Of a stretch of 64,000 nucleotides of DNA, positions 1 through 64,000 are shown piece after piece. The first letter of the stretch is position 1. Each line of letters opens with the position of its first letter. The translations under genes and the position numbers were made by a program. A model generated the notes under the pieces. It was not told the DNA's origin and made no database searches. It worked only from the letters and a program-made list of their open reading frames with translations. The stretch is from Curvularia clavata (Eukaryota). Location: positions 1,364,001-1,428,000 of the forward strand of contig CP089279.1 of assembly GCA_023920165.1 (NCBI GenBank), written 5' to 3'.

Positions 1-456
1 AACTCCGTTTACAAGAACATCACAGTTGTTTCTCCTGGTCATAACAAATGAATCCTGGCTTCGAGAATCCGGGCACTATGTCCATCCGGTTTAAGATCGT
101 AGCGTTTTTAGTCGTGTTTTGTTGAAAACCCGAGGTTTTCCTGATCGTCAAAAGGTGTAGTAAGCCTTGATAGACCCACGTATATTGATGTGTACAACTA
201 TTTACTGGCTCAGAAGGCGTAGATCAGAACTCAGGTGACTGTTATGGTAAATATTACGCACTTGATTTTGCAAGAAGTTGTAGATGCCTATGCTTGGGAG
301 GGAGGCAGATGTCTTCTAAATTTTATTGGAGCTCTATCCGGTGCACGTTGTGAGAGCGATATCTCTGTCAGAGCAGCATACTCATAGTTTGTTGGAAGAC
401 ATCTTAGTACTAGTGTATTGTTGGAGAAATTCCTCACTTGGGTGTTGAGTGATATA

Positions 457-1895
457 CTATGAGCTGATGCTTGGTCCCGAGTCGAATGAGTTGGAATCTC
501 TCGGCTTCTCTTCCTCATCTCCAATCACAAAAGGATCAAACTCTTCGCCTTTCACATGCCCATAGCCCTTCCCCGTGTTGTTGCGCTTCGCAAAGATCAT
601 AGTGCCTATCGCCAACATCTCGAAGAGAACGATCGCTGCCCACAGCAAACGGAAGCTACTGCTTTTCTTCCCGTGTAATAGTCCTAGGAAGACGTTTCCG
701 TTGAGAGCTACAAAAAGTGTTCGGCCAAGATAGATATGAGCCAAGGAAGATGTAGTACGCTCCCCATACTTGACGTAATTGATGTGATGTTTGTAGCCAA
801 AGATAATTTGAATAGGCACTCCGATAGCGATCGCAAGACCGATTAACTTGTGTATCGAGGTGAAAGTCTCAATCTTTGTAGTGTTAGCTGAGTATGACCA
901 CTTTTATGGATTGAAATTGCATACCTGAAATATATGTGTGCTTTTCAAAATACCGATGAGACAACCAATCAGCAACCCGAGAGCAGAGAGAGCTTGCACG
1001 ACCCAATGACTGTGAAATGCCAACTTGAAGCCGCTGCGGATCAATAAGATTCCAAGGCAGTTAAGGATGACTGAAAAAGATAATAACAATCCGTGCGCGT
1101 CCCACATGTTGAAAGACTTTGGAAAGGCTGGTCTATTGAGTCCAGAAAACTCTATAGCGTGAATCGAAGAACGATCTGCAGTTACTGTTGGAAACTCCTC
1201 AATCTGATTCGTGGAAAGTGCCTCGGCCATATTGACCGATTTAAGGCCTGTAGTAGAGTCATGAAAGTCTGTTCTAAGATAGAGGGAGTAATAGCTTACC
1301 GTAATCTGTATGCATATCCAGACGCAAACTTGGGTCGCCAGTATTGGTCTTCTGTGCATAGCTGCTCGCGAACAGCCATGGCTGCTTTTCGCTTGTTGCG
1401 TTTAGTGGACCAAGTCCGACCGTTTCACATGAGTAGCAAATGGCCTGTAGCACATGAAATCCGTTTTGATCGATTTTCGTGCTGTGAACATGAACTTGTC
1501 TCTGGTTCTTGAGTGGATGGGGAGGATGGTGCTCGATGGTCGACCGCAATGACAACATCATGTCTGCGATATGTTAGCATACCATCGAAGACGGATCTGG
1601 GTATTGAGCCCTCACCACCTTCATATTCTCCTGGCCATAGCACAAACATCAAAGCTCGATCCATATTGTCTCCCACGGCAAAAGCTGCCCAGCCGCTGCC
1701 TTCATGAAATTTGACGGAAAATGTCATGAAAAGATCATGCCCCCTTGCGTGCTGCGACTTTACAGTTTTTACAGCCAGACATGCATCCGAGTGCAGTGCT
1801 GGTTCGATATGACATATCTGTACTGGTTCTGACCCTCGGCAAATATGAATTACAAAAAAGAGCAATATGAGGAAGACATTAGCTTGTTTCATCAT
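457..1895 (-). CDS. Signal peptide + CDH-like heme-b cytochrome (DOMON/AA8-type) domain fused to a cytochrome b561 transmembrane domain
   Basis: Spliced from ORFs 1425-1955, 1274-1561, 904-1359 and 457-819 with GT-AG introns 1564-1615, 1248-1299 and 874-924. Hydrophobic leader MMKQANVFLILLFFVIHICRG; an upstream in-frame ATG also exists at 1955. CDH-cytochrome motifs GWAAFAVGDNMDRALMF (Met ligand), CYSC and LDMHTDYG (His ligand). Four b561 histidines on TM helices: DAHGLL, SHWVVQ, SIHKLIG, LAHIYLGR. Confidence 0.85.
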
Positions 1896-2203
1896 TGCGT
1901 ATGATTGTTGTACTGAAAGAAGATTCTGAGCTGCGCTTTCTCTTTTGGAAGCCATATGGAATAATGCAGGTAAAGTCTCGGCTCCAGTTGTTGGAGCTAA
2001 CTCGAAATGGTAACTTGTGGTCCTGTAGTCAGCGTCTTACGAAGTGACTAGGGCTGACTATATCACAACAATTTGCGCGCGCATGCAATGACAATAGAGA
2101 CTCAATTCTGAGTGCCCATTTCCGAATTCTGCTCTTGAAAAACAGTCTTCTGAACACTCATATACACCCACACAACTTCTAGGCTTTCGGATCCCTTTTC
2201 GCA

Positions 2204-3001
2204 ATGGTGTCGTCTTCTTTGCCTAAATCTGTTCCGTTCGCAGCACGCCAACGCAAAGTTCACATGTCTCTAAATTACCCAAGTTTCGTCAGAAGACCTA
2301 TCACGGTGGTAGCAACTACTGTCCGGTCCCTTTTCGTACGCCCGACAACGTACCCGAACTTCACATCATCCTCTACTTCAGACGAAAGCGAAGACATACC
2401 TACCCGGCTCAACAAAAACGAATTGAACGTAACAACTAGAGTCAGGCGCCTCCAGTATTCGGTACTGCCCTATTTTCTGAATGTTTTGCTGGCAGTGGGG
2501 CTCACAATTATTGTGGGATTTATCTTCCGTCCTTTTCCACCGCATGGGCCTAAGATGAAGACATTAAGCTGCGGATCTACCCCGGCTGAAGCGCGCAGCA
2601 ACGGTTGCACATACGATGTTTTGGGAAATATCTGGGTCCCCACTCCCTGTCTTGACACGGAAAACCTTGCCGACTTCAAGCGTATGGCTCCCTGGCTGGC
2701 ATACGACTCTGCCAACGCGACTCGTCAGCTCACAGAAGAAGAGATGTCGGAATACCTGATACCTGATGGCTATTGGACACCAGTACGGGAGCACATGATT
2801 CATTGTGCTCTGATGTGGAGAAGATTGCACAAGGGATTTGAGTTGGACTCAAAGTTGTTGGATAAGCACGTTCTTTCAATGCACCATACCGAGCATTGCA
2901 GCTTAACTTTGATGGAGCATCTTGATATGCCTACCTCTTTTCTAGATGAAATACGTACACGAACAGAGGCAGGGTATTCTAGTTGTCAGGTTCCTGCATA
3001 A
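2204..3001 (+). CDS. Membrane-anchored double-HxxHC protein 1 (DUF3328/UstYa- or PhomB-like putative copper oxidase)
   Basis: Intronless 265-aa ORF (alternative start 2264). One TM helix (YFLNVLLAVGLTIIVGFIF), motif CGSTPAEARSNGCTYDVLGNIWVPTPC, then HMIHC and HTEHC. Confidence 0.85.
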   Translation: MVSSSLPKSVPFAARQRKVHMSLNYPSFVRRPITVVATTVRSLFVRPTTYPNFTSSSTSDESEDIPTRLNKNELNVTTRVRRLQYSVLPYFLNVLLAVGLTIIVGFIFRPFPPHGPKMKTLSCGSTPAEARSNGCTYDVLGNIWVPTPCLDTENLADFKRMAPWLAYDSANATRQLTEEEMSEYLIPDGYWTPVREHMIHCALMWRRLHKGFELDSKLLDKHVLSMHHTEHCSLTLMEHLDMPTSFLDEIRTRTEAGYSSCQVPA

Positions 3002-3830
3002 ATAGTTCTACGGTGTTGTATTTAGTTCTCATTTTAGGCTGCGAAGACATTTTGGGATGCAGATGCCTGGTTTGCGCAAGCGCGAAATGGACATTGACAA
3101 TGAAATGAGCAAACCAAAAGATTCCAGCGGAAGCACGGTTTTCAAGACTTGCTTCGATTTACGTGAAGTATGAAACGTGAGTGTACATGGAGTAGAAAGG
3201 TCGGTTCTCTGGAGTCGCTGCTCAAGCAAACTTCAGGCCGAACATCTCTCAACCCGCTTTCTCTGTTATGACCTAACTATGAACCTATTTAGCGGCGGGT
3301 TTTTAGACGTATCCAATAGGATTTCTTTCTCTTCCTTTTTTTACTACAATGTCGAGGAGTTGCTGAAATACTGTGCCTTAGCCTCGCAGTATGCCAAGTC
3401 AGGACCATCACCTATCGGGTCTTCGACAGGCTAGTAATATCCACAGAAAGTAATGAGAGTGCCGTCAGCAAAGATAGTAAACATGTAAGTCCCGTTGCCG
3501 ACCAGTAAGGTTGGCATCTTACACATGTGCTTACTAAACCCTTGTAGTAAGCTCTTCTTCTAGTTACCCAAGACCCATTACTGGCCACTCAGCCGTGAGA
3601 TGTATCGACACTAGATGGTGGGTTCATACGGGCTACTGATATGGCAGTCCAGACATTGTAGCGCTACCTGTCTCTTTTGAATATCTGGATTCTACGCCAT
3701 GTATCTTAACCTTTAACACACTTGGGCGAGCTCCGAACAGTTAAGGACTCAGCATCATAATCATCGAAAGCCAAAGTCTACTGATATCTCTCATTGATTT
3801 TGGAGCGACCATACCTCCTTGGATGCTCGC

Positions 3831-5388
3831 ATGATGGATGCCGAAGCGCTCACGGAGTCGTCATCGAAGCAAGGGCATCGAAAGCTATCCACTGCATCAC
3901 TGGTGGCCATGACATGTGGAGTTGGGGGGTACGCCACACATTGCAGCAATAACATTGTTTGTTCAACTAATCTAATTATGCAGACTACAAGTTCTTTGGT
4001 CCACAATCTTTTCCCATGGTTCATCCTACCTTTTCTCTCTCGGAATATCCGCAACCCAGTCATCGCTCGTATGGGCAGTTGCGCCAATTTGTGGCTCGGT
4101 CATTCAACCTGTTATCGGTGTCATCAGTGATCTTTCGCATATTTCATGGGGCCGACGGCGACCATTCATCATTGGAGGAGTAGTTTCGATCACTTTCGCC
4201 GCCACAGCATTAGCCTGGGCTGAAACCGTTTCAACAGTTTTTTGCACACTGTTTGACATCAGTAACACCGAAGGCCAGTGGGGAACCGTCACACGTTTTG
4301 TCGCTATCATGTCAATTATCCTTCTCAACGTTTCGATTCAGCCTCTTCAATTGGGCCTTCGCTCATTGATTGTCGACATCTGTCCGCAGGAACAACAAGC
4401 TATGGCAAGCACATGGGCAAGTCGGTTTGCTGGTGTGGGAAACATCATTGGCTATGTCCTTGGGTCCGTACCGCTTCCTTGGATATACAGCGATTATGAG
4501 GCCATGCGTTTCCGGTATATGGCTTACTGCGCTATCCTCGCGCTCATCACCACATCGCTATTCAATTGCTATTATAATGAGGAGCAAGATCCACGCATGT
4601 CAATGTACGAGCCAGAAGATGAGCGACAAACCTATCGTATCGTCCAGTACATTGCAGATAGCTTCTTGCAGACTTCAAAGAGGGTACGACGCGTCTTTCT
4701 CGTTCAATTTTTCTCCTGGACTGGGTGGTTCGGATTTCTGTTCTACAGTACAAGCTTTGTTGGAAAGCTCTATGTCGACGAACAGGTAAAAAATGAGGTT
4801 ACAATAGGCCCATCACTCAAAGACCACGGAATGATGCTAGGCGCCAGAGCAAGCTTGCTTTTCGCCATTGTGGCATTAGCAACAAACATCGTGTTGCCCA
4901 ACCTCTCCCAAATAGGGAGATCGGTGATAGCAATGGCCAAACCTCATAGGAGAAGAGGGCATAACTCCTCCCCTCATTTGAGTATCATCTGGGGCTTTGG
5001 CCAAGTGGTTTATGTGATAAGTGTTTTGTCCACGACTGTAGTGTCTTCAAGCACAACAGGGACGTTCTTGGTCGCCATTGCAGGGTTTTCATGGGGCGTC
5101 ACTCAGTGGGTACCTTTTGCCATAATTGGAGAGGAAACAGCAAGGCGATGCATTAACGATGAATCCTCTAAGGAAGAAAAAGATGATTTATGGAGTATGG
5201 CACAGGGCGGCAGAATCATGGGTTTGCACAACGCTGCCATATCCGTACCGCAGATCATTGCTGCACTGATCAGTACTGCGATTTTCTGGACTGCACAAAA
5301 GCTGAATAATGAGAATGCTATAGTGTGGGTGATAGGTTGGACGGGCATTCCTGGAGCAGTAGCTGCGTGGCTTGCTTTTATGATGTAG
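3831..5388 (+). CDS. MFS transporter, SUT1/SLC45 (GPH; sucrose/alpha-glucoside permease-like)
   Basis: Exon 1 3831-3928, intron 3929-3983, then LQVLWS...VIQPVIGVISDLSHISWGRRRPFI running into ORF 4309-5388. Motifs LRSLIVD, VQFFSWTGWFGFLFYST, WVPFAIIG and GLHNAAISVPQIIA are typical of SUT1/SLC45. Confidence 0.88.
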
Positions 5389-5475
5389 ACAGGTCAGCAA
5401 ACTGAAATAGATTTCAAGACTAGTCGTTCACGATGCAGCCCATTCTCGACCACAATTATTGAACATTAGTACTCG

Positions 5476-6474
5476 TTACGACTTGAATTCCATGTCAGCG
5501 CCAGCTCGTATTAGCATGTCCACAATCTCCACAAAGTCATGCTCTATTGCTACATGCAACGGCGTCTCTCCTGCCGCATTGATAGCATTGACATCCACGC
5601 AATGCAACAAAGCAAATGAAACCAAGGACACGTGGCCAAACTGCGCAGCGAGATGTAAAATATTGTTTCCGTAATCGTCTATAATGTAGACGTCTGCTCC
5701 GTTCTCAACGAGAAGCTTCGCAATGCTATCGCGACCCCTTATCACAGCTTTCTGTAAAGCGTTTAGACTTGAAGAATGTGAGGAAGAAGTGGATGTCGAT
5801 GACGGAGCCGTGGATTGAGCCTAGTTGAGACCCTGTTAGTAACCCCGCACGAGCAACACTGAAGCGAAAAGATTGTAGTGGACATACAAACATGAGGATC
5901 TCGTTATCTAAATCTGTTAGGGGCGTTGCTAGATCAAATACAGTAGTGGTTTCGCTCTTTTGTTGCGAAACGATGTTGCCCTTGTCCTGATTTGACATTG
6001 ATGATACATCTTCTATTTCTTCTGTGCTGCTGAACAGGAAAGATTGAGCAGAAGATTCATCGGATGATCTTGCCGCTGGGACATGGATTGGCTCCAAACT
6101 AGGCAATTTTGCATTCGGAGCCGCAAGAACGACTGAATCTCGGCGGGTCTGCTTGAGCTGTCTTGAATCTTTAGGCGGTGTTTGACAGGACTGCTGTTTA
6201 TCTTTGGGTGTTGATGGATTTTCCGATAAGCTTCGATTGAACACTTCCAATTGCTGCAGTCGGCGCTTGATGTTACGGCCTAAGAGATTAGTCCTACATG
6301 AAGTATACTTGGAGTTAGTTACTCACGATAGTTGCGCTGCGCAATTCGATTTTGCACTCTTCGTCGTTCATTGGCATCGGTCAATATCCTCCAATCCTCG
6401 TCTTCCTCTTGCCGCGCCATGACTTCTTGGATTTCTTTTGATGGCATTGAAATCTGGTGATATTTGCGGCTCAT
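5476..6474 (-). CDS. bZIP basic region + C-terminal ankyrin repeat transcription factor (bANK, ToxE-like architecture)
   Basis: Exon 1 6474-6327 encodes EDWRILTDANERRRVQNRIAQRNY. Intron 6280-6326 joins it to RRNIKRRLQQLE. A second intron (~5821-5887) joins to ankyrin repeats ALQKAVIRGRDSIAKLLVENGAD, GNNILHLAAQFGH and GETPLHVAIEH. Confidence 0.88.
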
Positions 6475-7260
6475 ACTACCAGAATGATAGTGAGTTAAAA
6501 ACTAGGTATTCAATTACCCGAGATCAATGTGTAAATCGGATTTAGTGGATTGTCCGTCAGGCAAACTACGGCCCCATGTTGTTTGGATGATCCGATTCGC
6601 ATCATCTGTTCATTGAGTATTGAACAATGATCTTATTCCAGGATGTAGCCCTGACTTCGTGCTTACCTTAATGTGGGGTCTTTCGGTCTTGCTTAATTTA
6701 AGGTGGAGATGATGTGCATTACCTGTCGTCAGATACGACTGACCATACAGGGGGGAGTTACACAACTTTTACTTGGCTAAACTTCGGATGGAGCGAAGCA
6801 GTTGTATTCTAACCTGGTTTGGCAATTGTCGCTAGAGTCCGACTATATTGGCGTGTAAGGTGGCAAAACTGACGCTAATTCTGAATTAGAGCTGTTTGCT
6901 CAACTAGGCCTGACTCCGCGGCCCGAAGTTATCAAATATTTCCGTCCGGCGCAATGATAAAGCGATCGGTGTGCCTGAATCATGTTAGGAAGTCTAACGT
7001 GTACTGCCAGGTCACACGGCGTATGTACCTAGGCGAATAGTGAGACTTATTAGTAGATGAACCTGTTAAGAGAGAACAATTGCTGAGTAAGATGTGTCAG
7101 CGTCCGAGTGTCCGCACAAGATCACTACTCAAGTAGCATTTGACAGCTTATCGAGACAAATATTCCTATGATAAAGGCCAATTACTTGATAGAGCCAGCC
7201 ACCATTGACATTCTAATCTAACTCATCTCTTTCACTGGGGGATTCCAGCGACAAGTCCTG

Positions 7261-7986
7261 ATGCCTGGGTTGTTTCATTCACCAAAGCCTAGTGATAGGA
7301 TACTACCGCGCAATGACAATGGTCGCCAAAAATTACTTCCACAAGACTTGGAAAACCAAGACATATTACTTGAAAAGACTTTTTTAGAGTCGCTGGGGCC
7401 CAAATTCCACCGGAGCATAGCACACATCAACGCAGCAGTTGTGGCCCTGTTCCTTTTTACAGTCGTTGCTGGATCGCTCGCATGGCTAGGCGTATCTGCG
7501 ACGCTGCGGACCGACGATGCACCGAAATCATCGAAGCTATACACCGATTGCGGCAGCAATCACTCAACAGCCATCGCAGCTGGCTGTGTATACGATATCG
7601 TTGCCCCCCAATGGACTCCACCAGAATGCTACAATGCACCCCTGTCCGAAGAGTATGCCAGAAAGATTCCGAAACCTATGTTTTTCCGCTGGCCGAACCT
7701 CACAGAGCCAATACCGGAAGATCCATTGGAGATTTCACGACATGACACAATCTGGACATTTGATGCATATCATACCATGCACTGCGTATATATTCTTGAG
7801 CTTGCAGCATTGGCAGCAGGGATGGCTTCTTCTGGGCAGCAAGATGTTTTCTTGAACCACATTGCGGCAAATTCTAAGCACACAAAGCACTGCACCGAGC
7901 TGCTTTCTGGCAATAACTCCTCTCCAGGCCCTACGGAAATTCATCGTCCTGGAGCTGCGCTTCGCTGCAAGAGACTGGAAACTTAA
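7261..7986 (+). CDS. Membrane-anchored double-HxxHC protein 2 (DUF3328/UstYa- or PhomB-like)
   Basis: Intronless 241 aa. TM helix AAVVALFLFTVVAGSLAWLGV; motif CGSNHSTAIAAGCVYDIVAPQWTPPEC; HTMHC and HTKHC. Confidence 0.85.
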   Translation: MPGLFHSPKPSDRILPRNDNGRQKLLPQDLENQDILLEKTFLESLGPKFHRSIAHINAAVVALFLFTVVAGSLAWLGVSATLRTDDAPKSSKLYTDCGSNHSTAIAAGCVYDIVAPQWTPPECYNAPLSEEYARKIPKPMFFRWPNLTEPIPEDPLEISRHDTIWTFDAYHTMHCVYILELAALAAGMASSGQQDVFLNHIAANSKHTKHCTELLSGNNSSPGPTEIHRPGAALRCKRLET

Positions 7987-8752
7987 CGAATCTGTATTTA
8001 ATAGAAATTTCTCATACACTTCGTAGTCTTCATCGTAGAATAAGGAATGGTAGAGGATGAACATCGTGAACCTGCTTCAAAGGATGTAAAAACGTCATGC
8101 TTCCCTAGCTTAAGCACACACTGATGCCGATAACTTCGGACTTTCTTTTTGGCCTGTGTAGATTGCTGCGTTTGAGAGGAGTCTTCGGAGTATCTAGCCG
8201 CTCCTAGACTGCCACCGAAAGCTAAATTCAGGTTTCCATGGCCATAATGATACGTTCTTGGCTTCGGCGATCTGACTGATGGAAGCCTATACGTAGGAAG
8301 TAAGTGTACGCGTTGCGTACCTACGTATGTAGACAAGCGACCTGTCATGCCAGTCAGAGATCAGGAGACACTTCATGCCAATGATCATCTCTACGTAATT
8401 CCAAGCACCTGTATGTACTTTGTAAGCCAACGAGACAAATAATCTCGCCGTGACGGCTCGGCGTGCGGTGATAATCGGGCCGGCGATGACTGGAAACGTC
8501 TCTGTGCGTAAGGCAAGTCTCCCGCACCTTCCGCACTCAATACTCCTTACAGCACGCGCATGAAAGAGGGTTTCCGGTGAGATTTTTCGCAAACTGCGAC
8601 AAACGGTCACACTAATGTTGCCATCCTAACGCACTAGACATGTACATACATACTATATACCAGCGTTCGCCAAGAGCGTACCAGTGAAGATACCTAAGCC
8701 TGCTGGGCAACCTTGGCGTGCGTCTGCAAGTCTTCCAAACCATGCCAAACAC

Positions 8753-8785
8753 AGCTAACTAAGCTAACTAAGCTCACTAAGCTCA
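8753..8785. repeat. 9-bp tandem minisatellite (AGCTMACTA), about 3.7 copies
   Basis: AGCTAACTA AGCTAACTA AGCTCACTA AGCTCA read directly. Confidence 0.8.
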
Positions 8786-9753
8786 AGCAGCTACTGCGTA
8801 GTAATTTCGCAGCCCTATCTAGAGGAGACTAACGTTCCTGCAGAACTAGTGAAACATATGCATGCGCACGTCTCTGAACATCATCTTGTCAATCAATGCT
8901 GCGATCACCAAAGCGCCTCGGGGGCCACGTAGGCTCTCCACAAATCCTACCCACAGATCTCACATTTCTCTTGTTCGATCTAAGATGGTCCTGCTCGATT
9001 GGTACTTAGAGATTACAATAAAGAAACGCACGGATAAGCATAAAGCAGTAGAGTGGCTGGCAAGCGCATTCGTAACGAAAGCAAGGCGAGACCGTCAAGA
9101 GAGACTAAACCATGCTCACTAAGAAGGAGGCTCTCTGCGGCTACGGATCTGCGCCTCGGGCCGAAACATTATACACCTACCGGTTGCGAGAATCCATGCA
9201 TTACTACCATGCGGACTAAGACAAACTTGACCTACTCTACAGTTAGCTAAATCTTACAGTACACCGACTCTGATCAAATGACCCCCTACTCAGCAACAGC
9301 TTACTACATGTTAGTCATCGGTACGTTATTGTCGGCTCGATGTTTCATTCCTCTGATAAGTGATCGCTATTGTTACGTCATCGTATGAACAGCGTCTCGA
9401 TCTTCTCAAGCTTGCAGCATGGAAAACCGTCGTCAAACTCGTTCCTTGAACATTTCAAAATACATCTTTACTTTCAATATAGCGAACCAGCTCTTGCATT
9501 GATTTGCCCTACTTGCTACATCGGGAAAGGGCTTTCCATACAGCCCCTACAACCCAGAGACGATACGCGCTAGATACGGTCGCCTCCAGGAAACAGAAGA
9601 TTGTTGGGAAGAGCCATTGAACCCAACCGTCCCGAAAAAACGTCTTGAAGATCCTGCTTTGTCAGTACAGTCTTTTGTGCTTTTAGCAATAACAAGCAAA
9701 CCCGGGCTAAGGAACAATCATCGTGTTTTGTTCAAGTCAACAAAGCAATCGAA

Positions 9754-10458
9754 ATGATGGGTTCCTTCTTGACCAAGTCTTCACGACACGACAGTGGAAA
9801 AACATACATCGCCATACCCAACCCTGAGTCTGGCAACCCGTCGGATCTTCGCAGCAGAGAGAGGCACAGGCGCCTACCAACCACTGTTGTCGTAGTATCT
9901 GTTACCGCTGTTCTGATACTGCTTGTTCCAGTCTCCTACTTCCTTTTTGCCACAAGCATGCAAAGTAGCGCATTCAATCACACTACCCTGCGCCACCAGC
10001 GTGATGATAAAGGCACATTTATAGCCTGTCCAGAAGACCCTGAATCAGCACGGAAATCAGGCTGTTCTTTTGATCTTCTCGCCAACGGTTGGGTCCCCGA
10101 CCCGTGCTTCGACGCGGAAATGCACCACGACTTTGTTGACGGCAAGGACTACGGCTTCTTCGAGGATCGAAACGGGAAGCATCGAGTGCATCAAGACACG
10201 GTTATGGAGGGTGATAATAGCCGGTACCCACATGGGCTCTGGGTGACGTTCGAAGAACACCACACTCACTGTCGTTACCTGGTCAATGGATCCATCAGAG
10301 CTGTCTCGCGACTCCACGCACCTTTCCTCGACGTGTACCTGGATCGGGATCACATGATCCATTGTTATGGAGTTCTTGGAGAAAATCGAGCTTCGTCTCA
10401 TATTGAGACATATGTCAAGGCGTTCTTTGAATCTCGCAAATGTTACCTTCGTGATTGA
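9754..10458 (+). CDS. Membrane-anchored double-HxxHC protein 3 (DUF3328/UstYa- or PhomB-like)
   Basis: Intronless 234 aa. TM helix VVVVSVTAVLILLVPVSYFLFA; motif CPEDPESARKSGCSFDLLANGWVPDPC; HHTHC and HMIHC. Confidence 0.85.
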   Translation: MMGSFLTKSSRHDSGKTYIAIPNPESGNPSDLRSRERHRRLPTTVVVVSVTAVLILLVPVSYFLFATSMQSSAFNHTTLRHQRDDKGTFIACPEDPESARKSGCSFDLLANGWVPDPCFDAEMHHDFVDGKDYGFFEDRNGKHRVHQDTVMEGDNSRYPHGLWVTFEEHHTHCRYLVNGSIRAVSRLHAPFLDVYLDRDHMIHCYGVLGENRASSHIETYVKAFFESRKCYLRD

Positions 10459-11014
10459 ATGTAACTGCACTTCTCTACTGTCTGCTGTTAGTAGCAATCT
10501 CTAGCTTTGATGCCCTAGGGAACTTGTTTATAGAGTTCAGTTTTTTTTTTGAAAAACAATTATCTTACTGCCATATGCACGACGCTTCTTATGTGAACTA
10601 GTAACGTGGCCTCTACTCGTTCGGACTTCAGATCTATCAAATAATTGTCTTTCATCCCGTGATCAAGTGACGATTAGCGCTCAAGATGGCTGCAATACAC
10701 ATCTGAGTGGAGTAGTTGCTTAACTTATTGCCCTTATTAAGTGAAAGTGAACACTAGCTTGGGATTCAGCTTAATAGGTTGGTGTGCATTTCTTATGTGT
10801 TTGGTTGAGAGTTGGACCTATGTGAAGAGTAGTAGAATAGCTAGGAGATAGAACCTAGAGCGGATTACTACAATCGAAACAGACTGTCTAACTTAACTAC
10901 TCTAACCACTTTGTCCCTCTCCACTAGTACAGTAGCGCTGCGTTGAGCCATTGTTCGTTGAGATGGGAGAGATGTGCAAGTTTGGTGGGGTGCGGCGCTC
11001 GCCCGTGGAACACG

Positions 11015-13370
11015 TTATGTCAAGTCTATTACGTCTTTTCCTCCAATAAGCCAGCACGACATGTCCCCCGTGGTCATTACGAAACCTAGTCGTGAGAAAG
11101 TGCCATCGGGATTCTTCAAGACCAGGAGACCTCTAAGGTCTAGAGCTTTGGCAATCGCTAGCACGAAGAGCCCCTCTGTTTCTACGTCAACATCTCGATC
11201 CAGCATGGCGAGACAAGTCCGTATCTGGTAGTCTCCGCTGCCATCGTCGTTGATGAAGACTATGTAGCCTCCACTATGTTGTGGACTGTGCGTAAGGCTA
11301 ACGGGGGTTAGAATACCGCGAAGTTTGAGGACTCCTTCAGCGACAGCGCCAAAAACACTGTCCGAGCTTCCTCGAGTGATGTCGACTTCGAGACATTCTG
11401 CACATAATACGTTGCCGGGTTCCGATTGAAGGTGAACGGGTTTACTAACAGCAGCCCATGACCAGGACGGTGCTGGTAGCTTGTCGTTAATGCCGAGGGC
11501 TGGTTCGCAGTCCCGGACATACCAAAGTAATGTCAAAGGTAGTGACGAACGCCACAGACCTGCAACCTGTAGAATTACTTAAGAGTCAGCTTGGTGATAG
11601 CTTGATGTAAATGCCGGTATGAGGCGTAAGGTTGTGAGCGTGTTAGAGTTTGTGAGTGTGTAGAGTTGGATAAATACCAGGACTTACGTATACATCGTTG
11701 AGACCATCCGCCCAGCGTTGTGCTATGCCGGCCAAAGCGGGTAGTCGATCTCTGGGGTAGCGCAACGTGCGTTTTGTGAAATCATTGATCAAGTTAGCCC
11801 AACCGCTCGACCAGAATTCTCTATCTGTGTTAAATTGGATACTAGTCGACCGACGAGAAAGAGGTTTATATCTCTCACGGAAAGATGAAACGTCGGTGTC
11901 ATTTAAACAAGCCCAGGTGATTTCTGTCGCACGAAAGGAAATGGTTCGTCGAGCTAACAGGTGCTCCTGAAAAGTCCAACCGCGGTTTGAAAGCGGTTCC
12001 TGATGCTCTGCAAATACAGAGGACTCCTGCCCAGCGAGATGCCCAGCGAGAATAATCTTATCACTTTCCGTTGATTGTCTCCTGCGCAACTCGAGATTAA
12101 CATTTCCCCCCATTTCGAGAACCCAGAGAGCATCATGTTGGTATATTGTGGTATCAAAATTCAAAAATCCTTCATTACCACGGAGGCGCGTGAAGCTTCG
12201 ATGGTAATGGTGGCATTCTCGAAGATTCGACCCATCTGATCTATCTCGTGATTTTTATCCGCGCTATTGTCTTGTATGATGCACAATGCGTCAATCCAAA
12301 GATGCGGAATTTCAAGTCCTTCAGCTACGATAATGGCGTCTTGAATAGTCTGTGGCAAGCTGAAAACATCAATGCCTTGTTTGTACTGTTGTAGGACAGC
12401 ATTAGTTAGCCAACCAGGCTGTTCGGCAACGCCCCAGCAGTAGGACAAAGCAGCATATGAAGACAGCGGATCCCTTGGCTCGATCAGTCGCACTTTTTTC
12501 GCGGTTTCATTGGAACGAATCTCGAGGACTCGAGTAGGTATCTGTTTACATAAAGGTCAGTGGTGATCTATTGGCGCAACAAGAGACAATCACTGCTGAT
12601 CATCGTTTCAAGTAGCTTTTTGACATGGGTAGCTGTTCAGTGACACAACGTACAAAAGAGCTAGTGCTCTGCGCACAGTTGATGTGCTCCTTTGCACAAG
12701 TGTGTAGCCAGGCACGTGTCATATTTAATACAGCTTCCAGCGAAGAGCTTCTGTGTAGAAGATGGCTTTGTCCTAGTATGGGTAATCAGCCAAGCCAACG
12801 ATTATATACCGCCAGATACTTACTAGAGGGTACCCACACTGAGAATTCCCGCTTGGAAAGCAAAGGAAATTCTAGCATTTCAATCCAAAGAGTGGAATCA
12901 TCGGAATCATCGGAATCATCGATATCATCGGAATCATTGAAATACTTATCACTAAGCTTGAACATCTCCAAACAAGCGATTCCATCCCCAAAATCAAATG
13001 ATACGAAGTATTCTGTCCAGAACTGTCTGTCGCCGTACAGCTTATGAAACCCTTCAATTATTGTCTGACAAAACGAACAACCTGTAGATACTCCATGTTG
13101 CAGGTCATCGCCATTGAACCGTAGGATTCGAGAATATATATAGTGCTTGTCTCTTATAGCATCTAAAAGTTTACTGTAATTTGGGTTCTGAAGCTCTTCC
13201 ATTGGATCCCGCACGCGCTCATCATGTTGAAGAAGCCAGAGCGCAATGTCTCGAAAGTACTGCTCCTGCTCCGCGGTTGTCGGTTCGCGAAATCTTTCGG
13301 GCGGCGGCGGAAACGGCGTGGAGGCGTGATGACGACAGGTAATAGATGGTATCAATGGAAGTTGAGTCAT
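11015..13370 (-). pseudogene. HET-domain (heterokaryon incompatibility) protein gene with an apparent 1-bp frameshift
   Basis: Motifs in order: WLHTCAKEHINC, IPTRVL, YAALSYCWG, LPQTIQDAI, LWIDALCIIQD, QMGRIFENA, PLSNRGWTFQE, DRLPALAGIA, Y/VAGLW, APSWSWA. Three GT-AG introns splice in frame, but the frame shifts at ~12180: GNEGFL lies in another frame and a premature TGA occurs at 12161-12163. Confidence 0.8.
12895..12939. repeat. 9-bp coding tandem repeat (DDSDDIDDSDDSDDS) in the HET gene
   Basis: Repeated tcatcggaa/tcatcgata units. Confidence 0.75.
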
Positions 13371-16172
13371 GACGGTCGAGTAGTCGTGTAGAGTCGTATT
13401 ATGAGAGTTGGTGAGGAGGATTTGGCTAGCAGGCTGGGGAAGGAGATTAGCAACATCTCGGCAAAAGTTACACAACCTAACCAATATGAGGCGGCGAATC
13501 AGGCCTAACCAATATAAGGCCAACTCTCTTTAAGTACTCTCTCTCACAAGTTCTTCTCTTACACAGATTGATACTTAGTTATTCTGTACACCAATAGAAT
13601 TATTTTTATTTATTTTTTGGTTATATCTATATTTATCGGAATCGCCAGACAACTACCTCGAGGTATACTTCGCAGATACTGGTTTTGCCCTAACCCGGAC
13701 CGAGGCTAGGTAAGTATATCCCTACTAACGCAGAACCCATGTAACAAGTAGACATCGTTGTATGTAAAGAGAGAAGACAACGTGAACCCTGTTCGCCTTG
13801 AATTTCGGCTATGGAAACTACTAATGAGAGAAATATACAAGACGAATGGTTCCTTTGCATTATCCGTGCTCGTGCCGGTAACGATACGCCCGGAGGTACT
13901 TCTTTGTGAAGCTGGGTTCATAGCGCAAACATTTTGGCGGCAGGGTAAGCTCGAACATCCAGACAACTCGGAACAATTTGATTCAAGCTTACCACTCGAA
14001 CACGTTATGTATATCAGATATGCTGAACATTTGAAATGCCACGAGGATTGTCAATGCACCGCAGGCGATTGGTTGAGATGCGGTCAGTTCTATCTCACCA
14101 GAACTGGAAAAAGAATTGATTGTTCCCGATACATGATAGTTCCTATGTATCATTTTACTCTCCCGAAATAGCAGCATGCAGCGCACTGCATCAATGCCAT
14201 GATGGGGTCGTCCACTTCGGTATGCCTGAGAATGCTCGTCGAGATATTCATGGAACGGGAGAATACGCAATGCTATGCTACTTTCGCTTTTGTTCAAGCT
14301 GTATTACATGGTCTTGGTTATGTCCTTCTCATGAGAGGTCGCGGTTGATCCATACCTTTGTGTGGGTTAGTGAGATCTTAGACTGCTTTGCTTGAAAGAA
14401 TTGGGCGCCGCTCAACCAGAAATCCAAAATCCAGGAAATAGGATAAACAAATATACATAATGTAATTTCTTGATTCCAAGGACAGCATGTGTAACTCCTG
14501 TCGAACTGATTGTGCAGGGGTAGTTCGGTGGTTGTCGGGTAAAAGAGAGTCAGACGGGAAGCACAGGCTGTGGAGTGTCTTGTGAACCATTCCACAGATG
14601 CGAGTCGCCATTCCAGGACAAATAAGTTTGTGTCAGGCACAAACAAAAGAAGACAAGTTTTGCGAACACTAGATCACGGGCGATAGGGTAGTCAAGTGAT
14701 CCCCTAACCAGACCCTTCCATCTAAACACCAACCTAGTCGCACACATGCATTGCATTCTTTTGCGCAACACATACCTAACACTACATCATTATCCTAAAT
14801 TATAGCTATGGCGTTAGAAATTAATAAAGCGAGATCTAAGACAAAGCTTAAGACTAGTCACCAGCCTTCAGCATCAAGTTTGAAGTATACTAGAACGTTA
14901 CTCTCCAATAAATACTCACAAGAACTATAGTACCTCTAGGTACCATCAGATAAGAGATCATTGCAGAATCTATACAGTTTTAGAACCCCAAAAAACTATA
15001 GAAAAAAATAACCAGAATTTAATATTGTTCCGCTCCCGCCCAGCAGCATTCCAAAACCAATACCATAGGATCTCAAAGTCACGAGTTTGCCTTTTGCGAC
15101 ACTTCTCCCAGTCGAGCCAACTAGGACGAAAGTGTTATAAGCTCAATGATGCCATGGTGCACTGATCACCGAAGAAGCGCCACAAGAGTACTCAAAGTAG
15201 TAAGTGGTCATTGCGCAGATAATCATTGCGCCAGAAAGACCGCACGGTGTCGGATCTCCACGTTAAATTATGAGGCGGAACAAGGCCAGGGTATCTATCA
15301 CAGTATCTGCGCAACTTTTGTCTCTGCTTTCTAGAGAACTCTTAAAACTTTTTGCGATTTTCTGCAAATAAACACTAACACTAGCAGGGGTTATTGCCCT
15401 TGGTTACTTGTACCATCAGAGAGACAAGGAAAAAGAATATAAGAATATAGCCACCGAATTCATGTGTCGAATGTATAACGCAACGGAGTCGTCCTTTACG
15501 CCAGCACTATGCAGCATTGCTAGCAGTACACGGTTACGGCTGATCCAACAAACCAATGTGTGCTGTCAATTCAATTAAGCCTATCTTTGACATTACAAGA
15601 TTGACTATTACTTACAGAACCAAAATGGCCTCGTAGCAAGTTATCAGAGCTCATTTTATGCCCTAGCATGTAATCAAACCTTTGTGAGGACAGTATATGA
15701 TTCCGAGTACATAAGGGATCGGCAAGGAAGCCTGCGAGAGAAGAGAAGAGAAGAATCACCTATCACACTCTTTAGCGATTTGCATGCGTGGATAGAAATC
15801 AGGAGTTAGAGTGACACTTGACGTGTTCCTCTACTATCAGTGTCGACATTGAAAAAGATGCAAGAGAAGCGGCCTGACTATTCGATCCAATTAAGCTAGC
15901 ACAACAAGTGATTCGCAGGTACAGGATTGACTGTTGCAGGTGAGGCCACGGACTCGGAAAGAAGCATGATGAGGCTTCCGTGATAGAATAGAATAGAATT
16001 GACGGCTGAAATAATAATAATAAGAGTCTCCTTGCTTCACAGCAATCCAACCATATCCAATGCACATCATGTTGTAATCCCAGTGACAAGTGCGACCGCC
16101 ACGTTAGAGGCCGGTAAACCACAAGAAGGAATCTTTCGCCATCGCATAACTTCGGAGATAATTTACAAGAAG

Positions 16173-16469
16173 TTATGTCTGCTTAGCACGGCAGCTGCTG
16201 TCACTGCCAGTTGCTCCAGCGAGCTGACACCATTGTCGCCAGCTGCAGTTGCTGTGTCTGTAATCGCCCTGCCCCTGGCATTCGCGTGCACCATCCGATT
16301 TAGGACCTGGGTTGACCATGGCACCATTGGAACCGAGGCCTCTGCAAACAGCCTCCGTAACCCGGTCATTCGGTACGCCGTTAGAGTCGTAGCAATGGCA
16401 ATACTGGTAGGTAGCACATGCTTGTGCCGCAATGGGCAAAAAGACAAGAGCAAGGGCTGAGAACTTCAT
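16173..16469 (-). CDS. Small secreted cysteine-rich protein (98 aa, 8 Cys), effector-like
   Basis: Intronless ORF with signal peptide MKFSALALVFLPIAAQA, 8 Cys in the mature part and a TATA element ~150 bp upstream. Confidence 0.85.
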   Translation of the reverse strand: MKFSALALVFLPIAAQACATYQYCHCYDSNGVPNDRVTEAVCRGLGSNGAMVNPGPKSDGARECQGQGDYRHSNCSWRQWCQLAGATGSDSSCRAKQT

Positions 16470-16608
16470 TTCGAATGAGATATCCTTGAAAAGCTTGTTA
16501 GTAGAGAAGGGTTAAGGGGGAAAGCGGGCATACTTGAAGGGTGTTTGAGTTGATGGTCGGTTTGGAATTGATCAGTGGCGATGGAGTTATCACTGAAGGA
16601 GAAGCAAT

Positions 16609-16620
16609 CTGATACTTATA
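16609..16620 (-). promoter_or_regulatory. TATA-containing element TATAAGTATCAG upstream of the Cys-rich secreted gene
   Basis: Reverse complement of ctgatacttata, 151 bp upstream of the ATG at 16469. Confidence 0.6.
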
Positions 16621-18406
16621 CACAACATTCACGCGGCTGATATTGGAAAATAACCGTAGCTTGGGCTAATATAGAGACACGTGGGTGACTTTCTCAGTGA
16701 CAATGTCTCAAATAACCGACTCAGCGGCAAGAGAAACTATTCTCTATCCCAAATCAGCAGGTTGCACGACACTGAAGTGGGCTGAATAGACGCTATCAGT
16801 ACTGGAGTCGTCTGGAATGAAATCGATGAGTTTTACGGCACTCTAGTTGCACCTAGGCCCACGTTTGAACGCACCAGCCATCAATCCAAGAGAGAGAGTC
16901 ATGAACATCTCGGGCCGATGGACGCTATGGTATAGTTGTTGTTCAATGACCCTGGACCACTCTTGCTCTATGGCCAGTGTGAGATGATTACTTCCCCAGA
17001 AAACCCACCGCCTTGAAGCTCAGCCAAAGCCAAGCTCCGAAGTATGGGGTGTGTCTCTTAGGCATCCGATGAACACCAATAAGAGCGCGTTTCTAAGATA
17101 AAGAATGCGCAGTACAGCACTGCTTAACATCACGTTCGACTTGTTCAGAAAGCGAGAGGGCTATTATAAACTACACTACGAGATCCAATGATTGCATAAA
17201 AATGTATTCCATCGTGGGGGTGTTGTGCCCCTTGACGTCGGCAAAACATCGGAGCCCTTGATGCGCGTCAACGTAGAACATTCCGTTATCATAGCCGGGC
17301 GTATTGTGTGCAAGATAGTTCCACTAGCTTCAATTGCCCCTAGAAATTTCAAGTCTCCGGTTCCTTGCCAAGCTATACAACTTGGCTATCTCATTCCGTT
17401 TTGGCTGGGGGTTCGGCGGTGCTGCCGTTGTTTCGGACCGAGTGAGGCACAGACATGCCATGCCGACTCTGGAAGCAGCACGTTCTGGCACCCTGCTGGC
17501 CGATGATTCGCCATAACAATGCCTCCTTCGTAGCGTCATCTGCAAATTTCCTTCTCCATAATCTGTTTCCACAATTTCACCGCAACCGGAACGCAGCATT
17601 TTAGTTACCTGCGATGTCTGAACTATGATTTTTCCCAGTAAGAGGCACAAATTGAATGTGTACACCAGGCCAGGTTGGAGAACGGTTCAGTCACAAATAA
17701 AAGTGAAAACGCTGTATATTTTTCCTCCATAGCAGTTTGAGGTATTTTGACATGGCGCTCAGCCGCATCCTAGCGCTCTTCAGTAGCCAAAACCTCCTAG
17801 TTAGGAGATGTGCAGATGCCCCACTGGCAAGTCACCGAGCTCTAACTGCTAATGGAAATATCAGACTCCAGCAATCAAATGTTGGATGGCCAGTGAGTTC
17901 AAACCGCTTGCTTGGAATGTGATCTGCAGTCATTCAAAGAATCACCTATCATCACGTCATGTAACTCGCCATGTCAAACTGAACTATTTTATCCGAAATA
18001 TCTTGTCATTGTGTTGTCATTCTTCATCTCGATCAATGTAAAAATTAAAGGACGAAAACAAAAACTGGAAGCACAATGGCAAATACATATCTGACGAGCA
18101 CAATGAAAGACACATTACAAGCGAAACCCGTGACGGTAAAACTAGTATCATGTTCTGGAACAATGAGCTCTAGATAGCGCCATTCTGCACTCGAGTAGGG
18201 GTCATGTGATGCGTCTAAGCACTATAATAGGCCACTGTTAAGTCTGCAGGCTAACTTGAAGAGGCCATTTCATACGAGTCAGAACTGATTGTGCTCCCGA
18301 TAACTCGAACTTCTTGGGAGGAACAACACCAAGCACCGGCTAATCATGAAATAGAACATGGCAAGTGGAGCGGCGCTGAAGTGCAACATATGGAGAGGAA
18401 TCAGTA

Positions 18407-18418
18407 TATAAGTATCAG
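18407..18418 (+). promoter_or_regulatory. TATA-containing element TATAAGTATCAG upstream of the secreted pre-pro-protein gene
   Basis: Read directly, 147 bp upstream of the ATG at 18554. Confidence 0.6.
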
Positions 18419-18553
18419 TGATAGTCAGCAAGAAAGAGACATCCCTCACCAGGACATCTGCACTCAAACACACTCTCAATCGAGATACTCTTCGCTCTCA
18501 ACGCACCTTTTCGTCTCCTCAAGAATCACTCTTGTCTATCAACTCCCATCAAA

Positions 18554-19298
18554 ATGCGTTTCCACGTCCCCTTGATCGTTGCGGCTGCCGCCCTCACCAG
18601 CGCCGCTGCTCTTCCCCAGCCCGAGGCCATGGAGGTCACTGTCAGCGTATGCTACCCATATTTCACTTCTTACTCCCTGTTCTCTAACAGAGTTTAGGAC
18701 GGCCTCTCTGCCGAGACCATCGAGATTCCTGCCGAACTCGACTTGGAGAAGCGCCAGCAGATTCCCAGCGCCAACGCAGCCGTCATTGGTGACCACGCCG
18801 GCGCTGCTGGTCAGGCTGTAGGCAGGATCCTCAACGCCCTGCTTAACAAGCTCTGTAAGTTTGCTCCTCAGCACATCATCACCATTACTAATGGATTATA
18901 GTCCCGCTCAAGGACTGGACGCCTGCCCGTGAGACCTTCACTAAGCAGACCACGTCATTGATGTGGTCCTCCAACCCTGACCGCCGCCGCTGGGTCGCCG
19001 TTGTTTGCTACAACAAGGGATGGGACGTCAAGGACCGCCGCCAAATCTCTGATGTTGTCAGCATGCAGCTTCGTCTGGGTGCTCTGCACACCGACTACGA
19101 CTGCATGTACATTGGCCGCAACAACCAGTTCTACACCCAGAGCGATGGTGGCTACATTAACGTAAGTTGACCCCTCGATTCGTTTTTTCGCTCTCAGTAC
19201 TCAGAGTTGAATACTGACATGTCTTATAGCTTGCCTACGTCTACGACGGCAGCATCTGCAGCTACGACGGCAATACCGGTGACCTTACTTGCAACTAA
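18554..19298 (+). CDS. Secreted pre-pro-protein (~192 aa) with a Kex2 site (LEKR), function unknown
   Basis: Four exons; introns 18647-18697, 18855-18901 and 19162-19229 are all GT-AG with branch sites. Product MRFHVPLIVAAAALTSAAALPQPEAM...ELDLEKR/QQIPSAN...WTPARETFTKQT...CYNKG...TDYDCMY...DGGYINLAY...LTCN*. Strong C-ending codon bias. Confidence 0.88.
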
Positions 19299-20586
19299 GC
19301 TTGCGAGATTCGACATGACTTGAGGTATATCTCTGAGTGGTAGTGTAAATAGAGGGGTTATTGATGGGCACGATTTTTGATGTGGGACTTTCTAACGGAG
19401 GAATTTTAAATGACGGGCTTTTGAATGAGGATTTGTAAATAATAAGAGGACTTGTATATAGTGCAGATAGTGATGGATCCTGGCTATCTTCCGCCTCTGA
19501 GTTGGTTTTCACCCGCTTCTATTCAACACCCGGCCACAGTGATGTTGATTTATTTCACGATAGTCTCTGGAACTAATTTATCCTAGTATACTTGTTACGC
19601 GCGAATAAAAAGAAAAGGCTGTCATCCGCGCTTTAAAATCATTTGCTAAAGACATGTAATTTCATCAAATATGCTACACCTTCAAGGAACGACCTCTTAT
19701 AATGTAGCAGTATAGTCGTGTAAATATCGCTTAGCTTAGGGCAAAGTTCACAGCGACAGCATAGATATTAGGCGATGTCGCGTGTTTTTTTTTTCATATA
19801 CGTGATTTGAGTTCTTTATTGGCTAGATGCTCCAATGCATGCCATGTATGCCCAGCGACGCAGAGTGCATTTTACTAGATTGTTTTCATTCCACTCTCTC
19901 AGCATACCAAGAATCCTCCACATCTTCAGCAAGCCAGTTATAAATCACCATCACGTGTATTGTCTCGTCCTTTGTTATCTTCCGCTACCGACCCACGCGT
20001 CTGTTCTCACACTCTGCCGCACCAAGTTCCAGAAATACAGCAGCGCAGAAAATAAGCTTTACTGCATTCTGGCCTCACAGTTCAGTCCAGTTTTTTTCAC
20101 CGGACTCCCGCCTCAAACTCCGTCTCCATTAAGTGTGCGCCCAAACTTTCTTAAATGAAGTAACTTAAATACGATGCTGAAACAACTGGCAGCTCATGCT
20201 AGTTATTGTATTAGACATCTAACCTAAATGCAATACTGAGACGACTAGTAGCTATGATGTCAGACGCCCAGCCCAGCCACAATACTGAAACGACCAGTGG
20301 CTGCTGTTAGTTCGGTATACCAGACATTAACTCAAGCCACCCTAACCTTGTCGTAGTCCGACAAAGTAAGCTTGACCTCAGTCAATAGCTCCGTGATAAC
20401 CTTGAACCAGAGATAACACATTGACACTGATTGGAAATAACGACAGAAAAAATGATAATCGTTCAGCACATTACACAAGCATGATATTCTAAAATCTAGG
20501 GTATCAAGTCACACAAAGCACCCCTCTATCCCCTCCTCTCTCTCCCTACAAAGTTCGATTAATCCCACTTCTAACCCAACCGCGCT

Positions 20587-21664
20587 CTACCACAGCAAAT
20601 CCGCATACTCGCCCAGCACCCCTCCCTCGCCACCATCAAAATACCCATGCATACCTTCCAACCCCGCAAACTTCTCCGCAACCACCAGGCCCCTCCTTCT
20701 CTCCTTTTCAATAACATCCCAATTCCACTCTTCGGGGTTAATCTCCCTGGGTAGTGTACTTTCCTCAATGGCCTCTGCATCCTCTTTTACATCGCCACCT
20801 TCATAGACCCAGCCCTCAGGCTTCAACGGCACCATACCAGCATCCACGAGGGCCTGCTCGGGCGGAATTGTAAGCCTTCCACGCTTAATCACGTATTTAG
20901 CGATACCCGTTGCGAACACGGCGCCCTTTAACTTTTCTTTATCCACGCCTTCTGCACTGCTACGGGCTGATGCCTTCCTCCATGGCTGCAGCGTCCAAGC
21001 TTTTGGTCTCGCAACACCGGGTTTGACTAGGTGCGTGATGAGATAGAACCACTTTCTGTCCCAGCATAGGAGTCTCGTCCACATTTCGTATTTCTTGTAG
21101 GGCAGGATTTCCTTCTTGAAGAGGCAGCTTATGCCGCCGAGCGCGATCATGTGGGTGCCTTTTGTGCCTTGAGTAGCGCCAGCGGCACTCGCTTTGGGGG
21201 ATTTGCGGATGGCATTGCGCATGATGGCGGAAAAGAGGGCGCTGCGGGATATGTCCATGTCGCTGAAGTAGGTGCTGTTGGACTTATGCAGGTTGTAGTC
21301 GGTTTCAAGCAGTGTGGTGCGGCTCGAGGTTATGACGGGTTGGAAGAGAGCGTGCGGAGGGATCGGGGTAGGTTGCACATAGAGTTGGTAGATGAGGGCG
21401 CGAAAGATGCGGATCTAAGAGCTTGATCAGTTTCTGGGTTGCGTGGAATGTTGTCGGTAAGGGGAGACGTACATGCCATACAAAGGGCAGGTTCTTGAGG
21501 TTGACCAAGGCAAGCAGAATCGCGGCTATCCTCCATAGCCCACCAGGGGCATGGTATCCTGTCCAACGAGCCAGCGTAGCCAGCAAGCCGCCTCGCCATG
21601 TTGGTTGCGCTGCGAGGGCTGCCATGGACGCGACCGCTGCGATGACGCCAACGGTTTGCGCCAT
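20587..21664 (-). CDS. Hotdog-fold thioesterase-like (4HBT family) protein
   Basis: Exon 1 ends NLKNLPFVWH, then one intron, then ORF 20587-21378 with ETDYNLHKSNSTYFSDMD and WDRKWFY motifs. Confidence 0.8.
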
Positions 21665-21959
21665 ATTCCCCATTACCTGGTTTCGCCGACGGGAGATGCG
21701 ACCTAGAAAGATGACAGGAAGCAAATGGCACGCTACGTGGATTCGGCGCGGAATTATTAGCGAACCACCGTGTCCATGGTTGGCTATCACCATTCTAATC
21801 GGGAGCCGAGGCTCGGGGTTTAAAATGCCGACTAGACAGCCCTACGGACGAATTTAGACATAGACTAGCAACATCCGCGTTGAACGTCGGATTCGTGAAC
21901 AGTACCGGTGGCTCGGCCAAAGATCGGGTATCATTTACTCATGCTAAGGATAGAAATGT

Positions 21960-23986
21960 TTACTTTTTCTTGCCCTTTGTTTTGTCAACAATATCGACCC
22001 AGTTTTTATTAACGCCTCGCTTTTCCAACGCCTTCAAAATGGCATCCTTTTGGGGGCCTTGGACCATGACCTCCATGACAGGAGCCTTGGGACTCGATCC
22101 TTGCAGCTTGTCAACACTCGTACTACCCGCACACGTCTTTCTCAGCTCGTCGGCCAGCGGCTGAGGGGCAATGTAGTAGGGTTCCAGGCCATGGACCTTT
22201 GTGACGGTCTTGTTGCCACTGCGTGTCTCTAGCGTGATCTGGATCTTGGGTGGGGCGCCTGCTTTAGGCTTTGTATCAGTAATGTTAGCGTCATTGCGGA
22301 GAATGGCATGGAAAGGAGAGGCAGCCGCAACCATGCGCTCTGCAAGGGCGTCTCTAGCCATGGTGCCTGTGGAGAGTGCGGCGTTGTCTGCTGCTGACGA
22401 GCCCAGGAGAGCATCTGCTAGCTGGGGGTTAATGCGTATCAGACGCTTGTTTTTCTGGTCAACAAGGTTCTCAGCCTCGACGTATGCGATGAGCGTCTGC
22501 TTAAGTTCGGCGGGTGTATAGAGTCCGCGGGGGTCTGCCTTGGAAGCAGCCAGAATAGGGGCCAGCTTCTCCTTGGGGCGTAATACAGAAACTAACTTTA
22601 ATTTCTGACCAAGCGAGGAGTCCGCGGACAGTGGTGCGGCTGGCTTCCCGTTTGCTCCTGTGGCAGCCAGAGCATCCTTCTTGGGCAACCTATATGGAAC
22701 GAACGACTCTAATTGGCGGTCTTTGAAATCAATGTCGAGAATTACTACCTCGTTGCCATCGCGGTCCTTGGACTTGACAATGAGCTGCTTATCCAGATAC
22801 TTGATGAATTTCTTGAGATTCTTCCAGCTCGTCTTCTTGATCTGCAACGAGGCTGCTCGGGCCGGAGTGTAGGTGGGAAGAAATGGCTGCACGAGCTGAG
22901 ACATGACATGTGACTGAGATAGAGGAAACTCGAGGCCATAGGTGGGATGGTCCTTGTTGTGATCCATGTGATAGCGCACGCCAAACAGAAAGGCGTTTTT
23001 GAATGCATCGTCAATTTCTGGCTGGGGTTAGCTGTTGAGTCTTGGGTATACGCAAGCGCAGGTACCTTTTGTCGTTAGCTCCTTGTCCTCGATAACATCA
23101 ACAAAGTCGGGGTTTGAAGAAACGTCTTCACCCTCGACACCCTGGGTCTGTTCAACCTGGGAGCGCTCGGTTGGATCGGCGTCGAGGGCAATGCCGCCTT
23201 GATTGTCCTCGAGGTCAATGGCTGCGGTCCGGTCGGCAAGGGTGGCGTCGAGGGCTCTGTCCTCGTCCCAACCCTCAATCGCGTCGGGAGGGTCGATTCC
23301 CGGCTTACCAGCGGGACTCCATGACCATAGCTCGTCGCCGGCCCAGTGAAAGGTAGATACGGCATGACCCTTTGTCCCTTGTGTGCTTCCCAGGGCACTC
23401 ACGTCAATGATGCACTCGCCAACCGCCATGGGAACGGTGGGAGCCTCGAGACTGGCAACAGCGACAATGGCACCCTTTGTGGCCTTTTTAGGAAAGGGCG
23501 GGCCTCGCTGCAAACCTGGGGTCATGAGGTCGGCACCAGCCTGCATCTTCTCCACGACAACGAGGGGCGTGTAGAGCAGGGGAACGATGCCGGGGTTGTG
23601 CCAGAGGGTGTATACTGTAGGGTACATGCGGTCGCGGACCTTGACCCAGAGGACGCGCTGCTCGCCGCCGGTGGCATCGTGAGAGCCGACATAGATGGTA
23701 CCTGACACCGGGCTGAGGTCAGGGCCGGCCGTGGTGGTGAAGCGGGCGGACAGGGCATTGTCGGGCAGGATGGAGCGGCGGAGCGCCGTGAGGGCAGCGG
23801 CCGGGGCAGCAGGCTTGTCGCTCGGGGTGTTGTTATTGTCGTCGGCGTCAGTGCTGGTGTTGATGTTGTCAGTGGGCACGTCAATGGCGAAGTCAGCGAT
23901 GATCTGGTCGGCCGTCCTGCGACGGTCGCTGGACTTGAGCGGGGCGAGGGGCTTGATCTAGGGCATGGTCAGAGGACGGCATGCGG

Positions 23987-24058
<72 letters not shown>

Positions 24059-24082
24059 TACGTTGGGCTTCTTCTTGAACAT
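21960..24082 (-). CDS. TMA64: eIF2D/ligatin (Tma64) translation re-initiation/recycling factor, PUA + SWIB + SUI1 domains
   Basis: MFKKKPN/IKPLAPLKSSDRR (intron 23958-24061); YPTVYTLW and GADLMTPG (PUA); C-terminal SUI1 ETRSGNKTVT...CAGSTSV...VMVQGPQ. Confidence 0.9.
23991..24051. repeat. (TG)30 microsatellite inside intron 1 of the eIF2D gene
   Basis: Perfect dinucleotide run read directly. Confidence 0.98.
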
Positions 24083-25365
24083 GGTCGGGTCGAGTGTGGT
24101 TCAGAGAGTGGGAGCGCGGGCGGCGAGGGGCTGTTGTCGCCATGTTTGGCGGGGCAGACGCACGATGATGACGGCGCCTGGTCGCCCACCAAAGGGCACG
24201 ACAATGGGACCCGCGCGCCAGGTCGCCGACTCTGTCTGTCTTTGCACCCGTCTGTGCTGCTATGCGTTGGGACGAGGGCATGGATGGTTGCTGGCGCATG
24301 TCGCGTCTAGCATCTGGCAGCAATAAACAAAGTTGAGCATACAAAACGCCTAACCACACCTCATCTTGTCACGTTACGACGTCGCCCCCTGGTGCCACGG
24401 CCGCGCTGGCACACGGTACGGCGACTACTACTCGACTTGCACTGTGCCCCGAGCGCGTCGTTTGTAATTACGATTTCCATTGCATGCTGACGCTGCTCTC
24501 CCCACATCCCAGCAGAGTGGCCATGCCGCCGCCGTTGGCACGGCACCCATGTCGCTCATCCGCGCCCACGATGCCGCCTGCAAACTACTGTACTGTCCGC
24601 GTGGTCAAGGCCGGCGCCGGCACCATGACCTAGACGCTTCACTTTGCTCAGTCACCCATGCTTGGGCATCCAGGCACCGTCACCGTCACCGTCACCGTCG
24701 CGCGTGTGCCTGTGTCGCCGTCGCACTGAACTGCCGGATGCACACGACGCCCGGTGGAGCGCTCGCCTCTACGGCCCACCGTGCCAGTCCAGTCTCTGCG
24801 CGCGCGCCCCCTGTGGCCGGCCGGCGTCTGTCAGGTCAGGTCACCAGCGCGCATTAGCAGCAAAACTCTGCACGCCTTGTTGATTGCGGAGTCGTCTTAG
24901 TAGAGGCCATGTCGGGCCGGCCTACGCCTCTCGTGGGTGCCAGGCCTCGACCCTGCGTCCGCGATACAATGCCTCGCCAAACCAACACCTGGGCCCATGC
25001 GCCACGCCCACGCCCACGCCACTACGCTGCTCTCGGCCAAAGCACCATCATGCACCCGGCCCCCGGAGCCCTAGTCTGACCATCATCCGCAACTGTCATG
25101 GCAAAGATGCGGAGAAACGGCGCCACGACAAGGCCAAACCGCTGCCGTTTGTTCTTGTGTCCTCTGCTCGTCCCTCTGTCCTCATAACCTCCCCTCCTCC
25201 CCGCCTCTCCCCCAGTCCTCATCCCCACTCTCCCTCACGACCCAGCCATGGTAAAAGTGTTGGGCGCCTGCTTCAAAGCTTTTCGCGTCGTGACATCACA
25301 GCACGCTTCCTCGGCAACCTGCTCGGCTCTTGCCCGTCAGCTCTGAAAAAATTATTCTCACCACC

Positions 25366-26745
25366 ATGAGCCCTCTTCCCGACACGGACATGGCCTGGCA
25401 GCGTCATCGCGTTGTGCCAAAGCCCACAAAGTCAGAGGAGCTCATCCTCGAGGCTTGGGCCCAGGGCTACCTCGTCGGTTCCCTCATCATCATGGCCTTC
25501 ATCACTCTCGCAAACATGAGGCGAGGCGTCCTGTTGCACAAGGTCCGTTTGTCCTTCCCCAAAACTTTGCCTTGCCATGTCCGCAACTGACTTTTTTCTG
25601 CTCCAGTTAATTCTACTCGAAGTAAGCCCGGAACCCCCGGCCCCTTTCTGCTAATCGCCCCACTAACCTATCCACAGCTCATTCTCGGAATATGGCAAGG
25701 CTTTTGGCTCTTCTTCCCTAGCCCCGTCCACGCCTGGTGGCTGTCAGTCGCCGCCATCTTCCTTAATGCCTCGTGGTCACTCCACAATGTCATTGCCTGG
25801 ATGAAGATCAAGCCCTTCTTCTCAAAACCTACCAGCTACATCTTCATTGGTACCGTCATTGTTGCCCAGGCATACTGGGTCCTCGAAATATACGCAAACT
25901 TTGCCTACTTCCATGGAATCAACAAGCTTTTCCTCAGTACCCGACCCTACGAGGCGCTATGCCGCGATCCATGGTGGATCTTCACCACCGTCTACCTCTT
26001 CTGGGTCATCAAGACCCAATACGAACTCAGCATCAAGGAAATCATCCGCATCTCTCCCCGATTTGGCATCATGCTCTTCTCCATGATCCTTAGCATCGTC
26101 TTCATCGTCATGGACATCCTATCCGTCACCAGGGCCCTGCAACTTCCAGGCCCCACAGGAATCAACCCTTTCTGGAAATTCGCCTTTGTCTTCAAATGCT
26201 TGACCGATTCAGTTGTTCTCGACGACTTCAAGGTCGCTCTCGACCGTCTACGCGCTTTCCGAATCAGCAGACTAGGCAGCTTTTCTGGAGACATGAGCGA
26301 TAGCCGCAGCCGCAATGGCAACAACCTGGTCGCCGCCTGGGAAGAAATGGAGAGAGAAGCCAATGCTCTTCAAAATGTCCGCAGTCCTGATGGCGATTAC
26401 ATACATCCCAGCAATTTCCCCTTCAAGCCCAAGCGCGCGCGTAGGCCACACAAGGACTCAGTAATGTTCCCAAACCAAACCGATTTCCATGACTACAACG
26501 CCGGTTTGGATCCCGAGGATATCGTGCCAAGTGCCTTGGGCGATGACCCCATGGCATCCTTCGACGGAAACCATTCCGAACACAAGAAACAGCATCATTT
26601 CGTCGATGACATGGGCACCCCGAAAGGAAGAGATATGGTTGCTGAGAACGACTACGCAAAGGCCATGAGAGACATGCACCGCGATAGCGTATCTACGCCC
26701 GGACGATCCAGCGACTCTCCACACCGATCCCTTCCCCCGGGTTGA
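25366..26745 (+). CDS. Fungal multi-pass integral membrane protein of unknown function
   Basis: Exon 1 from 25366, a 15-nt micro-exon 25607-25621 (LILLE), then a long exon containing ORF 25801-26745. About 6-7 hydrophobic segments and a GINPFWK...FKCLTD motif. Confidence 0.8.
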
Positions 26746-27519
26746 TGCAACACAAATCACTGTCAAGTGACTACTATACCCTGTCCTTGGCATCCCTACC
26801 AATTTACCAAGGCGCCCTTGAAAGCGGCTTTGTCACCAAGACAGCCTACTCAGGACTCAGACACCAACCTGTTTGCAATACTAATCACTAGACACGGCCT
26901 CACTCAGCACGCACTGGACCCGGCTTGATCCTTGTCCCCTATCCCAGCGCAGGACTCGAGCTCAAGCCTCCTTACAGTCGCGGCAAGCCGGCCAATCTCC
27001 CAACCCCTCGACAAGAATGCGATTCGGACCACCACACATGGTATTCTGTTTTCGTTTTTCCAAAGGTACCCCCTCCAAGGTGCTTCCGAAACATGAACAC
27101 CCTACAATAGCACTTAAGCGCGTAATACTCATTGGCCTCGGCCAAGACCTCTTTTCCCACCGATTTATATATATACCCCATTTGCTGTTTTAAGCGCGTA
27201 ACGCAACCAACCTGCTGCCATGCATGCATGCATACCCGAGCATTATCACATGTACGAATATATATATAGTCATAGAATTAGCATACCCGATGGAGCACGC
27301 TAGTGGTACTCGAGAATTCTCCGAAAAAAAAACAAAAGAAAATTTAACTTTTTATCCAACCCTGCTCCCCTATAAAAAGCAAAAAGAAGTGAACTTTGGA
27401 ATGCATCAACGTTTTCGAGCTTGGGTCATGTCCATGCACAATTTAATGCTTACTAGACTAAAGTAACTGCAAGAACAGACCCTTTAATCTCCATCGAGAC
27501 CTCAAATCAAACAAAAAAT

Positions 27520-30500
27520 TCATTCAATCAAACACTCCACTCCCCTTTCCTCTCCTTCTCCTTCTCCTTCTCCCCTTTCCTTCTCCCTCTTCCGCATAAA
27601 CCTCTCACAAAAATCAAACATGCTACACTCACTCTCCTTTGTTAGCTCCTCCAAGCATTGCCTCGGCGTAAGCACCTCCGCAATCGTTTGAATCTCCTGT
27701 CGCCACTGCTGCACATACCCCGCCTGCGGCTGGGGATGCACCACGAAAAAGTGACGATAATCGCGTCGCAGCGCAACCTGCAGCCCCGCGTAGTAGCGTA
27801 CCATGATCAGATTAGCCGCTGAACGGCTGCGCGCCCGCGTCGAAAAGTACCACATGGGCTCGCTTTCGGCCATGATGCGGCGCTCAGAAAGAATCGGGTA
27901 CTTGTCGAATACCGCGCTGAGCGGCTCCGTGCCGACGTCTTGTTCAATGTAGTTGGTTTCGGCGAGGAGGACGTAGAGTTGAGCGCGGCTGGTAGCATGG
28001 TTAGTTTACTACGTGTTGGTTGACATAGAAACTCGTGTCCTTTCTGAAGTGTCGACATACCTCTGCACATCCGCGTCGCCAGCCTCAAGCGCGGCTTCAT
28101 GCTGCTCGCAGTCTTGGATCAGATACTCCATCAATTCCGGACGCACGCACAACCGCCACAGTAAGCTTGCATCTGGTACTTCTCGCCCAGGACATGGGGG
28201 GCCAATTCGCTGCTTCAGCTTCGCAATTTTGTCGAAGAAGTTCTGGACAATCCTCAACGCGAGTTGCGGCTCCTGCTCAAACACCTCGTCTGTAATGTAA
28301 ATGAAACCTCCCACTGGAAATATCTCAATGGCATCATAGCGGTAGGTGGGTGGAGCTTCTGACAACGCAGGGTCGTACTCGAGACCCTCCTGTAGGCCCA
28401 CTGACCAAACCCGGATCGAGTGGCAGAGAATCTCGCCCAGCCCTGGGAGTTGTGTGAAATACTCAAAATCTGGATGGATCTAGTACAATCAGTAAGACAT
28501 GGCCAGAAGCAATGTATCCAACATACAATGATGACCCCAGATCCTCCGCTCTTGATTTGCCGCTCGAATTCTTCCCAGCCGCCTGCATAGTGCACACCGG
28601 ATATCTGAACGTGATGCATCAACAGCCATCGGGTGATTAGCTCCAACTCTTCTGCATGCTCCTCCGAATGGTAAACCAGGAAAGCTCGCCGATCCATGAG
28701 GCCGTTCGCACTCTTGCTGTCGTTACTGGCAAACATTTCCCCAAAATTGAGCTCACAAGCTGAACTAATCTGCTTTCGGACATTCTCACATGTTGCTTTA
28801 GCTGGAGGAAGCTCAGCAGCCAAGGGCGGAGGTGGAGCTAGAGCTGGAGTCGGTTCTGGAATGGGCTCAACAATATTGGTCTCCTCCAAATCATCTATGT
28901 CGTTGGTACTCAGGGTTGAAGACTCTTTTGATATTATAGTCGTGGTAGCAGAGTCACGTCGGACTGGTGTCTCTGCAGGCACATTTTCCCTACCTGGTGG
29001 AGCACGGGCAACAACGCCTGTGTAGTAGTGTTGAAAAGGGCAAGTCTCAGCAGTGTTGCGGCATTGGTCATAGGCCCAGTACCAACAAGTCAGATTCCTG
29101 CGAGCCAATTTCGTCTGGTTCTTTGGTCCTACAGGCACTTGCGTGATAGACCCGTCCGCTCTTTCGTGCTGAGGTAATATCCTTGGGTCGATTTGAGCTA
29201 TGCCATCGTCGCCAGAATGGTTCTTCTCGGTCTGTATCCAGCCAGTATTCTTATGGGCGAACAGACATTGGTCATCCTGCTTATAGCAACCCCTCTGATT
29301 ATACAACCAATGAACACACGTGAGCGGCGGTTTGTGGTATTTCGGGGGTATCCTACCATTAGTATCACCCACGGGATAGTCGAGTCCATTTGGATCCTTG
29401 TTGCGATGCATAAAAGGACAGGTTTGAGCAGTCTTTGAACAGTTGTTACTAAGCCGCCAGGAGGCGCATACTTGCGGAATCTTATCCACTTCCCAGGATG
29501 CCAAGGGCATTCTCTCATTGTATGGGCTTCCACTTATTGGACCACGACTACGGTCGTCGTCTACAGGACTCCGCTCTGGGCGGCCTCGGCCAGCTTCACG
29601 TCGAGCATACGGATTATCATGGGTGGTCGGGGTATTTGACTTGATGGCACCAGGCACGTCGTTGACAATCTCAAGCGCCGCTGGATCAGGTGCACCTTCA
29701 GTCCGCGACCTCTTTTGTGCCACTGCTCGAAAGTGCAACGTATTGTACAATCTGTTTCCATATGTCCACTCACTGCGTTTTTGAACCTTTGGTTGATTTA
29801 CTACTCTTATGCCGACACTTTGGTTGGCTTCTTTGACACTTGCCGGACCGGCCAAGGTAGCAGGTCTTGCTTTTGGAGCAGAAGAAGGGCCAGCTGTAAC
29901 AGCCTTTGTCACTTCGGGGACGGAAGCTGCTTTCCGCTGAGTGACTGTTGACGTGAGAGCAACTGATTTGTCGAGCTTTTTGTTCCCGTCTGTCACAGGT
30001 GCAGTCGGCACTGCTTTGCCTCTCTGTGAAACTGTATCTTTCAAAGACTGAGAGGATGCTTGTGGCGCTTTGCTTGGCACCGTTACCATTTTGAACCGGA
30101 TGTTCTTTGCGATTGGTTTTGGGGTCACGGTTGTCGTAGCACTCTGAGGTGGATTGCGTGGTGTCTGAATTGAATTGCATCTCGACTGAGATCCACTGGC
30201 CGAGTCCTTTGCCCCGACCAGACTTTCTGCCGTCTTTTTTGAAGGTCTACCTGATTCAACCCTCGGGGGATCTGGCAGTTCACCCTCGACAGATGCCGGG
30301 GAAGCTGATTGCTCCAAAGGAGGCTTACTCACTGCAAGCGGTCGCTTGCCTGATGAGGAATTACGAGTATCCGTAGCTTTTTCATGAGATGCCGAGTACT
30401 CTAAAGTCGTCCGTCTCTGCAACTTATCAGATGTGGTAGACTCATCTTCTTCATCGCTGTCCAGCAGAACAGGCCTTGCTCGTTTTTGGCGCTCCTCCGC

Positions 30501-31058
30501 GCGCTTTGCTTCCCTGTCCGCTTTGGCTCTTTCAGCGCTCTCGAGTGCCGCATAGAAGCTTTCTATATTCTCTTGACAGTAGCTTCTGAATTGAGTTTCG
30601 CCCATAGATTTCTTCAGCTCGTACCACGTTTGAAGTATTGGAGGTGTTCCAGGAAGATCACTTCCATCTTGATCTGGAACTGAGAAGGCTTCTTTGGGCT
30701 CCCAAGTGCCTACAAGACTTCATTAATCCATGAGCATGCACATTGACAAAGGGACGTGAGACGGCATAGTTGATTCCCACCACACATATGGTTCTGTGTG
30801 TCGGTGAACGCAGCTGGAACAATGCTTACATCTGAATCTTGGTCAGCCCACTTTAGTAAGAGTGGAATGGTCAACTTACTCATGAAGTGGGTAACCGTCC
30901 CATTTGGTCAGATACTTTACGCCGCGAAAGACGGGCTGATCATGGTCATGGTCCCATGTATCAAATTTCTCAGCAAGTATCTCCTCGACTTCGTAAACTG
31001 CGTCTTCGGCAGGCTCGTCCTCTGCTAGTGAGGTGACAGACACTTCGTCGGCATCCAT
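27520..31058 (-). CDS. Chromodomain + three CCCH zinc-finger protein (Chp1-like chromatin/RNA factor)
   Basis: Chromodomain YEVEEILAE...YLTKWDGYPLHE-CTWEP, which requires micro-exon 30830-30831. CCCH fingers CASWRLSNNCSKTAQTCPFMH, CVHWLYNQRGCYKQDDQCLFAH and CWYWAYDQCRNTAETCPFQH. C-terminal exons lie in ORFs 28009-28401 and 27520-27873. Confidence 0.8.
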
Positions 31059-31631
31059 CCCTTTGTGGGGCTGCGGCGACGTGTGGTTGACTATGTCACA
31101 AATGGGGTTCTGATTGGTCAATAGGGTGTGGCCAGGAAATGCCGAAACGACACGCAAGTGCTCTGGCGTTGTGGGTGCAGATGGGCGCAGCGCCACACCG
31201 AACTGTGAAAAGGGTGCCGATAGGGATCGTTGAAAGAAAGAGAGGAAGATTAGTCGCAGATTCAGGCCTAGGATGTGAGAAAGCAGCATCCCATGCAGGA
31301 ACAAACAAACATAATACACGACTGATGTTGCTTCACCCAGAAGAGGATCGCGCGAGGCTGCTAGCGCCTCGCTTACCTAAGACGGGCATAGGCTCGCTCG
31401 CTCCCTGGGGTCGGCTGGTTGGTGCTGGTGGAGCAACTCCTCAAGGCAGTGAGATACAAGCACCTGTCCACCACCACAGCCCCCGAAACCCACGCCTCCC
31501 TTCCTCAGCCTGTGCTGATATTGCGACGACACATCGGCTCTGCTTGCAAAACAGCCCTCCGACATCTCGAATACCCCCATCTCACCGCTGCCCGCTTCCC
31601 CCTCTCACCTCCCTCCCCGCCCACGGTCACA

Positions 31632-32492
<861 letters not shown>

Positions 32493-32928
32493 GCGAACAA
32501 ACATCAACACCTACAACAACGCTCCGCGCACCCTGTCTGGCGCTGGCTGTTTCTGCATAACGCATGTTTTGACGGGACAAGGACGGCGTTCGGACAGTGG
32601 GCGATACTATGATACAATGTGTTACACGAATCTCGCAAATGCCCCTCCCTCGTTGGCGTCCAGGAAGTCCCTCACTTTACATCTGCTCTGTGTCTCTGCT
32701 TGCTTCTGTTCAGCTAATGGTGTCGGGGTCTCTGTGCTTGGTTTTGCCTGTCGCAAGGCCAGCTTTTTCTCATGTTCGGACGGAAGACGATAATGCAATG
32801 GCCGATGTGTATGTAAGGTCTTACGCAATGATAGCTTATGTTAGATTTGATGGGTCCACATTTGTGCATTATTCTTCAAAGAGCATGCTTGTCGGGAAAG
32901 AATAAATTTATGTGAGATTTGGGTATGC

Positions 32929-34624
32929 CTATGAAACGCCTATACTCTTTCTATTGCCATTCATATCATCAGGTCGCCATGTCTCCTCTGCCTTGGTCCC
33001 TGGAGGCAGATACTGCGCAGTCTGTTCAGTCGTTCGTCTATATCCCAAGCCCCCACCCAGATTGTCGTCTCGCTTCTCATCTCTTGACTCGGAGATTCCT
33101 GCCATGGGGTATGCCCCGGTTCCCGACAGTGTGGACGGGCTAGCCGTGAATACTGGCCGCGATTTGACGTCGGTTGCTAGGGGAAGAAGTGGGGCATGAC
33201 CCTTGGACTGCAGTGCTTTTGCGCGTTTATCCGCCTTGGCTGCGTCGTGTGTACGATCGTAGAGGTACAAGCCGAGAAATGTAAGTACGAATCCGAACGC
33301 TTGGACTTTGGTCATCGGCTTTCCGAACCAGACAATAGCGAATACAATGACAAAGACACGCTTGATCAGGCTTGCCACGGAATATGTAACAGGTGAAACC
33401 ATGGAAAGTAGGACGAACGCTACAATGTTCTGTCCGAAATGGAACGTTCCATTGAACAGAAACTCGATGAAGAGCCGCCCATGGTCGAGGGCGTCAGGAT
33501 GATCCGACAGTTCGATCGACGCATCGTGTAAAAAGTCGAAGATGAGAGTGAACCCTTCCGACCACAGCCATAGAGGGAGAGTAAAGAGGAAAGCAAGGCC
33601 GGATGAGTAGCACAGGAGGTTGAGTTTGTCTGGCTTGGTGAATTTATTGGGCGGGAGACCATCTTTCTCAGCCGCTGCAGCGTCGTTGAAGATCTGCTTC
33701 GAGACAATGTTCTGTACTACGAAGAGGATAGCGCTGGCGAAAGCGGAGACCAGGCCAATGAAGTTGGCATTGAAGTCGGCTGAGCATGCTAGTACCACCC
33801 CTAGCGTGAGGGGTATTAGAGAGAGATATGTGGGCAGGGAATATTGGATCTTGAAGAAGATGCTGTATGCCATGACTGTAAGCAGCGGTGACAGCCCTTT
33901 AATGGTGTGCACAAGCGAAACTGGTATCCTCGAAGTAGCATCGGCGCTCAGTATATGTCCCCCAATCTGGAAGCAGGTCAGGGGCAACGTAGCCATGATC
34001 AGCTCTCTCGAGGGTGGGCGTATCCCATATTTCAAAAAGGGCATCGTCTGCTTCAAGCGCGGGAACTTCCTAGCGAACATGGCCAGTATTAGACACCAGC
34101 CCGACACGAACGCAAACTGTGCAGTCGTAAGGGTGATGGGTTTAGGAAGCGCGGTGAGGATGGCTTTCGAGGACATGTTTGTGAAGATAGAGGTCATGTA
34201 CCAGATTCCACAAAGTAGCTGTGCTTGTTAGCACTCCGTCTCTCGTGTTCTATGGATAGGACCGTACGATGAGCTTTGGCGAGAGCGGCGCCTTGAGCGC
34301 GTCGGCAATCTCGTGCGCATTTTGGCTGACGCTGCCCTTACGCGTGCGTATCGTCTTAAGAGCCTCGCTCAAGCTCTTCTGCCGCCCGTGTCTGGTCGAA
34401 GCAGAACCGTTCATACCGCCGAACCTCCCCTCCTTCCGCGGTTGCCATCTGTCTGCGGGTGCCGCGCTGCCGTTGGCTTGCGTTGCATGACTGGGGCTAG
34501 TGGATCGCGACGAGCTGAGGCCATAGCCATGTTCTTCCTCGGGCATGGGCAAGAGATCGGGCTGGAAGGCGGGAAATTTGTAGGTGGCATTAGGACTGGG
34601 GTCCCGCGCCGACGGGGGCGTCAT
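32929..34624 (-). CDS. Triose-phosphate transporter family (Sly41-like) membrane protein
   Basis: ORFs 34250-34624 and 32929-34197 joined by one intron; motifs VSLVHTIKGLSP and SPVTYSVASLIKRVFVI. Confidence 0.9.
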
Positions 34625-35180
34625 GGCGACTGTGGAGCTAACGGTCGTCGAGGGGCTATCGCAAATGGATTTGTTACGCCATGAGGGGTATGAATCAGGA
34701 TCCCAGGTTGCAGGTTATGTATGTCGTGAACGGGGTTGTATCGCAGTTACATGTAAGACCGTAAGAGTCGCGGGGCCTGCGAACGGAATGGTAGAGAGGA
34801 GGGAGGTACCGGGGATCTGCGCGAAGGATTGTTCCAAGGATCGGGTACTCGAGGCAAGCGTCGCAATGGATCCGTAATTAGCGGAGAATTGTCTGGTTAG
34901 CTTTTTTGGTGATGTCGACACGCGTCCAAAAGTAGTTCGGAAGGCTGGTGCAATGACAGGGGACCGGCGACAGGGGACTGCATGACCACCACCAAGCTTC
35001 GTCAGCCAAGCCTCACCGATGCAGCCTCAAACATCGGCGTATGCTGGTACTCGGTTTCCGCAGAGGTTCCAGGCGTAGCAAAAAACAAAAGAAACAAGAG
35101 CAAAGACGGAGAAGAACAAGGAGAGCCCATTGTTGTTCTATCTGGTCTGGAATGCACCGAGCTAGTCCAGCAGTCCCGAC

Positions 35181-37988
35181 ATGTTGAATCGGCTGTCGTC
35201 ACCGATTTTGCTATGTCCGCTGCTGTTCTTGCTGCAGTGGTCACTAGCCATTCAAGCCCAAGATGGTCCTTTGCTGTCCTTCAACAGTACATGGCATGTT
35301 CTCGGGCCCTTCCAGATCGGGACCAGAGGCACGTTAATTACCTTGCTGTCTTGACTACTACCTTCATCTGCTAATTCTTGCTTAGAGGCCACCTGGGGCG
35401 CAGATCCACTGGAGCATATAGGCGGCTTTAGGAGCCTTAGTTATGATCCCGAAGCGGTATTTCGCAGTGCTCTGCCAGCCAACGGAACCACGTCGTGGAG
35501 CATCAATACAGCCAGGCAAACCGTGGTCACTCCAAATTCAGCAAATGTGTCTTTGAGCATTGGCTATACTAATGTTGATTGGAACTTCTTAAAGCTTATC
35601 TACGGATGGGCAGCTGTTCAATATCAGGCTTGGGTGCGGGGTGAGATTGTTGTGGGCGGAAATGCTACCCAACATGTCATCCTTCACACAGACTCCATCC
35701 TAGAATACCGAATCGATAACAAACATTACTTTGGAGGCGACTTTTACAGCTACCGGAACGCACCTCCTGTTTTGCATCTCACACCTGGATCACACAGGAT
35801 TGATATCCGTTTGATCCGCGATGTAAGAGCCTTTGGAGGTATTCGGGAACCAACAATTGACGTAGTGGTCGACGTAAGACAGGTGACGGGGTCACTGGAA
35901 CTCGCGAAGCCAGGCATCTTAGTCTCTGATGTCGTCAATGGCAGGCCTGCCTCCCCCATTGGATCGGTGCACTTGAGAAACAGCGGACAGAAAGATATCG
36001 AGGTTATAAGCATCCAGCATTCAAATACTCACTCTCAAGCCACCTTTACACAACCAGATGTGATTGGTCAAATATCGTTCCAAGTGGAAGGAGGTAACAC
36101 TGACCAGAGAGAGCCAATTTCAGTGGACCTTTACCAACCCTTTCCCATCACCATTGTTGCTGGCCAAACGAAACCCATGGCATTCAACATCTCCCTAGCA
36201 GCTGACAATGCTTCTACGGTCGAGTACGATATCATCTACAAAATAGCTGATAGTCCTTACCACTTGAAAACTCGTGCTTCACAATCCGTCAACCATGTCG
36301 ACCGCTACACGCCCCATAAGTTAACGTTCCTCCACCCAGGCGGTGTGGTCTCCTATGCTATGCTTCGACCTCCTGCTAAGAATGCGAGTTGCCACTCTAA
36401 CCGTTCACATCTTCCAATTCTTCTACAATTACATGGAGCGGGGGTTGAAGCCGAAAATCCTATGGTCTCTGGTGCTCTGAACCCCGTGTCTGACCTCTGT
36501 GCATGGGTGTTGTTCCCCACAGGAGTTACATCGTGGTCTGGCGACGATTGGCATAATTGGGGCTTCGCTGATGTCGAGGCAGCAATTGCTGCTATCCCAG
36601 GTTGGATCGAAAGGAACAATTGGACGGGTCCCGGTGTCGATGTTGATCGTTGGATTGTTTCAGGCCACTCAAATGGCGGACAGGGAACTTGGTTTGCCTT
36701 AACACACCGTCCAGACAAGGTTCTTGCTGCGGCTCCAATTTCCGGCTACACTAGCATCCAGAATTATGTTCCATACGAATTCTGGCAGAGCGCAGACCCG
36801 AGACGCAAAGAGACTATTAGTGCGTCACTAAATAGTTATCGTCATGAGTTGTTAATGCCGAACGCACGAGGTATTCCTATTCAACAGCAACACGGAGAGT
36901 TGGATGACAACGTACCAGCCTACAATTCACGGCTGTTAGCACAGCAGTTGCATCTGGAAAATGCGAACTCGAGTTACAATGAGGTCGTCAGCTGCGGTCA
37001 TTGGTGGGACGGCGTTATGACTACGGCACCATTGGTGGGCTTCTACTACAATCAAACGAACAACGAAGAATCTCTACCGCGAAGGCTGGACCAGTTTACG
37101 ATTGTCGTCGGTGACCCGGGAGATATGGGTAGTAAGAGCGGGATCAGAGTAAAACACCTAGAAGATCCAGGACGATATGGCAAGGTCCATGTTCAAGGGC
37201 ATACCATTAGAACGTCTAACGTGCAGGATCTTGAATTCGATTTCACTCTCTGGAATGAGTCGGTAACTATTGACAAGCAAAAAGTGGGACTTTCAGGAGC
37301 CTCCGAAACATCAATGGCAGCAAACACACAAATCAGTGTCTATAAGTCGACCGATGGCTGGAGGCTAGGCTCGGTGGGAAAAGAGACACTGCCTATCAGA
37401 CGCAGTGGCCGTCAACTAGGTTCCATGGCTGCCATTCTTCGTACACACGGCCCTTTCATCATCCGCCATTCAGGGTCCGAGGGCGCATCGCATGCTGCTC
37501 TTCAGGTTTCTCGTAATCTCCACCAATACTTCAAAGCGGACACGCAAATTCACCACTCCACGTCCCAACCCATCCCTTCGGGTTCGACTGGAAATGTCAT
37601 CACTCTAGGGATCGCTTCCGGCATCCCGCCGTTCCAGTCCAGCTTCCCAATATTTGTAGATGAGTCCGGAGTCACTGTTCGCGATCATCAAGATCAGGAA
37701 CATGAGTATAGAAAGGAAGCTAGCAGTGCTGCATTTCTGCGCCCTCTAGAAGATGAACGACTCGAATTGGTTCTCTGGGGTGCTGATGAGGCAGGATTGC
37801 AGCAGGCGGTGCGGACTCTACCCCTACTGACAGGTGTAGGGCAGCCAGACTTCGTCGTCTTCGGTCGGAGCGCAAAGTGGAAAGGTATCGAAGGTGCTCT
37901 GGCGATGGGTTTCTTTGATTCCAACTGGGAGATCACACCATCGAGTGTCATAGACAGCGATTTCGACACGCATGAGGGTGGAAGTTAA
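35181..37988 (+). CDS. Secreted alpha/beta-hydrolase, peptidase S9 (prolyl oligopeptidase)-like
   Basis: Signal peptide MLNRLSSPILLCPLLFLLQWSLA; GC-AG intron 35329-35385 (GPFQIGTR-E-ATWGADPLE); LHGAGV, nucleophile GHSNGGQG, HGELDDNVP, GHWWD. Confidence 0.85.
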
Positions 37989-38526
37989 AGCAAATCACCG
38001 TATCCCATTGTTTTTTGTCAAGAGAGCACATGGTCATGACAGTGTAGACATCTTGTTAGTCGACGGCAAATTGCATCGAACATTTTGGAATTAAATAGAA
38101 CACTTGAAGAAAACCTCTAGGCATCATCATTGAAATCTTGCGGGTTTAGCTTGGTTGTACCTCTGCTCGTCCGCCAAACAGCGAATGACATCATCAGTCT
38201 CCAACCGCGATTCAATCTCTACAATTCGCGCGTGCAAATGACTGCGCCCAGCTTGCGAATCATGTTCCACGAGAACTAAGATGCCGCCATAGCCATCGCG
38301 CAATGTGGCTTAGCAGGTAGGCGTTTGCTCCATCATCCCTTCGCCACGATGACGCACACTGTATTGGAAGTTGCACTCACTGCTCACACGGAGCCTCGCG
38401 GGTTATTAGCCCACCACCCCGCAATTACTGCTTACTCTACAACAATCTCTCGGTATTCTAGCCCAACGCATCCTCTGCAACTACGTCCAACTAGAATCAC
38501 AGAGTTGATATTACAGTACACGCAAC

Positions 38527-39459
38527 ATGGCAGAATACGCGCCTCCACCGGTACAGTACATCCCGATAGCAGTACCTAGTTGGTCGGCGCATGATCACGA
38601 CTGACAGTATGCGTAGGGCCCTCCACCACCGCATGTACCTGAAGGCTGGAAAGCTGTCTGGAACACACAATACAATGAATGGTTCTATGTAAACATCCAC
38701 ACGAAACAATCACAATGGGAAAAGCCAACACAACCTGCCTACCCTCCAGGTGAAGTCCCTCCTCCAGGCGCACCTCCAAACTACGTCGCGCCTTCAAGCA
38801 ACGGAGCGGTTGGAGGTGTTGCAACAAGCGGAAGCGAAAAGGGAGGTCTCGGCAGCAACAACCCGTACGCAAACATCAGTGAAGATGAGAAGCTTGCAAG
38901 GAAACTCCAAGAAGAGGAGGATGCGCGCGTGCGCGGAGCCTCGAATGATTATTACAACCAATCCAGCCAGTCGTATCCGCCACAGCAAGGTGGTTATGGA
39001 CAGCCAAGTCCAAGTCCGTTACCACAAGGACAATATCCAGATGCGCAAACACAGGACAAGGGCGGCAAGGGTAAGGGTTTCTTGGGCAAGCTCTTAGGAA
39101 AGGCTTCTGGCTCTTCACATTCACCAGCACCTGGCTATCAGCAACAACAGTATGGATACGGCCAGCCAGCCTATGGTCAACCTGTAGGAGGATACTATGG
39201 TGGGGGAGGTTATGGGCGGCCAATGGGCGGTGGTATGCCAATGGGTGGTGGCAGACGCCCTGGAGGCGGCATGGGTGGCATGGCTCTCGGAGCTGGAGGC
39301 GGTCTGCTCGCCGGTGGTCTCATCGGATCAGCATTGGCAGCTGATGGCGGCGACACATATGTCGAGAACAACTATGGCGACGATGGCGGTGACATGGGAG
39401 GAGATATGGGTGGGGATATGGGTGGTGACATGGGCGGCGATATGGGCGGCGACTTTTAA
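38527..39459 (+). CDS. WW-domain protein with Gly/Pro/Tyr-rich tail (Wwm1-like)
   Basis: MAEYAPPP, one intron, then GPPPPHVPEGWKAVWNTQYNEWFYVNIHTKQSQWEKP; SEDEKLARKLQEEE; terminal GGDM repeats. Confidence 0.85.
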
Positions 39460-39715
39460 CCCCTGCCACGAGAAGTAGACTCTCAGATTCCCCTCTATGA
39501 CGATTAGATACCTTAGCCCTCTTCATAATATCATAATTCTAGTTTGATTTCGAATTCGGTGTTGATATGATACTCCAGTAGCCGTACATGTTTACAACCT
39601 ATGACGTATCTCTGTAGTCGGCCTATTAGCCACCGAAAAACACAACACCACCAACGCCACATTTCCTATCCACCAACTGCTCATGCTGAAAGTATCTCCA
39701 CGTCTCACAAACATC

Positions 39716-41001
39716 ATGGCAGCAGAGCAACAAAAAAGAAACATTGTCATCATCGGTACTTGCTCTCGACCTTCGAACTTGACAGCGATCAGAGGCTGAT
39801 GTCTCTTCCAGGTGGCGGTATCATCGGATCAACCACGGCATACTTTCTTTCGCAGCACCCCAAATTTGATGTAGAAAAAGACCAAATCACTCTTCTAGAA
39901 GCGACCAAAATTGCTGGTGGTGCATCAGGAAAAGCCGGTGGTCTACTAGGATTATGGGCGTACCCTAGCTGCATTGTACCGCTGAGCTACAAGCTACATC
40001 AAGAGCTAGCTGAGAAACACGATGGTGCGAAGCGCTGGGGCTACCGCGCTGTGCACTGCGGCCAAATCGACATGTATGGTGTTTTAGCAAAGCAAAAGAA
40101 CGCAAAAGGCGATGCGGCGGCCAAAGGCAAAGAAGACTCTGTGAGCCTGCAAAAACGAACGCAGAAAGCCATCGGCTTGCTACGAGCCGCCGGCGTGCCC
40201 AAAGATCTAGACTGGATCGCTGCAGAAGGCATAAAATCTTATGAGGAAATGGGCACTCCGTCCACCACCGCCCAAGTCCACCCTTATCAATTTACAACCA
40301 GCATGGCGCAGCTTGCCTCTGAGAACGGCGTAAAAATCATCTACGGCAGCGCCACCGCCATCACGCAAGAAGACGGCGCCGTGAAATCCGTCTCCTACAA
40401 GCCCAAAGACTCGGATTCTGAACAAAAACTCGACGCAGAAACCGTAATCCTTACTGCAGGTCCTTGGACAAAAACTATCTGGTCCCCTTCACCCATTTCC
40501 GCCCTACGGGCGCACAGCGTAACCATCCGGCCCACACGCCCCGTCTCCGCCTATGCCCTCTTCACCTCCATCGACATGCCGCGTGGGAACGGCCGGCGCG
40601 GCGAGACAGTCACACCGGAGATTTATGCTCGACCCAATCAAGAAGTTTACGCCTGCGGCGAAGGCGATCATCTTGTTCCTTTACCCACTTCTACCGATCT
40701 CGTTCAGTGCGACGATTCTCGCTGCCAGGATATCATCGACCAGGTGTCTGCAGTCTCAGAGGAACTGCGTGATGGAGAGGTTACGGCGAGACAGGCGTGT
40801 TACTTGCCGAATGTGAGTCGTGGGGGCGGCCCGCTTATTGGCAAGACGAGTGTGAAGGGGTTGTTCATGGGGGCAGGGCATACGTGTTGGGGGATTCAGA
40901 ATGGGCCTGCTACGGGGAAGCTGCTGAGTGAATTTGTATTTGAGGGTGAGGCAAAGAGCGCGCACATTGAGAGTTTGGATCCGAGGAAGTTTGGGGTTTA
41001 G
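39716..41001 (+). CDS. FAD-dependent oxidoreductase, DAO family (Tda3-like)
   Basis: NIVIIG/GGIIG Rossmann motif across one intron; ASGKAGG, TAQVHP, GHTCWGIQNGPATG. Confidence 0.9.
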
Positions 41002-41566
41002 GGGGTAGTCTTGAGAGATGAGATAGCGAGGACGAGGTTTGTGGCATAGCAACACGGTGAGACAATCTAGATCTTGTCACTTGGATAATGAAACATAGAG
41101 TTCCTCTCTAGTTGTCATCTGCCTCAATTTGAAATCTTTCAGGTTATTATGAAATAAACTTTGTAGCGAACGTTTTTCTAGACTGGAGAAACAGCGTAAG
41201 AACCCGTGAGGAGTTCTATGATGGAAGCTCACTGACAACAAGCGACCCAATCCCTCGAACACCGAGAGCAAAGTGACACACTGTACAATCATACATAATT
41301 ATCTGGCCATAGCAGATATCAGTCACGTACAACTCTACACGATTCTAGCAGTTACTGAGATGCCATTATAGTGCCGAAAAGCCTGATCTAACAAACAAAG
41401 CGCAAGGCAACAACTTTCGCTTTTAGAATTCCATTGCTATGCCCCTTTGCCTCTAGGAAACCATTAAGAAAACCTCTACGACAACCTCATCAACGACATA
41501 CAATGCGTTCCATGGATCTTATCCTGCTTGGTCAAAAGGAGAATATGGCACTCTGCGCTCAATTCC

Positions 41567-44325
41567 TCAGATGTCGTCCAGGTCTTCGACCTCGGCCTTG
41601 CTCTTCTTGCCTTCTCCGTTAAGCCTGTCCATTGGCACATCCTCGTACCTTCGAGTCTCATTCCTGCCGCTGCTCATGGCCATGGCTTGACGGCCGGCAT
41701 CCGAGTTCTCGAGGAAGGCACGCAGCCTCTCCTTACCAACCTCCAGCCCCTGCTGTGAGGCGGCGTTGGCCATGCGTGCCATGGGGCCCCATAGGTTGAG
41801 CGTGTAGGTGACGTAGGCACCAATACCCAGAAGAATGAGGAAAATAAAGTAGATTGGGTTGCGTAGAACTAAAGTTAGTCAGCATTACAGAACCGAAGAA
41901 AGAATGAAGGGGTAAGCATACCGGCAACTATCTCGTTCCAACCCAGCGCAAGGAGCAGACCGTAGAAGTATAGCGGGACTTGAGTAATGCCACCAATCGC
42001 GCTACGCTTGGCCTCAACATAGACGCCATCTGCGGTCTTCTTGAAGCGGACAAGCAGGTCGGCTTGCTTGGCGTCGGACAAAATGGTCATCTCCTCTTCA
42101 AGGCTCTTGCCCTCTTCGTCGTCCACGCCACCAATGGGCGTCAGATCATCCTCGTCTGCTGGAGTCACTGAAGCTGGAGCTTCGCCGATCCAGGTATCGA
42201 GTGGCGGAGGCTTCGAAGTCGCCGCAAGCTTGAAGCGAGCGAGAAGCGGGATCACTGTGATTGTAGACTCGCGAGCCTTGGTGTAGATACCCTCGATATC
42301 GTCTGTGGGTCTCCATATTCTTGGCACACCGTGCTCATCATAGCGGAACTTGTCTTCAAAGTTCTCCCTGAGCTTGAGCAGGATGTTGCCCTCCATGACT
42401 TCTTCGTCAAGCTTGGCGCGAAGCACAGCCCAAGACTTACGTCGTAGCCTCCACAGACCAACCTCGACTTCCTCAGGGCTAGCATCGAAGCTAGAGGCTC
42501 GGTCCGTGAACCGCTTCTCGGCACTGGAGACCGTTTCAGTGAAGATATTCCAGACACGATCCCATAGATCCTTCTCTGTGGGAGGTCGGTCGCCATGCTC
42601 AGGCGCACCAGAGCCGCCACGGCCGGATCCGAGCTTGTTGAACTCAAGACCAATAGACTCATCTAGACGTGAGCGCACCCAGCGCTCGATTCTAGTAGCT
42701 AGGCGTCTCATCTCTTCTTTACGAAGGCGGCTGGAGACGTCATCCAGCTCCTTCTTGTAAATCTTCATCTCATTCTCGTAATTGCTCCAGCTCGCTGCCT
42801 CAATAGTCATTGCCTTTGCATCCTCCTCGAACTTGGCGAGTGCCTTCTTCTTTTCTGAGTCGACAATCTGTGCAAAGTCATAAGAAGCTCCCTTCTTCTG
42901 GCCGCTCTTCACCGCTGCGCTAACAGCTTCACTGAAGCTTTCCACACCAGACTTGTGGGCAGCAGTGAGCTGCTTCTGGTACAGAGCCTTCAGGCGCGTA
43001 TCAACCTTAGCCTCGAGCTCTGCTTGCTTCCGCTTGTAGACACCCTTGTGGTATCGGCTCGCGTTCGTATCAAAGTCCTTGAGGACCTTCGTTCGTGCGG
43101 CATTCATGATGGGTCCAAGATCAGGGATGACTGAGAATGTTCCAGCCCGAGCAGCGTCGGCTTGCTGGTCTTCGAGGGGTGTGACCTTTTCGTCAAAAGC
43201 AACGAGAACCTCTCTCGAAATCTCGTCGCACCGGAACTGAGCCAAGAGCTCTTGCTGCGTTGGCAGGTCCAGGTCCTTATTGTTGACAATCTGGTCCCAG
43301 ACACCCTCTGCATATGTGGGAAAACCATCGGCCGGAATCCGTCGGTGGTATTGAGGGAGGAAGATAGGTGCAGTGGTCTCATCGATGAGCCCACTCTTCC
43401 TTGGGTCACTGTATCCTTCCTTGAATCTTGTGCTGAGCTGGGTGACTGCTTCCTCGAACTTTTCTGGCTGGAGTATCTTGTGTGGTAATGCCACGAAGGC
43501 GAAGTCGAAGTAGTCGTCGATGCGCGAGTTTTCCAAACCATTGGGTTTAGAGATGGTCGACCATAATTTGGATAGGTCTTGTATCAAGGTGTTTTGTAGG
43601 TTCTTGAGGGGCGTGGTACCGAGGTGATCGCGGATGACGAAGAACAGGAGGGATCTCGGCGTAGTTCTGGCCCGGACTGTCAGCACAAGAGCATAACCCG
43701 ACATGACCAAGACAGACTTACTGGCTGTCTTTGACGAAGAGTTGCAAGTTGACCTCGAAGACGGTCTTGAGCAACCCCATGTTGGCGCCCTGGTAAAGAC
43801 CAACTTGGTGTTCCCAGATGTTGACAATGAGGACCTCGCTCGTGGCAAGGGCGAAGAGAGCACTCTTTCGCTCAAAGTCCTGGTCCTCACCACGTTCTCT
43901 ACCATCAGTTCCCTCAACATCCATAACCAAGATGTTCTCTGCCATGCCCGAGCCACCTGCCTCGCGCTTATTCTTGCTCATCCAAATTCCCTTTGTAGTT
44001 TGCCGGCGTTCCTGTTCCGACATGACGCCAAACTGGGTTCCGAATAGGTGGTTGAGGAGGGTGGATTTACCCGTTGATTGTGAGCCAAAGACGGATATGA
44101 GGTGGTAGTTGAATCCGGCGGGGATGACATTTTCGACACTGAGGTATGAAGACAAGTTTCCGCTGCATTGCGAGTAGACATTAGCATTGTGCCCCTCCAC
44201 AAACACCAGGTGTCTGGTACCACGACATACTTGAACATCTTGTCCTCGTCAATGACCTGGATGCCATGCTCGTAGGACTGTTTGTCGGCATTGTCGCCCA
44301 CTCCCGCAAAGTGCGAGTTCATCAT
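41567..44325 (-). CDS. SEY1: SEY1/RHD3 dynamin-like ER fusion GTPase
   Basis: [42 protein letters not shown] and a C-terminal TM hairpin LGWNE..LRNP; three introns. An upstream in-frame ATG also exists at 44400. Confidence 0.96.
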
Positions 44326-44856
44326 GAGAGACGGTGAGGTGTGATGTTTGATGTTGCTAGGGCGGCTCTGGCCGTTGGCCTGGAGGAGTTGATCGGCCAT
44401 TAGGTACCTGTTTTTTCCAGTCCAGCCGCGGGCTGCACGTGCGTACGGGAAGAATAATGGCGGGTTGGCAGAAGTGAAAGCTGGCCGTTGATGTCACAGG
44501 CCGACCGCCTACTGGCGCCCGCCTCGACGCCATTCGCTGCTGCACCCTGGCTCGACCCTCGCTTAACCGCCGCGGTGGTGGTTGCTGTACAAATGACGGA
44601 CCTCTGCATCATGCTCTCTTGTCTGTGTTTACGCCTTCGAGACATGCGAGCAGCTGCGCTTGCGGCTTGCTATCCCGTGGCCCATTGGAGTCAGAGTCAG
44701 GCATAGCAGTGGAGGGGTCACGTCGCCGGTTTGAGAGACATGGTTGCATGACCAACGTGCTCTTGGCATTGATGGGACGCTAGCTGCTAAGACTGCATCA
44801 CGTGCCATCATCCTAGACGCATGGTAGACATGTGCAATTGAGGACATCCTCCCGCA

Positions 44857-45543
44857 TTAGAAGCTCCGATATCCCTTTCCACCACTCACCATATCTCCAC
44901 TGATCTTGCTGATCTCTTCGCTATTCTTGACCCAAGCTTTCGTCGCATCTTCCCACACTCTGCTCCCAAACTTGCTCCTGCACCAATCTAGAACTCTCCC
45001 TGCCTCATCCCGAATCCTCTGTTCGATCTGCCTTTCCTCACCCTCTCTCACCTGACCCTGTTTCTGTTTTCTGAAAGTCTCGACATCGTCAATGAGACGT
45101 GCAGCATCGCTCTCTCCGTAGACAAACTTGATGAGCGAGTCGGATATGTGCGACTTGCTACCGACTTGTTCAGCGACCTCGGAATCGAGTCGTTGTCCGC
45201 CATCTCTGTGCTTGGGCTGGTAGCCGTCGCAAGCATCTGAAACGTCGCTGATCCATGCTCGTGCGTTGTTGAAATCGCCTTCAGCTCGGTGCAAGATACC
45301 GTGCAGCAGCATCCCCTCTACAGCCGGTGGAGCCTGCATGTGCCGGACGAGAAAGTGGGCAGATGGCAAATCGTGGTTTAAGATGTGCAGAAGGGCTTCG
45401 ATGGTGGGATGGACGTGCAAATCTGCAATATTCGCGGTGAGTCGTGTGTCCTGAGGCTTCTTAGGGGCGTGGACGAGACAAGTGTTTGCTATTAGTCTGC
45501 GCGATATCAGATCCAATCGCTGTGCTACATCTGGCTCTTCCAT
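44857..45543 (-). CDS. Hypothetical protein (228 aa)
   Basis: Intronless ORF with coding-like composition; motif LHILNHDLPSAHFLVRHMQ...HGILHRAEGDFNNARAW. Confidence 0.7.
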   Translation of the reverse strand: MEEPDVAQRLDLISRRLIANTCLVHAPKKPQDTRLTANIADLHVHPTIEALLHILNHDLPSAHFLVRHMQAPPAVEGMLLHGILHRAEGDFNNARAWISDVSDACDGYQPKHRDGGQRLDSEVAEQVGSKSHISDSLIKFVYGESDAARLIDDVETFRKQKQGQVREGEERQIEQRIRDEAGRVLDWCRSKFGSRVWEDATKAWVKNSEEISKISGDMVSGGKGYRSF

Positions 45544-46146
45544 GATTTTTCTTAGGTCTTTGGGTAGTTTGCTCTCTTTGCGACGATTTACTAGTAGGAT
45601 GCTAGCTGTTTTGAGATCAGTACGACGCCCGAGGCTGAAGATGAGGCGGTACCAGCGTATATTGTAAAATGTGAAGGCTGTAGACCGGAAACTCAGTGAA
45701 TCAGATGGGTGTTACTTAGGCTCGCTGCTAAATTCAGTGACGTGCTCTATACCTGGTACTGCACTCGTCCATAGGCATAGACGTCATCTTGGACCCTGAG
45801 ATCCTCTATCGCATATTCAAAGGGTCAACTTCTTACAGTCGTTCGGCGTTACATCGAACACTTGAATACAGAGCTAGTTGATACAGAGCTAGATTCATGC
45901 GAGGAAATCTTCTTTGAAGCGCTGAGATCTAAAGGTATGCGATACGACTTTTCCAATCTCCCGCGGATATTCCAACTAGTCATACAGATATCATAAACAA
46001 TGAAGAAAAAGAATCGTATCAATGCTCCCCAAGACGCCTGAAAATGAGGACCAAAGTCCTAGATATGGAAAGGAACCCTTCTGAGCCATACGGATGTCGG
46101 GAAGGTAAAGGATGATCGGGTAGCAACAGAGTCCGACGCAGGCGGT

Positions 46147-47104
46147 TTAGGCCTTCTGCTTGTTCTGCTCCTCTTCCCTCTCAGCCTTCTCTTCTTTCTT
46201 GTTGGCCGCATCCCGGTGCTGCATGGCCTGGTGCTGCTTTCCTTTGGCGGCAGCCTCGCGCTCCTTCTGGCGCTGTTCCTCAGCTTCGACCATTTCTGTG
46301 TTCTCTTGTCAGTTCAATGTTCTCTGTATAGTGGACAAAAGAATCGTACCTCTCCACTGGTCCTCACCAGCATATCTCTCGTGATGGATCTTCTTCTCGA
46401 TAATGTGCTTGTGCTCGGGGTCGTTGGGGTCAATGATCTTGATTGTCTCCCACCTTCCCTTACCCTTGGCCGCATCTGCACCCTCGATAGCAAAGCTGCC
46501 TAGCAGTGCAGCCAGTGTGCTTCCTTGAGCGTACATACGCGCCTGCACAAGCTTCTGGGATCCGCTCAGGTAAGGGTTTCGGTTGACCATGTGCCATGAG
46601 CCGGCCATGGAGGCAACCCAGAAACCGAACAGAAGCGGGTAACGGTTCTCCGTCGCCCAGTCTTTCGCACGCTGGAGTGGGGTTCTGTTGGCTTCGAGGA
46701 GGGCTTCGCGCTGTTGCTCACGCTCGATTTGACGCTTCTTTTCGGGTGTGTGTTCGATGTCGTATTGTGCGGAAGCTCTATCGGCGGCAATGACGGCTAG
46801 AATTATATTGTCAGACCGCGAGTTTCCCAAACATGAAAGCTGTGCACTCGAACATACCAACAAAGGTACCTGTTGACGCCACCAGGAAAGCCCGGAATGG
46901 CACGGTGAGGGCTCGGAACGAATGGTATCGCTTGCTCGCGGCCATGACGGCTGCAGCACCTATGGCTGTGCCAACAACGCCGCCTATCGAGCCGCCCTTG
47001 ACGGTAGCACTGGTGTTTGTTAGCACTCAATTTCCCTCAGCGCTGCGACAATGTGCGGCTTACTTGTAGTGCGCCTGCTCCTCTTCCTTGGTAAGAACCT
47101 TCAT
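46147..47104 (-). CDS. RCF2: Mitochondrial HIG1-domain protein, respiratory supercomplex factor 2
   Basis: MKVLTKEEEQAHY, WATENRY and QKLVQARMYAQG (HIG1 motif); three introns. Confidence 0.9.
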
Positions 47105-48540
47105 GTTGACTTGTGTGAAGCTGATGTGGGCTGGTAAATGTGTGTTGGTGTATGAGATGTTGGATGCGCGATGGTTTGGAAGGAGTATGAGGATGAATTG
47201 CAAGAGACAATGATTTAATTGTTGCGTGGTGATATAGGATGTCAATCGGCGTCCACGGCGTCTTATTAAAAGATAACGCGGCGTTCCAATTCTACCATAG
47301 TGACGTCGCCGAGCTTGCGGCATCGCTAGGCCCTGTTGATGAGGTAAGGCTTTCCGGCAGACCCTGTCTAGCCCTAGCCCTACCAATCTTCTGGCCCGAT
47401 TACTGCGCGGCGCGATCAGGTCATTGATGCGTGATCTCACAAATACATAGACTGCTTTCCACTACGGGACAAGACAATGCTTCCTTTCTTGCGAGGCTCG
47501 CTGGAAATTGTGTTTCCTGCTGCAGGCACCTCGCTTTACTGCACATAGAAACCACACTGAGTGCCTGGTTTCTGGATGGATTATGATTAGACTGCATCAA
47601 CGCGCGCATATTGCAACCTGCATAGTCGTTGAAAAAACTGCAGAGTAAGAACCTGTAAGCCACGCTTCCCGGTCTGTTCCAAGTCGGCAGTGCGTCGTCA
47701 GTCATCTGTCGCATGTAGCTCGGGTTTCACGCCGAATCGGCATCTCCATAGTTGCCGGCACGCCGCTTTGGTTCTATGGCCACCATCAGATGTGCGGCTA
47801 GATCCTCACGGTTTTTTCGACATTCATGCGCTGGCAAAATCCTATTTCTTGACTGTTTTTCCCTTGGCCATTTTTGTTGGTATCCGAAGGACGTTGTCCA
47901 TGTACAAAAAGCCGTCTGCCCGAATACATCCGAAACCCCGCCGAATTCCGTACAATCTCCACGCTTCACCGAGTTGTCGCCGCCAGCCTTGAACAATACA
48001 TTTTCGTACTCGTGGCCAAACCGCTGGGACTGACTATGCGAACAACCGTTACACCCCAAGAATACTCGAGTGTCGCCTACGACAGAGACGGAGCCGATGA
48101 ATCGCCGAATTGACATTGCATTGAAAAATACATACATTCCGTGATAACATTACCACTACTATCGTATTGCAATTTGATCAATCTGCTTTTTTAAGAAGTG
48201 TAACCATGTGGGCACAATCCAGCTCGCTGCTCATCATATTATCCCAGGCTTCCGCCGCTAATCTGGCCCAAGCAGTCAAGACTGTTGAAAATGCCACGAT
48301 AAACAAGAAAAGACATGCAGGCCGATAAACCATTTCCGACAAACGATATTGTGCCAGTCGACAGCGAGCAATGCGTATTATGCTCATTTTAAGCCAATGA
48401 ATCTGACAATCTCTTCGACATTGATCTTAGCTTTTGGCCATATCCACAATACCTTCTTCGAGATTGAGAGCGAGGGGTGCAGGCTGAGGATACCCAACGG
48501 TACGTATGTGGACGACGACATAGAGCCTCGAATTCGACAT

Positions 48541-51000
48541 TTAACGGAAAGTGCCAAAAGTGGGTCGCGAAGTAGGGTTGCCGTAGCGTGGAAGCATGCC
48601 AACTGGAGGTCCGGGGCGCGTAGTAAGAGCAGGGTTGCAGCAAAGCATGGCGACGCGAGAGCCATACTTGGAACCACGGAGCGAGACCATGTGCTTTCGA
48701 ATGTGGCCGCCGACGAGCTCGCGATGGTGAGGGCTGCTGTTGGTCAAGATGTACTGTATGAGGTAGTTACCGAACTGGTCACCTGCAACTGTTTTGAGGT
48801 TGGCAAATTTGTCTGAACTGAGAGGCGAGGTTGTCACTTACTATCAATCAGGGGCATGCGTGGGCGATCAGGGCGAGCTTCACAAACGCGATCGAGGTAC
48901 CGGTCCAGAAACTCGCTGCCGCCAATCTTGAGGCACTTCTCGATGACCTTCGAAGCATACTGATCCATGCTGTACTCTGTGCTGAAGCGAAGAATATGTT
49001 CAATGGCACGACTGCGGTCGGCGGGTGCACCATGCTCGCAGATGTGCTGAATGCACCAGTTTCCGAACTGTCCATGAGCAATCACATCAATGCTAGCCAG
49101 GACCTCGTTGATGCATGGGCGCTACTATAATTTAGTTCCGCGAACAGCATATACAAAGCGTGTACACGTACCTTGTCTTCCTCGAGGCAGTTCTCAAAGA
49201 TGTTTTGGACGACAAGACTTCCAGTCTCGCCCAATGCGACCTCGTGCCACATACCGCGAAGAGCTTCATTGACGTAGCGCATGATCTGAGGCGGAGAGTC
49301 GCTCCAGCGAAGCTCGAACAGCTTCTGCCAGACATGGCAAGCATAACGATGGATCACAGTCTCGGGGATGCGGCGGAGCAGCTCATGGACCATGGTCGCC
49401 TTGTACTCCTCGGGAACGCAGTCGAAGGCTTTCTGAATAACGTGGCAGCCGAAAGCATCCATGCTCAGCGCAAGGGTATTGCCGCGGATGGCTTGAGCAA
49501 TCGCAATCACCTGGTCCCGTGTACCATGCTCGAAGCAGCGTTGAACGAGGAAGTTGCCGAAGCGATTGATCATCAGAGGGTAGGCCTGGGAGATGATGGC
49601 GTCGACGATTTCGTACTTCTGTTCGGGCGTGCCTACCTTGAGCTTCTGTTGAAGAAAGATGGAGGCTTGCTGATCGTTGTTGCAGATGATCTTGTCGACA
49701 ATGTACTTCCAGTTGCAGCTCATGTTGCGATCCAGCAGACGACGGTAGTTCATGGGCTCGACAGGGGGCACATACTGGGTAGTGCCAGTCTCGCTTTGAG
49801 CCTAGTTCTTTGTTAGTACTGGCCATGCGTATGAGGCATCGACTGCTCACCTGTGCGTTCCAAGGAGATGATCCTGCATTATTGGGGAAGCTGAACTCAT
49901 TGGCGTCTGCAGAGAGATTGCTGGACATGGTGCCAATTGGTGCAGGAAGTGCAGGATGACCGATGGGATACATTGGTGGCATAGCATACTGGTTATACCC
50001 TGGATCGAACGCAGAGTTGGGTCGAGTAGGCGGGTTACTCAGGCTGTTGTTCATGCACATGGCATTGCCCATTCCGTTGTTGATGCCACTTGCCATACCG
50101 CTGCTGCGAAAGCTCTGGTCCAGTGGAAAGTGCGTGGGCTCATTCAAGTACCTGGTGCGGCAATGAACCTGCTGTGCAGTCTGTGGCCGGGTCTGATTCT
50201 GCATTGTCTGCGTCTGAGGGATACCGAAGCCGACATTGCCCATGTAACTAGACTGCGTGGATCCATTGCCCCAACCATAGTTGCTTCGAGTGGAGGCGTT
50301 GAACCTGCTTTGGAGACTTGCAAGCGTCTGCTCAGTGACTTCTTCAGGGTAACCATGATCAGCCTCTGAAGACTGGCTGAGATGCTCCATGGTTGAGCGA
50401 GCTACGTTTTGGCTGTGCATCTCTTGGTTGACACGATTGACTTCGTTACGAGCTTCCTGTAGCTCGAGTTTCAGCTTCTGCAACTCGACAGCCTCAACCA
50501 GGACAACGGAATTGTCCATCTCTGTGGGTGGCGTAGATGCGTAGTCCTCGGTGGTCGGAGTCATCGACATAGAGCCGCTGGCCGAGTTGTACGGGTCATT
50601 GGGAGGGGAGTGCCTATTGAAGCGCAGCAGCATCGCGTCTACGACAGCCTGTTCATCGCCAGTCTCCATACTGGGCTTCTGTATACGTTAGAACAATGCG
50701 TGAAGAGACAGGTATGAAACAACTGACCTTGTAACCGTCAAGCGAGTCCTGCTGTTGAAGAAGAGATCGGTTGCCTAGGGTAGAAGGTCCAGGTGGCCGC
50801 TTGAAGCCCTGTGTATTGGAAGTCAATGTTGAGCCAAACGCGCGTTGAAAGGCATCCTGTAGGTTGTTCAGGCCCATGCTGCCTACCGCTTGACCCAGAG
50901 CTTCCGGTGAGGTGTCAGCTCTGAGGTCTCCTGGTACCGGAAATCGAGTAGGGCCCTTGCGCGGCGTAGGGGAACCGTCGGAAGCTATATTGAAGCTCAT
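48541..51000 (-). CDS. Pumilio/PUF-repeat RNA-binding protein
   Basis: PUF repeats DQQASIFLQQ, NRFGNFLVQR, DAFGCHVIQK, YACHVWQK, FGNWCIQH, YASKVIEK and FGNYLIQY across several exons; low-complexity N-terminus. Confidence 0.92.
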
Positions 51001-52462
51001 AGCAGCCGAACTTGAGCGTGGAGTAGATGGTATAAATCAGGGAGGTGCGGGAAGTTTGCAGATTGTATGGCGGAAACACTGCGGTCCCAAAGACGGCTGG
51101 GACCAAATCTGGAGCTATGGGTCGAGTGTGCAAATAAGATGCAGGACATATGCTGCCTGAGACTCGGGTGGTGTGTTATATGAACAAGGTAGATGCAGAA
51201 GGGACGAAGAGACGGGTCAAATGCAGATAGATTAGGTGCTAGAGAGTGAGGAAATAAGGAAAGGGATCAGTAGGGAAACGACGAGAAGGGACACGGTAAG
51301 GTCGTGTTGGATAGCAGGAAGCGAGGTAACGGTGAGAGAAGCTTCTAAGATACTTGGGGTGAGCACGTTTTCGAGGAAGGTGCGTGGCGTCGGCTTTTAG
51401 TTTTGGCTTTCACTCCACGGCGCGGCCAGGCCCAATCTGGCTAGAATGGCAAACGCCGAATTGGACAATGGCTAGAAGGGCTCGTTTGCTATGCTTTTAT
51501 GTGCGTGTTATGGAAACATAAGTTCCTGCGAAGTCAAATTCGTGTCATACCAGCCGCCTGGAAAGAGAATATTTCAGCTGTGCCGCCCGAGAGCTGGAAA
51601 AGGTGCGTCCAGCCCAAAGCCATATCAGTGTGTATTGACTTCTTGCGTAAATGGCTTTCGGTACCATTTAGATCGTCTGGTGTGTGGCGTTGTATGGTTA
51701 GAGCTACTCTACAAGCTCAGAGGAGCTGCTAGGCGGTGACTTGCCCTTAACTGAGCACTGTTGGAAGTCACTACGTCGTATCCAACATAGGAATAGTCCA
51801 AGTTTACCCAGCTCCCCAGCAAACCATATAATTCGAGTCCACTTACATGAAAAGCCACTACAACTTCAGTCTATAGTAGCTGTGAGACAACTACAGTCAC
51901 TTGTAAAATATTCTGATTCGTTGCTTTACAAGTTACCATCCAGGTCGAAAGCAACTCCAGTGCTGAACGCCCGATGTCACTCCAACACTACACGCTCGGC
52001 TTTGGAGAGTTTGACTTGCTTTTCTTGTTAACCTATACTAATATTGTGTACAAACAACCTCAGCTAATACAATAGGCGTGTTACAGAGTGCGATGATGGC
52101 AGCAGTAACTTCGCTTTTAGAGATGTTAAATTGCACTCGCAGTATAGCAAAGCTCTATTAACTAGATACAAAGTCTATTAGGGCAGAAAAGGGCTATAGT
52201 ATGCTTATTTGTGTTGAGATAGAGAATCGCTGCTACTATAGTAGCAGAAATTAAGTGATATTAAGCCACTCGTCCGTGTCTAAGATACGTTACGAGTTTC
52301 TTACGTGAATACAACAACTAAACTGGCATTACATCTGTTCTCCGCTATCCCACTAATGACACCACTCTCATGACATGTATCCCACTTTAGCTTGGTATCA
52401 GAACAGATTATAACTCACAACTCCTAAAGCCTCCACTCGGTACAGCCTATGACGACATCTCG

Positions 52463-53176
52463 TCAAATTCCATAGCTTACTTTATGAGTAGCTAGATGTC
52501 TCTCCAGATTCGCTTTGTTTTTAATTACTCTGCCACATATCGCACAAGACATCTCTTCGGGAGTTCGGTTCGCCAGACAAGTACCCGTTGCGTGATGTCT
52601 TTCCAAATTGGCCATCTGGGAAAACACCTTGTTGCATCCATCACATGTCAGCCTAGCGGTTCTAGCAGCATCTCGCTTTGGCTTGCACGCAACTTCTGAA
52701 TCCTGGTGCCTTTGTAATTCTCGCTTGTTGGCAAAAGGCTTCTTGCAGTTTTCGCAGGGGAACGATCCGGACTTCTTGGCTTTCTTTGCTCTTTCACGTT
52801 GGTATTCGAGGATGTGGTCCATATTTGCTTCGTCCCATTCCCGCTTTTGTATCTTCCCGTGTTCTTCTTCCTATTTTTTGTTAGCTTTGAGTTCCTCCTT
52901 GTAAAGTTCTTGCAGAAGCTGAGCAATCTCCTCGGCTCGTACTTGTTCCAGGCTTCGACCTTCAATTTTGCAACTATGGCTGTTCGCACCGGGCCTTCGA
53001 CGGAGTAGAGGTGCTGATGGAGGCAGCCGGAGGCAAAGGTGATGCTTGGTGACTTGGTCAGACTGGGACGTGCAATGGAGTGGAGGTGCTGAGGGGGGCA
53101 ATTGAGAAGAAAAGGTGAGGCTTGTTACCTTGGTCCTGGGGGGAAGGTGCACCTTCCCCATAAAGACATCCACCAT
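52463..53176 (-). pseudogene. Zinc-finger (C2H2/C2HC) gene interrupted by an in-frame TAG
   Basis: ORFs 52871-53209 and 52463-52822 share a frame and are separated only by TAG at 52871-52873. Fingers CENCKKPF..LQRH, CDGCNKVF..LERH and CAICGRVI..LERHLATH. The start is uncertain. Confidence 0.6.
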
Positions 53177-53301
53177 GGGCGACCTGGAAACACGCCTAGT
53201 TATAAACATCGCTCTCTATAGCGTGTTGTATAAGCGCGTGGCATTAGAGTAATATTGGGCACCAGAGTTGCTTTCGACCTGGATGATAACTTGTAAAGCT
53301 A

Positions 53302-53451
53302 CGAATCAGGATATTTTACAAGTAACTGTAGTTGTCTCAGGGCTGTGGTAGGCAGTCAACCCGTAGGGTACGCAAAATAGCGAATCAGGAGATTTTATAA
53401 GTGACTGTATTTGTCCCAATGCTATTATAGGTAACCAACCCGTGGGCTACG
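53302..53451. repeat. Diverged direct repeat, 2 x 71 bp, period 79 bp
   Basis: 53302-53372 and 53381-53451 align without gaps with 56/71 identical; 10 of the 15 differences are transitions (hand alignment). Confidence 0.85.
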
Positions 53452-53667
53452 TTAATCTCCATGGTCTTTGTCAAGTCCGGATGTGGTGACTTCCTATGCC
53501 AGTGGATCCATCTCCGCTAGGATGTTTGGGGCTAGGTGGTCAAGGTTGAACAACCTCAATCTGAAAAGAAGTGTAGAGCATTAAATTTAATAACTACTCG
53601 CTATCCCGCTCCCGAATTGCTCGTTAACTCACTGCTAGCAATCTTCTTCAACAGTCTGAGTACTAAC

Positions 53668-55386
53668 TTAGTACTCCGCCTCAACCTCCTCCTCGTCGCC
53701 AAGGGAATCGGCAGCCACCTCCTACAAAAAGTGTTAGCTTTGTTCACAATAAACGGAGTGGGAAAGTTCACCTCGTAGTCGCGCTCGAGTGCTGCCAAAT
53801 CCTCGCGTGCTTCGGAGAATTCACCCTCCTCCATGCCCTCACCAACATACCAGTGGACAAAGGCACGCTTGCTGTACATGAGGTCGAACTTGTGGGACAG
53901 AGCAGACCAGGCCTCGCTAATGGCGGTGGTGTTGGACAACATGCAGACGGCGCGGTTGACGGAGGCGAGATCGCCGTTGGGGACGTTCTGGGGTGGCTGG
54001 TAGCAGATACCGACCTTGAAGCCGGTAGGGCACCAGTCGACGAACTGGACGGTGCGCTTGGTCTTGACCTGGGCAATGGCGGCGTGGGTATCCTTGGGGA
54101 CGACGTCGCCACGGTACAGAAGGCAGGTAGCCATGTACTTTCCGTTGCGGGGATCGCACTTGACCATCTGGTTGTTGGGCTCGAAGCAAGCGTTGGTGAT
54201 CTCGCTGACCGAGTTGGCCTCGTGGGCGGCCTTGGCGGCAGAGATGACGGGGGAGTAGGCAACGAGAGGGAAGTGGATACGGGGGTAGGGGACCAAGTTT
54301 GTCTGGAACTCGTTCAGGTCGACGTTGAGGGAGCCGTCGAAGCGGAGCGAGGCGGTAATGGAGGAGACGACTGCAATGAGGTTAGTACAAACCAAAAGTG
54401 TTGGAGGGAAAATCAATCCACATACCCTGAGCAATCAGGCGGTTCAGGTTCTCGTAGCTAGGGCGCTCAATGCCGAGGTTCCTTCGGCAGATGTCGTAGA
54501 TGGCCTCGTTGTCGACCATGAAGCTGCAGTCGGAGTGCTCGAGGGTGGTGTGGGTGGTGAGAATGGAGTTGTATGGCTCAACAACCGATGTGGCGACCTG
54601 GGGCGCTGGGTAGACGCAGAACTCGAGCTTGCACTTCTTGCCGTAGTCGACGGACAGACGCTCCATGAGCAGGGCACCGAAACCAGAGCCAGTACCGCCA
54701 CCGAAGGAGTGGAAGACGAGGAAACCCTGGAGACCCGAGCAGTTGTCGGCAACGCGGCGGACCTTGTCGAGGACCTGGTCAATGAGCTCCTTTCCGACCG
54801 TGTAGTGGCCACGGGCGTAGTTGTTCGAGGCATCCTCCTTGCCTGTGATCATCTGCTCGGGGTGGAAGAGAGAGCGGTAGGCACCGGTGCGGACCTCATC
54901 GACGACATTGGGCTCGAGATCGGCGTAGATGGTACGGGGAACGTACTTGCCCTGGCCTGTGTGCTCTTGGTTAGCCGCGCATCCGAGATGCTCGCTGTGG
55001 TGGTGGCGGCCTACCAGTCTCCGAGAAGAAAGTGCTGAAGCCATGGTCGTCGTTCAGGGCCTTGCGCTCCTCGGTGAGGTAGCCGTCAGGCTGGATGCCG
55101 TGCTCAAGGCAGTAGAGCTGGAGGATGTCAGTATCAGAGCAGACTGGCGGTCAGGCGCTCCCCTTGCGACGGCCTCCTTTTCGCGGTTTGCGAGGTGTGT
55201 CGAGGGCGTTGGGGAGCTTGTGGGCGAGTACTCACCTCCCAGCAAGAGTTTGCAATTTGGCAACCGGCCTGGCCGACTAGACGCGTACAGAGTCAGTATC
55301 AACAAAGAGGCGGTCGTGTCCCACCAGGCAGACAGCAAGGGCGCATGAGGGGACTACTCACCGTTCAGACTGATGACTTCTCTCAT
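53668..55386 (-). CDS. TUB1: Alpha-tubulin
   Basis: [60 protein letters not shown] and C-terminal EAEY; multiple introns. Confidence 0.98.
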
Positions 55387-55784
55387 GGTTGAATTTGTAG
55401 GCGGGTAGTAATTGGGTGTGTATGGAAATGCTCGGTCAGGGGTGGCGGCTGCGAGAAGTCTTGGAGCAGCTGGCGGTGAAGTGGAGCAGTGGGTGGGGGG
55501 AGAAGCAGTGTTGTGTTTGTGGAATCGAACTTTTAGGGTGCAAAGGGTCGACCTACCACGGGCCACGGCGCTAACCACGACATAAACACTGCTCCGCTTC
55601 CGCCGCCCGTGCACTCACTCTACATGCGACTGAACGTCTGCACAATTGACAGGCACGCCGTCTCTTTCACAACAACGACACCACCACCCCGACGTCTGTT
55701 CAGATGCTTCTGCCGTGGCCCACGTGAGAGAATGCTCCGTCTGTATCCTGCCTTGCCAGCGCGTTCCCGTCCCGTTCACCAACC

Positions 55785-56565
55785 ATGCGCCTCCTCGCCC
55801 GCCTGCTGCTCTGCATCGTCACACAGGCCTGGACAGTGAATGCAAACGTTGAGAAGACTATATTCCTGGGCCCTCCTGCTGCTGCCTTGCCCAATGTTCA
55901 TCCCAACCTAGACACACTTGCTCTACACGTCCTGTCGCCTGCCAATTCCATTCTGCCTACCCGTGTTCCTGTCGAGTTTCCCACCGATTCTGTGCCCCGC
56001 GGTCTTGAGTCCTGGTACCTCCTACGCGGCCTCGACCACGGGCGCAGGTACGAGGTGCGTATCTGCTGGCCGGCAACTGTGAGTCGCCTCCTCTTTCGTT
56101 TTAACTGCGCTTCCTCTTCTCCCATTCGCGGGGCGAGTCCTGACTGTGCCTCAGCAACCAACCGACTTCTGGCTCGACACTTATCCGGTCCACCGCGTAC
56201 TCGATACGCCACATCTAAGAGCTTCACTAGAACGTCACAGTGAACGCGACCAAGACCTTCAACTCGGCGACCGAAAACACATTGAGCTGGCAAACTTCAA
56301 TGAGCACGAGTCCGTGCTACTGCTACGTCTCCAGGCTGCAGCATCCTACTACTCGACCAATCGCACTTTGATGCTCCACCCGCCCCTGGTAGATGTCGAT
56401 ATCATTCTCGACCCTTTCATGCTGAACGTCTTTCCACAGTCCCTTCGTCCCGTCGCCATATACATCACTCTAATCGCCATAGGAGCTTACCTCCTTTCTG
56501 GCTACATCTATCGTTTGCTGCTCTCTGCTGCTGCTGAAACACCCAGCAAGCCCCATACCGATTGA
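55785..56565 (+). CDS. PGA1-like GPI-mannosyltransferase II co-activator
   Basis: Signal peptide, NVEKTIF, YEVRICWPAT/QPTDF across one intron, C-terminal TM helix. Confidence 0.75.
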
Positions 56566-56677
56566 TCTCGAACCCTTACACTTTAGTTGTATTTCCTTCC
56601 TGGGGCTCGCAGCTTGTGCCAAGCCATAGCTTACACTGGCTGTTTCTGGCAATCCCCCTGAATACCAATACATCAGC

Positions 56678-57097
56678 ATGTCCGTGCCCCCTGGAGCACC
56701 GCCGCCGCCTGGGCCGGCTGCGCAGGCCAATTCATTTGATCGACTCCCCGCCGAACTACTCCTCATAATTTATGAATACGTAGGCACCAGCAACCTTACG
56801 AATCTCGCCCTAGCAATCTATCCGACATTCCAGCGCCACAACCTCGCTCCAGAGCTTACTCCAGCCACTCTTGCGCACATGCTGCGCCTGTCCCACAGGC
56901 CGGCGAGTCTATCAACACACCCAGGAGCAGTAGTCCGGATGCCCCCCGAGCTCTGGCTATTTGTCGCCAACCATCTAGAGCCAGTTGACATCCTGTCTCT
57001 GATGTTTACATTCCCAGCAGTCTTTGACCAGAATCTTAGCAGACAGACAAGGGAAAGGTTGAGAGTCTGGAGTCGGCGATCAAGGGAAAAAGAATGA
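56678..57097 (+). CDS. Small protein with two F-box-like motifs
   Basis: 139-aa intronless ORF with FDRLPAELLLIIYEYV and RMPPELWLFVANHLEPVDILSL. Confidence 0.6.
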   Translation: MSVPPGAPPPPGPAAQANSFDRLPAELLLIIYEYVGTSNLTNLALAIYPTFQRHNLAPELTPATLAHMLRLSHRPASLSTHPGAVVRMPPELWLFVANHLEPVDILSLMFTFPAVFDQNLSRQTRERLRVWSRRSREKE

Positions 57098-57370
57098 CCA
57101 AATATGTACGGGCGCCGAAGTTTAGCCACCGGTCCCGAGATATGATGTATTATGACTTGCGAATCAAACAGAATCCAAGATTAATATCATACATGTGTAT
57201 TTTTGAATATTTGTAAATAATGTGTTTCTCATGATCTCCGTTACCTTGTTACATGGACGACCCATTGTAGAAGAAACGCCACGCTATGCATGCAAAAGGC
57301 CCAACGATCCACCTTGCGCCAGAAAAGAACCCGCAATCAACTTTTTCCGCGGTGTGCTGTACACTGCCCC

Positions 57371-60300
57371 TCAAGCGTCTCTTGGAAACTCGTCCTCAAG
57401 TCCAATCGTCACCTTGACATTCATGCTGCCCAGCTCCTGGATCAGCAGCTTGGCAGCATACGGCATGGTGATCTTGCGCACTGCCTTTTCGCTCTCACAC
57501 AGCTTGCACCAGCCGCTGTATCCCATTTGACCGCCTGTGTACAAAAAAAAGTCAGTCAAAAGAACTCCACACCAGAGAAAAAGGAAGAGAAGAAGAAAAA
57601 AAACTTACACTTCTCGCAAACATCCACGTTATGCGCATCCGAACTAATCATCAGGCGCTCCAACAAAAGCTGCGACGCGCCATACGCAATCAAACAATCA
57701 CGCTCCATTTCTCCCAGACGCAAACCACCGTCCCTTGCACGACCTTCAGTAGGCTGACGTGTGAGAATAGCGCGGGGACCCCTCGCACGCGAGTGCATCT
57801 TGTCCTGGACCATGTGCTTGAGCTTCTGGTAGTAAATGGGGCCGAAGAAGGTGTAGAACTGGTGGGCTTCGCCCGTGATACCAGAGGTAAGGTAGTCCTT
57901 GCCCGTGTACGAGAAGCCCTTTTCGACGAGGATCTGTGACATGTCTTCGACAGTGGAGCCGCCAAATGCAGTGCCGTATTCGAGTGTGCCGTTGAGAACA
58001 CCTGCTTTGCCCGAGAGGAGTTCCATCATTTTGCCGACTGTCATACGTGACGGGAAACCGTGGGGGTTCATGATAATGTCGGGACAGATGCCTTGGTCGT
58101 TGAAGGGCATGTCTTCTTGCTGCACAATCAGACCCGTTGTACCTTTCTGTCCGTGACGAGAAGAGAATTTGTCGCCTAGCTCTGGACGACGGGTTTGACG
58201 CATGAGCAGTTTGATTAGCGTGGTTCCCGCTTCGTTCTCTGTGATGCAGGCCTTGTCCACGTAGCTGCAGTCGGGCAACTTGTACTTTTCTGGCTTGTCC
58301 TTGTATACATTGGACGCTGGACCAGCAGTGTCTTGAGGGATCGATTTCAACAAGAAGGCATCGCCGGCTTCGATGCGAGCACCTACTTGAGCGATACCGT
58401 CTTGGCCGATCGCTTGGTGGCTCTTGTTCTCCACATCGAGTGCACCGGCGTTGATACGATCAGAAGTACCGTTGGCATATGTTTTAAGAGGCGTGACGTG
58501 CTTCTTGAATACCTGACAGCGACCAAATCCTCGATCACACGACGCCTTGTTCAAAATGAGCGCATCCTCAATATCGTAGCCCGAGTACGACATGACAGCG
58601 ACGGTGGCATTTTGACCTGCCGGGAGCTTGTCGTATTTTGTGAGCTCAATGGTTCGTGTCTTGACCATAGGCTGTTGTGGATAGACCATAAGGTACAGCA
58701 GCGTGTCGATCCTGTTGAATTGATTGTAGGCAATAGCACCAATCGCTTGCTTACCCATAGCGCATTGGTAAGTGTTACGTGGCGACTGATTGTGGTGAGG
58801 GTAAGGGATAAGGCCAGCGACAGCACCCAAAATGGTAAAGGGCTCGATCTCGAGATGCGTCGTGTGTTGGTTGATTTCGCTTTCCTTGAGTGCAATATTC
58901 GTGTCGTTCTCTTCGTTCGTATCCAGGTACTCGACAAGGCCCCTTGTTAAGAAATCCTCGAAATCCATGGTGCCCTTGCGAAGAGCCTTCAAGTACCGCG
59001 AAGTAACTTTCGAGCGCTGGTTCTCAACGATAATCATTGGCCTACAGATACGTCCTTCATCAGTAGCGATGTGGACTTCACAGTGGTCATGATCGATGTG
59101 AATGCTGGTAAATTCCGAGATACGTCCCATTCGTCGGAGTTTCCGGAAGCTGTTTAGGAAGCGCTTTGGAGTGTCTGTGACAGCGATGGGCGTACCGTTG
59201 AGACAAACACTGTATACGCCCTCGGCATGGATCTCTTCTCCTGTCTGAGAGCAAATGTCTTCAGCACCCAGCATGAACACAATCTTACGTACTGGATCAT
59301 CGTCATCTTCGGTGGTGATGTGCGTCATGAGCGCCAAGTTCTTGACCAAACCACAAGCCTCTCCTTCTGGAGTATCAGACGTGCAGAGCATACCAAACTG
59401 CGACGGCTGGAGCGCACGAGGACCAGAGACTTTGCGAGTCTTTTCGAACTGCGAACTGATTCGCGTCATCATACCGAGTGCAGCGATGTAACTCAGTCGG
59501 CTCAGGACGTGGGTAACTCCAGCCCTCTCCATCTTGAATCGCTTCAAACTCCAGTTTCCAGTGGCGATCGCGCGCTCGACACCCATGGTGATGTGATTCT
59601 TATGAACACTGAAGTGGGAGAAGGCATCAAACTCTTGTGCTCTGACTGCTTTCTTGAGGACCTTGTCGATGCTCATCTTGAAATCGTGATTGAAGCGCTT
59701 GAAATGATCTTCAAACAAGAGAGACAGCATCTGCCCAGAAAGCTCCAGACGCTTGTTGCCAACATAGTCACGATCATCCACGAGCTTCGGGTCTTGCATT
59801 GCCATCAAGACTCTCCGAGCCATGAGGGCTACATAGAGTGCCTTGGGTCGAAAGTTGGTGCCCTCAACTGGTACGTGGGGAAGGACGACGTTCGACAGAC
59901 ATTCGATGGCCTCGAGATGATAATTCCTGTTACGCGAGGTGCCCAGCGGCTTCTTGACTAGCCTCACGCGGTGGCCGATATACTCCAACGCTCTTTCTTG
60001 TGTATGAATCTGCTCCCGCGCGCACGCCTCGAAGTTGATGGCAAAGTTGTCCTGGTATGCACTGTCCTCGCCGGCAACCATGACCAGAATCTCCTTGTCA
60101 GAATGGACTCCCAACGCCTTCATGACAAACACAATTGGAATCTCTTCAGAGAGTGTGTTGTGCCGAAGGTACATAAGCCCTTTCTTTTGAATAACGTATG
60201 TCTTTGTCCGCCTCTCGTGGGTGGAACTTGTAACGCTGGCCTGCATGATTCCCTTTGCGCTTTCGACAATGACTCGGTTCTTGTTTAGCTGTTCCTGGAC

Positions 60301-61135
60301 AAGGATGACCTTCTCTTGTCCGCGGGTGATGAAGTAACCTCCCGGGTCTAGCGGGCACTCTTCCATGACAGCCATCTCACGATCGCTCTTGCCAGCAAGC
60401 ACACATTTGTTACTCTTCAACATAATTGGCATCCTGCCAATCTTGACACCAGTTCGTTTGACCTTTGCATTTCCCCTCGTGTATATGATATCGACGACTA
60501 TTGGCGCAGCATAGGTCATGTCGCGTAGACGGCACTCGTTGGGCGTGATGGTACTGCGATGATGTTCGAGATCGTCTTCTTCCTGGCGGTTCGGCGATAG
60601 AACGCGAATGTCGGTGTACTCAAGGAGGAATTTGGGGTCATAGTCGCTGCGAACGAAGCGGTTGGCCTTGATGATCTTCTTCAGGTCCACATCAACGAAG
60701 TGGTTGTATGAGTCGACGTGCTGTTTGACGAGACCTTTGGTCTTCAAGAAGGCAGGCAGTAGATTCCACTTGTCGCGCGCCGTATTGATTGGGTCTGTCA
60801 AACTCTTGCCGTAGTAAAAAGGTTCGAGAAGAGCGGCGAACTCGTCCTTCGCATGGGTGTGTGGCGCTCGTCGTTTCCGCGTGCTCTCTGCTGACGTAGA
60901 AGCACCCGGATTGAGGTCTGTCGCATTATTTCCGGCCGTTGCTTGAGGTTTGGCACTTTCATCAATGTCCATCGAGTCTCCGTTGTCTACTTGGACCGCA
61001 GGTGCGCCAGGCGCAACCTTTGCCTTCGTCGCCCCGCGCGGGGCGGCCTTGGGGTTTGGGGTCGCAACTTCCTTTGCACACGTTAGTCTTGTTCGATCGC
61101 CTCTGTGTGGATTTTCGCACCTTTTTACCCACCAT
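57371..61135 (-). CDS. RPC2: RNA polymerase III second-largest subunit
   Basis: [59 protein letters not shown] and [12 protein letters not shown]. Short first exon MVGKK from 61135; last intron ~57536-57609. Confidence 0.97.
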
Positions 61136-61697
61136 TTTTGCGACAGTAGAGTAGGTGAATGGAAGTTGGAGGTGGGTTAGTAAGTTCGTTGGAGCTGCTG
61201 CAACAATTTGGCGTTCGGCGAGTCAGACATGCAGGTGGAGAACGAATCTCGACCAATCGGTAATCCGCAGTAGATTCATCTAGCCGGCCCAGGTGAGTGA
61301 CCGCATATGCAAATCATTGCGGCAGCAACGGCGATCACATTTGGCAAAATGGATGTGCACAAAGAAACGATTTGGTGGTACACGGATGGTTGTAGAAGCT
61401 TCATCATTTCGCTACTGAGCTGCGTACAGCAATCGCATGAGGGCAGGAGTAAAAGACTTTGGAAAAAGCTCAAGATGCATGACCCCGATTAACACCCGCT
61501 GTTACGTACAAAGCAACCTCAAGGCAGCATTCGTAGACCACGGCCCCGTGATATCCACATTTTTGCCATATCTTACAAGCCATCCAGCCCTCTGTCCAAC
61601 CTTGCATAACTGCAAATCGTTCCGTGTTTCCAGAATTGGTAGTCGATCAGACCCGTGGCGGTCATTTGATACCCACAAGAGCATTACTGGCCTCTAC

Positions 61698-63469
61698 CTA
61701 AAAGGCGTCGCGAACATCAGCCTCGCCGTTTAAGTTTCTCAGCGAGCTTTCGGCCAGGTCGACTTTCAACTGAGCCGTCTCAGCTTCACGCTCGAGACCA
61801 TCCCATTCTCTCAACTTTTGCCTCTTCGCGTCCTCTTTCTTTTCAATCAGCTCTCTGAGCTTCTGTGCCTCTGCCTCCAACTTCAGAATTTTACTCTTGT
61901 CATACATCTCAGGTGCTTTCTGGCCTCCAGGTATCTCCTTGGGTAGATCGGCCAGGTGGTCACGGAAGCGCATCGTGCGAGGATACGTCGTGGCAGTAGA
62001 GTTATTCGAGCCACGGAAAGGGGGCGCAAAAGGTGCTGCTCCACTTGGGCCACCACTGGTACCGCGAGGACCGGCTGGTGCGCCACCGTAGTAACCTCCA
62101 CGAGGTCCTCCACCCCAGGAACCTCTGCGTGAAGATGGTCCAGAGAAATCACCTCGCCCCTCATAGCCACCGAAACCACGACCACCGCCGCGTGGCCGTG
62201 TCGGAGCTGTTAAGACAGGATTGCTTCCTCGAGGAAATGCGGGAGGTGGCGCTGCCGAACTGGAGGGTCCTGCCGGAGGTGATATTGCAGCTGGAGAGGG
62301 ATAGCTGCGACTAGAAGGACCAGTTGGTGGTGCTCTGGCAAAATTGCCATCACCATTGCGGTAGGAAGACGACGGCCCTGTTGGAGGCGCAAAGTCTCTG
62401 TCTCCGCGCGGTCCAGTCGGGGGACTCTCTCTACGGCGTGGTGGGGATCGCTCTCGCTCTCGCTCCCGACTATAGTCTCGGCCTCTCTCAGGGAGTCGCT
62501 CGCGGAAGGGTGATCTTGGAGCTGAAGCAGGCTCTCTGACAGGAAGCTCTTCTACAAGTGCAGCCCGGCTGGGGTGAATAGGTGGCGGAGAAGAGCGACG
62601 TGAGGTAGCTGCAGAGTCTCTACCAGAGGGCTCGTTGGAAGCATATGTTGGCCGCGCTGGGGAAGGAGACCTGCGACTCCTCCAAGTGTCGGCAGTATAT
62701 GGATCAGCGCGTTCGCGTCTCGGGGAGGGTGATCGACGTCTATAGTCTCGCGGCGGAGAGTATCGTCGTGGAGGAGGGCTGAAAACTGATTAGATGACTG
62801 TTCCTGAAGGTGCGCAGCTTTGAACGTACCTGTCTATTCGAGAACGTGGTTCATCGTATCGGCTAGAACGAATAGGCGAGCGCATGCCACGACTCCTCGC
62901 CGGGGACGGATCGCGCTCCCGAAGAGGTAGTGGCGATCTGTCGCGCGGTCGTGGAGAGCGAGTATACGAATCGTACTGGTCTCGATCCCGTCGCGGAGAC
63001 CTTACCCTGTCATTTCTGTAATCATCACGTCTGGGTGAATATGCTCGGCGAGGAGGCGACCGAGGGCGTGCCCTCCAATTGTCATCGCGACGTGGACTTC
63101 GTGACCTTCTTCGGAACGCAGGTGATCGACTGCGCGGACGTGAAGAGCGACCACCGGGGACATAGGTATCAGCCGAAGCTAAACCACGACGAGGTGGAGA
63201 ACTGCGTCGAGGAGGACTTGCGCGACGGAAAGGAGGTGAGCGAGCACGATAGCTGTCTCCGCGCGGAGAGCGTGGGCGTGGTCCGGGGGAGCGTGGACGG
63301 TATGTGTTTGAATATCTGTCGTCTCTGGTTCCGCGTCAGCAGTTGCGCCACCAATAACCTTTAGGAGTCGGACGAGCTGATGTGCCATTCATGAGCGCAC
63401 AGGCGACAGCCTGGTGTCAACGAACCTTCTGTCTCCTCTGTCTCGATCTCGGTCACGATCCCTGTCCAT
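61698..63469 (-). CDS. Arg/Ser-rich low-complexity protein with C-terminal coiled coil
   Basis: MDRDRDRDRD start, RSRSP repeats, PPxGP/RGG tracts and the C-terminal ORF 61698-61973; exon boundaries are approximate. Confidence 0.7.
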
Positions 63470-64000
63470 TTCGCAATCAACGGTGATTCGCTTGGCTTAT
63501 TGTAAATATTGTGTGTCGTTGTTGAATAAATCGATAAAGATAGGTGAAGGTTCGTGATAGGGAGCCGCGGTTGTGGAGCGGTGGGTAGTTGTTTGGTGCT
63601 TCGTGTGTTGGGTCTGCAAAAAGTGAAGTTCGAAGCCAAGCCCACTGCGACTGGACGCGTTGGACGGTCACGTGCGATGTGGTTCATTGGGGCTGAGAGC
63701 GTGTCAAGCTTAGACCTTATATGGCTTCCATCAGCGACGGAAAACAAACAATGAACAATCGCTTTCCATGTTTCAGCCTTGCTTTTTCTTTCTCCTTCCG
63801 TTTGTCCACCACGGCATCGAATATACGAAAGTGGCGGTCGTGTTTGCGTACAGTAAACCTAGCCACCACCATTTTGACTTGCTCCTACAAGTGAGGGATA
63901 GTCACTTGATCTTTCATTTTTTTTACACGACTGCCAAGAAGCACATCTCGAGACAAGTATCTCCATCTTACATCCAGCAACGGCCGTCAACTCAAAATCA

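What the first reader, a model, noticed from the sequence alone, without database searches (positions are those of the whole stretch)
457..10458. Six-gene cluster: three HxxHC (DUF3328/PhomB-like) oxidases, a DOMON-cytochrome b561, an SLC45 transporter and a bZIP-ankyrin regulator
Seen: six genes within 10 kb, including two divergent pairs (cytochrome/oxidase 1; regulator/oxidase 2). Known: double-HxxHC proteins of the DUF3328/UstYa type are copper-dependent tailoring enzymes (macrocyclisation, hydroxylation, halogenation) in dikaritin RiPP, cyclochlorotine and atpenin pathways; bZIP-ankyrin proteins such as ToxE are pathway-specific regulators. Inference: this is a co-regulated oxidative module in the secretory pathway, with its own electron donor and transporter. 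I do not know of this combination being described. No precursor, NRPS or PKS is in the window, so the substrate gene lies to the left of base 1, lies elsewhere, or is not a RiPP.
Basis: partly seen in the sequence, partly recalled or inferred. Interest (0 to 1): 0.85.

Follow-up and report, generated by a model that had tools for sequence, protein, structure and literature searches.

The report
Peptide-tailoring oxidase cluster with electron donor
Six real, transcribed fungal genes are the visible part of a conserved cluster that most likely modifies a secreted repeat peptide with three unusual copper-type oxidases, and it carries a membrane cytochrome that could be the still unknown electron supplier of such enzymes.

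Summary
The six genes are real, intact and transcribed. They are a CDH-cyt/cytochrome b561 protein (CYBDOM), three membrane-anchored double-HxxHC proteins (Ox1-3), a SUC/SLC45-like transporter and a basic-region/ankyrin factor.

The three oxidases do not pass Pfam UstYa/DUF3328 (PF11807). They belong to a large, unnamed sister family: 2171 representative clusters, all named members "hypothetical".

The missing substrate gene turned up in relatives. In Alternaria-like contigs, a Kex2-type repeat precursor with 15 copies of QKKIDAVDVE lies about 1 kb beyond the CYBDOM gene. In the window that spot would fall about 550 bases left of base 1.

Published tables list this precursor in Alternaria and Corynespora as KEP type 63 "without DUF3328 nearby". 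Its accession numbers sit next to those of the CYBDOM and Ox1 orthologues.

So this is most likely a ustiloxin-style ribosomal peptide cluster with three differences:
- its oxidases escape standard searches;
- its core peptide has no aromatic residue;
- it has a dedicated transmembrane cytochrome, a candidate for the electron donor that the CctR study left open.

That donor role, the chemistry and the product are inferred, not shown. Verdict: new variant of a known kind, interest 0.62.

The parts
457..1895 (-). CYBDOM gene: signal peptide, CDH-cyt/DOMON-type haem domain and cytochrome b561 membrane domain. Exons 1895-1616, 1563-1299, 1246-925 and 873-457 (stop included); 427 aa.
   Evidence: tblastn with P0023. 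Spliced joints 873>925, 1246>1299 and 1563>1616 in RNA contigs. Model has no internal stop. Pfam on a window exon and on the orthologue.
2264..3001 (+). Ox1: 245-aa type-II membrane protein with two HxxHC motifs (H177/H180/C181 and H208/H211/C212).
   Evidence: ORF. Orthologues at 71-90% identity. Invariant columns. AF2 model with a TM helix at 68-88 and the two motifs on helices 174-194 and 206-219. RNA contigs cover it.
3831..5388 (+). SUC/SLC45-like (GPH-type MFS) transporter, 500 aa; exons 3831-3928 and 3984-5388.
   Evidence: phmmer against solved structures: SUC1 6.7e-19, SLC45A4 6.8e-18. Pfam MFS_2 26.9 bits, cut-off 27. The intron is inferred from GT..AG and the reading frame, not from an RNA joint. 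Collinear in L001 and L003.
5476..6474 (-). Basic-region plus ankyrin (bANK-like) factor, 294 aa; exons 6474-6326, 6278-5887 and 5819-5476.
   Evidence: Joints 5819>5887 and 6278>6326 in RNA contigs. Model has no internal stop. Ank_2 75.9 bits. Basic region read by eye in the ORF 6319-6501; no Pfam bZIP hit.
7261..7986 (+). Ox2: 241-aa double-HxxHC membrane protein.
   Evidence: ORF. Weak PF11807 hit of 20.6 bits, below the cut-off of 25. Alternaria orthologues P0067, P0071, P0077 and P0080. RNA contigs 7233-8013.
9754..10458 (+). Ox3: 234-aa double-HxxHC membrane protein.
   Evidence: ORF. Orthologues at 63-93% identity, including Plenodomus NX059_006005. RNA contigs 9790-10530.
2024..2033 (-). 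Candidate shared promoter motif GCT[T/G]ACTACA in the CYBDOM/Ox1 divergent promoter.
   Evidence: The same variant, in a conserved block, sits at the orthologous place L003 9760-9769. The motif was found post hoc.
3529..3552 (.). Inverted pair of the same motif upstream of the transporter gene.
   Evidence: The orthologous inverted pair lies at about L003 11471.
9299..9308 (+). Same motif upstream of Ox3.
156..165 (-). Same motif in the 456 bases left of the CYBDOM gene. In relatives this stretch is the spacer towards the precursor gene.
   Evidence: The precursor itself is not in the window: 0 repeat-core matches.

Best explanation
The six genes are the right-hand part of a seven-gene ribosomal-peptide (RiPP) cluster of the Kex2-processed-repeat (KEP) type, found so far only in Pleosporales.

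In the nearest available relatives the seventh gene lies just beyond the CYBDOM gene. It encodes a secreted precursor with a signal peptide, a pro-region ending in KR, and 15 copies of the decapeptide QKKIDAVDVE, each bounded by KR. Some copies carry an X-Pro dipeptide.

Inferred mechanism:
1. The precursor enters the secretory pathway and is cut by Kex2-type, Kex1-type and Ste13-type proteases.
2. The peptide, before or after cutting, is oxidised by the three membrane-anchored proteins Ox1-3. Their catalytic domains face the lumen. Each carries the HxxHC...HxxHC motif that forms a two-copper centre in the DUF3328 enzyme CctR.
3. Such centres must be reduced to Cu(I) in an oxidising compartment. 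The cluster's CYBDOM would do this by taking electrons from a cytosolic reductant through its two-haem b561 domain and passing them to its luminal CDH-cyt haem domain. CDH-cyt is the domain type that reduces the copper of LPMOs.
4. The basic-region/ankyrin factor would switch the genes on.
5. The role of the SUC/SLC45-like transporter is open.

Shown: gene structures, transcription, family relations, conserved gene order, and the precursor in relatives.

Inferred: the precursor's presence in this genome, copper use, the reactions, the electron path and the regulation.

The confidence of 0.6 is for the RiPP-cluster reading. The electron-donor step alone I put at about 0.35-0.4.
For: Genes and transcripts
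- Intact gene models and spliced RNA contigs for CYBDOM and the regulator, with RNA contigs over Ox1, Ox2 and Ox3 and part of the transporter.
- In run X14 contigs lie on CYBDOM, Ox1, the transporter, the regulator, Ox2 and the stretch just upstream of Ox3.

The oxidases
- Ox1-3 share the invariant residues C103, C115, D118, W124, P126, C129, H177, H180, C181, D200, H208, H211 and C212.
- Each has one N-proximal hydrophobic segment.
- In the AF2 model the two motifs sit on two neighbouring helices, as described for CctR (PMC12435403, passages read).
- PF11807 is the only Pfam family matched by more than one member, by 14 of 150 at E up to 0.01.
- It is the first named family in the Atlas search, at score 0.84.
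- Ox1, Ox2 and Ox3 fall in three separate supported subclades of 34, 5 and 18 rows. They are old paralogues gathered in one locus, as in phomopsin-type clusters.

Conserved neighbourhood
- CYBDOM(-)/Ox1(+)/transporter(+) are collinear in L001 and L003; L002 holds CYBDOM and Ox1 and ends before the transporter's place.
- Neighbouring accession numbers or locus tags:
  - A. alternata: OAG17158 (Ox1), OAG17159 (CYBDOM).
  - A. alternata: KAH6862692 (Ox2), ..95 (Ox1), ..96 (CYBDOM).
  - A. tenuissima: AA0119_g9609 (Ox2), g9612 (Ox1), g9613 (CYBDOM).
  - A. panax: G6011_04368 and G6011_04369.
  - Plenodomus: NX059_006005 (Ox3), 006011 and 006013 (Ox1-like).

The precursor
- L003 6365-7173 (-) encodes 227 aa with 15 KR-bounded units.
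- A 36-base repeat occurs in 15.9 copies.
- The same gene is in L001 and L002.
- Umemura 2020 Table S2 lists OAG17160.1 as KEP type 63, next to OAG17159.
- It lists Corynespora PSN64614.1 as type 63, two numbers from the Ox1 orthologue PSN64612.1.
- 8 of the 14 Alternaria type-63 accessions lie within 3 of a CYBDOM accession that I hold.

The open question this bears on
- The CctR paper states that the enzyme needs electron input and proposes an unknown accessory electron-transfer protein.
- The CDH cytochrome domain is the physiological electron shuttle to copper LPMOs (PMC10726044 and PMC4507011, abstracts in the listing).

Possible common control
- The motif GCT[T/G]ACTACA gives 9 matches at up to one mismatch, against 2.72 expected.
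- 7 of these lie in the first 10.9 kb, two of them at orthologous promoter places in L003.
Against: - The precursor is not in the window, and the window's own left flank could not be seen. Its presence here rests on relatives whose proteins are about 74-79% identical.
- L001-L003 are 99.7% identical over the precursor gene, so they count as one lineage.
- All genomes that show the arrangement belong to one order. Gene order kept by descent is therefore not excluded, and accession numbers are only a proxy for position. In one A. tenuissima assembly their order does not fit a simple collinear map.
- None of the three oxidases passes PF11807, and Ox3 has no hit at all.
- No solved structure resembles the model.
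- The core peptide has no Tyr, Phe or Trp, unlike the cores of the characterised KEP-derived products as I recall them. Many KEPs are thought to give unmodified peptides.
- No known CYBDOM has been shown to serve a DUF3328-type enzyme. Characterised plant CYBDOMs are ferric reductases (abstracts).
- The known bANK boxes are absent from the cluster.
- The new motif was found post hoc and is missing from the regulator/Ox2 promoter.
- RNA contigs cannot show co-expression.
Confidence: 0.6

Rival explanations
1. The genes are neighbours by descent only. The CYBDOM is a general ferric or cupric reductase, as plant CYBDOMs are. The repeat protein gives unmodified secreted peptides (pheromone-like or signalling). 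The three HxxHC proteins act on something else.
For: - Characterised CYBDOMs (CRR, HYP1) are metal reductases (abstracts).
- CDH-cyt/b561 proteins are widespread in fungi regardless of clusters.
- The arrangement was seen only within Pleosporales.
- Umemura 2020 reports that 74% of KEPs have no DUF3328 neighbour and discusses linear peptides.
- The core has no aromatic residue.
Against: - Three anciently diverged paralogues of one oxidase family lie within 8 kb beside a KEP. That is the signature of ustiloxin-type clusters.
- The locus carries its own regulator of a type so far tied to metabolite clusters (PMC4109984, passages).
- The transporter is of the sugar/SLC45 type, not a metal transporter.
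- Ox3 and Ox1 stay within nine locus tags in Plenodomus although other genes have come between them.
Confidence: 0.2
2. The module acts on a small molecule taken up or moved by the SUC/SLC45-like transporter, for instance a plant glycoside or another non-peptide metabolite. The neighbouring repeat peptide is not its substrate.
For: - DUF3328 enzymes also work on non-ribosomal and polyketide-derived substrates such as cyclochlorotine and atpenin (PMC12435403).
- A secreted RiPP needs no exporter, so the transporter is otherwise unexplained (inference).
- Relatives of the transporter carry sucrose or, in SLC45A4, other small solutes (names).
Against: - No synthase lies in the 64-kb window.
- None lies in the roughly 14.5 kb of that contig left of the CYBDOM gene in the Alternaria-like relative.
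- The precursor is the nearest gene on that side, in Alternaria and, by accession, in Corynespora.
Confidence: 0.12
3. In this particular genome the six genes are the edge of a larger classical NRPS or PKS cluster lying left of base 1.
For: - The window's left flank is unseen.
- bANK factors are best known from NRPS clusters.
- The region is accessory-like, with low G+C and HET and NLR genes.
Against: In the closest relative with sequence available, the left flank holds the KEP, an MFS_1 transporter, an NLR, a Fic protein, a metallophosphoesterase and an Ox1 paralogue. It holds no synthase.
Confidence: 0.06

Closest known systems
Ustiloxin, phomopsin and asperipin-2a clusters (KEP precursor plus UstYa/DUF3328 proteins)
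   Same: - A secreted precursor with many KR-bounded core copies.
- Several membrane-anchored double-HxxHC proteins encoded beside it.
- A cluster-own regulator and transporter.
   Different: - The oxidases fail PF11807 and form a sister family.
- The core QKKIDAVDVE has no aromatic residue.
- No tyrosinase, methyltransferase or P450 was seen in the stretches examined.
- A CYBDOM gene is present. I found it in no paper together with these families, and I do not recall it in those clusters.
CctR, cyclochlorotine hydroxylase (DUF3328; PMC12435403), and ApnU and AprY as cited there
   Same: N-terminal disordered part, one TM helix, and a luminal helical domain with HxxHC(x)nHxxHC on two helices. 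A conserved C-terminal Cys is present (C241 here, at least 90% conserved).
   Different: Copper binding, dimer formation and activity are shown for CctR only. The family here has an extra conserved Cys-rich stretch, C..GC.[YF]D....W.P..C, before the motifs. Sequence similarity to PF11807 is marginal.
Cellobiose dehydrogenase cytochrome domain reducing LPMO copper (PMC4507011, PMC10726044)
   Same: A CDH-cyt (PF16010) haem b domain outside the cytosol as a one-electron donor to a copper oxygenase.
   Different: Here the haem domain is fused to a cytochrome b561 membrane domain instead of a flavin dehydrogenase. Electrons would therefore come from the cytosol across the membrane. The acceptor would be a membrane-anchored two-copper enzyme.
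Chromaffin-granule cytochrome b561 serving dopamine beta-hydroxylase and peptidylglycine monooxygenase (textbook knowledge, recalled)
   Same: A b561 protein carries electrons from cytosolic ascorbate into a secretory compartment to keep luminal copper monooxygenases reduced.
   Different: In animals the link runs through luminal ascorbate and the genes are not clustered. Here a fused haem domain could pass electrons directly, and the genes are divergent neighbours.
Plant CYBDOM proteins CRR and HYP1 (PMC10784552, PMC10784544)
   Same: DOMON-type domain plus b561. The Atlas structure match to the At4g12980-like cluster has TM 0.60.
   Different: The plant proteins act as ferric reductases at the cell surface. 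No partner enzyme is known for them.
bANK regulators ToxE, Aps2 and Apf2 (PMC4109984)
   Same: An N-terminal basic region without an evident zipper, C-terminal ankyrin repeats, and a gene encoded inside a metabolite cluster.
   Different: - It is shorter, at 294 aa.
- Pfam resolves three ankyrin repeats.
- The Tox-box and Api-box are absent from the cluster.
- The known examples govern NRPS clusters.

Membership tests
Pfam PF11807 UstYa / DUF3328 | Score at or above the curated gathering cut-off (25 bits) | tested here: not met
   Ox1 10.6 bits (E 0.5), Ox2 20.6 bits (E 4.5e-4), Ox3 no hit. Only 14 of 150 family members match at E up to 0.01, with a best E of 1.5e-4.
DUF3328-type copper oxidases (as defined by CctR, PMC12435403) | [quoted passage not shown] | tested here: met
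   H177, H180, C181, H208, H211 and C212 are invariant in 18 sequences. They are at least 90% conserved (C181 invariant) in 150 sequences.
DUF3328-type copper oxidases | N-terminal disordered part, a single TM helix and a luminal helical domain, with each motif on its own helix and the two helices paired | tested here: met
   One hydrophobic segment per protein. The AF2 model has pLDDT below 50 for residues 1-59, a helix at 68-88, and the motifs on helices 174-194 and 206-219. The orientation in the membrane is inferred.
DUF3328-type copper oxidases | Disulfide-linked homodimer binding two copper ions per monomer, dependent on O2 and electrons | not testable with these tools
   Needs protein chemistry. 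Conserved extra cysteines (C103, C115, C129, C241) are compatible with disulfides.
KEP-type fungal RiPP cluster (ustiloxin-like) | A precursor gene with a signal peptide and repeated cores bounded by KR next to the oxidase genes | tested here: inconclusive
   Met in relatives: L001-L003, A. alternata OAG17158-17160 and Corynespora PSN64612/64614. Not in the window. The expected place lies left of base 1, and no genome is held.
Dikaritins (ustiloxin, phomopsin, asperipin-2a) | Core with Tyr (aromatic) cross-linked to form an ether macrocycle (definition recalled) | tested here: not met
   No F, Y or W in the 15 repeat units of the relative's precursor. The product chemistry is unknown.
CYBDOM (DOMON-type domain plus cytochrome b561) | Both domains in one chain | tested here: met
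   Orthologue P0023: CDH-cyt 64.2 bits (cut-off 27) and Cytochrom_B561 25.7 bits (cut-off 23). Window exons: b561 23.8 bits, CDH-cyt 20.7 bits on a fragment. The window model is 76% identical to P0023. The haem ligands were not mapped.
GPH / SUC / SLC45 transporters | Significant similarity to SUC and SLC45 members | tested here: met
   SUC1 E 6.7e-19 and SLC45A4 E 6.8e-18. Pfam MFS_2 26.9 bits against a cut-off of 27. The substrate is unknown.
bANK transcription factors (PMC4109984) | N-terminal bZIP-like basic region without a zipper, plus C-terminal ankyrin repeats | tested here: inconclusive
   Ankyrin repeats met. The basic region is seen by eye only and is split by an intron, and no Pfam bZIP hit was found on the exon pieces. 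DNA binding is untested.

The most novel reading that the evidence does not exclude
The clustered CYBDOM is the dedicated physiological reductase of luminal two-copper HxxHC oxidases. Electrons would pass from the cytosol through the b561 haems to the CDH-cyt haem and then to copper, which would answer the question left open for DUF3328 enzymes. The unannotated sister family (2171 representative clusters) would also be the hidden tailoring machinery of some KEP precursors now filed as 'without DUF3328'. That would open a class of non-aromatic, oxidatively modified fungal peptides that current mining rules miss.
Probability: 0.3. Interest if true: 0.8.

Novelty: new variant of a known kind. Interest (0 to 1): 0.62.

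Why it matters
DUF3328/UstYa enzymes were shown only in 2025 to be two-copper, oxygen- and electron-dependent catalysts of hard C-H chemistry. The CctR authors state that the natural electron or Cu(I) supplier in the oxidising lumen is unknown.

This locus offers a natural pairing that is conserved within one fungal order. A trans-membrane cytochrome whose outer domain is of the type that reduces LPMO copper is transcribed divergently from such an oxidase. That is a concrete candidate, and it can be tested by co-expression.

The work also shows that genome mining by PF11807 misses a family of at least 2171 representative clusters. A published survey accordingly scored this very precursor as lacking DUF3328 neighbours. 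Some of the many 'orphan' KEPs may therefore be true RiPP precursors.

Finally, the core peptide is of an unusual, acidic and aliphatic kind, so the product is probably a new chemotype.

Tried and rejected
- **Whole genome or left flank of the window:** none is held, so the precursor could not be sought in this organism.
- **blastn of window 1-460 against the relatives' loci:** no hit. The spacer is too diverged to anchor.
- **Complex prediction** (two copies of A. alternata Ox1 residues 60-245 with CYBDOM residues 20-390): verdict 'no answer', score 0.00. This is no evidence either way.
- **Sequence search of solved structures with the family profile:** only a chance row at E 0.66. P0023 gave none.
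- **Structure searches with the Ox1 model:** Foldseek against PDB gave no match at E up to 0.001. VIA-align wide gave no Z of 5 or more among 48,161 chains. This says nothing about fold novelty.
- **Known bANK boxes:** the Tox-box has 0 matches in the window. The Api-box has 4, all outside the cluster and within chance.
- **First k-mer screen of the four window promoters alone:** nothing above shuffles. A motif appeared only after the relatives' promoters were added.
- **Pfam bZIP on the exon pieces of the regulator:** no hit.
- **Tandem-repeat scans for a precursor:**
  - Inside the window: only short non-coding or unrelated repeats.
  - Next to the Ox1 paralogue (L005, L006): none.
- **Earlier findings of this scan:**
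  - By place, sequence and combined words: nothing.
  - Word 'DUF3328': two unrelated findings.
- **RNA contigs:**
  - Parts of the transporter, and the stretch 8407-8873, had no cover in some runs. No conclusion is drawn from that.
  - Depth cannot rank genes, so co-expression remains untested.
- **Cluster 1:** it mixed Ox2 and Ox3 orthologues. I first read it as Ox3 only and corrected this.
- **Type-63 rows outside Alternaria and Corynespora:** Type 63 may therefore range more widely than I report.
- **Supplement coverage:** I read only part 1 of 60 of Table S2 in full, plus targeted finds.

Full report
**What is in the window**

The first 20 kb have lower G+C (0.43-0.48) than the rest. From about 20 kb onward the window holds housekeeping genes: eIF2D, a triose-phosphate-type transporter, Sey1, tubulin and RPB2.

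Six genes lie within 457-10458:
- **CYBDOM, 457-1895 (-).** It has four exons. The 429-aa Alternaria panax protein P0023 aligns along its whole length, and all three introns appear as spliced joints in RNA contigs. The joined model has no internal stop and gives 427 aa, with 325 of 430 aligned columns identical to P0023. P0023 carries CDH-cyt (64.2 bits) and cytochrome b561 (25.7 bits). The window's last exon passes the b561 cut-off on its own.
- **Ox1 (2264-3001), Ox2 (7261-7986) and Ox3 (9754-10458).** Each is a single ORF on the + strand.
- **Transporter (3831-5388, +).** It has one short intron, inferred from splice signals and the reading frame. It is most like plant SUC1 and human SLC45A4 among solved structures.
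- **Regulator (5476-6474, -).** It has two introns seen in RNA, three ankyrin repeats resolved by Pfam, and an N-terminal basic stretch of bZIP type that I recognised only by eye.

To the right lies a HET-domain gene. No large synthase-sized ORF exists anywhere in the window.

**The three oxidases**

Pairwise they are only 21-29% identical. They nevertheless share one N-proximal hydrophobic segment and a fixed set of residues. These are a Cys-rich stretch (C103, C115, D118, W124, P126, C129 in Ox1 numbering), two HxxHC motifs 26 residues apart, and a C-terminal Cys.

A profile of them finds exactly three of the 898 ORFs of the window.

Against 1.84 billion representative proteins the profile finds 2171 at E up to 0.001 and 1597 at E up to 1e-10. 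The ten members I looked up are either unnamed or called hypothetical. The named ones come from Aspergillus, Dendryphion and Xylogone.

Pfam does not cover this family:
- Of 150 members scanned, 14 touch PF11807 at E up to 0.01, and none does so strongly.
- Ox2 reaches 20.6 bits against a cut-off of 25, Ox1 reaches 10.6 bits, and Ox3 has no hit.
- The Atlas search puts 17 unnamed Ascomycota clusters first (0.95) and a UstYa cluster at 0.84.

In a tree of 162 rows the three proteins fall in three separate supported groups.

The AF2 model (mean pLDDT 70.8) shows a disordered N-terminus, a membrane helix and two helices that each carry one HxxHC. This is the layout described for CctR. Nothing similar is in the PDB.

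I therefore treat them as a sister family of UstYa/DUF3328. It has the same motif and architecture but is not a member by the curated test.

**Conservation**

Ox1 orthologues (71-90% identity) occur in Alternaria, Corynespora and Plenodomus, and a nearer paralogue occurs in Periconia and Plenodomus.

Three near-identical Alternaria-like metagenome contigs bear on the order CYBDOM(-)/Ox1(+)/transporter(+). L001 and L003 show all three genes and end inside the transporter; L002 holds CYBDOM and Ox1 and ends before it.

Locus tags and accession numbers place the genes side by side in several named assemblies:
- A. panax: G6011_04368 and G6011_04369.
- A. alternata: OAG17158 and OAG17159.
- A. alternata: KAH6862692 (Ox2), ..95 (Ox1), ..96 (CYBDOM).
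- A. tenuissima: AA0119_g9609 (Ox2), g9612 (Ox1), g9613 (CYBDOM). This leaves room for exactly two genes between Ox2 and Ox1, as in the window.
- Plenodomus: NX059_006005 (Ox3), 006011 (Ox1 paralogue), 006013 (Ox1).

Two cautions apply. Cluster 1 mixed Ox2 and Ox3 orthologues, which I sorted out by alignment. In one A. tenuissima assembly the order of the numbers does not fit a simple collinear map. All carriers belong to one order, so conservation by descent is not excluded.

**The missing piece**

In L003 the roughly 14.5 kb left of the CYBDOM gene hold no synthase. One ORF there, however, gave repeats.

About 1.0 kb beyond the CYBDOM stop, on the same strand, lies a three-exon gene (L003 7173-6365).
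- Exon 1 encodes a typical signal peptide.
- Exons 2 and 3 encode 6 and 9 copies of QKKIDAVDVE followed by KR. Some copies are preceded by EP, SP or MP.
- Tandem Repeats Finder reports a 36-base unit in 15.9 copies.
- The gene is present in L001 and L002, 99.7% identical to the L003 copy.
- No repeat unit contains an aromatic residue.

By position the window's copy would start about 550 bases left of base 1. The window itself has none.

The literature confirms that this is a recognised KEP. Umemura 2020 (PMC7329392; I read Table S2 part 1 in full, made targeted finds in the supplements, and read passages of the main text) gives the following:
- OAG17160.1 of A. alternata is KEP type 63, with no DUF3328 in the vicinity. 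That is the accession after the CYBDOM OAG17159.1.
- 14 type-63 entries stand among the Alternaria rows, 13 of them without the DUF3328 flag.
- 8 of the 14 lie within three accession numbers of a CYBDOM accession that I hold, and one more lies within two of an Ox1 accession. For the other five I hold no partner accession, because the lists were cut at four per member.
- Corynespora PSN64614.1 is also type 63, two numbers from the Ox1 orthologue PSN64612.1.

That survey used hmmscan at 1e-5 on the 15 nearest genes. This explains why oxidases scoring at E 4.5e-4 or worse were not seen.

**Transcription**

RNA contigs from four runs were laid on 1-14000.
- Spliced joints show that at least three of the runs are RNA (X14, X16, X17). 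The fourth, X19, carries spliced joints in the neighbouring HET gene.
- In X14, contigs lie on CYBDOM, Ox1, the transporter, the regulator, Ox2 and the stretch just upstream of Ox3, and none lies on the neighbouring HET gene.
- In X16 and X19 the HET gene has far deeper contigs than the cluster genes.

The tool warns that contigs cannot rank genes. I take this as proof of transcription and splicing only, not of co-expression.

**A possible common control element**

The published ToxE and Apf2 boxes are not in the cluster. A first k-mer screen of the window's promoters found nothing.

Adding the relatives' promoters brought out GCT[T/G]ACTACA.
- At up to one mismatch the window has 9 matches against 2.72 expected (1 of 100 shuffles reaches 9).
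- 7 of the 9 lie in the first 10.9 kb.
- The G-variant sits in a conserved block of the CYBDOM/Ox1 promoter, both in the window (2024) and in L003 (9760).
- An inverted pair upstream of the transporter is kept in both.

The motif was found post hoc and is absent from the regulator/Ox2 promoter, so it is a lead only.

**How it most likely works**

The anatomy is that of a ustiloxin-type RiPP cluster: a KEP precursor, several paralogous double-HxxHC membrane proteins, a regulator and a transporter. Processing by Kex2-, Kex1- and Ste13-type proteases is implied by the KR and X-Pro boundaries (inference from established knowledge of KEPs).

For CctR it is shown that the motif binds two coppers and that the reaction needs O2 and electrons. 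The authors propose an unknown accessory protein for electron transfer or Cu(I) delivery in the oxidising lumen.

The CYBDOM fits that role on topology and chemistry:
- Its signal peptide and CDH-cyt domain place a haem b on the same side of the membrane as the oxidase domains.
- Its b561 part is the classic trans-membrane electron conduit (textbook knowledge; the chromaffin-granule system is recalled).
- The CDH-cyt domain is the known electron shuttle to copper LPMOs (abstracts).

This step is inference. My only direct test, a complex prediction, gave no answer.

**Comparison and novelty**

The kind (KEP plus UstYa-like oxidases) is known. Four things are new:
- an oxidase family outside PF11807, with about two thousand representative clusters;
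- a core peptide without aromatic residues, so the product is not a dikaritin in the chemical sense (definition recalled);
- a clustered CYBDOM, which I found in no paper together with DUF3328 or UstYa, and the core sequence in no paper at all (library limits as stated by the tool);
- the correction of a published 'no DUF3328 nearby' call for KEP type 63.

I rate it a new variant of a known kind, with interest 0.62. I give 0.6 to the RiPP-cluster reading and about 0.35-0.4 to the electron-donor role.

Noticed in passing
window 11015-13529 (-): A HET-domain gene (PF06985, 88.8 bits) with three introns seen in RNA contigs (11565-11685, 12542-12653, 12772-12822). In runs X16 and X19 its contigs are far deeper than those of the cluster genes.
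   Followed up: partly
window 10268-10322: A spliced joint with CT..AC ends, meaning an intron on the minus strand, inside the 3' part of the plus-strand Ox3 gene in run X16. It suggests an antisense or read-through transcript coming from the HET-gene side.
   Followed up: no
window 9316-9363: A 46-base skip with non-canonical ends (AT..TG) in run X19, with a matching loose end in X16. It lies just after the motif site at 9299 in the Ox3 upstream region. It could be a strain deletion or an odd intron.
   Followed up: no
window 14000-20500: A gene-poor stretch of low G+C (0.43-0.48) with only one ORF of 150 aa or more and no Pfam hit. It separates the accessory-like left part from the housekeeping genes.
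   Followed up: no
L005 10001-10561 (same 19-kb contig as L003); also L006 and L007: A second Ox1-like paralogue (50-53% identity) lies about 14 kb left of the CYBDOM gene in the Alternaria-like contig. Between them are the KEP, an MFS_1 transporter, a NACHT-ankyrin NLR, a Fic protein and a metallophosphoesterase. Plenodomus likewise has an Ox1 paralogue two tags from Ox1.
   Followed up: partly
protein P0116 (Xylogone sp., 527 aa): A family member with two matched stretches, meaning two double-HxxHC domains in one chain. It may be a natural fusion of the two halves of a dimer.
   Followed up: no
cluster 1 (P0054 and members): One 90%-identity cluster holds both Ox3 orthologues (P0054, P0068) and Ox2 orthologues (P0067, P0071, P0077, P0080). 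These are only about 20% identical, so a fused or chimeric gene model probably bridges them.
   Followed up: partly
window 35355-37988 (+): An 877-aa ORF with a prolyl-oligopeptidase-family (S9) domain, about 25 kb from the cluster among housekeeping genes. It is probably unrelated, although S9 peptidases serve some fungal RiPP pathways.
   Followed up: no
L003 6738-7133 (-): The repeat precursor gives a weak Pfam DUF3563 hit (E 0.0026). The same label stands beside 8 of the 14 Alternaria type-63 KEPs in the published table, so it is a repeat-driven artefact that serves as a handy tag.
   Followed up: yes

What the first reader, a model, noticed from the sequence alone, without database searches (positions are those of the whole stretch)
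457..3001. CDH-cytochrome/b561 fusion head-to-head with oxidase 1: candidate dedicated electron donor for lumenal copper enzymes
Seen: the two start codons are only ~250-310 bp apart (1895 or 1955 versus 2204), consistent with a shared promoter. The fusion keeps the Met/His heme ligands and all four b561 histidines, and its signal peptide would put the heme domain on the same lumenal side as the catalytic domains of type II HxxHC proteins. Known: b561 proteins move electrons, typically from ascorbate, across membranes; CDH cytochrome domains reduce the copper of LPMOs; characterised DUF3328 enzymes are assayed with an added reductant. Inference: this protein could be the in vivo reductase for the HxxHC enzymes.
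Basis: partly seen in the sequence, partly recalled or inferred. Interest (0 to 1): 0.75.

Follow-up and report, generated by a model that had tools for sequence, protein, structure and literature searches.

The report
Membrane haem wire paired with copper-type oxidase
A fungal gene for a three-haem protein that should carry electrons across a membrane sits head-to-head with a gene for a probable copper oxidase whose family has no known natural electron supplier, and the pairing recurs in related fungi, making it a testable candidate donor.

Summary
Window 457-1895 (minus strand) is a four-exon gene. All three introns appear as spliced joints in RNA-derived contigs. It encodes 427 aa: a signal peptide, a cellobiose-dehydrogenase-type haem b (DOMON) domain and a five-helix cytochrome b561. 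The family's Met and His align with the CDH haem ligands M65/H163, and the four b561 histidines are conserved.

It diverges from a 245-aa gene (2264-3001) for a type-II membrane protein with an HxxHC...HxxHC motif. That protein resembles DUF3328/UstYa copper enzymes but fails the Pfam model.

The pair recurs. All 4 related metagenome contigs show it head-to-head. Four Alternaria assemblies carry neighbouring locus tags. Four further lineages share a contig. Two species with the oxidase show no haem-protein ortholog.

A 2025 paper shows DUF3328 enzymes need electron input and postulates an unidentified accessory protein. My searches found no paper linking them to b561.

A dedicated-donor role is plausible (about 0.4) but unproven. 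The family-wide enrichment test could not be run, and complex modelling gave no verdict. The main rivals are a general metal reductase and plain inherited gene order.

The parts
457..1895 (-). CYBDOM-type gene (427 aa): signal peptide, CDH-cyt/DOMON haem b domain, five-helix cytochrome b561. Exons 1895-1616, 1563-1300, 1247-925, 873-457.
   Evidence: Gene model. Spliced contigs. Orthologs P0001/P0004/P0006. Pfam on exon pieces: CDH-cyt E 1.9e-5 and 3.6e-4, b561 23.8 bits against cut-off 23. Ortholog P0004: CDH-cyt 57.2 bits and b561 25.4 bits. AF2 model of P0004 pLDDT 85.6. Foldseek: CDH cytochromes E about 5e-8, b561 4o6y prob 1.0.
1833..1895 (-). Predicted signal peptide (residues 1-21, ending ..ICRG before SEP)
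   Evidence: Hydrophobic N-terminus. The same feature is present in orthologs. The cleavage site was inferred by eye; no predictor was run.
1662..1664 (-). Met78, predicted axial haem ligand of the DOMON domain
   Evidence: Invariant in 42 of 42 sequences. Aligns with M65 of 1d7b and with M74 of 4qi3. Coordinates.
1310..1312 (-). His178, predicted second axial ligand of the DOMON haem
   Evidence: >=90% conserved. Aligns with H163 of 1d7b. Coordinates.
736..1095 (-). Four b561 haem-ligand histidines: H233 (1095-1093), H262 (1008-1006), H297 (852-850), H335 (738-736). Each lies at the start of one of the helices TM1-TM4.
   Evidence: Family profile matches b561 structures 4o6y (E 5.7e-8) and 5zle (E 1.1e-7).
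1564..1615 (-). Intron 1 (52 nt)
   Evidence: Joint 1563>1616 in an X1 contig. One X3 contig (1447-1698) reads through it unspliced.
1248..1299 (-). Intron 2 (52 nt)
   Evidence: Joint in an X3 contig, shorter side 24 nt.
874..924 (-). Intron 3 (51 nt, ends AAG)
   Evidence: Joint 873>925 in an X1 contig.
1896..2263 (.). Shared divergent intergenic region (368 bp)
   Evidence: 57% identical to L001 overall, and 52% outside the conserved block.
2012..2074 (.). Conserved inverted repeat (22-nt arms, 19 nt apart; core TAGTCAGC / GCTGACTA) in the middle of the intergenic region
   Evidence: found in the window and, with the same 19-nt spacing, in L001. The block 1994-2074 is 78% identical to L001, as high as the exons.
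2264..3001 (+). Oxidase 1: 245-aa type-II membrane protein. It has a disordered N-terminus, a TM helix (2465-2524) and a lumenal domain with HMIHC (2792-2806) and HTEHC (2885-2899). An in-frame upstream ATG lies at 2204.
   Evidence: Contigs from X1, X3 and X4 cover it.
3831..5388 (+). Sucrose-symporter-like MFS gene, kept next to oxidase 1 in Alternaria-like contigs. It may or may not belong to the module.
   Evidence: Pfam MFS_2 E 2.3e-6. TIGR01301 E 2.8e-29, far below its cut-off. About 75% aa identity at the same place and orientation in L001 and L002.

Best explanation
The gene encodes a CYBDOM-type transmembrane electron carrier. A cytosolic reductant gives electrons to the inner b561 haem (H262/H335). 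They cross the membrane to the outer haem (H233/H297) and then reach the haem b of the signal-peptide-led DOMON domain (M78/H178) on the lumenal or outer face. That much follows from conserved ligands and folds.

The inferred step is the acceptor. I take it to be the predicted di-copper centre of the divergently transcribed neighbour. This is a DUF3328-like type-II membrane protein whose HxxHC-bearing domain faces the same side. The haem protein would then play the role that P450 reductase plays for P450s. It would reduce the enzyme-bound copper directly, or make Cu(I) for it. The conserved palindrome in the 368-bp shared promoter would drive both genes together.
For: Shown:
- Architecture, ligands and folds.
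- Transcription and splicing.
- Contigs of the same three runs (X1, X3, X4) cover both genes.

Pairing conserved:
- 4 of 4 metagenome loci found with the haem protein carry the oxidase head-to-head. All four are Alternaria-like.
- Neighbouring locus tags in four assemblies: A. panax G6011_04369/04368, and AA0119_g9613/9612, AA0118_g8716/8717 and AA0116_g12252/12251.
- Consecutive accessions in several more assemblies: OAG17159/8, KAH6862696/5, RYN26232/3, RYN54498/7, RYN72141/2.
- Periconia: proteins 58% and 53% identical, accessions three apart, both on a 193,056-bp contig.
- In all, 7 of the 22 oxidase-family clusters have such evidence.

Promoter: the block with the inverted repeat is 78% identical to L001, against 52% for the rest of the spacer and 51-60% for the introns.

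Same side of the membrane: signal peptide plus a conserved NAT sequon in the DOMON domain; six invariant cysteines and a conserved NAT sequon in the oxidase's C-terminal domain.

Literature (passages read):
- DUF3328 CctR is a lumenal binuclear copper enzyme that needs electron input. Its authors postulate an unidentified accessory electron-transfer or Cu(I)-delivering protein. CctR is reported on Golgi, endosome and vacuole membranes (PMC12435403).
- Magnaporthe Imp1 is described there with the same CDH-cyt + b561 architecture and localises to vacuoles (PMC6281275).
Against: - The oxidase does not reach Pfam UstYa: E 0.81, 9.9 bits against a cut-off of 25. Only 1 of 20 aligned relatives hits at E<=0.01, and that one is the paralog at 7261. 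Its copper chemistry is therefore inferred from motif and model only.
- Corynespora cassiicola (P0012) and Plenodomus lindquistii (P0014, P0027) have the oxidase, but no haem-protein ortholog appeared. That search was word-indexed and scored only 8000 candidates, so this is a weak negative.
- 12 of the 22 oxidase clusters could not be judged.
- Three accession pairs in the same Alternaria clusters are not consecutive: they lie 3, 33 and 192 apart.
- All firm adjacency cases are within one order, and most within one genus, so inherited gene order explains much of the pattern.
- No NRPS, PKS or repeat-bearing precursor gene was seen. Pfam was run on 45 window ORF pieces. TRF found no tandem repeat in the pair or its MFS neighbour. 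Small genes were not examined.
- From memory, not from a call: the described DUF3328 clusters contain no b561 gene.
- CctR works in vitro with ascorbate, NADH or NADPH, so a protein donor is not strictly required.
Confidence: 0.4

Rival explanations
1. General metal reductase. Like plant CRR/HYP1 or animal FRRS1/SDR2, the protein reduces Fe(III) or Cu(II) chelates on the outer or vacuolar face for metal homeostasis. The neighbour benefits at most indirectly, for example through a supply of Cu(I), or not at all.
For: The only functionally studied CYBDOM proteins in my searches are ferric reductases (abstracts of PMC10784552 and PMC10784544). The family is large and mostly unpaired as far as can be seen: 648 representatives at E<=1e-3. 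Loss of Imp1 disturbs metal and pH homeostasis (PMC6281275).
Against: It does not explain why this particular ortholog group keeps a head-to-head HxxHC neighbour and a conserved palindrome in the shared spacer. No metal transporter or ferroxidase gene was seen in the scanned ORFs.
Confidence: 0.3
2. Inherited gene order only. The two genes share a spacer by descent within Pleosporales and have unrelated functions.
For: The window and the Alternaria-like contigs are 74% identical in DNA across the whole 2.7 kb, and they also keep the next gene, the MFS, as close relatives would. Two species appear to have the oxidase alone.
Against: Linkage persists down to 52-58% protein identity (Periconia, and the 207,533-bp contig lineage). 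A spacer block is conserved at exon level.
Confidence: 0.2
3. Donor for a different secreted copper enzyme such as an LPMO, as the CDH cytochrome domain is.
For: The haem domain is of the CDH (AA8-like) type: E 6.3e-15 to 1d7b.
Against: No LPMO-like or other secreted oxidase family was found among the ORFs scanned in the window or in L002. No paper in the library links b561 with LPMO in fungi; the 2 hits look unrelated by title and abstract.
Confidence: 0.07

Closest known systems
CYBDOM proteins (DOMON + cytochrome b561): Arabidopsis CRR and HYP1, animal FRRS1/SDR2
   Same: An outward-facing haem b DOMON domain on a two-haem b561 membrane core, moving electrons from cytosol to the other face. 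The b561 core matches 4o6y and 5zle.
   Different: Here the haem domain is of the fungal CDH-cyt type (PF16010). The gene forms a conserved divergent pair with an HxxHC protein. The plant members are ferric reductases with no such partner (abstracts).
Magnaporthe oryzae Imp1 (MGG_08120)
   Same: Described with an N-terminal CDH-cyt domain and a C-terminal b561/ferric-reductase membrane domain. Localises to vacuoles and to invasive-hypha plasma membrane (PMC6281275, passages).
   Different: 493 aa against 427. It was studied for TOR-autophagy and V-ATPase assembly, not for electron transfer. I did not hold its sequence, so its relationship to this gene is untested. No HxxHC partner appears in the passages I read.
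Cytochrome domain of cellobiose dehydrogenase (1d7b/1d7c, 4qi3) and of pyranose dehydrogenase (6jt6)
   Same: The same beta-sandwich fold (TM 0.65-0.72 on the target) and the same Met/His ligand columns. The CDH domain reduces LPMO copper (from my own knowledge).
   Different: Those domains are secreted and fed by a fused flavin or PQQ dehydrogenase. This one is fed through the membrane by b561.
Chromaffin-granule cytochrome b561 supplying dopamine beta-hydroxylase and PHM (from my own knowledge)
   Same: The logic is the same: a b561 brings cytosolic reducing power to copper monooxygenases inside a secretory compartment. The DBH DOMON domain is a weak fold match (4zel, E 5e-4).
   Different: There ascorbate shuttles between b561 and the enzyme, and the DOMON sits on the enzyme. 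Here the haem DOMON sits on the b561, and the link is a gene pair.
DUF3328/UstYa copper enzymes (CctR)
   Same: For the neighbour: a disordered N-terminus, one TM helix and a lumenal domain with HxxHC(x)nHxxHC on two neighbouring helices, as described for CctR.
   Different: Below the Pfam threshold. Its nearest Atlas clusters are unnamed, and UstYa appears only at score 0.84. No substrate or cluster is known.

Membership tests
CYBDOM / CDH-cyt (PF16010) + cytochrome b561 (PF03188) | CDH-cyt domain above the Pfam gathering score | tested here: met
   Ortholog P0004 (73% identical over exon 4): 57.2 bits against 27. The window's exon pieces score 24.9 and 20.7 bits because the domain is split by an intron.
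CYBDOM / CDH-cyt (PF16010) + cytochrome b561 (PF03188) | Met and His axial ligands of the DOMON haem | tested here: met
   The family profile aligns with M65 and H163 of 1d7b. Met is invariant and His is >=90% conserved in 42 sequences. Window residues M78 and H178.
CYBDOM / CDH-cyt (PF16010) + cytochrome b561 (PF03188) | b561 core with four haem-ligand histidines on four consecutive helices | tested here: met
   Window exon 4 scores 23.8 bits against 23. H232, H261 and H334 are invariant and H296 is >=90% conserved. Five helices in the model. Matches to 4o6y and 5zle.
CYBDOM / CDH-cyt (PF16010) + cytochrome b561 (PF03188) | Haem binding and transmembrane electron transfer | not testable with these tools
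   Needs spectroscopy and proteoliposome assays.
DUF3328 / UstYa (PF11807), for the neighbour at 2264-3001 | Match to the family model above its threshold | tested here: not met
   E 0.81, 9.9 bits against 25. 1 of 20 aligned relatives matches at E<=0.01. Atlas score to a UstYa cluster is 0.84, a lead only.
DUF3328 / UstYa (PF11807), for the neighbour at 2264-3001 | HxxHC(x)nHxxHC motif | tested here: met
   HMIHC and HTEHC. In 20 sequences H177, C181, H208, H211 and C212 are invariant; H180 is >=90% conserved, with one Tyr exception.
DUF3328 / UstYa (PF11807), for the neighbour at 2264-3001 | Disordered N-terminus, single TM helix, C-terminal lumenal domain with the two motifs on neighbouring helices | tested here: met
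   AF2 model: pLDDT <50 for residues 1-10 and 25-61, TM helix 68-87, and helices 174-193 and 206-219 carrying the motifs at pLDDT about 90. Orientation is inferred from the conserved cysteines and sequon. The charges flanking the TM helix are ambiguous.
DUF3328 / UstYa (PF11807), for the neighbour at 2264-3001 | Disulfide-linked homodimer binding two coppers per monomer | not tested

The most novel reading that the evidence does not exclude
CDH-cyt/b561 membrane cytochromes are the missing physiological redox partners of DUF3328-type copper enzymes in fungi generally. In this reading the Pleosporales pair is the case where a dedicated copy has become genetically welded to its client. Housekeeping paralogs, such as vacuolar Imp1-like proteins, would serve the enzymes of the ustiloxin, phomopsin and cyclochlorotine type.
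Probability: 0.15. Interest if true: 0.85.

Novelty: new variant of a known kind. Interest (0 to 1): 0.62.

Why it matters
DUF3328/UstYa enzymes perform the key oxidative cyclisations, hydroxylations and halogenations in many fungal peptide toxins and drug leads. In 2025 they were shown to be lumenal binuclear copper enzymes that need electron input. The authors explicitly postulate an unidentified accessory protein (PMC12435403).

A conserved gene pair that joins such a protein to a transmembrane haem wire names a concrete candidate. It can be tested by knockout, co-expression and stopped-flow assays. If it holds, it would give a handle for reconstituting these enzymes in heterologous hosts and in vitro. 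It would also give a first biochemical role to a large family of fungal membrane cytochromes for which I found a functional study of only one member of this architecture (Imp1).

Tried and rejected
- Whole-genome search: no genome is held for this window, so paralogs could not be counted.
The narrow alignment A3 gave only 4 loci, all close relatives.
- Complex modelling: two copies of the oxidase lumenal domain, the DOMON domain and haem. The verdict was 'no answer', score 0.00. This is no evidence either way.
- Foldseek of the oxidase model against PDB gave no match at E<=0.001.
- phmmer of P0004 alone against PDB gave only 4qi3 at E 0.27. The profile search worked better.
- Copper- and iron-regulator motifs, recalled from memory, were scanned in the spacer. 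A Mac1-like site in the window is not conserved in the Alternaria-like contigs. An Ace1/Cuf1-like match overlaps the conserved palindrome, but the pattern is too degenerate to count.
- TAGTCAGC is not rare in the window: 4 matches against 1.84 expected. Only its conserved paired arrangement is notable.
- Stretches without contig cover (for example 1902-2084 in X1, X3 and X4) were not used as evidence of a transcript-free promoter.
- Earlier scan notes: nothing on this genome or on look-alike sequences.
- Literature: no paper holds both DUF3328 and b561. None of the 30 listed (of 86) papers links UstYa/DUF3328 with b561 or DOMON. One antifungal paper holds the words UstYa and DOMON, and I did not open it. 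AA8+b561+fungal gave 0 papers. ApnU/AprY found only the CctR paper. The Chiang et al. papers it cites were not seen.
Full report
WHAT IS THERE

The window is fungal. Its genes have short GT..AG introns, and the closest named proteins are from Alternaria and other Pleosporales.

On the minus strand, 457-1895 holds a four-exon gene: exons 1895-1616, 1563-1300, 1247-925 and 873-457, with introns of 52, 52 and 51 nt. I derived the model from reading frames and splice signals. It was then confirmed twice.
- The annotated orthologs of Alternaria panax, A. alternata and Periconia macrospinosa read straight across the same three junctions and begin at the position of window 1895.
- Contigs of public runs laid on the region skip exactly 874-924 and 1564-1615 (run X1) and 1248-1299 (run X3, a root metatranscriptome). 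One X3 contig (1447-1698) reads through intron 1 unspliced.

THE PROTEIN

The product is 427 aa. It has a hydrophobic N-terminal signal-like segment, a beta-rich domain and five membrane helices.

Pfam finds CDH-cyt (PF16010) and cytochrome b561 (PF03188). In the window's exon pieces the scores are weak because the domains are split. In the ortholog P0004 they are above threshold, at 57.2 and 25.4 bits.

An AlphaFold2 model of P0004 with 42 relatives (pLDDT 85.6) matches solved structures:
- cytochrome domains of cellobiose dehydrogenases: 1pl3, 1d7c and 1d7b, E about 5e-8, TM 0.70-0.72 on the target;
- pyranose dehydrogenase, 6jt6;
- more weakly, the DOMON domain of dopamine beta-hydroxylase: 4zel, E 5e-4;
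- for the membrane part, Arabidopsis cytochrome b561: 4o6y and 4o7g, probability 1.0.

A profile of the 42 sequences hits 1d7b at E 6.3e-15. It places the family's invariant Met on M65 and its >=90% conserved His on H163. The M65H mutant entry 1pl3 shows His in that very column. From my own knowledge, M65/H163 are the haem ligands of that cytochrome. The same profile hits b561 structures 4o6y (5.7e-8) and 5zle (1.1e-7).

In the window protein the ligands are M78, H178, H233, H262, H297 and H335. With the signal peptide putting the DOMON domain outside the cytosol, H233/H297 lie at the outer ends of helices 1 and 3, and H262/H335 at the cytosolic ends of helices 2 and 4. This is the b561 two-haem arrangement.

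THE NEIGHBOUR

The ORF at 2204-3001 has HMIHC and HTEHC. Its orthologs are 245 aa and start at the second Met. The first Met is absent in 4 of 4 related contigs, so 2264 is the likely start. Contigs beginning at 2085-2182 show that the mRNA also contains 2204.

The model (pLDDT 76 overall, about 90 in the C-terminal domain) has a disordered N-terminus, one TM helix (residues 68-87) and a domain in which helices 174-193 and 206-219 each carry one HxxHC. This is the layout described for the DUF3328 copper hydroxylase CctR (PMC12435403). Six cysteines and nearly all motif residues are invariant in 20 sequences, and an NAT sequon is conserved. That fits a lumenal domain.

Membership of Pfam UstYa is not met: E 0.81, and only 1 of 20 relatives hits at E<=0.01. 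The Atlas puts it among unnamed Ascomycota clusters, with UstYa only at 0.84. PDB holds no similar fold. I call it DUF3328-like, not a member.

Two more paralogs, 25-30% identical, lie at 7261-7986 and 9754-10458.

IS THE PAIRING MORE THAN CHANCE?

Direct DNA evidence: all 4 metagenome loci retrieved with the haem protein carry the oxidase head-to-head. Their spacer is 372 bp against 368 bp here. They are Alternaria-like and are not independent of each other.

Annotation evidence:
- Neighbouring locus tags in A. panax (G6011_04369/04368) and three A. tenuissima assemblies (AA0119_g9613/9612, AA0118_g8716/8717, AA0116_g12252/12251).
- Consecutive accessions in further Alternaria assemblies.
- Three accession pairs in the same clusters are not consecutive (3, 33 and 192 apart), so accession order is not always positional.

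Beyond Alternaria:
- The Periconia proteins (58% and 53% identical) have accessions three apart and share a 193,056-bp contig.
- Fragments of the haem protein and oxidase orthologs come from contigs of identical length in four unnamed lineages: 8454, 16622, 5937 and 207533 bp.

Altogether 7 of the 22 oxidase-family clusters show linkage. Three clusters (two species, Corynespora and Plenodomus) come from annotated genomes in which no haem-protein ortholog was found (a weak negative). Twelve cannot be judged.

The spacer contains a 22-nt-arm inverted repeat with 19-nt spacing. It is found in both the window and L001. It lies within a block that is 78% identical, against 52% for the rest of the spacer, 51-60% for the introns and 72-81% for the exons. 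That is what a shared regulatory element of a divergent promoter would look like, though it could also be a 5'-UTR feature.

The next gene, a sucrose-symporter-like MFS, is also kept in place. This shows that part of the conservation is simply local synteny.

HOW IT MOST LIKELY WORKS

The electron path cytosol > inner haem > outer haem > DOMON haem is well founded on conserved ligands and folds. The acceptor is inferred. The case for the neighbour rests on four points:
- the conserved divergent pairing;
- the matching side of the membrane;
- the published finding that DUF3328 enzymes need electrons in an oxidising lumen, and that their authors expect an accessory protein 'similar to the role of P450 reductase' (PMC12435403);
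- the fact that one fungal protein of this architecture, Imp1, is vacuolar (PMC6281275), while CctR is reported on Golgi, endosome and vacuole membranes.

The cytosolic donor is unknown. Two earlier scan notes describe fungal DOMON-b561 proteins fused to b5/flavin reductase modules. These are unchecked, but they hint that ascorbate need not be the source.

Against the dedicated-donor reading:
- the neighbour's copper chemistry is not shown;
- no substrate gene or biosynthetic core was found. Pfam was run on 45 window ORF pieces and 12 ORFs of L002, and small genes were not examined;
- two species may carry the oxidase alone;
- small reductants suffice in vitro.

Complex modelling returned no verdict and is not used.

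COMPARISON AND NOVELTY

The haem protein is a new member of a known architecture. It belongs to a large family: 648 representatives at E<=1e-3 and 236 at <=1e-10. Its nearest full-length relatives outside the ortholog group are 30-40% identical and come from Leotiomycetes, Sordariomycetes and lichen fungi.

What is new is the conserved coupling to a DUF3328-like protein, and the proposal that follows from it. I found no paper making that link.

The logic parallels chromaffin-granule b561 feeding copper monooxygenases, and CDH cytochrome feeding LPMOs. The parts are combined differently here.

VERDICT

The dedicated-donor mechanism gets about 0.4. The remaining weight goes to a general metalloreductase role (0.3), plain synteny (0.2) or another acceptor (0.07).

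Noticed in passing
window 7261-7986 (+) and 9754-10458 (+): Two further double-HxxHC paralogs lie within 8 kb of oxidase 1. They are 25-30% identical to it and to each other. Only the first hits Pfam UstYa, weakly (E 5e-4). No counterparts were seen in the Alternaria-like contigs, whose flanks on that side are short.
   Followed up: partly
window 2012-2074; L001 2518-2576: A conserved inverted repeat (core TAGTCAGC ... GCTGACTA, 19-nt spacing) lies in the middle of the divergent spacer. It is as conserved as the exons. It could be a binding site for a dimeric regulator or a 5'-UTR element; a 44-nt GT..AG candidate (2040-1997) overlaps it.
   Followed up: partly
window 3831-5388 (+): A sucrose-symporter-like MFS gene (TIGR01301 E 2.8e-29, far below its cut-off) is kept directly downstream of oxidase 1 in L001 and L002. 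One Atlas cluster of oxidase-like 225-aa proteins is automatically named 'MFS transporter', which may reflect fused gene models.
   Followed up: partly
window 1-20000 versus 20000-64000: G+C is 0.43-0.48 in the first 20 kb and 0.50-0.59 afterwards. The low-GC part holds the HxxHC genes, an ankyrin gene (5479-5820, E 4e-21) and a HET-domain gene (12164-12556, E 6e-25). The rest holds housekeeping genes (eIF2D/SUI1, TPT transporter, Sey1, Rpb2-type polymerase subunit, tubulin).
   Followed up: no
window 16176-16511 (-): A small ORF with a signal-like N-terminus and many cysteines. It has no Pfam match. It could be a secreted effector-like protein.
   Followed up: no
protein P0008 (oxidase 1 ortholog, metagenome): One ortholog has HMIYC instead of HMIHC in the first motif. 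It is the only exception at that histidine among 20 sequences.
   Followed up: no
window 1447-1698, run X3: A metatranscriptome contig reads through intron 1 unspliced. This is either intron retention or DNA carry-over.
   Followed up: no
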